From assembly GCF_016433145.1 (NCBI RefSeq), contig NC_058132.1, positions 88,677,392-88,741,391 on the forward strand: a stretch of 64,000 nt of DNA, in the 5' to 3' direction. The notes below the pieces were generated by a model. The model did not search any database. It was not told the DNA's origin and saw nothing but the letters and a program-made list of their open reading frames with translations. Of this stretch, positions 1 to 64,000 are shown piece by piece. Source of the DNA: Gracilinanus agilis (lineage: Eukaryota). The translations under genes were made by a program, and so were the position numbers. How positions within the stretch are numbered: the first letter of the stretch is position 1; every line of letters starts with the position of its first letter.

Positions 1-80
<80 letters not shown>
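1..80. repeat. (AT)n then (GT)n compound microsatellite
   Basis: AT repeat 1-44 and GT repeat 45-80 read directly. Confidence 0.98.
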
Positions 81-82
<2 letters not shown>

Positions 83-281
83 GTGCACGCATACAGATAT
101 TCCTAAGTTTGATAAAGCAGCTTGTTGCCTTGCTCCACTAAAGGCAAAATTCAATACTACACAAATAGCTGGGATAATGTAGTAATTGTGACTGGAATAT
201 AGAAGTCTTGTGAAGAATGGGCTTGTTGGTAGCTGGGAATAAATCCCATTTTCTGGATTCCTCTAATTAAAAGTCTGTGAC

Positions 282-960
282 AAATTAAAAATCTCCAGAT
301 GAAAACTAAATTAGAAATACTAAAAATCAAGGGAGAAATTAATAAAATTGAAAGTAAAAGAACTATTGAATTAATAAATAAGACTAGAAGCTGGTATTTT
401 GAAATGTCCTTCAATTGGGGAATGGCTGAACAAATTGTGGTATCTGCTGGTGATGGAATACTATTGTGCTCAAAGAAACAATAAACTGGAGGAATTCCAG
501 GTGAACTGGAAAGACCTCCAGGAACTGATGCAGAGCGAAAGGAGCAGAGCCAGAAGAATGTTGTACACAGAGACTGATATACTATGGTAAAATCAAATGT
601 AATGGACTTCTGTACCAGCAGCAATGCAATGACTCAGGACAGCTCTGAGGGATTTATGGTAAAGAATGCTACGCACATTCAGAGGAAGGACTGCAGGAGA
701 GGAAACATATAAGAAAAGCAACTGCTTGAACACATGGGTTGAGGTGGACATGATTGGGGATGTAGACTTGAAACTACCACACCAATGCAACTATCAACAA
801 TTTGGAAATAGGTTTTGATCAATGACACATGTTAAAACCAGTGGAAATGTGCATCGGCCATGGGTGGGGGAAGTGCGGTGGGTCAAGGGGAAAGTAGGAG
901 TATGAATCATGTAACCATGTTAAAAATGAATATTAATAAATGTTTAAAAAATTAAAAAAA
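282..960 (+). mobile_element. LINE-1, 5'-truncated with an internal jump (ORF2 tether piece fused to ORF2 C-terminus and 3'UTR)
   Basis: KTKLEILKIKGEINKIESKRTIELINKTRSWYFE is joined at about 403 to CPSIGEWLNKLWY..EYYC..WKDLQELMQSE. An L1 3'UTR and A-tail follow to 960. Imperfect TSD aaaagtctgtgac (269-281) / aaaagtgtctgcgac (957-971). Confidence 0.85.
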
Positions 961-3002
961 GTGTCTGCGACAAAAAGAGGCAAAAAGCATCCAGCTATAA
1001 GAGGGTGTTAAAGTTCCAAGTGATCATCAAAGAGTCATGCGTGTCACAATGTACTTCTTTCCTTTAGATCTATGTATCTTTATAAGATAACATTTTCAGC
1101 AATGAGAGTAATAAAATAAATTGAACAGAACTGTAACAGAAAGTGTTTGTATGAGACAGACTGAGAGACAAACAGACAGAAACAGAGACAGTGATAGTGA
1201 CAGAGAGAGTCAGAGATAGAGACATAGAGAGAGAGCTATGAAACATAATAAAAAAAATTTAGCTCCTGCCCTGAAGGAGCTTCCCTTATGATAAAGAAAA
1301 CACATAAAATGGTACAATAGATAGTGGGGATGGTCATTGGAGAAAGTAGTCTGGAAAGCCAAGCGTGGATCTAGGAGGGGAATGAAAGAATGAGCATGGT
1401 CAGTTTGTGTACTTCCTAAAATGGGAATTCTGGGTAATCACCAATCAAAAGAGGATGTTGCTAGGATGGAGAGATCTTCCACATAAGAAGAGTGCTAGGC
1501 TATATTGGAGAAATCTGTTGAGTCAGGAGTGGAACCAGGAAAGAAATTAAATAAATAAGTTTCTTTATATTGAGGGTGGGGGAGGTTGTATGTGCTAATT
1601 TTTTTTTTAATGATAGAAGTACAAGTTAAAATGTTGAGGATTACAAGTCTATATCTATTTCAGGAGATATATGCTGATATTCTTTCCTCCATTTTTAGTT
1701 TAAACCCCTCCCAGTAATACATTTGCTTGAAATCTTGCAAACCTTATTAATAGCCTTAAGTATTGTTCATTTCTAGGCACTGTTCAAGGCTGTAGGCTTG
1801 AGATGAAATGTATGTTCTGACTTCAGATACCTAAACATTTACCTTTCTCTTTTTTACATTCAATAGTTGCAGTACAAAAACATTATATCTGTCCCTAAAA
1901 ATTTTAGCTTCCTGACTAGGATTCCATAACTCTGGTAATGATCTAAATTTCTTTGGGATTCTTTCTATCACATTCCTAAAACTTTGTCTGAGAAGCTGCT
2001 TTTCAGCAAGCTTCTGAGGTTGTCCTTCTCTATTTCAAACTATAAAATATGAGATTAAATACATATTCCTATTTTTTGACTCTAACTCCGACTCATTATC
2101 CCTATTGTCAGAATAGAAATCAGACTATGGGACTACATTTCCTTTTTCATCAGATTTCTGTGCTCTTTTTAATTTGGGCATGGTAACTTTCTTTAGTCAT
2201 GGCAGATGGTGGGTAGCTGCAATATTGTTGCCCCTGACCTACATGCTTATAGAATATAAACTACCTCCACAAGACCTTGAATATATATCAGGGACTTATT
2301 ATGATTTTAATTTATTCATGTTTATGTATATAGATTATATATTCCTCTCTTATTTTTGGGAAAAGTGATATATATTTGGGGGAAGTGACAAACAATATAT
2401 ATATATAATATTAATTAATGATCTAAGAAGACATTAAACAATATATATATTTAGCATATGTATATATGTATATTATTTAATGCCTTCTTAGATTATTAAT
2501 TGAGTAGTTTAGCCATACATCCTTTACCAAGTCTATTGTTGATGTGTAGATGAATATTTACCATGTTGGAATATTATTTTGTATCATGTTCAGTTTATGT
2601 TAGGATTAGATCCCAGGTAGTATCTTATCCTCCTGAGGTGGGGGGCGGTTATGAAGTTATTCTAAAAGTTCATAGACAGATCTTTTTAAAGATTTTTAAA
2701 GATCTTTTTAGTGTTTACCAATAACTTAGACCAGGAAAGCAGATGTCATGGAAAAGATGCTGTAAGGACCATTATGATTATAAATGGACTAAAAAGATGT
2801 TAGCAGTAGAGGATATCGCTAGAAATCAAGCACTTCATCACCAGCCTGTCAGCGAGTCTTTGGATATAATGAACTGAACTGTATGGGGTTGGGCCTTCCA
2901 TCTACTTTTGTTCTTCCCGTGTGTTGTTATTTTATCATGATTGTAAAACCCTTGTGCCAAAAAAGGGAATACCTCCAAATAGCCCCTTTCAATGTGCCCA
3001 AA

Positions 3003-3037
3003 ATTGCTTCTTGGCTTTTTGGCTAAGATCAAGTGTA
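3003..3037 (+). pseudogene. RNU2: 3'-truncated U2 snRNA retropseudogene (U2 nt 1-35)
   Basis: attgcttcttggctttttggctaagatcaagtgta matches U2 ATCGCTTCTCGGCCTTTTGGCTAAGATCAAGTGTA at 32/35. All three changes are C>T, two at CpG. Flanked by 15-bp direct repeats matching 13/15 (2988-3002, 3038-3052). Confidence 0.88.
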
Positions 3038-3099
3038 TTCAGTGTGCCAAAAAAAATCATTTTAACATGTTAAACACCTAAATTGGAGTTAGACTCCCC

Positions 3100-3657
3100 A
3101 TGAAATGTATAATATTTTTGTGCCTTTATGTTCTCTGGTGAGATAATCCTGAAATATATAGACATCATATATGAGATTGGGGAGACTAACATGTTAATCT
3201 CCCAAAGAATCAGAGGGAGAATTGTGTGAATTTGAATATAAACTGTACGCCCTTATTCCATTTGAAAAAAAAAACACATTCTTAGGAAAAATCAGCCCCA
3301 CTCTTTGACTGGCTGTCCATGTGTACCATAGCAGGTTGCCAAAGGTCTCATGGTTCCCTGGATTCCTAGAAAAGCTCAAGTGCTGCATGACTTCTGGCAT
3401 CTGGAAGACTTGATTCTAACTAGACTGAGGTTGCTTGTCCAACCAGAGAGATGCACAAGGAATGATATCATTGGCCTTATAAGAAAGGGGAACAGTCATG
3501 CCCTCTTTTGCGCTGGAGATCTCGTGAGTGGAGCTGGAGCTAGGTAGTGTTTAAAGTGACTAGGAATGAAGGCAGCTGGGTGATCATGGGATCTCTCTTA
3601 CACCTTTACTAATAAATATTTATAAATTAATATATGGTTTCTAGAGAATTTTTCTCA
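3100..3657 (+). mobile_element. LTR-like element
   Basis: TATA-like cttataagaaaggg near 3476, downstream aataaa near 3611 and LTR-like composition. Ends and TSD not resolved. Confidence 0.35.
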
Positions 3658-3810
3658 TATTGCTTCAAGGCAGAAGAGTAAGGCCTAGAGAATGAGGATT
3701 AAGTAACTTGCCCAGGCTCACACAGCTAGGATGTACTGAAACCAGATTTGAACTCAAGACCTCCTTTCTCTAAGCTTGGCTCTCAATCCACTGAGTCACC
3801 TAATCCCTCC
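3658..3810 (-). mobile_element. CORE-SINE (older SINE1_Mdo-like)
   Basis: aaggcagaagagtaagg..aagtaacttgcccagg.tcacacagctag..gatttgaactcaagacctcc..tccactgag is an antisense tRNA-derived CORE-SINE. Confidence 0.75.
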
Positions 3811-3988
3811 TCAGCTGATCCCCTACCCCACATAACTTCTCCCTCTAATTGTCTTCCTAATATAAATTCATTATAATGACATGCCATTCTATCTTCTTCA
3901 GACATCCATTGCTTGTTTTCACTCTCCTTTATGCTCTTGACATTAGAAATATTTCCATGCAAGTAGTTATTTAAAAAGAGAGAAGCTA

Positions 3989-4617
3989 TAAGACCAAGAA
4001 TATCAAGGGAAATAATGAAAAAAATATGAAGGAAGGTGGCCTAGCAGTACCAGATCTTAAACTGTACTATAAAGCAGTGGTCATCAAAACAATATGGTAC
4101 TGGCAAAGAGATAGAAGGGAGGATCAGTGGAATAGACTTGGGGTAAGTAACCTCAGCAAGACAGTCTGTGATAAACCCAAAGAACCCAGCTTTTGGGACA
4201 AAATCCCACTATTTGACAAAAACTGCTGGGAAAATTGGAAAACAATATGGAAGACATTAGGTTTAGGTCAATATCTCACACCCTATACCAAGATAAACTC
4301 AGAATGGGTGAAAGACTTGAATATAAAGAAGGAAACTGTAAGTAAATTAAGTGAACACAGAATAGTATACTTGTCAGATCTATGGGAAGGGAAAGATTTT
4401 ACAACCAAGCAAGAGTTAGAAAAAAATCACAAGGTGTAAAATAAATAATTTTGACTACATTAAACTAAAAAGGTTTTGTACAGACAAAGCCAATGCTAAC
4501 AAAATTAGAAGGTAAACAACAAATTGGGAAAAAATCTTTATAACAAAAAACTCAGATAAAGGTCTAATTACTCCAATATACAAGGAGCTAAATCAATTGT
4601 ACAAAAAATCAAGCCAT
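3989..4617 (+). mobile_element. LINE-1 ORF2 fragment (post-RT region)
   Basis: EGGLAVPDLKLYYKAVVIKTIWYW..DQWNRL..LFDKNCWENW..LTPYTKINSEWVKDLNIK. Confidence 0.93.
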
Positions 4618-4629
4618 ATATGACCTTTT

Positions 4630-5135
4630 CACAGAACGTTAAAGCTGGAAGTGACCTCAAAAGTCATCCAATACTTTAATTTTTTAGGGGTAAGGGTATC
4701 TGTGATTTCATTAGCACAGTGAACTCTTAGTCATGAAATATCTTTTACCCATGCAGATCAACACCTCCTCTGCAACTGTAGTCTTGGAGAGTTTCCTGAG
4801 GAACTGACAGATTAGGTGATTTGCCTAGGATAACATAATCTGTTTATGTCTGAGGCAGGACTTGAACCCTGTTCTTCTTGGTTCTGAAGCCAGGTCTTCA
4901 TATACTATATCATACTGCCTAATTAAATTTTTGAAAAGAACAGAAAGGAAGCAAACATTTATTAAGTGCATTCTATGTGCTAGGCACTGTGCTAAGTGCT
5001 GTATAAAGATTCTATTTGATCTTCATAACTTTGGGGAAAACTGCTATTATTATTCCCATTTTATATTTCAATAAATTGAGAGAAACAAAGATTAAGTGAC
5101 TTGCCCAGGATCATACAACTAGTAAGCATCTGAAG
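4630..5135 (-). mobile_element. Cluster of MIR/MAR-type CORE-SINE fragments
   Basis: Antisense cores at 4800-4900 (ggtgatttgcctagg..tctgaggcaggacttgaacc) and 4950-5135 (catttattaagtgc..aagtgacttgcccaggatcatacaactagtaag). Confidence 0.7.
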
Positions 5136-5628
5136 CCCCCACATCTGAAGCCCCTAGCCCAGAAACTTTTGCTAAGTGATACTAGGTAGCCTAAGGAGTG
5201 ACCCTATGTGGTAGTTTAAGTAGGTTTGGGATATAGGAGGAGGGGGAGAGGCTGCAAGTACTTTTATGTGTGTTTTAATATAAATGTGTAGATACATGTT
5301 TATATGCAAATTAATCTTTCAATAAGCCTATTGGAAAAATGCAACATTAATGGAATTATCTCTCTTTCCAAAATAATTATCCTTTTCTCATGCCTGGGAG
5401 ACTTCAGTTTTGATTATAGAACTCTATATTTCTAAGTCCCACTTTTTCATCTCCCCATTGCCCAGCACTTATCTAGTCTCAAGTGTTTTCTTCCCCTGCC
5501 TCCAAAACCCCAAACTGGGTTTAGGGACTCATGGGGGCCAAGCCATTAGCCTTCAAGTCTCATCTGTATAAAAACACCTCACATCCCTTTGGACCCCAAG
5601 GATATGAGGAATAAATTAAAGATACAAA

Positions 5629-5672
5629 GAGGGGGGGGAGAGAGAGAGAGAGAGAGACAGAGAGAGAGAGAG
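5629..5672. repeat. (GA)n microsatellite
   Basis: Read directly. Confidence 0.95.
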
Positions 5673-6439
5673 CGCGCCACCAAAGTGGTATTGCTGAAAC
5701 ATACAGGATCCTGATTATCTGTATCTGTGAGTCTTGGGAGAAGGGAGGGGAGGGGTTCAGAAGAAAGAATCAATGTGTAGGAAATAAGAATTCATCCTTG
5801 TTCAGTGACCAGGGGTAGAGTCAGGGCTAGGTTGTAGAAAGTGCCCTGTGCAAGGAACGAAAATTGTTACTCTATTTCAAACTGGAGCTGACAGTGGTTT
5901 CAGGGTTTCTTTTAATGGCTTCTCCTATTAACCTCTGATTGAGTGGGGAAAGATGGAATGAATAGAACTGTACAGAAACCCTAGGACTTTTCTGGGTGGA
6001 CATGGAATCTAATATTTTCTAGCATATCGAATAATGGGAGATGAAGAAAGCTTTGGTCACCCCAACCCTTCTCTGGATTCGGCTCCTCTTCTGATTTAAC
6101 CTCTTTGTTACCAATGATTCACTTGCCATGATAGGTATATAATACTATACTCCCATTAGCAATGACTTTGCCATAAAAGGAAAAATCAATGTCTTTTTGA
6201 TGCTTGACTTGTCCTACTTAATTCCTAGTGATCTAAGTCACTGGCCAGAGGGACACTGGAGTCTGAAATATCTTGCTGAAGTCTAGAATATAGAATCTTA
6301 TTGAGAAAAGTGAAAAGGTGGAAATTAGATGGTAAAAAGAGGAAAGAAAGGAAAAAAGGGAATAGGAATTAGGTAGAAATCCAAATAAAGTGATATTTAA
6401 TAATAATAAAATAATATATTAAAATTTATAATATAAATG

Positions 6440-6670
6440 TTTATATAGCACTATGCCAGACTTTACATATATTTATTCCTTTATTTACATATATTAACTC
6501 CTTTGATCCTCACCAAAGCTCTAGGAACTAAATGAAATTATATCTATTTTACAGATGAGGAAGCAGAGGTAATAGAAGTTAAGTGACTTGTTGCAAGGTC
6601 ACACAATTAGTTGGTGTCAGAGGTTGGATTTGAAGTCAGGTCTGGCACCTCATCCACCATGCCACCTCAG
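6440..6670 (-). mobile_element. MIR SINE
   Basis: ttttacagatgaggaagcagagg..gttaagtgacttg..aaggtcacacaattag..ggatttgaagtcagg. Confidence 0.8.
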
Positions 6671-7459
6671 TGGGAAAAGAGATGGAGAAATAGCATAGAG
6701 AAAAAAGCGATGGTTGAAATATAGAGAAGTGATTAATTATTATAAAATGGTATAGAGAGAAATAGCATAGAGAGAAAAGAAGCATTGAAGGATAGTTAAA
6801 ATAGAGAGGAATGGTTAATTTTTCAGCAGGAATGGGCACACTAGAAATTATGAATCTATAAGTGAGATTGGCAAAGTGTTTAGTACTGGTGTCAGGGACC
6901 TGGACTTGGGCTAAATTTATTGCTAAATTAACGGTTCCCCCAAAAAAGATTGAATGCTTTGGAGAGCTAGGAAACCTTCAAAGAATGTACCACCTCCCCT
7001 TCCCCAACTCCCAATCTAAGGAAGGCAGCTACTACTCCCCATCAAATGACAATTTTATCTTTTGTTAACCATTTATTCTTATCCCACATAACCCTTCCTG
7101 TCCAGTTTAATGAGAAACAAAATTCCCAAATATAGCTAGTTTCCTTTATGACTCTATCCATTCCCAACAGGATCTCCCCTATGCCCCTTTTTCATACTTA
7201 TAGATTTATAGGACATTACAACTACAGACCTTGAGAGCTTTAAGATGATTTGATTGAACCCCTTCCTTTTACAGATGGGGTAAGATGCATAACAGAGATC
7301 ACCAGGTGAATTGCCAACAGGAAGGATCCAAACTTCTATTTCTTTTCAAGGTTCTCCTTCCAGGAATGGGTCATTGTAACTATAATGAATCAGATGTGGC
7401 CCTAGTGTTACTCAGGAGAGATGTCATCAAATATTGGTGAAACGTGGGATAGCCACAAT

Positions 7460-7493
7460 TTTTATTTTATTAATTCTCACACTGGCCCTCCAG
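7460..7493 (+). promoter_or_regulatory. Putative splice acceptor of the OR56A coding exon
   Basis: Pyrimidine-rich tract ending ccctccAG at 7493, 30 nt before the ATG. This is typical OR architecture. Confidence 0.5.
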
Positions 7494-7523
7494 AAGAAAA
7501 CTGGTCAGCTTGCAATCCATTCC

Positions 7524-8474
7524 ATGGCCCCTACACACAACAGCACTTCTACCACCTTCTCTGAGTTCCTCCTCATCTGCTTCCCTGGCTTTCAGAGCTG
7601 GCAGCACTGGCTCTCCCTGCCCCTGAGTCTACTCTTCCTTCTGGCCATGGGGGCCAATACGACTCTTCTAATCACCATTTGGCTTGAGGCATCTCTGCAT
7701 GAGCCCATGTACTACTTGCTCAGCCTTCTCTCCCTGCTGGATATTGTGCTCTGCCTCACGGTCATCCCCAAAGTCCTGCTCATCTTTTGGTTTAATCTCA
7801 AGACCATCAGTTTCTCTGCCTGCTTCTCCCAGATGTTTGTCATGAATAGCTTCTTAACTATGGAGTCATGCACCTTCATGGTTATGGCATATGACCGTTA
7901 TGTGGCCATCTGCCACCCCCTGAGATATCCATCCATCATCACTGATCACTTCGTGGCCAAGGCCGCTGTTTTTGTCATAGCTCGGAATGTCCTCTTTTCC
8001 CTCCCTGTCCCCATTCTCTCTTCCCGACTACGATACTGTGCACAGAACATCATCACAAATTGCATTTGCACCAACCTATCTGTTTCCACACTTTCTTGTG
8101 ATGATATCACTTTAAACAAGCTCTATCAGTTAGTGGCTGGTTGGACCCTGCTCGGCTCTGACCTCATCCTCATCATCCTCTCCTATACCTTTATTCTTCG
8201 TGCTGTGCTGAGGATCAAGGCAGAGGGTGCTGCTGCCAAGGCCCTGAGCACATGTGGTTCCCATTTCATCCTCATCCTCTTCTTCAGCACTATCCTCCTG
8301 GTTTTGATCATCACCAATGTGGCCAGAAAGAGAATCCCTCCTGATGTCCCCATTTTGCTCAACATCTTGCACCATCTAATACCTCCAGCCATGAACCCCA
8401 TTGTTTATGGTGTGAGGACCAAGGAAATTAATCAGGGGATCCAGAGGTTACTAAAGAGGCTGTTAGGTGAGTAA
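7524..8474 (+). CDS. OR56A: Class I olfactory receptor, family 56 subfamily A-like, 316 aa, intact
   Basis: MAPTHNSTS (N-glycosylation site), WQHWLSLPLSLLFLLAMGAN, LHEPMYY, MAYDRYVAICHPLRY, KALSTCGSH, PPAMNPIVYGVRT. Closely resembles human OR56A proteins. The track ORF starts at a TTG (7434); the first ATG is 7524. Confidence 0.95.
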   Translation: MAPTHNSTSTTFSEFLLICFPGFQSWQHWLSLPLSLLFLLAMGANTTLLITIWLEASLHEPMYYLLSLLSLLDIVLCLTVIPKVLLIFWFNLKTISFSACFSQMFVMNSFLTMESCTFMVMAYDRYVAICHPLRYPSIITDHFVAKAAVFVIARNVLFSLPVPILSSRLRYCAQNIITNCICTNLSVSTLSCDDITLNKLYQLVAGWTLLGSDLILIILSYTFILRAVLRIKAEGAAAKALSTCGSHFILILFFSTILLVLIITNVARKRIPPDVPILLNILHHLIPPAMNPIVYGVRTKEINQGIQRLLKRLLGE

Positions 8475-8848
8475 GGGACCAATTTCTGTCCTTAAAGGAG
8501 AAGCAGATTACATTTTTTGGGGTGGAAATTTTAATTTTAATTGTTTGTTTCCTTAATATAGTACTAGATTCTAATATTTGTTTTCTCTTAGGTCCTAAAT
8601 GAATGTGTAGGATTCTCCTTCCTTTCCTGAACTTCAGTTTTCCCATTTCCAGGGAGTCCTCTTTGCAAGGATGTGAGAGGCAAGATAATTGTAACTGAAA
8701 TTCTATTGACCATCAGAATGAAAGCCACTGATCAAGGTCTTCTGGGTGACAAAGTTTTCTTCTTCCTGGGGTAGACAACATGATGAGTTAACTAGTAAAC
8801 AGTTTGAAAGACTTCCCTTTGTGAGACAAGTCAAAAATGAAATTATTG

Positions 8849-9123
8849 GTACAGTGGAAAAAAGCACTATCCCTAAAGACTGGAAGACCTAACTAAGTTC
8901 AAACCCTTCCTTTGTCTCTTATTACCTTTGTGACAGTGGGCATCACAACTTCTGTCTACCTTAGTATCTACATCTATGAAATGGGGAAGATAATAGCACC
9001 CTACCTCCAAGATTATTATGAGGATAAAATGAGGTAATAGTTGTAAAGAATTTTACAAACTTTAAAGCACCATGTGAATGCTAGCATTTAGCATTATTCT
9101 TATTCTTATTCTTATTCTTATTA
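8849..9123 (+). mobile_element. MIR SINE with (TTCTTA)n tail
   Basis: gtacagtggaaaaaagcact..agttcaaaccc..catctatgaaatgggg..ataatagcaccctacctc..aaagcaccatgtgaatgctag, then simple repeat. Confidence 0.8.
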
Positions 9124-9389
9124 TAAAAAGTCAATCACTCTACATTCTACTCAAATTGGACTACTAGACACTTCTAAAACTATATCCTTGCATTTATACC
9201 AAAAATTTTCCCCAGCCCAGAACATTCTATTTCTCATGCTTGTCTCATATAATCCAATTAATCCTTGTCTTTCATTTAAGGCTGAATGAAGTTGTCATCT
9301 TTGAAAAAAATTTCTCTCATCTATTCTTTTAGTCCTCTCTACCTCCCCAGCTTTTCTTATATGACGCTTATCTGTAAATTCATTTGATC

Positions 9390-9470
9390 TCTGTTTGCCT
9401 GTGAATTCCCAGAGTCTAGCACAGTGCCTGGCACATTGAAAGTTTAACAAATGTTTGTCGATTTGAATTA
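9390..9470 (+). mobile_element. L2 3' end
   Basis: tctagcacagtgcctggcacattgaaagtttaacaaatgtttg. Confidence 0.65.
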
Positions 9471-9528
9471 TTTTAATTCTACTAATTTGACATTTGTGAC
9501 AATTAGTTTAGACATTGCTTGAAATTTT

Positions 9529-10992
9529 ACTTGGAAGCTCTTGAATTTGGCTATTATATTCCTGGGTGTTGTCCTTTCTGGGTCTAGTGTAGAGGGTGAT
9601 CTATGGATCCTTTCAATGTCTATATTGCCCTCTTGTTGTAGAACTTCAGGGCAATTTTGCTGAATTTTAGTATGGAGTCCAAATTTCTATTAATTTCTGC
9701 ATTTTCAGGAAGACCAATGATTTTCAGGTTGTCTCTTCTAGACCGGTTTTCTTGATCTATCAGTTTCTCATTGAGATATTTCATGTTTCCTTCTATTTTA
9801 TCTGTCTTTTGACTTTGTTTTATTTGATCTTGCTGTCTTGATAGATCATTGGCTTCTACTTGCCCAATTCTTGTCTTTAGAGACTGGTTTTCTGCTATAA
9901 GCTTTTGATTTTCCTTTTCAGTTTGGTCTGACCTGTTTTCCAGCTGTTTGATTTTAGTCTCCAATTTGCTTATTAATTCTTTTGATTTGGGGGCATCTTT
10001 TTCTAATTGCTCAATTCTAGCCTTTAGAGACTGGTTTTCGGCTACAATCTTTTGGTTTTCCTTTTCAATCTGGTAATTTCTGGTCTTTGATTTACTTGCC
10101 TCACTTTCCAATTGTGAAATTCTGCCTTTTAAACTGTTATTTTCTTGCCAGATCTCTTCCATCTTTCTCATGATCTCAGATCTGAACTCTTCAAGACCTT
10201 GTGACCCATTTTCATTGTTTTGCAAAGGTTTGGATTGTTTGTTCTCCTCAGTTGTTTCCTCTGTTGTCTGGCTTTTTTCTGTGTAAAAGTTGTCAAGTGT
10301 TAAAGGTTTTTTCTTCTTCATCTTTCTCTTCTGGTTTTCCTGATGGCTTGCCATATTAAGCTGAGTTCCCGCTTAGCTTTATGCTCTTGCCAAGGATCTG
10401 TTTGTGGCTCTTTAGAGATTCCTGAGGTCTCAGGTATAGTTGTTTTGGGACAAGTCTCCTGGTGGTCTCCTTGCTCATTCTTTTGCCTGAAGCTCCTTTA
10501 CCAGTCTCAGGGAGCTGCTTCCACAGTCAAGCACCTCTCTGCACTGGGTCCCCACTCAAGGTCCACTCCTGCACTCAGGATTACCCCCTTTGTCAGTGCC
10601 CTGGGCTCAGGGTCTGCGCTCAGAGTCCGCGAGTTCCTCAGCCTCCCAGGGGGTCCCAAGTCTTGCTGCTCCCAGGAACAAGCCCTGGTGAGCTGCCAAT
10701 GACCCAATGGGTGCCCCAAACCTGTTCTGCCTCCCGTGCGCTGGCTTTGGCATGGTAGGTGGTGTGGGGTGGGGGAAGGGGGTTCCTCTGCTCATGTTTT
10801 CCTGGGAGCTGTTTCACCCCTTTATAGCATGGAAATGCCCCGTTTCCAAGTACCTCTGATGCTGCGCCCTGTTGTGGTGTCCCTTCTTTCCTCTGGATTT
10901 GTTTTTATGTCTTCTTGAGGAGTCCTATATGGGTGGGTTAGGAGAAGTAAAGCAGCTGCTTTTTACTCTGCTGCCATCTTAACCCCAAAATC
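9529..10992 (-). mobile_element. LINE-1 with complete 5'UTR and most of ORF1, 3'-truncated, flanked by TSD
   Basis: 5' end ggggttaagatggcagcagag near 10986. ORF1 ATG at 10354 leads to a coiled coil, NRSRRDNLKIIGLPE, a frameshift near 9665, then NCPEVL..IERIHRSP..PRNIIAKFKSFQVK. TSD tgcttgaa(a/g)tttt at 9516-9528 / 10993-11005. No poly(A). Confidence 0.92.
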
Positions 10993-11719
10993 TGCTTGAA
11001 GTTTTAAAGTGAGCTTCTGAGACATAAAGACTTATTAAAGAATAGATGCCATTCCACAAATAACAGAGACAATGTTTAACCAATTTATTATAAAAAATTC
11101 TCTACATCTTTTCAAATCCTCTCCACCAATATTCCACTTAACACAAGAGTAAAGAGGATAAGAAACCAAGTTCCCCAAGTTAGCCTTCTAATCTACTCAG
11201 CCTCTTTCTTCCCTCTTCATTTTGACACCAAGGGATAGTTTAAGAGCAAGGGTAATTATGAACACCTGGGGAATTCTTCAGAGGCACATCTTGATGCTGC
11301 CATTGGAACGTAGGATGATTATGTAATCTACGAATTTCTTATTACCCCTTTGGAACAAATGAGATATTTTCAATTTATCTCACCTTTTGGGGAAAACATA
11401 ATTCCTAGATTTATTCTTCCTCAAGTAGAATATGATATTTTTGCATGTTCAATCAACTCCTCCACCATTCCTCGCAATCAAAAACCAAAATTGAACACAT
11501 CTCCAGACCTGGTCTTTTCCAGCTCTTTTCTCTCACTTGTGTAGGAAATAGAATAACCCCCCAAACTCCAGCTGGGAACCATATCATTTGTTTTATTGGC
11601 CATCCTTCCTCTGGTGATACCTTTTTGGCCAAAATGGTAAATTGAAAGTCTTAAGTCTTAAGGAGACAATTCACAATAACTTCCAGGATGACTTTGAGAG
11701 CTCAGAGTACATCATATTA

Positions 11720-11920
11720 TAATGAGTCACTATGGATAGAGTGCTGGGCCTGGGTCATGAAGATTTGAGCTTAAGTCAAGCCAGAGACACTTAATAGGTG
11801 TAATACCCTGATGTTAGTTGTATCTCTAAAATGAGGATCCAATTGTTGAAGGTCAAATGAGGTAATGAATATAAAGTGTTTGTCAGAGTGCTTATCACAT
11901 AGTAAGTGCTATTTAGATTC
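11720..11920 (+). mobile_element. MIR SINE
   Basis: ggatagagtgctgggcctgg..aagatttgag..gccagagacacttaa..aaaatgagg..caaatgaggtaatg..cacatagtaagtgct. Confidence 0.7.
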
Positions 11921-12849
11921 TTAATTTTATATTCTAAGCATTATATGAATTACTTTTCTATTAGATACTTTACCACATGAACACTCATAACACAGCACCA
12001 TCTTATATTGCTACATTGCTTGCTTTTTACATTTTGTCAATTACTCTAGTAGAGCTCATGAATCCTGTCAATTTACCACTCTTTCAAATCATGGAGGAAA
12101 ATGGAAGGCGAGATTCAGAATAGTATTATCTCAGAGATTAGCTATTCTAAATGGCATCTGGGCAGTATAGTGCCCTGATAACTGATTTTTAGTCTCCCAC
12201 TTGAGAACTTCCATTGACAGGGAACTAATTCTTTAAGCATTAAAGATTTAAGAGGTAGAAGGGGTCTTCTGACAAGATGCCATTTGTAATATTACAGACA
12301 TAAAAACAAAATTAGAAAGGTTTACTGAACTGTCTAAATTCACATGGTATTAAGTGGGGTGGAATCTGAATTCAGTTACTTTGTCTCTAAATGCAGTACT
12401 ATTGAAACATCTTATTCCAATTTTGCATATCTAGAATTTTTGAAAAATATTTACAATATGAAAAAATCTGTTTCCCTGTAAACTAGAGCAAGTAATTTTC
12501 AAGAAGTTTGAGACTAATTTTCATGGAAATCCTATTTTACATGGTGGTTGAGTTAGAAAACTAAAACATAAAAGCCTACTTAATTCTTAACTATTTAATT
12601 ATAATATTTCTAATGATAGGCTGAATTCTGGATCTTGGGAGTAAAGGGCCTTGCCATGAAATATAGAAAAGATGACAGTCAATATGGTGCATATTTGCTT
12701 CCATAGAAGCAGAGGCTGGAGGATCTCTTGACCTTGGAAGTTATAAGCTTCAATAGATGAAGCCTAATGGATAACTGCAATGTTGGGTTTTCATTTGGTG
12801 AACCTATAAGAATACCAGATTGTTACTCTCAAGTAATTCTTACTTCACT

Positions 12850-14000
12850 TATTAACCATTTCCTTCATTTCATCTTCTTATTTAAGAATCTTGAAGGTAT
12901 CCAACAAACTTGATATCCTCTGAATACTCTTCAAATTAAGAAAGTTCCCTTTGACTTCTTGGATTCAGTGATTTTATAAATCTGTGATGCTCTAATCTAA
13001 GTCATATTTCCCCATCTCATTCAAAAGAATGACATGAAAAAATTAGTTAAAATGTTCTGATGAAATCTAGGTAAACTTGATCTAGATCAATCAAGGTTTC
13101 ATAATATTTTTGAACCCTTTGAGCAAGTGATGAAGCTTATGGACATTTTCTCTAAATAATGCTTTTTAAATAATTGAAGAAAATATTCATTTTTAGTTAG
13201 GAGCATGTAAGTAAGAAATGCAATATTTTCCATCTAAGTTCAAGCATGGTCTAAAAGCTATCAATGAAGCCACTTGTAATTCATGAATCCCAGGTTAAGA
13301 AATCCCCAACTAGATAGCATTTACTTGACCAATTTCAAAGAATAATCTCCTTGCTATAGAAAACAGTAAAAAATACATTCAGAGTAGCTCTATGTTCTCT
13401 ACATTAGTTGTTAACATAGTCCCATCTGCATTAAGCCATCTTATCTCTTTATCTTCCTTTTATCCTTTTTAAAAAAAATATTTGTCATCCTTTCAGGTCC
13501 TTGCCAGACAACTTACATTATAATAGAACATGGTAAATGTTCTATTATAAATATTCTATCCTGCTTCCTGCTTTGCTTTTATCTCTCATAAATATGTTTT
13601 ATCTTACCTTGGTGGATAGTTCCATCTATATATTATCTAATTTAGTCAACTCTTCTTTTTATTCCTCAGCTGATTTTTTTTCTCTTTATACCGTCATTAT
13701 TGGAACATCTCATCAGAATGCTTCAGGAGTATTTGAAAAAGTGCATCTTTTGTAATAAACAAGTTATCCTCTTGGACTTTGCCTTCATAACTAATGAAAT
13801 GCCTTTCTCTTTGGCTGATTATTTTCCCCCCTTCTACCTCTAACTCAATTGTATAATCCAGTATGGTCCTGTGTTCCCATGATTTTATGAACTATCTTTC
13901 TGTGACCAACTTCTCTTGTATAATGATAGGCCAGGATAAATCATCCTTTTTTTGCATCTTTGAAACATCTTCCCTAAATTCATACATAAGGGGAGATTTA
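12850..14000 (-). mobile_element. Old CR1/L3 LINE fragment, interrupted by a DNA transposon
   Basis: ctgatgaaatctaggtaaacttgatcta|...|gcatttacttga resembles antisense L3 RT sequence. Heavily diverged; boundaries approximate. Confidence 0.45.
13090..13308. mobile_element. hAT-Charlie-type non-autonomous DNA transposon
   Basis: caaggtttcataa..gaaccctttg.caag..gtgaagcttatggac..aataatgctttttaaat.. ending caggttaagaaatcccc (TIR-like), with CTAGAT on both flanks. Confidence 0.55.
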
Positions 14001-14619
14001 TGACTTTTCCTGGTGGAATGAAGATGTGAGAGATATGACACCTGGTGAGATGGTAAAGATGAGGGATGTGTTTTTAATAGAGCTGATGATTCTCACTGGT
14101 TCCAGGGACTCTAGATCACATTCTGTTTTCCAAACAAGTTTGATTATTTATTTATGCCAAATATTATTTTCAGTTCCATCCTCAGCTTCCAGCCAATGTT
14201 CTCATTCACATTTAAATGACCTGGAAAGGAATCCTAGGAACATTTCATCCTGATCCTCCAACAATTTCACATAATTCCTTCTCTGGTTGCCCCAGAAGTC
14301 TATTCAGGGCCAATAGCAAGGTCACAGAAATCTAGAAAATGCTGAGAATTCTTTCTGGTTAATAGAGAAATCAGTGGCTTTCCCAATTACCATGGCAAAG
14401 AATTCAGCTTGGGCAAGTCTATTCCATGAATGCATTATAAAATTGAGAGAGAGGACAAAATGTTGTAAGAGATATGAAAAGAGAGGCATACTTATACACT
14501 TTTGATACATCTATGCACTGGCCATCCTTTCTGGAATATAATCTTGATTTATGTTAAAATAATCTTGAACTTGACCAAATTCTCACTGTTAGGTCTATCC
14601 CTCAAGGAAGTCAATGAAA

Positions 14620-14804
14620 ACAGAAAAAATCTCTCACATGCTAGAATATTTAGAATATTTGTAGTCACAAAGAGCTAAAAAAGTATAGTAGATATCTGTT
14701 TATTATGGAATGACTAAAGAGATTGTGGTACGTGATATAATGGAATATTACTCTGCTATAAGAAATTATAAATGTGTTAAATATAGAAAATCATGGGAAG
14801 ATAT
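14620..14804 (+). mobile_element. Old L1 ORF2 C-terminal fragment, split by a solo LTR (resumes at 15917)
   Basis: ttgtggtac..aatggaatattactctgctataagaaat..tgggaagatat|LTR|atatgaactgatgcaaatgaa. Confidence 0.7.
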
Positions 14805-15916
14805 TGTAATAAGGGACTAAAACAAGTGGATGGGGTTTGTGGGTCCCTAAGTCAGTAGGTGGGTAAGGAGGGTACAATAGTGGAGGTAGTAGATTGAGGT
14901 GGTAGGAGACATGTAAGGGAATGGCTGAGTTTAGGGAAATATAAGATGAAGTATAATAAGCAGCAAGGAGAGATGATGAGGTAATTGGCCAGGAAGCTGC
15001 AATAGGGAGACACAAACTGAGTACACAGGCTTGAGACAGAGTACACTGAAGGGAAACAGGCTGAACCCTTCCAGGTAGGAGGGGCATTTCTACAGACAAA
15101 GGTTAGGGCCAGTCATAAATGGTTTGAAACTAACTAGAGGGCTTTCTAGTCAGTTTCCCAAGTTCACAAAGAAAGAGTCCCAAAGTTCTTCCCTGTCTGT
15201 GAAATAGAAAGGCTTCTCAGAGGGAAGTATAGAGATCACCACTTCCTCCAAGATGGACGCCTTCAGCTGCCCTCAGGAACCACAGAGAAATAATTCCTTT
15301 CTCTCCTTAACCCTCTTATATCATTCAACCAATGATTTAGCAAAAGGTTTGATTAAATAACAACAGGGTTTATTAGGTTTCAGGGTTGATTATAAAAGAC
15401 AGAGGGATACAAGGTTTCTCTAACAACCACCTAGGGAGAAGCTCCAGGTAGGGGAGGGACACAGGAATGGGAGACTGAGAAAGAGCCTGCTCCCTCTCAG
15501 CCCAGGAAGATTTTGTTGCCTTTAAGGTTAGGGAAGTTATACACAATGAATCAGGAGATAGTTTGTATCAAGGGTAAGCCCTACTTGTCTATGGGGAAAA
15601 CCTAAGTCTTCAAAGTTTGATTGCTACCACCCAAAATCCCAGATTTCTCCCAAAACCCACAGGAAATTAGGAAAGGAAATGGGGATTGAAATAAGGAAGG
15701 TCAGGGAGATCCAGAGGAATTATCTAAGCTACAAAATCTCAAGAGAAAAGGTACAGATTCAAGGCCAGATTTCAGCCCAAAGACCAAGCTCAGTTGCCCT
15801 TCCACTCTGTCCAAGCCTCCGGGATCAACTGCTCTTAGTCAGAGTTCTAAGCCCTTTTAGCTGTCAGAAATTCTGCAGTTAGCATTTTGCAGGGTTGATT
15901 GAACCTCTGCACTACA
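14805..15916. mobile_element. Solo LTR (ERV1-like), 1112 bp
   Basis: TGTAAT...ACTACA termini, 4-bp TSD ATAT (14801-4 / 15917-20), cleanly splits an L1 motif. Confidence 0.75.
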
Positions 15917-16024
15917 ATATGAACTGATGCAAATGAAGTAATATATTATATATTGAAATGCAAATGAAGTAATAAATTATATATAAACATATATCTACCT
16001 ATATATCTATAAATCTATATGTTT

Positions 16025-16270
16025 ATATGTATATATAAAATATCACAGGGGCATGCTGAAACCAGCTTATAATGGTTTATGAAAGAAAATTGTGAAATTT
16101 TCATTATGATCATTTATACTTTAGAAATTGGCAAATGCCACAATTCAAGGTTTGACATTGTTTTGTTGATTGTATAGACTTAATAAAGTAATTGAGAAAA
16201 TGTTAATAATACAGAAAAAATATAAAAGTGTGTCATGTATATTTTCCCAAGAGAACTGGTTTTTAAACTG
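16025..16270 (+). mobile_element. MER63-like hAT DNA transposon remnant
   Basis: caggggcatgctgaaaccagc..tgtgaaattttca..gaaattggcaaatg..ttgttttgttgattgt.tagactta..gagaaaatgttaataat..aaaagtgtgtc. Confidence 0.6.
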
Positions 16271-16889
16271 CCTTTTTTGGTTTATGAAACTTTATTAAAG
16301 AAAAAGCAACCAAAAGGAGAACTATTAGATGATCATTCATCCATTAACAATTTGCATCATTTACACAGTGATATATTAAGTCATGTCTTAAAATGTAGAT
16401 TAACAGCTTCAAGCAAAAGTCCAAGATGTTATTTTGAAATACAAGGGGATTTTGACTCCCAATTTCCATTCTCTGTGGAAAAAGAATTGATTATTTCTTT
16501 GTTGGCATACATAAAATATATTTTTTATTCTTCTGATGCTATAAATTCAGTACTCATTGCCCAGTCATATCAGTTATTAGAATATCATGAAATCCCAAAT
16601 CTCTATCAGTAAAGGGCTTAAATAATATGATGCTTCTACAAAAATTTGGCTCTTTTCAGCTTTTTCCATTTTTCTTCTCCCTCTCCACCAGGATATTTAG
16701 AGCATATGTTAAAGCACTAAGAAATGGTTTTATTCTCATAACCATTTCAAATTGAAAACACTAGCCACATAATATACATATTCCATATTTTAAAAATTCT
16801 GAATTTTGGCAATTCTTTAGTAACAACAATTTCTAAAAGTTATTATCTAAAGCTAGAAAAAATATTTCCCCTCATTTAATTTTACGCAT

Positions 16890-17279
16890 TATATATATAT
16901 ATATATATATATATATNNNNNNNNNNNNNNNNNNNNNNNNNNNNNNNNNNNNNNNNNNNNNNNNNNNNNNNNNNNNNNNNNNNNNNNNNNNNNNNNNNNN
17001 NNNNNNNNNNNNNNNNNNNNNNNNNNNNNNNNNNNNNNNNNNNNNNNNNNNNNNNNNNNNNNNNNNNNNNNNNNNNNNNNNNNNNNNNNNNNNNNNNNNN
17101 NNNNNNNNNNNNNNNNNNNNNNNNNNNNNNNNNNNNNNNNNNNNNNNNNNNNNNNNNNNNNNNNNNNNNNNNNNNNNNNNNNNNNNNNNNNNNNNNNNNN
17201 NNNNNNNNNNNNNNNNNNNNNNNNNNNNNNNNNNNNNNNNNNNNNNNNNNNNNNNNNNNNNNNNNNNNNNNNNNNNNNN

Positions 17280-17317
<38 letters not shown>
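16890..17317. other. Assembly gap (N 16917-17279) between (TA)n and (GA)n microsatellites
   Basis: 363 N flanked by simple repeats. Confidence 0.98.
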
Positions 17318-18429
17318 GGGGGGGGGCGGGAGACACAAACACACTTTAAATCTTCTCAGAGGAGCAGGTGCAAGATGGAGGGAGATACATAAAAGTAAAG
17401 AAAAAATGAAAAGGCTGAGATATGACAGAGAAATAACCATAGAAGAAACTCAAAAAAGAGCAAAAACAAGCAATAATTTAAAATTAATTCAAGTTTCACA
17501 CAAGGCAGGCTACTCTGATTTTGTATTAGTATCACTTAGAAATATCTGAGATTATTGTAAGATATTCTGATGAACTTGTCTCTTTCACAAATGCATGTAC
17601 TCTCCGACACTATGGGGTCATCTGGATTTGTATCACGTATTAGTAAAAGGATGAAAGAATTTTAGAACTAGCTAACACTGAAGACCACTGTGGTCTTAAG
17701 ATTATTGAAACAAATGACATTACTCTCAATTTTTAGATGACAAAGTCTTGGAAATACAACCTTAGGTGGTTTAAAGGGATACTCTTTAGGAAAAAAGAAT
17801 TGTAAAAAAATAAAATAAAACAAAATACACCATTTTAACTGAACTGAACTGTCATTAGATTTCTTAATTGTGGTTTGCTAAAAAAATGTCATCCTCAAGT
17901 GAATCTTTGCTGGAGAGTTATTGCCCTAAACAATAAATTGTGTATTAATCAGTTCAGAACAGTAGTGTGTAATTCTTTTCCTCTGACTTCACACTCTCTG
18001 GGTGGGCAGATGGAGCCAGTGCAGGCAAAGAATGATTATTCAGGAAGGTGGAAAGGAGGTTGGGTGAGTGGATGACTTTTCTCACACTCACTCTTTCCAA
18101 CGTCTTTGCAGAGGGGCTAGAATCTGGGCCACCACCTGCATCCCTCCAAGAGCAAGGCAACTGGTATCTCCTCAACCCTATGGTACACAGAGGCACCACA
18201 GAGCTGCAAGATGTCCCCTCTGATTGAAACAGTTTTTACTGGTTTTACCAGCACACTTCTAAAAATGATTTAAACAATATAAATGGAAAGAACAACAATT
18301 AAATTGTCTAAATTGTTGGAAGGGGTAGGAGCCAATTGTTGGGGACCCAACTGGTCAGTGTTTTTGGAACTCAATAGATTAGGTCAAAAGAATTGCCGAA
18401 GTAACAAAAAACCATAAAATATTTCAATT

Positions 18430-18905
18430 TTCTAGAAATATACAAAACTCTCATGAGGAAAACTAAACAATAGAAGTAATTAGAGTAATATAGCAAATTA
18501 TAAATTAAACTATATAGCTAAAGCAACACCAGTCAAAAATCCAATTAGATGGCAATGGAATTTAAATAGAAAAATAATTAGAAAAGAATAACAAATAGTA
18601 TTTTTTAAAAAGCTGATAAAGGAGATTTTGCATTCCAAGATTTAAAAAAATATTATAAAGAGACATTAACATAAAAATTAACTGCTATTAAACTAAAAAA
18701 ACAAAGCAAAACAAGAAAAATAGATCAGTGAACTAGAATGAGATATCTCTATTGCATTTCATATTTGATAAGCCTATAAATATAACACTAGAGAAGAGAC
18801 TTCATTTAGTAAGAGAAGTCGGAAATATTATTTAGTAATTTCACGAGACATTGAAAAAACTGACTTGGAACTACATTTCACACCTTATATCACAGTGAAT
18901 TTCTA
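18430..18905 (+). mobile_element. Highly diverged L1 ORF2 fragment
   Basis: gcaacaccagtcaaaaatcc..ttgcattccaagattt..tattataaag..atagatcagtgaactagaat..tttcacaccttatatcaca. Confidence 0.55.
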
Positions 18906-18942
18906 CTGAAGAAGGATAAACAAAAGATAAACAAATGAACTC

Positions 18943-19856
18943 TGTAAAAAGAGGCTCCTTCAGTTGGAGGATGGGTAAGCGAGAAAAAGATCTGAGTGGA
19001 ATTCCTCTCTCTCACCACAGGAATCCTCTAATTACTTGGGAGGTTATTTGATGATGGCTTCCCTAAATGAAATGACTTGATCTACTTCTGCTGCTCTGTA
19101 CTTGAAGAAAGCAGGGTTTCTCTGTGGTTTGAGATATTTCTTATCTTTCTGTTGAAGTTCTTAGCCAGAGATAGCTGGAGAAACCTCCCCACACCAACAC
19201 CTCTCTCCAACTGAAAATCAGTTGGAAAATGGTGGATCATCTTCAGGTAGGCAGAAGGTTTGCTTCACTCCTTGATAACTTTGCCAAATGAACTAGGAAC
19301 ACTATCTGACTTTGTAATTAACTTTTAATAACAGGAATTGATTAGAGGGAAGTTGGCAGGGTTAAGGAAAGAGGGAGTAAGGGAATGGCTAGTTATTTCT
19401 TTGTTAAATCCTAGAGTCCAAGGCCTGGCCAAGGCTGAAGCCCAAGCTAAATCCCTCTCACCCCTCCCACTAAAATCCTTATTCCTAGCTATCTTGAAAT
19501 GGATTAGAAGTCACTAGGGGGATAATTGGTAGTGGAAAATTGAGGGTAAGCAGTTGTAGGAAAATAGGCTCTCAAAAGAGTCTCTGAATCTCTAAGTTGA
19601 AGCAGTGATGTAGAATCAGTCTTGGCAAGAACCGAATATGGCTGTTGGGACTGTTGTCCAGGGACAACAAAGGGTTAGAACAGGCTTTCCTCAGGACATG
19701 CTGTCATTCACCTCCATCTCCTTTGCAGCTCCCAAAACCAACTCCTCCCTTGCTTTGATGGGGGGGTTCCCCCTTTTATCCTACTGGTTCCAACAGATTT
19801 CAACTGATCCTGCTTCATGGGGTTCTGCTGTAGCCCCCTATAATTCCATTTTTACA
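18943..19856 (-). mobile_element. Solo LTR, 914 bp
   Basis: Perfect 8-bp inverted termini TGTAAAAA...TTTTTACA and TSD actc/acta. On the minus strand, gataaaa (about 19775) precedes ATTAAA (19324-19329). Confidence 0.7.
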
Positions 19857-20277
19857 ACTATAAAATAGAAGAAAAATTCTCAAATTGTCAAAATTCTGGA
19901 TGGGAGTTTTTTTCTATTAAGCAAAAAGAAGGATATATTAGAGGAAAATGAGGCATAATTGGTTATATTTAAATTTAAAAATACAACAAAATCCAAAGTT
20001 TCACACTTCAAATATTAATCACTTGATATCAATCATTAAGATTTAATTAGCTTTTAGAAAATGATATTTACAAAGGTAGTATATATGTGGCACAAAAGTA
20101 TATAAAATATATTTTGTGATAGCATTCAAACCCCTGTCCTCTATCAAAATCTCTGACACATTTTTCCCACAAGTATATATAGCATCTAGGGAAAATGAGC
20201 CCAAGTTTAGAACACATGTAACAATATAATTCCAGGAAGTCCCTTTGCTGGGATCCTTAGGATATTCACTTTCCATT

Positions 20278-20761
20278 TTGTTGTTGTGCAGTTGAATAAG
20301 TTGTGTCTTACTTTTAGTGATTCTCTTTGGGGTTTTCTTGGCAAAGATACTGGAGTGGTTTGTCATTTCCTTCTTCAGCTCATTTCACAGGTGAGAATAT
20401 TGAGGCAAACAGGGTTAAGTGACTTGCCTAGGTCATATAGCTAATAAGTATCTGAAAACCAATTTGAATTAGTCTTTCTGAATCAAGGCCCAGAACTCTA
20501 TCCACTGAGCCACCTAGCTGCCCTAAAATTGTTGTTGATGTTTTCAGTAGTGTCTGACTCTTTGTCAAGACCCCATTTGGGGTTTTCTTTGCAAAGATAC
20601 TGGAGTGGTTTATCATTTCCTTCTTCAGCTATTTTTTACAGATGAGGAAACTGAGGCAAACAGGATGAGGTGACTTGCCCTGGGGCACACAATTAGTAAG
20701 TGTCTGAAGCAGTTTGAACTCAGGAATATGGCACTCTGTCCACTGGGCCAGCTAGCTGGCC
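20278..20761 (-). mobile_element. Two tandem MAR1-type SINEs (shared with copy 2)
   Basis: Two successive ggggttttcttggcaaagatactggagtggttt..catttccttct.cagctc..ttttacagatgaggaaactgaggcaaacagg units. Confidence 0.85.
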
Positions 20762-22513
20762 ATTCACTCTAAATAGGGCAAAATTTTTCTGCTAGGCTTA
20801 TTGTATAACCTTGAATCTTCCTTTCCTTATTTCATCAGGTTTATACTTAGCTCCAAAGGCAGAGACTACCATCATAAGTTTGTTACAAGAGTAATGGAAG
20901 GATGCTGATGAGAAGGTTCAAATTCTCTGACTCTCCATCGTTTATAAGGCTTTCTTTTCTATCCTGAGGAGATAGGAAAAGCATGAAGGAGACTGAGATC
21001 CTTGCCTCCCTTCAGTGATTCTTTCTCAGGACCACATGGCTAAAGGCACTTTTACCCTGAAAAATGTTCAGATTTCTATAATTCCAAAATAGCTCATTAG
21101 TTTTTAAAAAAAGCCCCATGGATTGTAACAAATCCAAAATAGATATCATTTTCAAATTCACTGTAGTTCACTAAATTACAAACATCTAAATTCATGAAGG
21201 ACTTCCCCACACTTTGTCTAAAGTTTATGATTGATTGAATAGAGAAGTGTTGCCACCTGTTTGAAGTATTAAGACAGAGCATCCTTAAGAGGGGTGGGAG
21301 ATTTGATTGAGTCAGTCAACCCCTCCTTCTACTCTGCCATAAGTTACTCTGATCTCTCAATGATGTTTCTGTTGATGGAGACACAATGAAGCCTAAAATC
21401 TGGGAATGAAATTTTCAATATTTGAGTGCTTTATATGGGGTTTCCTTTTACTTTTCTCACATGATTCTGTCTCTTGGACCACATGAGTTTGAGAGGATCG
21501 GTTTTCCCATCCAAATTCCATCCTTCTAAATAGAAAACATGGACTTAGTCTTAGATGTCTGGACAATTTGGGTCATTTATAGAGAAGATTTCTTTGACCT
21601 CTTCAGTTTTTCTCCTTTCTCAATTTTTCTTGGATTATACTTATCCACAAACCTATTCTATCTTGAAAATTGTTAGTGATAAATTCATTTGGAATCAAGA
21701 ATTCATATTTTATGTTACATCTCTATTATATTATCTGTTCTCCCCATTTATACTCAAAGATGTTCTCAAACACCTCAACTTTTAAATGAGAAAGATTTTT
21801 CCCCAGTTTTTGTTTGTTTCTTTTGTCCTGAAATGAAAGAAAAAAAATAGTAAGAAGATGGGGCCCAGAATAGGGGAGAAGTTTTTTAATCTTTTCATGT
21901 TTAAAAAGCCACGTTTTCCCATAAATTTTTAAGTAAATTCAGTTATTAAGGTAAACATATATGTATGTACATATACATAGACATTTCCATAAGTAATGAA
22001 TACTCTTGGAGGTCCTGGATTTCTCATATTATCAGTTCTCAATGTTTGTGGGAGTAATATTCCTATAAAATAGCATGAAAGTAAAAATTACAAGTGTCAA
22101 CACTTTGAGCCTATAAGATATATTGGATTAGGTTTCCATAACAACAAAAAATTATAATTTTTCCTAGAAATTGCTGAAAATATACTTTAGTGCATACAAT
22201 TTTTGTAACAAAACATTTATTCTGATAATATCTACTTCATTTAATACAGTAAACAATGACACAAACATAAAATGCAGCATAGAAATAAAATCAGAGAGAA
22301 AAGAAATCTCTGAGATTGGTAGGGTCTTGACATAGAGTTTGGCACTCTGTCCTTCACAATTGGGGATGGCATTGAAGATCATGAAGAGCACACCTCATTC
22401 ATTTAGAAATTCAGCATTTCAAGGGAACATCTGACTTTATGTTCCCAGTTTCTATGTCAACAAGAGCATGAAGAGTCATATGTGACTGAAATTACTCAAC
22501 AATAACAACTTTT

Positions 22514-22694
22514 TTTTAAACCCTTGTATTTTCGGTGTATTGTCTCATAGGTGGAAGAGTGGTAAGGGTGGGCAATGGGGGTCAAGTGACTTGCCCATGG
22601 TCACACAGCTGGGAAGTGGCTGAGGCCGGGTTTGAACCTAGGACCTCCTGTCTCTAGGCCTGACTCTCACTCCACTGAGCTACCCAGCTGCCCC
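22514..22694 (-). mobile_element. Young SINE1_Mdo, copy-1 specific
   Basis: Intact A box (TAGCTCAGTGG) and B box (GGTTCAAACCC). TSD aataacaactttt at 22501 / 22698. Empty site in copy 2 at about 38406-38422. Confidence 0.92.
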
Positions 22695-22835
22695 AAAAAT
22701 AACAACTTTTGACATCACAGTTATTACTTTTTCACTTGACATACTTAATTTCTAAATGAATGAGGTGGGACCTAGGTCTGAAACTGGGGAATTGTTTCAT
22801 GCCTTTAACTGAGAAATGGAGAGATGAGATAAACA

Positions 22836-22995
22836 TCCCAGGAGATCAGCACTAGAGGCCAGTGGCTAATGGGAGTCTACATAAATTCTCTCCTCCTTCC
22901 ATCCTGACCCTGAAGAACAGCAAGCAGAAGAACCTCCAGATTTTGAGACTGGGATGGAGGGAGAGTAGGAGCATATTGGGTGAGTTAATTAATGA
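22836..22995 (+). promoter_or_regulatory. Candidate OR promoter motifs (O/E-like and homeodomain) upstream of OR51V copy 1
   Basis: TCCCAGGAGA 22836-45, TAATGG 22867, TAATTAATGA 22986-95. Confidence 0.35.
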
Positions 22996-23557
22996 GACAT
23001 TAGGAAGCACAGAAAATAAGAGATAGATTTTGGGGAAAGAAAACAAACCACTCAAAGGTGGAATGGGACTCCTTCTGAGGAGGACATCTTATGTATATCC
23101 ATGTATTCTAAATACACTGAAGAGAAGGACTACTCCTATTTTCATGTAGTTTAATTTAATCTTCCAAGCTGTCCCATCCTTCTGGCATCAGAGAAAATTC
23201 ATCCCTGATACCAAGACAGATCTAAACTCTGTAGTGAAGTCTCACAATTGCCCTCTCACAGAATTTTTTTTTTATTATCTAGTCCCCAGAATTAAAATTT
23301 GAGTCACTGAACTCTTGGATACATCAAAAGCAACAATGCCCTGGTCCAATCTGAGGGTGACAAGGCTTCTTTTTCTTGGAAAATAAAATATATTTCTCAT
23401 AAAGCTACTTAATTATGTCATCTCAGATATCATTAAGGAAGAACTGTGTGTGTTATTCTAAAATTACAATCCAAGGGTGATTTTAAATGGAAGGGAATAA
23501 AGGTTTTTGACATGGACGTAGTCCTTGATTTTACTTTAAAAAGAGAATCCTATACTC

Positions 23558-24502
23558 ATGTCTGCTCAACCTGGCTTCAATATTAGTTCCTCCATGTTCC
23601 TCCTCACAGGCTTCCCTGGCCTGGAACATTTGTATATGTGGATTGCTATTCCCTTCTCCTCCATTTATGCCATGGTTCTCCTTGGGAATTGCATGATTCT
23701 CCATGTGATCCGGACTGAACAGAGTCTGCATGAGCCCATGTTCTACTTCCTAGCTATGCTGGCCCTCACCGACTTATGCATGGGGATTTCCACTGTGCAC
23801 ACAGTCCTGGGGATCCTGTGGGGGTTCAGTGACAAGATCAGTTTGGATGCCTGTATTGGCCAGTCTTTCTTCATTCATGGTCTTTCCTTTATGGAATCTT
23901 CTGTCCTACTCACCATGTCCTTCGATCGTTACATTGCAATCTGCAACCCACTACGCTACTCCTCTATCCTGACTGATGCCAGGATAATCAAGATTGGGAT
24001 AGCCATTATAATTAGGAGCTTCTTATTTATCACTCCTGTTATCATCCGCCTAAAAATTTTCAATTACTGCCGGCCCCATGTTCTCTCTCATTCCTTCTGT
24101 CTCCATCAGGATCTCCTCAGGCTGACCTGCTCTGACATTCGCTTTAACAGCTTCTATGCATTGGGGCTAGTCATTTGTACATTAATGTTAGACTCTGTCC
24201 TCATCCTCATCTCCTATGTTCTAATCCTGAAATCTGTCTTAGCAATTGCATCTCGGGGTGAAAGACTCAAATCTTTTCAGACTTGTATCTCTCATATCTG
24301 TGCTGTCCTTGTCTTTTATATTCCCATCATCAGTCTAACTATGGTACACCGTTTTGGCAAGCACCTCTCCCCTATAGTGCATGTCCTTATGGGCAATATT
24401 TATATTCTTTTTCCACCCTTGATGAACCCAATTATCTACAGCGTCAAGACCCAACAGATCCGAAGCAGGATACAGAGACTCTTCCCAAGACAAAGGAACT
24501 GA
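23558..24502 (+). CDS. OR51V1: Class I olfactory receptor OR51V1-like, paralog A, 314 aa, intact
   Basis: PFSSIYAMVLLGNCM, LHEPMFYFL, SFDRYIAICNPLRY, HSFCLHQDLLRL, FQTCISHICAVLVFYIPIISLTMVHRFGKHLSP, GNIYILFPPLMNPIIYSVKTQQI. These diagnostic stretches are nearly identical to human OR51V1. Confidence 0.96.
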   Translation: MSAQPGFNISSSMFLLTGFPGLEHLYMWIAIPFSSIYAMVLLGNCMILHVIRTEQSLHEPMFYFLAMLALTDLCMGISTVHTVLGILWGFSDKISLDACIGQSFFIHGLSFMESSVLLTMSFDRYIAICNPLRYSSILTDARIIKIGIAIIIRSFLFITPVIIRLKIFNYCRPHVLSHSFCLHQDLLRLTCSDIRFNSFYALGLVICTLMLDSVLILISYVLILKSVLAIASRGERLKSFQTCISHICAVLVFYIPIISLTMVHRFGKHLSPIVHVLMGNIYILFPPLMNPIIYSVKTQQIRSRIQRLFPRQRN

Positions 24503-26599
24503 GTCCCTGCAGTGCTTTGTGAAGATAAAATTTAAAATATATATTATTATTTTCAATTTTCTAGATTTTGGGGGTAGTAATTATAGTAGGAAAGATATTG
24601 TCCTGAACATTTAGCTCTTCCTTTGTCTATGGAACAAATAAATTACTTAACGGACGTAAGGAATGTGCTTCAACAGGATCATCAAATTAGCAAGTCTCCC
24701 ATAAAAGAGTGAATACTAAAACATACAAGACCTCTGAGATAATCTTCTGAGGGAAATATGTCATTGTAGAATCAGTGGATGTTCAGGTCACTTAGATGGA
24801 GTGACCACAAGCATGAATGTCTGTCAGAATATTTTAAATATGTTCTGACTCTAGCTTTCAGCATTTTGGATGACTGCAAAATGATCCTCATGGAGGACCT
24901 TTAAACTACTTGACATAGCCCAAGGCATAATAGCATATACTCAATAAATATATATTCAATTGAACCCGAAAATATACATTTTTGAAATGGTTATTCCAAA
25001 ATGAAAACCAAAAAAAAAAATTAAACCATCTATACTTCATTTACTAGTTTTGTCAGGCTTCATTTTTTTCCCAAGTGTGTTGTCATCATCAGCCATAAGG
25101 AAAATGTCAAACACTGAGAGCAAGAATATCCCCATCATCATCTTTGCAGAGTTTGTAACCCTTTAGAGCTCAAAAAAGTTACATGGCACATATCTCTGTC
25201 TCTATGTCTATGGTCTCCTCCAGATAGTGTAAGGGAATTCCATGGGTGAAAGCTACTGTACATAAGGAAATCCTGATTTATCATTTTACAGAGAATAAAG
25301 CAATGGGCTTTTTCGATAAAAAAATGGATATACAGTCTGCCCTTGCTTAACTGCTCTTATTGGCAGGGTTTTCTCCCTCTCCTCAGGGAAAGGTATGTAT
25401 AGAAAGGAATAGTGTGAACTTCTCTTTGCTCTTATATCAAGGCACATCACTATGTCCTTTCAAAGTCTGGCACATTATTAGCTCTGTATTTGTACCTTCC
25501 AAATTTAACTCCTCATTCTGTTCTTCTTCTGTAAGATAGGGTAACATTCACATGTATCCATTCAAATTTCCTAATGCATTACTTAGTAGAAAGTTCTTAT
25601 GATATTGAGCATTTATAATTTTTATCTGTTGTAGAGATTTTAATCTTGGCAAGGACTATATCCATTCCTTCTCTTTCTCTTATGTCTCCCAATGAAGACA
25701 ATTTTTTTTCTCTCTAAGAAAAATACCTGTGAAAATACAGCACCTCTTTTATGGTATGTTCCTTGAAAGTGATTCCACAAATGTGTGTGTGTATATATAT
25801 ATGATTTTGGAAAATGTTAATAATGTAAGGAGAAACTAGTACTTAGGCAGATGTAAATGCCAAGAATGCATCTATAGTGACAAGCATGAAAGAATACATT
25901 TTTCAAAACAAATGGGAGGATTTTCATTGCTCAACTATACACATTTTTAACAAGAGTTTTATTTTCTCTTATTGTCAATGGCATGACAAGAGGGAGAGAA
26001 ATAGAAAATATAAATGTTAAATAGCTGACAAAAAGTGAACAGAATATGACTGAAAGGAAAGAATGGAGATAAAAAATGTGGCAGAGAGAAAATAAGATGT
26101 TATAAGAAGATTCAAAAGCAAATGGAGGAAAAGTAGGAGTTCTCAGGAGATTAATGTGCAATTGATGGATAATATGAAGTAAACCAAGATCAAGAACTTA
26201 TTGAATGTGATCTTAGCTTCAGGTAGTTGCATAACTATAAAAGGTATTAATCAGAGCAGCCAAGATCTCAAAGTAAGGAATGTTAAAAGATCACCCAAAC
26301 ACATCCAAACAATGACAAAAAAAATTCTATTGAAAATTGAAAATGGTTAAATTGATTGAAATACTACACAAAGTGCTAATTAATATACCTAAGATATTTA
26401 TGATACCTGAAGAACTTTAGACTCCTAAATTAGTTAGGATACTTATGGTATGGAAGACATTTAAGAATTTTAATACTAATACAGTGAACAAGGACATACA
26501 GAGACAGAAACAATAGAGTAGGATGAATATAATGTGATGATATCCAACAAAAAATGAAAAATGAAATCAAAGATTAGAAAAAAGGAAACACAAGGCAAA

Positions 26600-27022
26600 A
26601 AGTAAAGGAAAGAAAATTGGGAGTAAACTATCTCATATGAAGAGGTCAATAAGAATCAATACATTGGAGGGGAAAATAGATGGATAATTCTTGTACTTTA
26701 TACTCAAAGGTATTTTCACGAAGCAGAAATAACATCCACATGCAGTTAGCTATTGAGGTCCTTTTAATCCTAAATAGAAGTAAGAAGGGGAAAGAATAGG
26801 AAAAGAGGAAATTGGATAAAAGGGAAAAGGGATTGGGGAGATGGTAGTTAGAAGCAAAAATATTTGTGAACAATGAAAGACTGTGAGAACAGAAAGTGAA
26901 AGATAAACAAGGGGTAAATAACATTAAGGGAAACACAGAGTTAGTAATCATAAGTGAATGTGAATGAGATGAACTCACGGGTAAAAAGATATAGGATATC
27001 AGGGTGGATTAAAAGCCAGAAT
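26600..27022 (+). mobile_element. Old L1 inter-ORF region and start of ORF2 endonuclease (shared with copy 2, about 42350-42750)
   Basis: gtaatcataagtgaatgtgaatgagatgaactc..ggattaaaagccagaat|cacacagtgtgctgtct resembles NVNGMNSP..WIKSQNPTICCLQE. Confidence 0.7.
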
Positions 27023-29156
27023 GATATAGTCAATCTTGCTGGATAGTTGATTCCTGGTTGTAGACCCAGTTCTCTTGCTTTCCATAATATTGTGTTCCAT
27101 GCCTTCCAGTCCTTCAATGTAGATGCAGCCAGATCCTGTGTTATCCTAACTGTGGTTCCCTGATATCTGTTCTTTTTAGCAGCTTGTAATATTCCTTGGT
27201 CTGGTAGTTTTTTTTTTTAAATTTGGCTATAATATTCCTGGAAGTTGTCAATTGTGGATTAAATGTAGGAGGTGATCTGTGGATCCTAGCGATTTCCACT
27301 TTTCCCTCTTGTTCAAGAATTTCTGGGCAATTTTCTCTGATAATTTCTTGTAAAATGCTATCTAACCTTTTTCTTTTATCATGATGTTCTGGTAAACCAA
27401 TAATCCTTAAGTTGTCTTTTCTAGCCCTGTTCTCCAGATCTTTGGTTGAATCAATGAGGTGTTTCATATACTCCTCAAATTTTTAATTTTTAAAATGTTA
27501 TTTAATATATTCTTGCTGCCTTGTGAAGTCATTTGCTTCTAGTTGTTGAGTTCTGTTTTTTAAAGACTGAATTTCATCCCTGGCTTTTTGGTCATCCTCT
27601 TTCTGGTCTGATTTTCTTTGTAGATCATCTTTTGCCTTCTTTGCTTCATTTTCAAGCTGGCCAATTCTGGCTTTTAAGGCTTTATTTTCTTGTTTTAGTT
27701 CATGTATTTCCTTTTTCAAATTGTCTTCAGCCTCTCTTGATTGCTTTTTTGAGTTCCTGAAGTTGTTGAGTTAATTGAGTTTTAAATTCTTGAGTTAATT
27801 TAATTTTGAGATCTTCCAAAGCCTGTGTCCAGTGCTCTGGAACTACTTCCTCTTTTTCTATTTCTGTTTCACTTGCTCTCTTTTCACTTCCTTGAAAGAA
27901 GCTGTCAATTGTCATTTCTTTTCTCTTTTACTGTTGCTTACTCATGTTTTTTTCCCTTCCTTGTTCTGCTAGTTTGAGCAAATGTATTTAATTATCTTTG
28001 ATGAAAGATCCAGCTGGTAATGGAGGTTTGTAGTTACTTTCTCTGTCCTCTGAAGATTTCTTGTCTGTTCAGTTGTTGGGATTAATCCTCTATTTATTGG
28101 ATTAATCTTACTCCCTTATCTGTCCTGAGGCTAAAACCTTGAGGGGAGGGAAAAACAAACAGGAAAAAGAAAAAAAAAACAAATGAATAGGCATTTTTCA
28201 GATAAAGAAATAAAAAGTATCAATAAGCATATGAGTAAGTGTTCTAAATCTCTAATAATCAAAGAAATGCAAATGAAAACAACTCTGAGGTATCACCTCA
28301 CACCTAGCAGATTGGTTAAAATGATAGCAGGGGAGAGTAATGAATGTTGGAGGGGATGTGGCAAAATTGGGACATTAATGCACTGCTGGTGGAGTTGTGA
28401 ACTGATCCAACCATTCTGGATGGCAATTTGGAACTATGCCAAAAGAGCTATAAAAGAATGCCTGCCCTTTGATCCAGCCATACCATTGCTGGAATTGTAC
28501 CTCAAAGAGATCATAGATTAAACAGACATGCACAAAAATATTTATAACTGAGCTCTTTGTAGTGGCAAAAAACTGGAAAGCGAGGGTATGCCCTTCGATT
28601 GGGGAATGGCTGAACAAACTGTGGTATATGCTGGTGATGGAATACTATTATGCTGAAAGGAATAATAAACTGGAGGAATTCCATGTGAACTGACCTCCAG
28701 GAATTGATGCAGAGTACAAGGAGTAGAGCAAGGAGAACATTGTACACAGAGACTGATACACTGTGGTAAAATTTTATGTAATGGATGTCTGTACTAGCAG
28801 CAATGCAATGATCCAAGACAATTCTGAGGGATTTATGGAAAAGAACACTACCCACATTCAGAGGAAGAACTACAGGAGAGGAAACACAAAAGAAAAACAA
28901 CTGCTTGAACACTTGGGTTGATGAGAACATGATTGGGGATGTAGACCCGAAAAGACCACACCAATGTAACTATCGGTAATATGTAAATAAGTCTTGACTG
29001 ACCACGCATGTTAAAACCAGTGATAATGTGAGTTAGCTATGGTGGGGAGGTGGTGGAGGGAGTGAAGGGGGTGAAGGGTAAAGTAAAAATATGAATTATG
29101 TAACCATGGAAAATTTTTCTAAAAACAAAAAAATTATAAAATTGTTATAAAAAAAA
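27023..29156. mobile_element. 5'-inverted LINE-1 insertion, copy-1 specific (antisense ORF1/5'UTR 27023 to about 28180; sense ORF2 C-terminus, 3'UTR and A-tail about 28181-29156)
   Basis: 13-bp TSD taaaagccagaat (27010-22 / 29157-69) at a TT/AAAA site, empty in copy 2 (about 42708-42720). Minus strand YQGTTVRITQDLAASTLKDWKAW; plus strand MNRHFS..TTLRYHLTP..CWRGCGKIGTLMHCWW. Confidence 0.93.
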
Positions 29157-29204
29157 TAAAAGCCAGAATCACACAGTGTGCTGTCTAGAGAAGTATAACA
29201 AACA

Positions 29205-29395
29205 AAAACCCTTACCTTGCATCTAAGAATCAATAGTGTATATTGGTTCCAAGGCAGAAGAGAGGCAAGGACAATGCAATGGGTGTGTTTAAGTGACTTG
29301 CTCAGGGTCACACAGCTAGCAAGTGTCTGAGGCCAGAATTGAATCTAGGACCTCATACTTCTAGATCTAACTTTCAATTGACTGAGCCACTACCC
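29205..29395 (-). mobile_element. Older SINE1_Mdo shared by both copies
   Basis: aaacccttaccttgcatct..aatcaatagtgtatattggttccaaggcagaagag; orthologous copy at 42762-42951. Confidence 0.85.
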
Positions 29396-30374
29396 ACAAA
29401 AGTAATGATAATAGTAATAAAAAATGAATATTTAAACAGAGAGATACACACAGAATAAAGGTGGAGGTGTGGAACTGAATTTATTATGCTACAACCAAAG
29501 TTTAAAAAAAGCAGAGGTAGAATGTAATGGAATACTATTGCACAATAAGAAATAACAAATAATATGATCATCAAAAAACAAACAAAAACCTAGAAAGACA
29601 TACCTGAAGCAATGAAAAATGAATTGAGCAGAACCAAAGCTTTGTACATAGTAACAGCAAACTAAATATGGTGATCAATTATGAATGAAAACTATTATCA
29701 GCAATGCCAGGATGCAGATCAACTCCAAAGGACTGCTGAAGAAGGAGCTGAATGTAGACTGAAGCATGCTGTCCTTCATGTAATTTCCTCTATGTATTTT
29801 TCTCTAGTGTAAGCAATAGGTGTATTTTTTCACAGCATGAGGAACATAGAAATGTGTATCATAAAATAACATATATACAGACATAATCTAGAATATAAAA
29901 ATAAAATAGACAAAATTTTTAAAAAGGAATTAGCCACATGCCTCTCCTGGACTGTTACATATTATTTTGGAAATAAAATTTCATAATCATATAACCTCAA
30001 TTAATAAAGAGGATTCAGAGTTTATTTCACTTTAATGTGCACTCTACTCTGGTCAGCCATTTAACCTTTTTTTTTTAGATCTAATTGTGAACAATTTTTT
30101 CCTCATATTGAAGGAAAAGTATATTTCCCTATAACTTTACATTTCTCCTACTAGCTTCTATGATCATGTAGAAGAAATATTATTTTTCTATTAAAGGTGA
30201 GATTTTCCTCTATCTAAAGATCAATTGGAAAATATACCTAATTTCCCTGCTTAATGATCATGTAGCCTGGTTTCTAGTCCCTTCCTGGGCACTTACACCA
30301 ATGTCAATAATAAAATTGTTAAAGGGACCTAGGAGGATCTTACCAATATAGGTAACCCCTTCATTAGTATAGAT

Positions 30375-30556
30375 CAGTAATTCCCAAAGTGGGCACCACT
30401 GCCCCCTGGTGGGTGCTGCAGCAATCCAGGAGAGCAGTGATGTGCACAGGTGCATTTATCTTTACTAATGACTGCTATTAAAATTAAAAGAAAATTCCAG
30501 GGGAGCTAAGTAATATTTTTTTTCTGGAAATGGGGCAGTAGGCCAAAAAAGTTTTG
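30375..30556. mobile_element. hAT/Charlie-type MITE, copy-1 specific
   Basis: Starts CAGTAATTCCCAAAG. 8-bp TSD GTATAGAT (30367-74 / 30557-64). Single GTATATAT empty site at 43961-68 in copy 2. Right TIR is shortened. Confidence 0.85.
30399..30412 (-). promoter_or_regulatory. CTCF core motif inside the MITE
   Basis: Minus strand reads CCACCAGGGGGCAG, matching the canonical CTCF core. Binding not shown. Confidence 0.55.
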
Positions 30557-32719
30557 GTATAGATCAAAGGAACTGGATGGGATAAATTAGTCTACACCTT
30601 AATTGTACAAATGATAACCTTCACAGTTAGGAAGGAAAGTGACTTGATTGAAAACACATGAGTGGTAAGCTGCATAATCAAATTTCAAATCTATGTCTTT
30701 TGACTCCAAACCTAAACTATCTGCTATATCATGCTGAGGAATTTGTTATGGGAAAATCTAATTATTTATCGTATGGTTTGAATGTAGCTTTGTGTAGCTA
30801 GATATTGCTTAATCTAGGATTTGTGTAAGGGAGCCAGAGAATGCTATTGGAACTCCTCTCCTCCCCATATCTTGTTTTAGTTCCTTATTGGAAGCTTGTG
30901 TTTAAGGCTTAGCCCAAGTTTTATGAAATATTTAGATTTACCTGGAATTATAAATATCAAGAAACCTACAAGCTCTTTTTGGGAAACTCTAGGTAGTCCA
31001 CATTGCTTCTTGATCTTCTACCCTTGTTTGAATTCTATATAATATAAAATTCACAAAGGCTTAGGTAGAACCCAATTATGCATATATTCTGTCTCTTTTC
31101 TTTGATGTACAGTTTAATAAAATTCATTCTAAAATCCTTTTGGAGTTTTTGTTTTATTCTTAAACATTACTGGGAATTTTCTTCCAAAATTCTTTAAAAT
31201 ATTTCACTTTCCCCCCCCCCCCCATATGGGACATCTTTGATTTTTAGTTATGTTAGTAGTTTATACCTGTGGGGTGCTGAGTTTTTTGTAGACACTTTTC
31301 TGAGTATAGCTGAACCTACATCAATTCCAGGATATGTTTAAGATAGTTTACCATAGTCCTAGGTACACCCTTAGTGATCACAACCTTTTAAAAAACAATA
31401 TTTTTCTAATATTCTTGAGGTATATATGGTGAAAAGCCACATTAGGTCTCTGTGTCTCCTGTCTTTCTCTGTCATTCTCTTTTTCTGTCTTTGTCTCTGC
31501 CTGTCTCTTTGTGTCTCTTCCTTCTTTTTGGGTTTGTCTCTTTCATAATGAATCAATAAATTTTATTTTAAATATTATACAAAAGAAGGGAAGGGAAGTT
31601 GGAGTAGTTGTGCTGTCATGAGGAGGAGAAGTATTTCAGGAGAGGAAAAGGGAATATTTAGGTTCAAGTAGAAAGAAAATGAGGAATTAGGATACAGATG
31701 CCCATGGATTCAGAGAATCAGATGAAAGAGGGGCAGATATAAAAAGATTTTTTCTAAATAAACTGAGCAGTCCAAATTAGAACATGATGCCTTTGGAAAG
31801 AGTGGATTGCCCTTTAGCTACGTAATCATTGAATAAGCATTTATTGCAGAAAGTTCTTCAAAAAATTAAAAAAAAAAGCTACTTCACTTCTGTTGAGTAT
31901 GGTTTAGAGTAGATTCTCTGGTATGACCTATAAGAGATTATGACCTGTGAATAACAGTAATATAATAGGATGATAAAATGTGAATTACTTATCTATTCTC
32001 AGCAGAACAATGATCCAAGACAATTTCAAGTATTCATGATGAAAAATAGTATCCAACTCCAAAGAAGAACTTATGCAGTCTGAATTTGAAGGAGTCTGAA
32101 TTCAGATAAAAGCAAATTATTTTTCACTTTTATTTATGGATTTTTTTGATTTTATATATGTCTTCTACAAAATTATTAATATGGGAATCTATTTTCCATG
32201 ATACCACAAGAATAATCTTAATGAAATTGCTTTCCCATTTCATGGAGGATGGAAGGAATGGAGGGAGAGAATATAGATCTCAAATCTTTATAAAATGAAT
32301 ATTAAAAATTATTTTAAAATGTACTGGGAGTAAATATCATTGAAAAAAAGAGATGACCTTTGAATTTCCATTCAAGTGAGATTCCATGATACCAAATACC
32401 CTGAATATCTTCCATTTCCACTAATGAAAGCCTGATGCTATTTTCTTTGTTACCACCTTCTCTGAATTCATCTGACTTTTTCCATTCATACATTTCATGA
32501 TATTATTTACTCCTCAAATGTTAAATTAGTGGTAACATGCTAAGGTCATCTCATACTATCCGTTATATGCCCTTGTGTTATTATTTTTTGGTCCTTTGAA
32601 ATTATGAACCTTGAGATTTAGAGGAAACAGTTTGAAAGATACAGCCTTAATTTGAGAATAATTCTCTCAGAAATATGAATTTTGGGAGCATTGAGGAGTG
32701 GAGTTTTTTAGAGCTTTTC

Positions 32720-33990
32720 AATGTCTAGAAATAGAACTAATTAAAAACTCCAAATTAAACACCAAATTAGAAATCATGAAAATCAAAGGAGAAATTAATA
32801 AAATTGAAAGTAAGAAAATTATTGCACTAATAAGACAAGAAGTTGGTTTTATGAAAAAATAAATAAAATAGATAAACAATTGATCAATTTGATAAAAAAT
32901 CAAGGCAGACAAAAATGAAATTATCAACCTAAAAATGAAAAGGACAAAATTCCAAACAATGAAGAGAAAATTAAAAGTTATTAGGATTATTTTGCCCTAT
33001 TATATATCAACAAATCTGATAATCTAAGTGAAATAGATTAATATTTAAACAACTCTAAATTGCCAAGATTATTGGAAGAAAAATCTGAGTATTTAAACTA
33101 TCCCATCTTGAAAAAAAATTTGAACAAGCCATCAATCAACTTCCTATAGAAAAGCTCATAGAAAAGACAAATTCATAAGTGAATTCTACCAAACATTTAA
33201 AAAATAATGAATTCCAACACTCCATGAACTATTCAGAAAAAGAGCTAAGGGAGATGCTCTACCATATTCCTTTTATTACAGATATGGTGATGATACCTAA
33301 ACCAGGAAGACCAAAAACAGAAAGAAAATTATAGACATATCCCTAAAGAATAGTGATATAAAAATTTTAAACACACTACTTACAAGCATCTCATAGCAAA
33401 GTATGAAAAAGGTCATACACTATGATCAGGTAGGTTTTATACCAGGAATACAGAGATGGTTTAATATTAGGAAAACCATCAGCATCAATTTTTGAGAGAG
33501 CAAAGAACTGGAAATTGAAGGGATGTTCCTTCTTTGGGGAATAGCTGAACAAATAACAGTATATGCATATAATGGAATACCATTGTGCCATAAGAAATGG
33601 CAGTCAAGATGATCATAAGAAAACCTAGAAAGAGTTATTTGAAGTAATATAAAGTGAACAAAAAACAAGGAGAATGTTCTAAGCAGTAATAACAATAATG
33701 CAAATCAACAATGAACTACAACTGTAGGGGACAATTAAAGAAACAAGTATCCTACTTCCCAAGGTGATGGACTCAGGGTAAAGAATGAGAAACACATATT
33801 TAGACATAACCTATGTGTGCATTAGTTTTTCTTCGCTAAGCTTTGTTATTAAAAAGGATTCTTTCTTTTTTTTAAATTTCAAAGGGGAAAGAATTTGAAT
33901 GGGAGCTGAGAGATAATATTTTTTTTAAAAATATATATAAAAAGTGTAATCAAAGCATTTAAAAGAAAATGCATAAAACAATGGCAACTA
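32720..33990 (+). mobile_element. Old L1 ORF2 fragments and 3' end (shared with about 46120-47350)
   Basis: aaattagaaatcatgaaaatcaaaggagaaattaataaaattg..gaattctaccaaacatttaa..acctaaaccaggaaga..aatggaataccattgtgccataagaaatg. Confidence 0.8.
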
Positions 33991-34133
33991 TGAAAGTAAC
34001 TGGTTTAACTTACTATATGTATTTAAAAACTAAGTTTATAGAATAGTGCTAAAAGGTGTCTTCATTTCCCAACTGGCTGCATTCAATTTGTTCTTCCTTG
34101 ATTTCTTTACCATTTGTCTATCAGGAACCCTCC

Positions 34134-34273
34134 NNNNNNNNNNNNNNNNNNNNNNNNNNNNNNNNNNNNNNNNNNNNNNNNNNNNNNNNNNNNNNNNNNN
34201 NNNNNNNNNNNNNNNNNNNNNNNNNNNNNNNNNNNNNNNNNNNNNNNNNNNNNNNNNNNNNNNNNNNNNNNNN
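34134..34273. other. Assembly gap (140 N)
   Basis: N run. Confidence 0.98.
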
Positions 34274-34521
34274 TGAAGCAGGGACTTTTTTTCTTTTTTG
34301 TTTTTTCATCCCTACTTCCTTGCACAATAGATGCTTAATAAATGCTTATCAGCAATTAATTTCACAGTTTCATATGCAGCTTATCCTACTTATATTTGAA
34401 TGAGAATTTTCTATTTTAAGCAATTAAGTACAGTATAAAATATATTTTTTTAAATTACACATATGGAATCACTCTTTTAAAATCCTAACAAGGGCAATGG
34501 AAATAACAATCCCTGCTTTTC

Positions 34522-35361
34522 TTTTCTTTTTCTTTTGTATTTTCTTTTATATATATTTATATATATATGTAATTTTTAATTTTGAATAGTTTCCCATAGT
34601 TACATGTTTCATGCTCTTTTCCTATCCCCCAAACCTCCCACTCCATAGCCGACGCACAGTTCCACTGGTTTTTACATGTATCATTGATTCCATATTATTA
34701 ATAGTTGGACTAGAGTTATTGTGTTAGTAGAATTTTTTTTTTATTTTTAGAATGATTTTCCATGGTTATTCGATTCATGTTTTTACTTTCCCCTTTCACC
34801 CCCTCAATCTCCCCCCTCCCATAGCCCATTTGCATTGCCACTGCTTTTAACATGTGTCATCAATCAAGACTTATTTACATATTATTGATAGTTGCATTGG
34901 TGTGGTCCTTTCTGGTATACATCCCCAATCATGTCTGCATCAACCCAAATTTCAAGCAGTTGTTTTTCTTCTGTGTTTCTTCTCCTGGAGTTCTTCCCCT
35001 GAATGTGGGTAGCTTTTTTTTATCATAAGTCCCTCAGAATTGTCCTGGGTCATTGCATTGCTGCTAGTACAGAAGTCCATTACATTCGATTTTACCACAG
35101 TGTATCAGTCTCTGTGTACAATGTACTTCTGGCTCTGCTCCTTTCACTCTGCATCAATTCCTGGAAGTCTTTCCAGTTCACAAGGAATTCCTCCAGTTTA
35201 TTATTCCTCTGAGCACAGTAGTATTCCATCACCAACATATGCCACAATTTGTTCAGCCATTCCCCAATTGAAGGGCATACCCTCATTTTCCAGTTCTTTT
35301 GCCCCCACAAAGAGTGTGGCTATAAATATTTTTGTACAAGTCTGTTTATCTATGATCTCTG
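34522..35361 (-). mobile_element. Two tandem antisense L1 3' ends, copy-1 specific, no TSD
   Basis: T-rich tail at 34517, a second poly-T near 34733, L1 3'UTR, and antisense CPSIGEWLNKLWHMLVMEYYCAQ. Confidence 0.85.
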
Positions 35362-36152
35362 TAGTATTAAATATGGGAATGACTCAAATACCAGACTGAG
35401 GAGTGATTTCCAAGTCAATGTAGCTGACTTAATCTTTTCTGATATATGTGGAAATCTTTCCAAAATATGTCTCCTATCCTTTAAAAATAGCAAAAAGCAC
35501 ACAATCATGGAATTTATGGGTACATTAACATGACAGGTATACATTATATCATTTAGTCTACTTTGATAATACAATTTTATATCTTAGCTCACATTTAACA
35601 AATATAACACTAAAATCAATCAATTTCATCTATTTGAGCCTTAGTTTCCCTATATTTAAAATAGTGATATTTCTTGTACTATCTACCTCTTACATTTTTA
35701 ATGGAAGAGGGTTTGTGAGCTTAAAGTGCTATATAACTGTGAGGTGTTACTTTTATTTACTAAGGAACCAAAGGGAAATTCTACTGTGTCTCTATTCATC
35801 TTTTTTTTTTTTAAATCTAGCATGGCTTTCCTTGGTAACTACTAATGGGACCAGGGATAAATCATTGCAATTTTAAGGACATGCTGCTACAGTAATTTAG
35901 ATTTTGTCTGGGTTGTATACCTAATAAGGGAACTAGAATTCTCTTCTACCTCTTGAGGGATTTGTTTGGCAGAGTACTAAATATATATTGTGCTGGCATT
36001 CAACTCCCCTGTCCTCTACCAAAGTCTCTGACACATTTTTCCCACAAGTATATACAGCATTTAGGGAAAATGAGCTCAAGTTTAGAACACATGTAACAAT
36101 ATAATTCCAGGAAGTCCCTTTGCCTGGGTCCTAAAGATATTCACTTTGCATC

Positions 36153-36639
36153 TTGTTGTTGTGCAGTTGAATCAGATGTGTCATACTCTTAGTGATCCTA
36201 TTTGGTGTTTTCTTGGCAAAGATACTAGAGCGGTTTGTCATTTCCTTCTTCAGCTCATTTCACAGATGAGAATATTGAGGCAAACAGGGTTAAGTGACTT
36301 GCCTAGGTTACATAGCAAATTAAGTGTCTGAAACCCAATTTGAACTAGTCTTTCTGGCTCCAGGCCCAGAGGTCTATCCACTGAGCCACCTAGCTGCCCT
36401 AAAATTGTTGTTGATGGTGTTTTCATTAGTGTCTGACTCCTTGTCAAGACCCCATTTGGGGTTTTCTTTGCAAAGATACTGGAGTGGTTTATCATTTCCT
36501 TCTTCAAATATTTTTACAGAAGAGGAAACTGAGGCAAACAGGATGAGATGACTTGCTCAGGGGCACACAACTAATAAGTGCCTGAAGCAGTTTGAACTCA
36601 GGAATATGGCATTCTATCCATTGGGCCAGCTAGCTGGCC
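36153..36639 (-). mobile_element. Two tandem MAR1-type SINEs (paralog of 20278-20761)
   Basis: Same two-unit structure as copy 1. Confidence 0.85.
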
Positions 36640-38506
36640 ATTCACTCTAAATAGGGTGAAATTTTTCTGCTAGGCTCATTGTACAACCTTGAATCTGATT
36701 TTCCTTATTTCATCAGGTTTATACTCAGCTCCAAAGGTGTAGACTGCCATCATAAGTTTGTTACAAGAGTAATGGAAGGATGTTGATGAGAAGGTTCAAA
36801 TTTTCTGATTCTCCAAAGTTTATGATGTTCTCTTTTCTATTCTGAGGAGATAGGAAAAGCATGATGGAGACCGAGATAAGACACTTGGCCTCCCTTCAGT
36901 GATTCTTTCTCAGGACCACATGGCTAAAGGCTCTAATACCCTGAAAGATGCTCAGATTTCTCTAATTCCAAATTAGCTCATTAGTTAAAAAAAAGCCCCA
37001 TGGATTATAACAAATCCAAAACAGATTTCCATTTTTAAGTTCACTACAGTTCACTAAATTACAAACATCTAAATTCATGAAGGACTTCCCCACACTTTGT
37101 CTAAAGTTTATGATTGATTGAATAGAGAAGTGTTGCCACCTGTTTGAAGTATTAAGACAGAGCATCATTAAGAGGGGTGGGAGATTTGATTGAGTCAATC
37201 AACCACTCCTTCTACTCTTCCGTCAGTTATTCTGATCTCTTAATAATGTTTCTGTTGATGGATACACACTGAAGCCCAGAATCTGGGAAAGACATTTTCA
37301 ATATTTGAATGCTTTATATGGGGTTTCCTTTTACTTTTCTCACATGATTCTGTATCTTGGATGAGATGAGTTTGAGAGGATCAGTTTTCCCATCCAAATT
37401 CCATCCTTCTAAATAGAAAATATGGATTTAGTCCTAGATGACTGGACAATTTGGGTCACTTATAGAGAAGATTTCTTTGACCTCTTTAGTTTTTCTCCTT
37501 TCTCAATTTTTCTTGGGTATGCTTATCCATACACCTATTCTATCTAGATAATTGTTAGTAATGAATTCATTTGGAATCAAGAATTCTTATTTTGTTACAT
37601 CTCCATTATATCATCTGTTCTCCCCATTTATAGTCAAAGATGTTCTCAAACACCTCAACTTTTAAATGAGAAAGACTTTTGCCCAGTCCTATGTTTTGGT
37701 TTGTTTGTTTGTTTTTTCGTGAAATGAAAGAAAAAGATAGTAAGAAGGTGGGGCCCAGAATAGGGGAGAAGTTTGTAATCTTTTCATGTTTATAAAGCCA
37801 CCTTTTTCCATAAAATGTTTATGTAAATTCAGCTCTCAATGTAAACATTATATATATATATATATATAATTCCATAATTAATGAATAGTTATGAAGGTTC
37901 TGGATTTCTTATATAACTAGTTCTCATTTTTTGTGAGTAATATTCCTATAAAATAGCATGAAAATAAAAAATACAAATGTCAACACTTTGAACCTATGAG
38001 AAATAGGGATTAGATTTCTATAACCACCAAAAATTTTACTTTTTTGCTAGAGATTGCTAAAAAATACTTTAAAGCATATAATTTTTGTAACAAAACATTT
38101 ACTCTGATAATGTGTATGTCTCTTAATACAGTAAACAATGAAATAACGATAAAATATAGAATACAAAATAAAATCTGTAACATTCAAAACATTTTTTCCT
38201 CCTAATAATTCCCTACAATTCTGTGACCATTGGTGGTAACATTTCAATTTTTAAAAACCTGTTGGTGGATGGCATTAATAATCATGAAGGATTCACCTCA
38301 TTCATATGAAATTCAGTATGTCAAGGAATATCTGACTCTTCATGCTCCCAGCAACTGTGAAGAAAATCACGAGAACACAAAGAGTCAGATGTGACTGAAA
38401 TTACTCAACAAAAACAACTTTTAACATAACAGTCATTATTTTTTCCTTGACATATTGAATTTCTAAATGAATGAGGTGGGGCCTAGGTCTTAAACTAGGG
38501 AATTGT

Positions 38507-38703
38507 ATCATGCTTTTCCCTGAGAAATGCGGAGATGAGATAAATATCCCAGGGGATCAGCACTAGAGGCCAGTGGTTAATGGGAGCCTACATAAATTTT
38601 CTCCTCCTTCCATTCTGACCATGAAAAAGAAGCAAAAGAAACTGGAGATTCTCATACTGGGACCAAAGAAGAGTAGGATCATATAGGGTGAGTTAACTAA
38701 TGC
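38507..38703 (+). promoter_or_regulatory. Candidate OR promoter motifs upstream of OR51V copy 2
   Basis: ATCCCAGGGGAT (EBF/OE palindrome TCCCNNGGGA at 38547-56), TCCCTGAGAA at about 38517, TAATGG at about 38578. Confidence 0.4.
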
Positions 38704-39290
38704 AATTTTAGGAAGCACCAAAAATAAGAGAGAGATCTTGGGGAAAGAAAACAAACCACTCAAAGGTGGAATGAACTCCCTCTGTGGAAGACATCTTATG
38801 GATATCCAAATATTCTAAATGCACTGAAGAGAAGAACTACTTCTATTTCCATGTAGCTTAATTGAATCTTCCAAGCTGCCCCATCCTTTATAGCATCAGA
38901 GAAAAATCCCTGGTATCCCTGATACCAAGACAGCTCTAAACTCTGTAGTGAAGTCTCACAACTGCCCTCTTCAAGTATCTTTGTTGTTTCTGTTGTTGTT
39001 TTTATTATCTCATGCCCAGAATGAGAATTTGAGGCATTGAACTCTTGGATATATAAAAAGCAACAATACCCTTGTCCAGTCAGAGAGTGACATGGCTGTT
39101 TTCCTTTGTAAAATAAAATATATCTGATAAAGCTGCTTAATTATGTCACCTCAGACATCTTTCAGGAAGAACTATGTGTGTTATTCTAAAATTATAGGAC
39201 AAGGGTGGTTTTAAATTGAAGATTTTAAATTGTTTAAATTTGACATGGACGTAGTCCTTGATTTTACTTAAAAAAGAGAATCCTGTACTC

Positions 39291-40235
39291 ATGTCTACTC
39301 AACCTGGGTTCAACATTAGTTCCTCCATGTTCCTCCTCACAGGCTTCCCTGGCCTGGAACATTTGTATGTGTGGATTGCTATTCCCTTCTCCTCCATTTA
39401 TGCCATGGTTCTCCTTGGGAATTGCATGATTCTCCATGTGATCCGGACTGAACAGAGTCTGCATGAGCCCATGTTCTACTTCCTAGCTATGCTGGCCCTC
39501 ACCGACTTATGCATGGGGATTTCCACTGTGCACACAGTCCTGGGGATCCTGTGGGGGTTCAGTGACAAGATCAGTTTGGATGCCTGTATTGGCCAGTCTT
39601 TCTTCATTCATAGTCTTTCCTTTATGGAATCTTCTGTCCTACTCACCATGTCCTTCGATCGTTACATTGCAATCTGCAACCCACTACGCTACTCCTCTAT
39701 CCTGACTGATGCCAGGATAATCAAGATTGGGATAGCCATTATAATTAGGAGCTTCTTATTTACAATTCCTGCTATCATCCGTCTAAAGATTTTCAATTAC
39801 TGCCGGCCCCATGTTCTCTCTCATTCCTTCTGTCTCCATCAGGACCTCCTCAGGCTGACCTGCTCTGACATTCGCTTTAACAGCTTCTATGCATTGGGGC
39901 TAGTCATTTGTACATTAATGTTAGACTCTGTCCTCATCCTCATCTCCTATGTTCTAATCCTGAAATCTGTCTTAGCAATTGCATCTCGGGGTGAAAGACT
40001 CAAATCTTTTCAGACTTGTATCTCTCATATCTGTGCTGTCCTTGTCTTTTATATTCCCATCATCAGTCTAACTATGGTACACCGTTTTGGCAAGCACCTC
40101 TCCCCTATAGTGCATGTCCTTATGGGTAATATTTATATTCTTTTTCCACCCTTGATGAACCCAATTATCTACAGTGTCAAAACCCAGCAGATCCGAAGCA
40201 GGATACAGAGACTCTTCTCAGGACAAAGATACTGA
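39291..40235 (+). CDS. OR51V1: Class I olfactory receptor OR51V1-like, paralog B, 314 aa, intact
   Basis: Same motifs as paralog A, with 20 nt differences. The track ORF begins at an upstream TTG (39258); the ATG is 39291. Confidence 0.96.
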   Translation: MSTQPGFNISSSMFLLTGFPGLEHLYVWIAIPFSSIYAMVLLGNCMILHVIRTEQSLHEPMFYFLAMLALTDLCMGISTVHTVLGILWGFSDKISLDACIGQSFFIHSLSFMESSVLLTMSFDRYIAICNPLRYSSILTDARIIKIGIAIIIRSFLFTIPAIIRLKIFNYCRPHVLSHSFCLHQDLLRLTCSDIRFNSFYALGLVICTLMLDSVLILISYVLILKSVLAIASRGERLKSFQTCISHICAVLVFYIPIISLTMVHRFGKHLSPIVHVLMGNIYILFPPLMNPIIYSVKTQQIRSRIQRLFSGQRY

Positions 40236-42761
40236 GTCACTCCAAGGCTATGTGAAGATAAAATTTAAAATATATATTGTTCGTTTCAATTTTCTAGATT
40301 TTTGGGGTAGTAATTGTAGTAGGAAAGATACTGTCCTGAACATTTAGCTCTTCCTTTGTCTATGGAACAAATAAATTACTTAATGGACGTAAGGAATTTG
40401 CTTCAACAGAATCATCAAATTAGCAAGTCTCCCATAAAAGAGTGAATGCTAAGACACATAAGACCTCTGAAATAATCTTCTGAGGGAAATATGTCATTGT
40501 AGAATCAATGGATGTTCAGGTCACTTAGATGGAGTGACCACAAGCATGAATGACTGTTGAAATGTTTTAAATATGTTCTGACTCTAGCTTTCAGCATTTT
40601 GGATGACCCTTATGGAGGGCCTTTAAACTACTTGACATAGCCCAAGGCATACTAGCATATACTCAATAAATATTTGCTTAATACTATTGAACCTGAAAGT
40701 ATTATAAATTCTTTAAATGGTTACTCCAAATGAACACTAAAAAAAAGTAAATCATCTATACTTCATTTACTAGTTATATCAGGCTTCATTTTGTTTCCCA
40801 AGTGTGTTGTCATCATCAGCCATAAGGAAAATATCACACACTGAGAACAAGAATATCCCCATCATCACCTCTGCAGAGCTCGTAACCCTTTATAGCCCAG
40901 AAAAGTTACATGACACATATCTCTGCCTCTAAGTCTATGGTCTCCTCCAGATAGTGTAAGGGAATTCCATGGGTGAAAGCTACTGTACATAAAGAAATCC
41001 TGATTTATCATTTTTACAGAGAATAAAGCAATGGGCTCTTTCAATTAAAAAAAATGGGTATACACTCTGCCCTTGCTTAACTGCTCTTATTGGCAGGGTT
41101 TTCTCCCTCTCCTCAGGGAGAGGTATGTCTTGAAAGGAATAGTGTAAACTTCTCTCTGCTCTTATACCAAGTCACATCACAATGCCCTTTTTAAACTCTG
41201 GCACATTATTGAGTTCTGTATTGGAACCTTCCAAATTTAATTCTTAGTTCTGTTCTTCTTCTATAAGATAGGGCAATATTCACATGTGTCCATTCAAATT
41301 TCCTAATGCAGTACTTAGTGGAAAAAACTCTTATGATATTGAGCATTTACAATTTTTGTCTGTTGGAGAGATTTTAACCTTGCCAAGGACTATATCCATT
41401 CCTTTTCTTTCTCTTATGTCTCCCACTAAAGACAATTTTTTCTCTCTGAGAGAAATACCTGTTAGAAAACAGCACCTATTTTATGGCATATTCTCCTGAA
41501 GGTGATTACACAAATATGTATATATGACTTTGGAAAATTTTAATAATGTAAGGAGAAATTAGTACTTAGAGAGATGTTAATGCCAAAAATGCATCTATAG
41601 TGACAAGTATGAAAGAATACATTTTTCAATAAGATAAATGGGAGAATTTTCATTGCTCAACTATGCATATTTTAAGAAGAGTTTTATTTTCTCTAATTGT
41701 CAATGACATGACAAGAGGGAGAAAAATAGAAAATATGTGTTAAATAGTTGAAAAAAAGTGAAAAAGGATATGAATTAAAGGGAAGAATGGAGATAAAAAA
41801 TGTGGCAGAGAGAAAAAGAGATGTTATGTGAAAAATTAAAAGCAAATGGAGGAAAAGTAGGAGTTTTCAGAAAATGAATGTGCAATTGATGCATAATATG
41901 AAGTAAACAAAGATCAAGAACTTATTGAATGTGATCTTAGCTTCAGGTAGTAGTATAACTATAATAGTTATTAGTCACAGCAGCCAAGATCTCAAAGTAA
42001 GGAATGTTCCAAGCTTACCCAAACACACCTCCAAACAACCACAAAAGAAAAAAAATTCTAGTGATAATTTAAAGTGGGTTAAATTGATTGAATTAATATG
42101 CAAAGTACTAATTAAGATACCTAAAATATTTATGATACCTGAAGAACCTTAGACACCTTATTTACTTAGGATACTTAAGGTATGGAAGAAACTTGAGAAT
42201 TTTATTAATACAGTGAATAAGAACATACATAGCAGAGACAATAGAGTAGGATGGATATAAGGAGAACCAACAAAAAATGAAAAATGAAATCAAAGATTAG
42301 AAAAAAGAAAACACTGGGAGAAATGAAAAGGAAAGAAAATTGGGAGTAAACTATCTCACATGAGGATGTCAATAAGAATCAATACACTGGAGGGTAAAAG
42401 AGGTGGATAATTCTTGGACTTTATTCTCATAGGAATTTTCACCAAGTAGAAATAACATCCACATGCAGTTAGGCATTGAGACTCTTTTTAGACCTAAATT
42501 GGAGAAAGAAAGAGAAAGAATAAGAAAAGAGGAAGATGGATAAAAGGGAGAAGAGATTGGGCAGGTGGTGGTCAGAAGTGAAAATATTTGTGAACAATGA
42601 AAGACAGGGAGATGAGGAAGTCAAAGATAAACAGGGTTTAAATAAAATCAAGGGAATGTGAATGGGATGAACTCACCCATAAAGAGGGATAGGATATCTG
42701 GATAGATTAAAAGACAGAATCACACAGTATTCTGTCTACAAGAAATACATTACAAAAAACA

Positions 42762-42951
42762 AAAACCCTTACCTTGCATATAAGAATCAATAGTATATAT
42801 TGGTTCGAAGGCAGAAGAGAGACAAAGACTTGGCAATGGGTGTGATTAAGTGACTTGCCTAGAGTCACACAGCTAGGAAGTGTATGAGGTCAAAATTGTA
42901 TCCAGGACCTCCTACTTCTAGATCTGGCTTTCAATTGGTTGAGCCACTGCC
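42762..42951 (-). mobile_element. Older SINE1_Mdo shared by both copies
   Basis: Paralog of 29205-29395. Confidence 0.85.
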
Positions 42952-45900
42952 TACAAAAATAATAATAATAATAGTAATAAAAATAAATATTTAAAGCAAA
43001 GAGATACACACAGAATAAAGGGAGAGGTCTGGAACTGAATTTATTATGCTACAACCAAAGTTTAAAAAAAGCAGAGACAGACTGTAATGGAATACTATTG
43101 CACAATAAGAAATGACAAATAAGATGACCTTCAAAAAACAAACAAACAAAAACCTAGAAAGACTTACCTGAAGCAATGAAAAATGAAGTGAGCAGAACCA
43201 AAACTTTGTACATAGTAACAGCAAACAAAATATGTTGACTAATTATGATTAAAAACTATTATCAGCAATGCCAGGATGCAGATCAACTCCAAGGACTGAG
43301 GACAAAAGAAAACTATCTACTGCTATAGAAGGAAATGAATGTAGACTGAAGCATGCTGTCCTTCATGTAATTTCCTCTAAGTATTTTTCTCCAGTGTAAG
43401 CAATAGGTATCTTTTTTCACAGCATGATGAACATAGAAATGTGTATTATAAAATAAAATATATACAGACATAATCTAGAAAATATTTTAAATGTAAAAAT
43501 AAAATGGACAAAATTTTTAAAAAGGAATTAACCACATGCCTCTCTTTGACTGTTACATATTATTTTGGAAATAAAATTGCATAATCATATAACCCCAATG
43601 AAGAAAGCGGATTCAGATTTTATTTCATTTTAATATGCACTCTACTCTGGTTAGTCATTTAGTCTTCTTTTTTATATCTAATTGAGAACAATTTTTCATT
43701 ATATTGAAAGCAAAGTATATTCCCTATACCTTTAGATTTCTCCTACTAGCTTCTATGATCAGGCAGAAGAAATATTATTTTTTTATTAAAGGTAAGATTT
43801 TCCTCTATCTGAAAAATCATTTGGGAAAAATATACCTAATTTCCCTGATTGATAATCATGTAGTCTGGTTTCTAGTTCTTTCCTTGGCATATACACCAAT
43901 GTCAATACTAAAATTGTTAAAGGGACTTAGAAGGATAACAATATAGGTAATCCTTCATTAGTATATATCAAAGGAAATGAATGGGATCAATTAGTCCAAG
44001 CCTTAATTATACAAATGATAACCTTGACAGTGAGGAAGGAAAGTGACTTGGTTGAAAACACATGAGTGGTAAGCTGCATAATCAAATTTCAAATCTATGT
44101 CTTTTGACTCCAAACCTAAACTCTATCTGCTATATCATGCTGAGGAATTTGTTATGGGAAAATCTAATTATTTATCATATGGTTTGAATATAGCTCTGTG
44201 TATCTAGATATTGCTTAATCTAGAATTTGTGTAAAGGAGCCAGAGAATGCTATTGGATCTCCTCTCCTCCCCATGTCTTGTTTTAGTTCCTTATCATAGG
44301 CTTGTGTTTAAGACTTAGCCCAAGTTTCATGAAATATTTAGATTTACCTGGGATTATACATATCAAGAAACCCACATGCTCTTTTTGGGAAACTATAGGC
44401 ATATCACTTTGTTTCTTGTTCTTCTATCCTTGTTTGAACCATATATAATGTAAAATTCACAAAGGCTTAGGTAGAGCTCAGCTATGCATATTTTCTGTCT
44501 CTTTTCTTGGATGTACAGATTAATAAAATTCATTCTAAAATCCTTTTGGAGTTTTGGTTTTATTCTTAAACAGTACTGGGAATTTTCTTCCAAAATTCTT
44601 TAAAAGATTTGACTTCTTGTTTTCCATATGGGCCATCTTTGTATATGAGAAGATATGTTTAGTTATGTTAGTATTTTATACCTGTGGAGTGGTGAGTTTT
44701 TTGTAAACACTTTTCTAAGTGTAACTGAATCTAAATCAATTCTAGGATATGTTTAAGACAGTTTACCATAGTCCCAGGTACACCCTTAGTGATCACAACC
44801 TTTTAAAACATAATATTTTTCTAATATTCTTTGACTATATATACTGAAAAGCCACATTAGGTCCCTGTGTCTCTTGTCTTTCTCTGTCATTCTCTTTTTC
44901 TGTCCTTGTCTCTGCCTTTCTCTCTGTGTCTCCTCCCTCTTTTTGAGCTTGTCTCTCTCCTAATGAATCAATAAATTTTATTTTAAATATTATACAAAAG
45001 AAGGGAAGGGAAGTTGGAGTAAATTTCTGTCCCAAGGAAGTGAAGTATTTCAGGAGAGGAAAAGGGAATGTTTAGGTTTAAGTAGAAGAAAGATGAGGAA
45101 TTAGGATATAGAGACCCCTGGATTCAGAGAATCAGATAAAAGAGGGACAGATATAAGGGATTTTTTTTCTAAATAAACTGAGCAGTCCAAATTAGAACAT
45201 GATGTCTTTTGAAAAAATAGATTGGCCTTTAGGTAGGTTATCTTTGAATAAGCCTTTATTGCAGAAAGTTCTTCTAAAATTAAAAAAAAATCTACTTAAC
45301 TACTGTTCAGTATGGTGTAGAGTAAATTCTCGATCAGGTATGGCCTATAAGAGGTTATAGCCTTTGAATAACAGTAATATAATAGGATGATAAAATATGA
45401 ATTACTTATCTATTCTCAGCAGAATAATGATCCAAGACAATTTCAAGGACTCCTTATGAAAAACATTATATAACTCAAAAGAAAGAACTTATGCAGTCTG
45501 AATTTGATGGAGTCTGAATTCAGATCAAAGTAAACTATTTTTCATTTTTTATTTATGGATTTTTATATGTCTTTTACAACATTACTAATATGGGAATCTG
45601 TTTTATATGATAGTATAAGTATAGTCTTAATCAAATTGCTTTACTGTTTCATGAAGGAGGGAAGAAATGAAGGGAGAGAATTAAGATATCAAAACTTTAT
45701 AAAATGAATATTTAAAATTATTTTTAAATGTACATGGGGAAAATATTATTGAAAAGAAGAAGCGATCTTTGAATTTCCATTTAAGTCAGATTCCATGATA
45801 CCACTTCCCTGAATATCTTCCATTTCCACTAATGAAAATCTGATGCTATTTTCTTTGTTACCACCTTCTCTGAATTTATCTGAATTTTTCCATTCATGAT

Positions 45901-46119
45901 ATTATTTACTCCTCAAAAGTTAAATTACTGGTAACATGCTAAGAACGTCTTATACTAACCATTCTTGTATTATTATTTTGTTGGTCCTTTGAAATTATAA
46001 CTCTTGAGATTTAGAGGCAACAGTTCAAAAAGATACAGTCTAAATGTGAGAATACATCTCTCAGAAATGTGATTTTAGGGAATACTGAGTAGAATTTTTA
46101 CAATGTGTAGAAAAAGAAC

Positions 46120-47350
46120 CAATTAAAAGCTCTCAGTTAAACACCAAATTAGAAATCATGAAAATCAAAGGAGAAATTAATAAAATTGAGAGTAAGAAAA
46201 TTATTTCACTAAGACAAGAAGTTGGTTTTATGAAAAATAAATAAAATTGATAAACAACTGATCAATATGATAAAAAATAAGGCAGACAAAAATGAAAATA
46301 TCAATATAAAAAATGAAAAGGACAAGATTCCAAACAATGGAGAGAAAATTAAAATAGTTATTAAGATTATTTCACCAATTATATAACAACAATTCTGATA
46401 ATCTAAGTGAAATAGATGAATACTCAAACAACTATAAATTGCCAAGATTATCAGAAGAAGAAACTGGATACTTAAACTATCCCATCTCAGAAAAAAAAAT
46501 TTGAATGAGTCATCAATGAACTATCTAGGGAAAAGCTCATGGGCAAGACAAATTCATAAGTGAATTCTACCAAACATTTAAAAAATAATGAATTCCAATA
46601 CTCCATGAACTATTCAGAAAAAAAGCTGAGGGATATGCTCTACCAAATTCCTTTTATGACAGATATGGTAATGATACCTAAACCAGGAAGACCAAAAACA
46701 GAAAGAAAACAATAGACATATCCCTAAAGAATATTGATGGAAAAAAATTTAAACAAAATGCTTACAAGGATCTTGTAGCAAATATATTAAAAAGATCAAA
46801 CACTATGACTAGGTGGGTTTTATACCTGGAATACATGGATGGTTTAATATCAAAAAAAACATCAGCATCAATTTTTTTTTGTGACAGCAAAGAAATAGAA
46901 ATTGAAGGGATGTTCTTCATTTGAAGAATAGCTGAACAAGTCTCAGTATATGCATGTAATGGAATACTATTGTGCCATAAGAAATGGCAGTCAAGATGAT
47001 AATGAGAAAACCTGGGAAGAGTTATATGAAGTAATGTAATGCAAGCAGAACAAGGAGAGTATTGTATGCAGTAACATTAATGCAAATCAACACCACAAAC
47101 CTAGGAGACAATTGAAGAAACAAGCATCCTATTTCCCAAGGTGATGGACTCAGGGTAAAGAATGGGAAACACATATTTGGTATAACCTATGTGTGCATTA
47201 GTTTTTCTTGGCTATACTTCATTATTACAAAGGTTTCTTTCCTTTTTTTAATTTCAGAGGGGAAAGAATTTGAAGGGGAGTGGAGAGATAATATTTTTTT
47301 AAATATGTGTAAAGAGGGCGATCAAAGCATTTAAAAGAAAATACATAGAA
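46120..47350 (+). mobile_element. Old L1 ORF2 fragments and 3' end (paralog of 32720-33990)
   Basis: Collinear with copy 1. Confidence 0.8.
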
Positions 47351-48831
47351 CAACAAGGAAATATAAACTAGCATGGCACCTGTGAAAGTAACAGGTTGAA
47401 CTTATTATAAGGATTTAAAAACTAAGTTTCTAGAATATTGCTAAAAGGTGTCTTCATTTCTGAACTAGCTGCATTCAATTTGTTCTTCTTTTATTTCTTT
47501 ACCATTTGTCCATCAGGAACCTTGCCTCACTTTTTTCATCTTGTGCATGCATGTATGTGTGTGTGTTGTGTATATGTATTATATGTTTGTATATGATTGT
47601 GTTTGTGTTTGTATATGGTCTTTTCTCAGTAGGTTATATGTTACTCAAAGCGGAGACTTTTTTCTTTTTTGTATTTTCATCCCTATTTCCTTATACATAA
47701 TAGATGCTTAATAAATGCTTATCAACTACTAACTTCACAATTTCATATGCAGCTTATCCTATTTAAATTTGAATATGAGAATTCTCTATTTTCAGTAATT
47801 AAGTACATAATAAAAATAATTTTTAAAGGACAGATATGGAATTACTCTTTTTTAAAAATCCTGACAGGGCCAATGGAAATAACAACTCCTGCTTTTCAAA
47901 TGCTTTCATTGACAAATAATTTTAATCTCTACAAACAGATTTTATGCTCATAGTGGAATTAGAAAAAAAGAAAGGTAAGAAACCTAGAGTGTATGATATG
48001 TCATTAAAATATGATAAAGAAGTTGCAGACTTTCTTTCTGTCTTGCTACCACCCAGTACACACTCAAGCCAAAATATCAAAATCTTCTATCCCTGTTGGA
48101 TTTTGTCTTCTCTCTTAATCTCACTCAGCCTCATCAAAATCAATAAAAGTTATCCAGCTTTATTTTGTTTTTAAAATAACAACTGCAAAATATCATGGGA
48201 ACAAAAGTAAGTAAAAGGAATTAGTTAAAGGAATAAAGGAATAAAACTTTTAAGTTCTGGAAGCATTTGGTGGTGTCTGAAAAGAGAAAAAAAAGCCTCT
48301 CTCTTTCCATCATTCCACATTCACCCTCTTCTCCCATTTCCTCTAGATCAGAGGGAAAAGAAGAGATGAAGAAAAAAAATGGATGGGTGAAGGAAGAAAC
48401 AACTCCCTGCTGCTTGCATAGAGTATTTAGAAAGCATTTCTCAGGTTATAATGCTGATATGACTGTAGTCAATCTCTTTACATTGTGGACCATAGCTAGT
48501 GACAGGATAGTACCTTTAGCTATTATACCTATGGCTCTTTAAGACTTACAAATAATTTTTTATGGTATCTTATTAGACTTGCGCAACAACCTTGCAATTC
48601 AAGTAGGTGCTCTTATTATTCCACTTTTACAGTTGAAGTTCAGAGAGTTTATGTATGTTGCCCAGGCTAGTTTAGTGTGTAAATTAAATATCAATGTGAC
48701 CCCAATTCCAGAAAGACTCACCTCATTGGGTAGGGTACCATTTAGTCCTGCGATTTGGATTGCCTACATGGAGATGCAGTTCCTGATCAATGGATGCCCA
48801 TGTGGGTGTTGTGGATCGCTCTAGAACAGGG

Positions 48832-49234
48832 TGTAATGTAAATACTAGCCAATTAGAACCTTTGAGTAGGAGGGATTAAATGAGGTTCAAAAAGCCAGCA
48901 GGAGGAGTGGGGGGAGGCTCTGTTTTGCTTCTCTTCTTGGACCAACCATTCTCTCTCTATTCTATCTCAATCTCATCAGGTCTGGCAATTCTTCCTAGCT
49001 GGGCCAAAGAAATTGTGGTCTATCTGGCTAAGTGATCTCTAATGAGCAGAGGCTTATAGCCCCATTGAACCCACACAACTGAGACCATGGCAACTGGAAC
49101 CTGGAGTCAAAGAGGCATGGCAACACTTGGAGATTTTTAATTATTCTCCTCTTACTTTCTCTCTTTCACTTTTACTAATAAATGAGCATAATTCCATATA
49201 TAATCTCCAAGATTAATTTTAATCATTTATATCA
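48832..49234 (+). mobile_element. LTR-like element within the copy-2-only segment
   Basis: tgtaatgtaaat..ccaat.. start, aataaa near 49178, ends atatCA just before a MIR core. TSD unclear. Confidence 0.4.
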
Positions 49235-51183
49235 GTGTCTGAGGCAGGATCTGAACTTAGGTCTCTCTGACTTCAAGTCCAGGGCTCTATGAGCATTAGG
49301 GACAATACTCCAAAGTACACATGAAGATTGCATGAGCAGAGCATTCTGAGCATACTTAAAAGCTCTAGTCTCATTAGACAATCCACTTGTTCCATTAGAA
49401 AGAAAATATATGACCATATTCTGGATTATATTACATCTTGGGATTTTAGTATTAAATATGGGAATGACTCAATACCAGGCTGAGGACTGACTTGCAAGTC
49501 AATGTAGCTGACCTAATCTATTATGATATATGTGGAAATCTTTCCAAAAATATATCTCCTGACCTTTTAAAATAGTATAAAGCAAACAATTACACAATCA
49601 TGGAACTGAGGGGTACATTAACACTACAGGTATACATTGTGTCATTTAGTCTCTTTTGAGAATATAATTTTATATCTTAGCTCATATTTACCAAATGTGA
49701 CATTGAAATCAATTAATTCCATCTATCTGAGCCTTAATTTCTCTATATTTAAAATTGTGGTATTTCTTGTATTATCTACCTCTTAGAGTTTTAATGGAAG
49801 GGGGTTTGTGAGCTTAAAGTGCTATACAACTGTGAGGTATTACTTTTATTTACAAAGTAACCAAATGGAAATTCCACTGTGTCTCTGTTCCTCTTTTTTT
49901 TTTTTTTTTTTTAATCTAGCATGGCTTTCCTTGGTACCTACTAAGGGGACCAGGGATAAATCATTGGAATTTTAAGGACATGCTACTCAGATTTGGTCTG
50001 AGTTGTATACCTATTAAGGGAAGTAGAATTCTCCTACCTCTTGAGGGATCTATATAAGGCCTAAAAAACCCAAAAGATATTTATTTTATTCCTTAATAAT
50101 TATTAAAGTTTTGTTAATGTTTCATACAGGAGATAATAAAGAGACAGAAACAATGCATCATTATAGAATTTTTAAATTATTTAATTCTGTGGTCGATTTC
50201 TACCTCTTGCCCCTCCTATAATTATTTTATTTCCATTTTGTTATGATATTATTTCTGTTTATATACCCTCCTATCTTCCTGGACATGGGTTAACCCAAAG
50301 GTAATACCTAAACACAAAAGACTATTACTCTTATTAGAATGAGATGAATATATAGAATTAGAAATAAAGTACAAAAAGAACCTTTAAGATAAAGAAATAA
50401 TTGCTAAATAGAGATGACGGAAGATTTTAAGAACAATAATACAATAGAAATCCCTGTTTGGCTCCAAAATATAACTTACTATGCATAACTTTCAGGATTA
50501 CATTTTGTAAACTACCAAACTATGAACTAAGAAACTCAAAAATCAACCTTAATTTAGAAATGAGATTTAAAGAGCCTAAGTAATTCATCTGGTGCTACAC
50601 AGCCATTCTTAAAGCTCAGATTATTATTTAGGTCTTTCTTACTCCATGATTAAGGGTGTTACCTAATTTGACAACCTTTAAAATCTTTCCATGTGGGATA
50701 TTATGTTTGGAACCTGATAGGTGGCCAGACATTTTTAACTTTTTGCAATCTTTAATGAGAAAACAATAAACGCTGATAATGTTTTTGAGGTATTTCATTA
50801 CCAGGAGAAGAAAAGTTCAATAATCATGCTTGATCCCTCTAATAAAGGTTACCATAGGAATTTTTCACCATTTTGATCATTTCATTAATTTTCAGCAGTA
50901 TTCTATAATTCTGGGAGATTCCTGAGCTCTTGACATTTTAGAGAGAAAGAAAAATGTCAGAGAATGTTTGGTAGGGAAGGCAAACAGCCAAAGAGAGTCT
51001 CTGATCATGCTCCATAATTCATTTGGCAAATGGCAAGTGATGAAAAAATTAAATGTAGAAATATAAAATATGTTTTGTCACATATCACCATCCCTCATTA
51101 CTCCATACTTGTAAACCTAGTGAGGGAGGGAGGTCATTTCTTCATTCTATATTGGTGTCTGCCCCATTTATTATGGTTGTAAT

Positions 51184-51205
51184 GTAGTAGTAGAAGTAGT
51201 AGTAA

Positions 51206-51285
<80 letters not shown>
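51184..51285. repeat. (TAG)n trinucleotide microsatellite, about 34 units
   Basis: Read directly. Confidence 0.97.
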
Positions 51286-51510
51286 TGTTTGTTATTGTGG
51301 TAGTCTGTTTATGAACATATTTATTTATGAGCAGGGGTATTTAATATTAGAATCCATGGTCATGAAGTTAATTTATATCAATGGAACAAGAACATACAGA
51401 AACATAAAGAATAAAGAAAAAATGTCCATGAGACTCTGCCTTTATAATCCAATCTTGAGCAGGGAGGTTGAAAAGGTCTCATCCCTGGGCTCAAAGTGGC
51501 ACTGAGGGAA

Positions 51511-52400
51511 TGTTATGACCAGTAGGGGGCTAAGGTAGTATATGGGATAACTCAGGAGAAGCCCAAACCACAGCTTGATATGAGAATAGGATTTGTTCAC
51601 CACACCAGCTGGGCTAAGCCTCCTTTAAGAGTGAGAATTCTCTTGCTACCCACAAGCCTTAGAGACCAGTCTCTGGCAGTACAGTTGAGTAGAAGGTAAC
51701 CAGGAAATAGAATGTTGATTCCTGAAAACTTTGCTTATATTTAAGGGTTAGCACTACCTTAATGCAGCTATGATCAGTTCAAGATGTTATCAGGATCTGA
51801 CTACACAAATACAGATGTTGTCAACAAGGTAAGTTTTTAGACTTTTAAGGATCATTATAGGCTTAGAGATTAAAATGGGTTTATTTGGTAAATTGAAGGG
51901 TAGATAATTGGGAGAAGGTGAGTGGGTGATGGATACCCTGAATAATCTTGCCTAAAGTATTATAAGTATAAATAAATATTTAAAATGAAGATGTCCCCTA
52001 AGGAGCAGATTTCAAAAGGACCTTGGTGGTCTCCCTCTGACTCTGGAGCTGTTTGTTGCTGAGCCCAGGGCTATGCAATCTCTGGTTTAGATGCTATTGA
52101 AATTCTTATTTTTTGTTGAATGATCTTGAATGTAAATAAAGCTTATTGGCTATGCCCATAAAAGGTCTTTGATATGGCTACCAATGAAGGTTGACTCTGC
52201 CTGCCTTCCTATATCAAAACTTTCCACTTCCCAGGGCCCAGACTGTCACTTCCTGCCTCCCTAACCTAAGGAGAAGAAGAAGCCCCTGAGGGGTCTGTGG
52301 ACCTCAATTTATACCCTGTCCCTAACTGTCACCTTGGTACATGCCCAGGACTGCTTTGCCATGTTCTGAGATCCAAAATGGCAAAATGCTTTTTTGTGCC
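51511..52400. mobile_element. LTR-like tract, possibly nested LTRs
   Basis: Starts TGTTATG, with a second TGTTATC start at 51786 and aataaa near 52135. Boundaries and TSD not resolved. Confidence 0.35.
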
Positions 52401-53128
52401 TACAGAAAATGGCTGCCCATTTCTGTATATTACAGGAATTATGCACAGGGTATAAAAACATATTCCCTGGTTTCTGTACATTTCCTACTTTTTGACACTT
52501 GTCTTTACAGATACTGAAAGTAGAGCAGAAAGAGCCTGTGAATTGTACAAGATGATAGAACCTTTTCTACTCAAAAGTTGTTGTTTTCCCCCAAAGTACA
52601 GCTAGTGGCATAGCCATGAAAGTGAGCCCTTCCCCAACAAATAAAGACACTGACATTTAGGAAACAATTTCTGGATGCAGGACTATACATCTATTCCCCA
52701 TCCTTACTAATTTTTGCTAGTATCAGAAATTCCTATAGCCCAGACTTAAGCCCTGATCTTCAGAAAACTCACTTTGAGATTCCTGGGAAATATTATATCC
52801 TGTTTTGTAGTCAGAATGGAAGATATGTCTACATTAAAGTATCAGGGAATATTTACCTAAGAATTCTGTGCCTAGTACTACCCCCATGAGAAACATCTCC
52901 TCCTTTTTGCTCCCCCAGAGATTCACCACAGCGACTGAATTTCTATGGGCTCTGAGGAGATGCTGACCTATTCTGACTGTTTTATTATTACTTCTTCCCC
53001 CTCTTGCCTAGGAAAGAGCCATCTCTCAAAGTACATAGCCAGAAGGGGAACACATTGTACTCCCACTATATCTCTTTCTTTCTCAATTCCTGACTCAGTT
53101 TGAAGTTATTGCAAGATAACTAGGTTAT

Positions 53129-53647
53129 TATTATTCCTATTGACTCCCAGAGGAGTATAGGGCCGCAACCATCTCACGCCAATGGACTCTGTTCTGGGCA
53201 ACATCCCCCAACTGGGCATCTCACGCCAACGGACTCTGATCTGGGCAACTTCCCCCAACTAGGCATATCTTTGCCAGGTCTGTTTTGGCCTTCCAACTTT
53301 CCTCCTCCCTGGTGGGTTCCATATTTTTTTTTCATAGCGTCCTGACTGATGGGATACTGAATTGCTCTTTCCCAGAGTCTGGTATTGGAGATCTTTTCAG
53401 GCCATCTGATGTTCAAGATTTGACATAGGCATCTGTTAACAAAGACCTGGAGTTTGTTGGTTTTTGCCAGCCCGCATTGTGGACTCTGTTGGAGAGCAAT
53501 CTTCCAGACTAGGTGATCCTAGGTTTTGTTGGTTTAATGAGGTTGCAGTTTCTGTAGCAAATGAAATTTTTAAGGGGTGAGGTTGCTAGCCTGGAGCCCA
53601 ACCCTCCACCTTTTTCAGCCAGGCTTGGGACCGTCCTTGGCAGAGTT
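53129..53647 (-). mobile_element. Short internally deleted RTE-clade element with perfect TSD
   Basis: 15-bp TSD agataactaggttat (53114-28 / 53648-62) and (AAT)n tail. RTE-type 5' motif cccaagcc..ggagggttgggc..gctagcaacc is fused to RT C-terminal KLQVFVNRCL..ILNIRWPEKISN..LWER and AQNRVHWREMVAALY. Confidence 0.85.
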
Positions 53648-53664
53648 AGATAACTAGGTTATAT

Positions 53665-53870
53665 AGTAGATAATTAGTTAGGAAGCTATGAGTTCAATTT
53701 CTTTCCTAGACCCTTACTAGTTGAATGACCTTGGACAAGTAATGATCACTCTCAAACTGAGTTGCCTCATAAGTAAAATGTAGGCAATTGTGGTCCTGCC
53801 TCATTAAACTGTTGGGATAAAAAAAATGGGAACATATGTAAATTGTTTTACAAACATTAATGTCTTATGT
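53665..53870 (+). mobile_element. MIR SINE
   Basis: gagttcaattt..cttactagttgaatgaccttggacaagt..tcataagtaaaatg. Confidence 0.6.
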
Positions 53871-54637
53871 AAATGTCATCTGTGTCATCTAGTGCAATTT
53901 CCACTCCTTTTACTTCCATTACTACCTTCTTTTCCTTGAGGCTTTCCCACCCAGTTATTGTCTCAGCTGATCCAGCATTGCATTATGTATTATTTGAATG
54001 TCAAGAAGAGGTAAAGAATCTTTATCTATGTAACAGAATGGAACTAAAAACATTAAAATTTCACCTAAGCTTTCATAATTCTTTTTTTTCTTTTTAATAA
54101 AATTTCTTCTATTTCCCCCCATAATTAGATGTTAAAAAACATTTCCAATACTTTAAAAATAATTTTGAATCTCAAAATTCAGGCTTTCTCTGTCAACACC
54201 CTCCCTACCAGACAGTAAGCAATTTCATATAGATTTTACATTGCCATCATGTAAAACATTTTCCTATATAAATCTTTTTGTGGAAGGAAATGAATGAAAA
54301 AATTAAGAAAGAAAGTGAAAAAAGGTTAATTTGGTCTGAATTTAGACTCCATCAGTTCTTTCTGTGGAAATAGATGGAAGTTTATTAATTACTGTGCTGA
54401 AATTTAATAACATAATGGTCAACCTGGATTCCAGAGGACTACTAAAGAATTATGCTACCCACCTCCAGATAAAGAAGTGGAAACTCAGAATTCAGAGTGG
54501 AACAAATATTTTTTGGATATGGTCAACATGGAAAATAGTTTTGATTCACTATACATGTTTGTAGTGGATTGTAGATAATTAAAACAAATGAAATATTTTT
54601 AAAAGAATTGCTAATTCTACTCTAACCAATTCACATG

Positions 54638-55225
54638 TGTTGACATGGAATCTAGAGTCCCCAAACTTGTGGCTTAGTGAGATCTGATGAACCCCAAGTT
54701 TCAGAAATAGCTTGTAGGTTGGAGACCCCAAAGCTTGTGCTTCTTCCCAGTTCCCTTGAGAATCTGGGACTATCAGTTGTGAACTGAATAATGGACCCCA
54801 GGGTAAATGCTAAATACCCTTTTGTCTTGGGTAGTCTTCCCCAATGGGGACACACCTGGGCAGGGACTATCCTTTAGTATCCATTGGGTAAGCAGCCCCT
54901 TCCCTTACACCCTAGTCTCTAGCTATGATTCCCATTCCTAGGCTTGATTGTATACTGTCAGTATAATGTCAATAATCTCTCCCAGCCCTGGATCTTCCCA
55001 AATGGTATATAAATTCCCCAATTTCCTTTGTTCCTTGGAGTCCTCATCTAGGGCAGTGTCACTCCCAGGGGGGGTCAGGGAGCAGAGCAAAGCAGTGTTC
55101 ATTTCTTAGACTCTGCACAATGCACAGCTCTGCAGAAGAGGCCAGGTAGCCCTAATCCCCCTTACCCTTGATTAAAGAGTGATTTTATGACTATTTAATA
55201 ATTCCGTGTTTTTTCCAAGTTAACA
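54638..55225 (+). mobile_element. Solo LTR, 588 bp
   Basis: TGTTGAC...GTTAACA termini, 4-bp TSD CATG, TATATAAA at 55006, ATTAAA at 55171. Confidence 0.8.
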
Positions 55226-55324
55226 CATGAATTCCCAATATAATATTGCTTGACAAGTTATCTCCAGTCCGTAGGTGAAGGTCTCCAAGATGTCCAAGTA
55301 GAGGGAACACTGTAGATATCGAAC

Positions 55325-55378
55325 CCCAAGCACAGTGCCTGACAAATAGGTGCTTAATAAATGCTCACTGAACTGACT
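55325..55378 (+). mobile_element. L2 3' end
   Basis: cccaagcacagtgcctgacaaataggtgcttaataaatgct. Confidence 0.65.
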
Positions 55379-55384
55379 GTTCCA

Positions 55385-58240
55385 TTTTTTCCCTTTTTAT
55401 TTTTTTAATTTTTTAATTTAATTATTTAATTTAGAATATTTTTCCACGACTACATGACTCATGTTCTTTCCCTGCCCTCCTCAATCCCTTCCATTGCCAA
55501 TGAATAATTCCACTGGGTTCCACATGCAACATTGTTCAAAGCCTACTTCCACATTATTAATATTTTCAATAGAGTGATAATTTAGAATCTACATCCCCAA
55601 CCATATCCCCATCGAACCATGTGATCAAGAAACTGTTTTTCTTCTGCATTTTTACTCCCACAGTTCCTTCTCTGAATGTGGATAGTGTTCCCTCCCATAA
55701 GTACAGATGACATTTTTTATCATGAGTTCTTTCGGATTGTTTTAGATCATTTATTGTTGAGAATAGCTGTTATTCACAGTTGTTCATTGTACAATATTCC
55801 CATCACTATGTTCTCTTGGTTCTGCTTACTTCTCTCTCTAGTACATATTAGTCTTTCCATGGCCTTCTGCTCATCATTTCTTATAGAATAATAATATCTT
55901 ATTATAATCATATATTGTAACTTACTTAGCCATTCCCCAATTGATGAGTATCCCTTTAGTTTCTAGTCATTTGCCTCCTCAAAAAGAGCTACATAAAATA
56001 TTTTTGTACATATAGGTTCTTCCCCTTCTTGTTTTTTTGTCTCTTTGGGATACAAAAGTAGTAACAGAATTTTTGGATCAAAGGCTATGAACTGTTTTAT
56101 TGTGCTTTGGGCATAGATTCAAATTGCATTCCAGAATGAATGGCCCTGTTCACAACTCCTACAACAGTGCATTAGTGTCTCAATTTTCCATATCCCTTCC
56201 TAGTTTTGTCATTTTCCTTTTCTGTCATAATAGCCAATCTGATAGGTTTGAAGTGATACTAAGGAGTTATTTCAATGTTAATTTCTCAATTTTTATTTAT
56301 TTTCTAATAATTTTTAGTTTTGTTTTTTTGCAGGAATATAAAGAACTTCAATCGCTTTGTCTGAGAAGTGCCTGTTTATATCATTCAGCCATTTCAACTG
56401 GAGAATGATTTGTATTCATCTACATTCAAGCCATCATTATATGTATTTGAAAAATGAGGCCTTTATTAGGGAGATTTATTGTAAAATTTTTACACAATTA
56501 TGATAGCTGTGTATTATTCTCCATTCTATTTCCCCCCTATTTACTTTCTGACCAACACATATCTCAATTTGTCTTCTTTTCGACCCTTCCTCTCATTTTC
56601 TATAGGATAATATTTCCCTTTATACACAATTGATTGTATATGTTCTTCCCTCCTTGAGCTAATTCCTATGAGATCAAAGTTCACATGCTCCCCTTTCCAC
56701 CTCCCTCATGTTCCCTTCCACTATAAAAACTCTTTCACAATTATTTTATGTATGATAATTTATCACATTCTATTTTCCCTTCCCTGATGCATTCCTCTTT
56801 CTTATGACTTCATTTTATTTTATTTTTTGAAATAATCCCATCATATTTAATTCACACCTTGGTCCACTTTCTATGTCATAATCCTTCTATCTTAATAATG
56901 ATAATCATTTTCCCATGTAGATATGCATACAATTTAACCTTGTTGAATATCTTTTGTTTACTTTTTCCTGTTTACCTTTTCATGATTCTCTAAAGTCTTG
57001 AATTTGACAGTCAAATTTTCCATTCAGTTCTGATCTTTTAATTGGTAATATTTGAAAGTTCTCTATTACATTGAATATCCATTTCCCCCCCTAAGGATTA
57101 TGCTTAGGTATGCTCCATGATTCTTGGTTGAAGTCATAGCTCTATTGGTGTCTAGATTATCACATTCTAGGCCTTACTATTCTTTACTGTATAAACTGCT
57201 AAATCTTGTTATCCTGACTTGTTTTATGATATTAGAATTGTTTCTATTTGACTCCATGCCATAAATCTGGGAGTTCTGGAATTTGTCCATAATAATCCCA
57301 GCAGTTTTTACTTTGGGATATCTTTCAGGAGGTGATCCGTATATTCTTTCAATTTCTATTTTACCCTCTGGTTCTAGAATATCAAGGAAATTTTCCTTGA
57401 TGATTTCTTGAGAGTTAATGTCTAAGCTCTTTTTTTTTTGGTCAAGGATTTTAGGTAATTTAAAAATTCTTATATCTCCTATATTTATTTCCAGATCAAT
57501 TGCTTTTCCAATGAGATCTTTTATATTTTATTCTTTTTAAATTTTCATTCTTTTTTTGTTTGATTGTTTCTTGATGTCTAAAGTATTCATTACATTCCAC
57601 TTACCTAATTCTAATTTTAATACATTATTTTTTTGCAGGTGGGTTTTGTGATTCCTTTTCCATTTGGTCAATTCTAATTTTAAAAAAAATTCATTTTCTT
57701 CAATGAATTTTATATCCCTTTTTCCATATGTCTACCTTTTAAAAAGTTCTTTTTGGTGTATTTTTGTATATCATTTTTTCATTGATCAATATTACTTTTT
57801 AAAAGGTTCTTTTTCTTCATTGATTTTTTGTGTTTCTTTTATCAATTGCCATATCTCATTTATTTTCCCAATTTTTGTTCTGCTTCTTATTTGATTTTTC
57901 AAATCTTTTTTTAAAACCCTTAACTTCTGTATATTGGCTCCTAGGTAGAAGAGTGGTAAGGGTGGGCAACGGGGGTCAAGTGACTTTCCCAGGGTCACAC
58001 AGCTGGGACGTATCTAAGGCTGGATTTGAACCTAGGACCTCCAGTCGCTAGGCCTGACTCTCAATTGACTGAGCTACCCAGCTGCCCCCCACTGAGCTAC
58101 CCAGCTGCCCCTTCAAATCTTTTTTCAGCTCCTCCACTTATTCTTTTTTTTGACTTGAGAGCAATTCATATTTCCTTGGAGGTTTTAGATATAGCAGTAT
58201 TGGCCTTGCTATCTTTTTCTGAATTTGTGTGTGTATGAAT
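55385..58240 (-). mobile_element. Old antisense L1: 3'UTR, ORF2 C-terminus, inter-ORF region and ORF1, lacking EN/RT
   Basis: Poly-T tail at 55385, antisense ORF2 C-terminal motifs 55700-56470, then directly the inter-ORF and ORF1 motifs (ggaggtgatccgtatattctttcaatttctatttt.ccctct). Confidence 0.7.
57912..58111 (-). mobile_element. Young SINE1_Mdo with duplicated 5' end
   Basis: 14-bp TSD ttcaaatctttttt (57898-911 / 58112-125); actgagctacccagctgcccc present twice (58068, 58091). Confidence 0.9.
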
Positions 58241-59630
58241 ATGTATATAGATGAAATATTTAAACAAATAATAAAAAGAATAAAAATTTTGTGTAATGAG
58301 TGACTGAAATCTCATTTGCATAATATTTCTCACTGGGACAGAATTGTTTATTCGCTGTTCCTTGCCTCTGTGGGGGGCAAGATTAAACAATATTTTTTTT
58401 TCTTCTGAAAAACTACTGGAACTGAGTGTCTTCTTTATTAATTCTTGAAATCAGACCAGCCTTTGTCTTCTCTCCCAACTTATTTAATACTTCATATCTC
58501 TGGGAGGTCATGATTCTTGAATAATCAGTTTCCATCAATGAGAAGAGTATTATGTAAATGTCCATTGAGTCACCCATTACAGTTATATTCTCTCCAATTT
58601 TTCAGGAAATTATATGGTTGCAAAGATATGGCCTGTCATAGTATATATTCTTCAAAAGTCTCTTCTTCATTTGTCATATTTTCTTTAGGAATTCCTTCAA
58701 ATTTTAGAGATTAGGTTGGAAAAATTTTGTAGATATAATAAAATAGAAGTGTAAATAATTATTAATATAATTTTTTTTAAAAAGGGATTTAGTGAGTTTT
58801 TTTTCTCTTTCAACGGAAACCAGTTGCTAAAATTTAACTTATATCCTTATTTGGAATAAGAAAGTATTTTATGATAGAATGAAATGATTGAATGATTATC
58901 ACTGCTGAATTTAGAGACTGGGGACTTAGAGCATATTCCCCTGGTTTCAGAAGAGTACAAATGAATTGGCCATCCCAAGAGAATAAATCTTCTCCCAGGA
59001 TTATTAGCAACAGTCTTACATAAATCCAATTGTCCCATTTCCTTTATTCCTGATGCCAAGGAAAAGAAACAGCTTTCTTTCATGCCCTATTATTGGAAAT
59101 TATGGAATGTAGAAACCTATTTACCAAATAACTAATGGGGGGTTAGTGAGGAAAGGAAGTGATTGGAAGAGAGAAATCAACAGAGATCAAATGGATAAGA
59201 TGACATTGTGAGAAAAGGGCTTCTCTGACAACCATTCCTTCTTGCTCTAATGATCAGTGATTTCATTGGAAGAAAAATATTCCAAATATATGAAACAAAG
59301 CAATAAGGGTCCTTTTCCTTCCAATTGTTTACCCTCTTCAGAACAATACTTCTTGGTAAGAATTTTTACCATTACTCCGACTTTCTATCTGTTCATACCT
59401 CATAGTTATTAAGACTCAAGACAATGAGCTTATATTTTCTCTAACTCTCAGAAAGAAGATTCACATCAAGGACATTGAAATTTATACCTTATTGTCAAGA
59501 GATAAAATTATATGGAACTGAGAAGTGGGTAAGTAATACTTCCCCCCACTCTAGGGAAATTATACTTCTTTTTTATTCAGTTCCTGAACTTCACCACATG
59601 ACATTTTTATGCTGTTTAAGATTGTCATGA

Positions 59631-59656
59631 CTATCTTTTCCTTTCCTTTCTGGCAG
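59631..59656 (+). promoter_or_regulatory. Splice acceptor of the OR51V paralog C coding exon
   Basis: ctatcttttcctttcctttctggCAG, preceded by a branch-like atgac, 84 nt before the ATG. Confidence 0.65.
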
Positions 59657-59740
59657 AAAATCTGATGGTAATATGAATTTAAGACTAATTCCCTGAGGAA
59701 GGAATCACTGACCTCATTTCATTGTCACCTGTGTTCACTG

Positions 59741-60685
59741 ATGTTTGTTCTGACCAGCCCGAACATTACATCCTCACTCTTCTTCCTCACTGGCTTGCCA
59801 GGACTAGAAAAATCCTATACTTGGATTTCCTTACTCTTCTTTTCCATCTATGCCATGGTCCTCTTGGGTAACTGCATGATCCTCCATGTGATCCAGACTG
59901 ACCCTAGTCTGCATGAGCCCATGTTTTATTTTCTGGCCATGTTGGCCTTCACTGACCTGTGCATGGGGTTGTCCACTGTTTACACTGTTTTAGGTATCCT
60001 GTGGGGGATCGTCCAAGAGATTACTCTTGATGCCTGTATCCTTCAGACTTATTTCATCCACGGACTGTCTTGCATGGAGTCGTCTGTACTACTTGCCATG
60101 TCATTTGACCGCTATGTTGCAATCTGCAACCCACTGAGGTATACTACCATCTTGACCAACCCCAGGATCATTCAAATTGGAGTGGCTATTTTAATCCGAA
60201 GTTTTCTGTTTATTACTCCTCCCATTATCCGCCTGAAGTTTTTTAATTATTGCCGCCCCCACATTCTTTCCCACTCCTTCTGTCTGCATCAGGACCTTCT
60301 GCGCTTGGCTTGCTCTGACATCCATTTCAACAGTTTCTATGCTCTGGCTTTAGTGATCTGTACCCTACTCTTAGACTCTCTGCTCATTCTTATATCTTAC
60401 ATCCTGATTCTTCACTCAGTCTTGGCTATTGCATCCCGTGAAGAGAGACTCAAGTCCTTCCAGACCTGTGTCTCTCACATTTGTGCCGTCCTGGTTTTCT
60501 ATATACCTATCATTGGCCTGACAATGGTACACCGTTTTGGGAAGCATCTTTCTCCACTGGTACATGTACTCATGGGGAATATCTATATCCTTTTCCCACC
60601 GCTGATGAACCCCATCATTTATAGTATAAAGACTCAACAAATCCGAAGCAGAATTCAAAGGTGGTTTTCTCTGAAAAAAGAATAA
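59741..60685 (+). CDS. OR51V1: Class I olfactory receptor OR51V1-like, paralog C, 314 aa, intact
   Basis: NIT glycosylation site, SIYAMVLLGNCM, LHEPMFYFL, SFDRYVAICNPLRY, FITPPII (as in human OR51V1), HSFCLHQDLLRLACSD, TMVHRFGKHLSP, PPLMNPIIY. Confidence 0.96.
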   Translation: MFVLTSPNITSSLFFLTGLPGLEKSYTWISLLFFSIYAMVLLGNCMILHVIQTDPSLHEPMFYFLAMLAFTDLCMGLSTVYTVLGILWGIVQEITLDACILQTYFIHGLSCMESSVLLAMSFDRYVAICNPLRYTTILTNPRIIQIGVAILIRSFLFITPPIIRLKFFNYCRPHILSHSFCLHQDLLRLACSDIHFNSFYALALVICTLLLDSLLILISYILILHSVLAIASREERLKSFQTCVSHICAVLVFYIPIIGLTMVHRFGKHLSPLVHVLMGNIYILFPPLMNPIIYSIKTQQIRSRIQRWFSLKKE

Positions 60686-60754
60686 ACTATTCATAATATG
60701 GCTTTGTCCATCAAAATCACACCTTTCTTTTGACTCTCAGGATCAGAAGGGTAA

Positions 60755-61740
60755 GTCCATTATATGGCTAAGTGAATAGAGCACTGAGCCTGGAGTCAGG
60801 AAGATCTGATTTCAATCTGGCATCAGGATAGTTATGAGGGATTTAAAACAAAAGTGGTAGTGGGAATTGCAGAAACAATACCTACTCTATCTTGTAACTC
60901 AGTTCTGGAACAACTTCATTTCCCTTTCGATCCATTTATGCATCTAGTCCAATTTCTGCCTTGTAAGAAAACTTTATCCTAGTATGAGAATTGAGACAAA
61001 ACTTCATTGCATTGCTCGGACCTAGCCCTACATGGATGAAAAACTGACTCACTTCTATCTGTTGCTTAGAGTCCCTTTACTAACCTAGTCAGATCCAAAG
61101 ACTGATGCAAGGAGCTTTCTCACACTTATACAGCTTGAGCATCCTGTGTGTCTCATCTGAAAATTGGCCATGTACTAGCCAATTAATCATTATTTCCATA
61201 TTCCTTTGATTGAATACAGACACTTAGGGACTAAAGGGGACACTTCTTCTTCTGATTTCAAGCCATTGTATCTATTCCTGATATTTCCTCTAATTAGAAA
61301 TTAGAATAGATCATTTTGTGTCCTGGTTAGTATCCTGATAATTGTTTTCTTTTATTAATTAGTATTATGTGAAGAACTGCTTTTAATGCATAAAGATTTG
61401 TTTTCCACTATATTTGGGATCCAGTGTCAAAGCTAAGGAGGGCTGTCCCTGATTTGTTATGTAATTGGCATGTGTTACTTAATAAATCAATACACTCAAA
61501 AACTCATACTTTTGCTCCTCAGTCATTTCATCTTTCATTTACTACACTTACTAGTTCTGGGATCCTGGGCAAGTCATTTATTTAACCTCTGATTCTCTCA
61601 ATTTCCTCAATGGTAAAATTATGGTAATAAAAGTACCTACATCATAGGTCTGTTGTTAGTATCAAATGATGTAATATTTGTAACAAGTTTAGCACAATAC
61701 ATAGTATTTAGTTGACACTTTATAAATATTTTTTCCTTTC
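60755..61740 (+). mobile_element. MIR split by an LTR-like insert (about 60827-61546)
   Basis: MIR head (gaatagagcactgagcctggagtcaggaagatctg..tctggcatcag) resumes at cacttactag..ctgggcaagtca. The insert has cataaa (61390) and AATAAA (61481). Confidence 0.5.
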
Positions 61741-62229
61741 CTTTCATTCATCAGGAGAGTTTGGCAGACCAAATTGAAGAATTTTAGGAGTCAGTCCTTT
61801 TTTCAGAAATATCAGTGTTAGGAAAAACACATGTACATGGGAGAGATTTTTATCATGCATCTCCCTGAACATCTTGGTTCAAAATACTATTCATGGGATT
61901 TTAAGCATGAAAGTAACAATATTGAATAGGTAAGAAAATATATTAGTTAAATTTCAATTTGTCAGAGTCCTATGAAGTTTCTCTTACTGTATTAGCTTTA
62001 TTCTAAAGTAAAGCAAAAACTCACTGGGCTAGTTTCAGGGTCTGATTCCCATTATCTGGGATTGGAGGGGATGCTGCAGTACAATAAAGAATACAGGAGT
62101 GGTAGAGATAAAATATGAGGGTTCACACTTAGAGGCTACTTTATTATTCTTTGAATTAATTAATGTTTAATGCATGATTAAATTTGTTTATGTTCAGGAA
62201 ATGTTTTCTAGGGTTGAAAGCAGCCACTT

Positions 62230-62680
62230 TCCTCAAAACAATCAGTAAAACCTTCTTGAGAATTAGAAAGAATTTAGATTCAGGGGTTAGAAGACTTATT
62301 TTTAATTCTCCATTAACTTGCTGGGTGATCCTGGGGCAAATCCTAATATCTCTGAGCTTCCGTTTCTTAATTTGTAAAATGAAAGCTTAATAGTAGAAAC
62401 TCACAAGTATCCATTTGATATATTTGAATCTGAAGGCATACCCAGAGTGCTAAGCCTGAATCAAGAAGATCTGAGTTCAGATATTGTTTTGAACTCTCAC
62501 AATCTATGTATACCTAAGTAAGTCATTTCACCTGGGCTAATTCAGTTTCTGCATGTGTAAAACGGGGATAATAAAAATTATTTCTCAGAGTTTTTGTGAG
62601 GATGAAGTGAAATAATAATTATAAAGCATTAGGACATCTTCTGGTTCATAGTAAGTACTATTAAAACATTAATTATTTTA
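62230..62680 (+). mobile_element. Two MIR fragments
   Basis: ctgggtgatcctggggcaaatc..ctctgagcttccgtttc..tgtaaaatg; and agcctgaatcaagaagatctgagttcag..aagtcatttcacc..tcagtttctgcatgtgtaaaacgggg. Confidence 0.65.
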
Positions 62681-62899
62681 TTATTATTACTGGAAAACTG
62701 AAAAGGAAGTTGGCTAAAATTAGATTGAGATCAAAATCATACATAATAAACCCTAATAAGGTCTAAAGAGACAATGCAAGTTAAATGCAAGGCTCATATT
62801 GTTGATATTGTCATTTATATAGAATTAATATAAGTACTTTTTGCAACTATGGACAGAGACAAATTAAATCAGGAAGAAGAGTGACAAAAGTATATAAAT

Positions 62900-63750
62900 G
62901 CAACTTTCTAATATTTTATATAGACAAAATTAGTACAGAATAAAAAAGAAATTATCTCATAGGGGAAAATCCTCATATTAGTTTTTTTTAAATAATGGTC
63001 AGCTATACAATGTATCTGTGGCATTGATTTGGCTCTTTAAGAATGAGAACTATATCCCAAAAACAAATGGTCAAAGAAGAGAAATAGTCTTTTTGTCAAA
63101 GAAGAAATATAAACTGTCAACCTAAAGAAAGAATACTCGAATGTACTTATAAATGTAAGTAAAATTGAAACAATTATGATTGTTCTGGAACCTATCAGAT
63201 TGGGAAAAAGAAAAATAAATAATTTTGGAAAGGTAGGCTCACATACTCCAAGCAGGGATAATGAAAGAGACTGCTATACTGGAAAATATTTTGGAACAAC
63301 TACATACACCAGAACGATTACCAAATGCTCTTAACTCAGCAATAATACTATTGGACATTCCCAAAGGAATTCAGAATAGAGATGATTGATTGCAAAATAT
63401 GTATAAAACAATTTTGTGGGGGTAGAAAAAACCTGAAAATAAATTGGGTGTTCATCAATTGTTGAAAAATGAATAAATCAAGCTGTTGTAAGAAATTATG
63501 AATATTAGGAATTCAGAGACCTTACGAATCATTCAGAGCAATGTAAGTAGATTTAGTTGAACATTTATGAATTAACCACTACAATGTACATCAACAAACA
63601 TGAAAGGAAAATAACAGAATTGTGATCATTGTCATTATAAGTCTTGATTCCAAAAGTAGAATATATCTCTGACTTCTTATCATTGATATAAGTGACAGAT
63701 CAAATATGCATATACAAGCTTAAACACACATCCACACACTTAAAGAGATA
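62900..63750 (+). mobile_element. Highly diverged L1 ORF2 C-terminal fragment
   Basis: aaatggtcaaagaaga.aaatag..caaagaagaaatataaactg..cctatcagattgg..ctcagcaataatactattgg..gggtgttcatcaattg. Confidence 0.55.
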
Positions 63751-64000
63751 TAAAATCATTTTGGAAATAATTGTTCCATTTTTGAAATAAGCAAATATGT
63801 AATTTCAAATATGAAAATCAACTTTTACAAGACGCAGAATGTATTCCTAGAGACAAATTTGAAGTGTAAATTTTACAGGGTATCAAACTGAATCATTTTA
63901 TGTTTAGTCTGTGTAGTACATGATTTCATTTTTTCTTTTTATTTGTAGTGTATTTCACGTAAAAATTGAAAGGTTTTTTGAAAACCTAAACCTCCTCTGC

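Follow-up and report, generated by a model that had tools for sequence, protein, structure and literature searches.

Receptor genes and duplication units of the window

The window, that is, the whole stretch of 64,000 nucleotides that was analysed, harbors four olfactory receptor (OR) genes. Two of them, paralogs A and B, reside in the two units of a tandem segmental duplication of ~14 kb, the units lying 15.7 kb apart, and a third, paralog C, offers an outgroup within the window.

20105-34521, no strand: duplication unit 1, which carries A (self-BLAST blocks, 85-88% identity to unit 2)
35979-47897, no strand: duplication unit 2, which carries B (self-BLAST, 85-88% identity to unit 1)
23558-24502, plus strand: paralog A, an intact OR51V1-like class I olfactory receptor of 945 nt (ATG to TGA) and 314 aa, with G108, I158, T159 and V161 on the pocket floor
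39291-40235, plus strand: paralog B, an intact OR51V1-like receptor of 945 nt (ATG to TGA) and 314 aa, with S108, T158, I159 and A161 on the pocket floor
59741-60685, plus strand: paralog C, an older OR51V-like gene with 74.5% nucleotide identity and the motif FITPP

The ORF listing shows the reading frame of B open upstream to a TTG at 39258; its start codon is likely the ATG at 39291, which is aligned with the start of A. Both proteins match the Pfam model 7tm_4 (PF13853, cutoff 27) over profile positions 1-277/278 of 280, with 378.6 bits for A (E = 3e-113) and, again at full length, 377.7 bits for B (E = 6e-113). Among solved structures, the closest to both are consOR51 (E = 7e-128), OR52cs and human OR51E2 (E = 2e-93). 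All of the best 120 database matches are named OR51V1 or OR51V1-like, the top named match being the OR51V1-like protein XP_001373928 of M. domestica (96%), and the gene tree places A and B inside the marsupial OR51V clade with a support of 100/99. By this homology, A and B are class I ORs of family 51, subfamily V, and, as judged from their sequences, tandem copies of a single OR51V1-like class I gene, from a didelphid other than M. domestica. Our literature search found no report of an OR51V1 agonist.

Paralog C has orthologs in M. domestica (XP_001373904), wombat and koala. The fourth OR gene, at 7521-8474 on the plus strand, lies upstream of the OR51V array. It is an intact but more distant class I receptor, which shares 37% identity with A and matches 7tm_4 over its full length. 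On the minus strand, positions 9620-10354 encode a lysine- and glutamate-rich coiled-coil ORF of 244 aa, which gives only sub-threshold Pfam coiled-coil matches and is probably a retroelement ORF1-like remnant. A repeat of ~520-630 bp is present in three copies (404-919, 28506-29133 and 34736-35360; 82-85% identity, one inverted), two of which are found near the ends of duplication unit 1. These repeats probably derive from a transposon; they may have mediated the duplication or may post-date it.

Gene conversion has homogenised the coding core

Base-by-base comparison of A and B yields exactly 20 differences in 945 nt, 6 of which fall in 24030-24055 (39763-39788 in B). The recount matches exactly what an earlier sequence-only reading of this DNA had listed, and the identical tracts of 150, 242 and 281 bp named there have the lengths claimed. 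Counted as substitutions in a global alignment of both units, in A coordinates, the divergence is distributed along the units as follows.

5' flank: 13.9%
CDS nt 1-79: 5.1%
23637-24029: 0.25% (1/393)
24030-24055, the island: 23% (6/26)
24056-24393: 0.30% (1/338)
Last 109 nt of the CDS: 7.3%
First 368 bp past the stop: 6.8%
Distal 3' flank: 10.7%

The ~14 kb of flank that can be aligned between the units is 86-88% identical, with 11-14% divergence and many indels. The near-identical portion of the coding region is delimited as follows.

A 23637-24393 and B 39370-40126, plus strand: homogenised (converted) core of 757 bp, codons 28-278, with 2 differences in 731 nt when the island is left out

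Without the island, the divergence of the core is 0.27%, which differs strongly from that of the flanks (Fisher p = 2.5e-30). With the island set aside, the core has a synonymous divergence (pS) of 0.006 and a non-synonymous divergence (pN) of 0.002; these values reach 0.17 and 0.034 at the CDS ends, and 0.39 and 0.155 within the island. Synonymous differences are found at 1 of 169 sites in the core, as compared to 7 of 41 at the CDS ends (Fisher p = 5e-5). As such differences cannot be removed by purifying selection on the protein, the core of A and B has been homogenised by interlocus gene conversion. Homogenisation outside the island, which had been proposed before, is thus borne out by the contrast of the core pS with that of the ends and with flanks diverged by 10.7-13.9%.

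The stretch of ~370 bp past the stop codon (24503-24870 in A, 40236-40603 in B) is less diverged than the outer flanks (6.8% versus 10.7-13.9%). Constraint on the 3'UTR could account for this low divergence, as could the remains of an earlier conversion tract of greater length.

A narrow divergence peak within the converted tract

Inside the converted tract lies a narrow peak of divergence, which we refer to as the island. One further replacement in the core affects codon 108.

A 24030-24055, plus strand: divergence island, codons 158-166, TM4 positions 4.57-4.65, 6 of 26 nt differing
B 39763-39788, plus strand: counterpart of the A island
A 23879-23881 (GGT, Gly) and B 39612-39614 (AGT, Ser), plus strand: codon 108, position 3.34, adjoining the pocket His at 3.33; the difference is at nt 322

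The island differences are located at 24030, 24031, 24033, 24039, 24049 and 24055. From A to B, codon 158 changes from ATC to ACA (I to T), codon 159 from ACT to ATT (T to I) and codon 161 from GTT to GCT (V to A), and synonymous changes affect R164 and K166. The codon comparison thereby agrees with the conversion of FITPV into FTIPA noted earlier, and the statement that G108S is the sole other replacement in the central CDS holds between codons 28 and 309. All four replacements of the core (3.34 G to S, 4.57 I to T, 4.58 T to I, 4.60 V to A) are on the TM3/TM4 side of the pocket. Neither the change at codon 108 nor any of the six island differences is at a CpG site.

Under uniform placement over 945 nt, the probability that some 26-bp window contains at least 6 of 20 differences is 0.0011. 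Within the core, 6 of the 8 differences are confined to 26 of 757 bp, a clustering reached in none of 100,000 simulations, and the island is bordered by 393 and 338 bp with a single difference in each. The rate of 6/26 exceeds the 6.4% of the unconverted CDS ends (binomial P = 0.005), whereas it is not significantly above the 13% flank rate (P = 0.11). The pN of the island is ~4.5 times that of the unconverted CDS ends, and its pN/pS is ~0.4, although an island of nine codons gives dN/dS no power. Compared to paralog C, island changes have occurred on both the A and the B lineage. These changes on both lineages, together with the synonymous differences, fit an old patch spared by conversion better than a recent burst of mutations. 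By a rough estimate, a 26-bp remnant placed at random would include two pocket residues in ~10-15% of cases, so that the location of the island alone offers modest evidence.

The island maps onto chain-length positions of solved receptors

The alignments of A and B to OR51E2, consOR51 and OR52cs are all ungapped. In the phmmer alignment, residues 6-309 of B pair with residues 13-316 of the OR51E2 chain 8f76_A, and H107, H183-Q184 and R265 fall on H, HQ and R of that chain. The chain histidine at 114 is H104 (3.33) in the numbering of the OR51E2 paper, and native OR51E2 numbers are therefore those of the query minus 3. Positions 158 and 161 of A and B correspond to F155 (4.57) and L158 (4.60), position 159 to F156, position 108 to A105 (3.34), positions 183/184 to H180/Q181 and position 265 to R262. 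This is the offset of three and the assignment of 158 and 161 that the sequence-only reading had used, and the alignment puts both residues on pocket positions rather than outside the pocket. In OR52cs the numbering (H107 3.33, V158 4.57, F161 4.60, R265 6.59) coincides with that of A and B. When aligned to OR51E2, both paralogs possess the carboxylic-acid-type pocket residues R265 (6.59), H107 (3.33), H183 and Q184, in line with the earlier remark that the carboxylate-binding arginine and the HQ motif are kept in both. Position 6.55 is T261 in A and B and serine in OR51E2.

In the cryo-EM structure of OR51E2 (8F76; Billesbolle et al.), F155 and L158 touch the aliphatic tail of the ligand. The mutants F155A and L158A enlarge the modelled pocket from 31 to 90 and 68 cubic angstroms, respectively, move the optimum to C8 and C6, weaken C2 and C3 and open the receptor to C4-C9 acids (Billesbolle et al.); the earlier statement that alanine at these sites admits longer acids is hence sound. 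According to the same cryo-EM paper, more than 80% of human class I ORs have a residue of the V/I/L/M/F set at 4.57 and 4.60. For OR52cs, V158(4.57)F shifts the preference from octanoate towards heptanoate, and its authors emphasise a combinatorial basis of selectivity. At the same position, consOR51 has I157, which is linked to medium-chain acids. By homology, the divergence peak appears to coincide with sites of known functional effect.

Relative to A, B gains two extra hydroxyls, at S108 and T158. By standard residue volumes, I to T at 4.57 and V to A at 4.60 remove ~100 cubic angstroms, comparable to F155A, while T to I at 4.58 and G to S at 3.34 add ~80 cubic angstroms back. As T159I and G108S return volume, a larger pocket in B is not assured. 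With the loss of volume partly returned and two hydroxyls gained, any difference in tuning between A and B may be one of polarity or shape no less than of chain length. A specialisation of the two receptors by chain length would be plausible. From class A GPCR contact analyses, 3.34 and 4.57 would probably be in direct helix contact.

The B residue set recurs in other mammals

In an alignment of 193 OR51V-like proteins, G108 is present in 186 and I158 in 176. S108 and T158 are found in 6 proteins each and occur together in 4, namely B and one protein each of wallaby, bilby and hedgehog (hypergeometric P = 4e-6, assuming that the cases are independent). A further database search, in which residues 100-170 of B alone were scored, ranked first a wallaby paralog (XP_072472708, P0003) with exactly the B set of S108, T158, I159 and A161. 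The same search recovered a bilby paralog (P0046) with S108 and T158, and hedgehog OR51V1 (P0142) with S108, T158 and I159. When each of the four carriers is compared with its three nearest relatives, G108S and I158T are seen in four of four cases and T159I in three of four; these are the only identical changes that recur in at least three lineages.

Trees for counting the origins were built without the columns of the set itself. A, B and XP_001373928 of M. domestica form a clade with a support of 100/99, and the hedgehog protein is placed among placental OR51V1 (96/86). A clade of B and the wallaby protein is rejected (AU p = 2e-14); a single clade of wallaby and bilby is not (p = 0.27). By the gene tree, the set appears to have arisen at least three times, or twice if a marsupial cassette persisted through conversion, and as gene conversion can rewrite such trees, the count of independent origins is possibly inflated. 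An independent-pairs sign test of S108 against T158 gives 3 concordant and 0 discordant pairs (p ~0.25), too few contrasts to carry weight, and we therefore rely on the recurrence counts and the hypergeometric figure.

The wallaby gene with the full S-T-I-A set is an intact, separately diverged paralog, 93% identical to its neighbour. We considered whether B might be an ancient ortholog of this gene. The unconverted N-terminal end of B carries the didelphid-specific residues F7, H24 and L25, which are common to A and the M. domestica ortholog, and the flanks are 86-88% identical to those of A. With young flanks and a didelphid-specific N-terminal end, B is not itself the ancient wallaby ortholog, and this candidate is ruled out; the B locus is, from these sequence features, a young duplicate of A. 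Among the annotated proteins of M. domestica there is a FITPV ortholog (XP_001373928), a FITPA paralog (XP_001373882) and no B-type (S-T-I-A) protein. The protein database search on residues 100-170 likewise found no other didelphid S-T-I-A protein.

A161 is present in 28 of the 193 OR51V-like proteins and is common in marsupial paralogs. Pairs of paralogs with either V or A at 161 are widespread, occurring in Tasmanian devil, sugar glider, tammar wallaby and M. domestica; in Tasmanian devil (P0123/P0124) and sugar glider (P0128/P0130), A161 versus V161 splits the pair. Dromiciops (monito del monte) has a pair, P0125/P0133, that is 97% identical and differs by S108 versus G108. These marsupial OR51V pairs suggest that the same pocket sites have diverged or been converted repeatedly. 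Paralog C (FITPP) has proline at 4.60, as do its orthologs from M. domestica, wombat and koala and 72 of the 193 proteins, so that V, A and P represent discrete subfamily states of 4.60. All four proteins with both S108 and T158 have F104 (3.30; 23867-23869 in A), as compared to Y104 in 146 of 193 relatives, and F104 may provide a background that permits the S-T-I state.

Origin of the divergence peak

Selection against conversion predicts a divergence peak of this kind (PMC3924837), and we consider it probable, given the position and recurrence of the changes, that the island was kept in this way. Interlocus conversion would repeatedly have copied one coding region onto the other, rendering codons 28-278 nearly identical. 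Conversion tracts that erased the differences at 108, 158, 159 and 161 would have produced a mistuned receptor and been removed by selection, leaving a narrow peak around the selected sites with synonymous differences hitch-hiking along. The residue set of B is probably an alternative pocket to which OR51V receptors have turned repeatedly, in several mammalian lineages, and B is inferred to prefer other carboxylic acids than A, either longer or more polar ones. The set may have originated by four single transitions after the duplication, in parallel to other lineages, or by micro-conversion from an older paralog. The sequence-only reading had already claimed that selection protects the island; this claim gains from the recurrence of the rare S108/T158/I159 set in wallaby, bilby and hedgehog and loses from the M. 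domestica annotation, which holds no B-type protein.

The island might instead be a neutral remnant, missed by two conversion tracts or by one patchily repaired tract, with G108S as a new neutral mutation and no functional effect at all. Discontinuous conversion tracts are common, and the retention of synonymous as well as replacement differences, the changes on both lineages relative to paralog C, the P of 0.11 against the 13% flank rate and the missing B-type protein among annotated M. domestica proteins all speak for such a patch. Chance survival does not, however, predict that a rare set of residues recurs in three other mammals, nor that all four core replacements are at or next to pocket positions; it requires tract ends no more than 26 bp apart and has to accommodate the ~4.5-fold elevated pN. 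The recurrence of the rare set across species moves the balance away from a neutral remnant and suggests selection rather than chance upkeep, and we judge the remnant unlikely. We give a similarly low probability to the import of a cassette, in which B, once homogenised, received short tracts from an older S-T-I-A-type OR51V paralog elsewhere in the cluster, with selection being optional. Shared ancestry of a cassette would be the simplest account of the identical four-residue set in the wallaby paralog, a more divergent donor would explain an island pS above that of flanks and CDS ends, and the youth of the B locus (flanks, H24, L25) agrees with its not being an ancient lineage itself. Yet no donor for the B island is present in the window, which has only the four OR genes and in which the B island 30-mer is unique at up to 3 mismatches, and the region-ranked search returned no further didelphid S-T-I-A protein. 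Codon 108 and the island are separated by 150 bp without a single difference between A and B, so that import needs two separate micro-tracts, and the hedgehog case indicates that the triad is able to arise independently.

Relaxed constraint would describe B as a redundant copy drifting to loss, with T at 4.57 and A at 4.60 as mildly deleterious states not yet erased. Both residues are indeed outside the V/I/L/M/F set of more than 80% of human class I ORs. Against this, B retains an intact ORF with every OR motif and a 7tm_4 domain of full length, A161 is common in marsupial OR51V paralogs (28/193), the wallaby S-T-I-A gene is intact and separately diverged, and drift offers no explanation for identical recurrent changes, making decay of B a very improbable account. 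Least credible is an assembly artefact, with two haplotypes or a collapsed or expanded repeat assembled as paralogs, as the near-identical CDSs might hint. The units are 15.7 kb apart, the proteins of A and B are both in the public genome annotation, and the diverged, indel-rich flanks rule the artefact out.

Returning to selection against conversion, we can tentatively extend it to the subfamily, with rather less assurance than we attach to selection on the island. There might be two discrete OR51V pocket states, a common one with G at 3.34, I at 4.57 and T at 4.58, and an alternative one with S, T and I, often together with A at 4.60. The states would be epistatically coupled and reached in parallel in at least three mammalian lineages (didelphid, Australidelphian marsupials and hedgehog), always in one member of a pair of duplicates, and in this opossum the alternative state would be shielded from ongoing conversion.

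Significance and comparison with known systems

New odorant receptor specificities after duplication are mostly inferred from the statistics of large families. A and B form a natural swap experiment, as codons 28-309 are identical save for four residues, two of which are at chain-length positions known from cryo-EM and mutagenesis. If the predicted difference in tuning is confirmed, the pair ties structure-derived rules to natural evolution and becomes an olfactory counterpart of red/green opsin selection resisting gene conversion. The residue set also points to a possible TM3-TM4 coupling, of 3.34 with 4.57 and 4.58, beyond the scope of mutagenesis studies so far. If the reading with two pocket states is true, nature has repeated the experiment on which residues retune a class I odorant receptor. 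What is new here is the recurrence of the S-T-I(-A) pocket set across mammals; the pattern of conversion with a peak is itself known.

Concerted evolution and gene conversion among clustered OR genes have been known since studies of primate OR clusters, and near-identical tandem coding regions within diverged flanks, as in A and B, are shared with these systems. Most such reports concern homogenisation as such, whereas in A and B the spared sites are on structure-validated tuning residues and recur across species.

Among solved receptors, OR51E2 belongs to the same receptor class and has the same H at 3.33, HQ in ECL2 and R at 6.59, and A and B differ from each other exactly at the validated positions 4.57 and 4.60. 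OR51E2 is an OR51E receptor with F and L at these positions, while A and B are OR51V receptors with I or T and V or A, and the pockets of both are probably already larger than that of OR51E2. Single alanine substitutions were made in OR51E2, whereas A and B differ by a natural set of four residues that includes 3.34 and 4.58. OR52cs, the octanoate-bound consensus OR52, shares the numbering of A and B, and 4.57 modulates its chain-length preference. It is, however, of a different family, with ~55% identity to A and B by eye, and its selectivity also involves 5.47 and 6.55, which are both unchanged between A and B.

The closest parallel is offered by the primate red/green opsins and the gibbon L/M opsins, which display the signature of Teshima & Innan (2008). 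Like A and B, these are conversion-homogenised tandem duplicates ~15-24 kb apart. In the opsins, a divergence peak at the exon 5 tuning sites of the red/green pair and in the gibbon L/M pair has been read as selection against conversion (PMC3924837; PMC3213168). Both systems display a narrow peak at few residues, which are tuning sites in the opsins and predicted tuning sites in A and B. In the opsins the introns are homogenised too, whereas conversion between A and B is confined to the single-exon CDS with flanks diverged by 11-14%. The functional effect of the opsin sites has been measured, whereas that of the A/B sites is predicted by homology to receptors of the same class.
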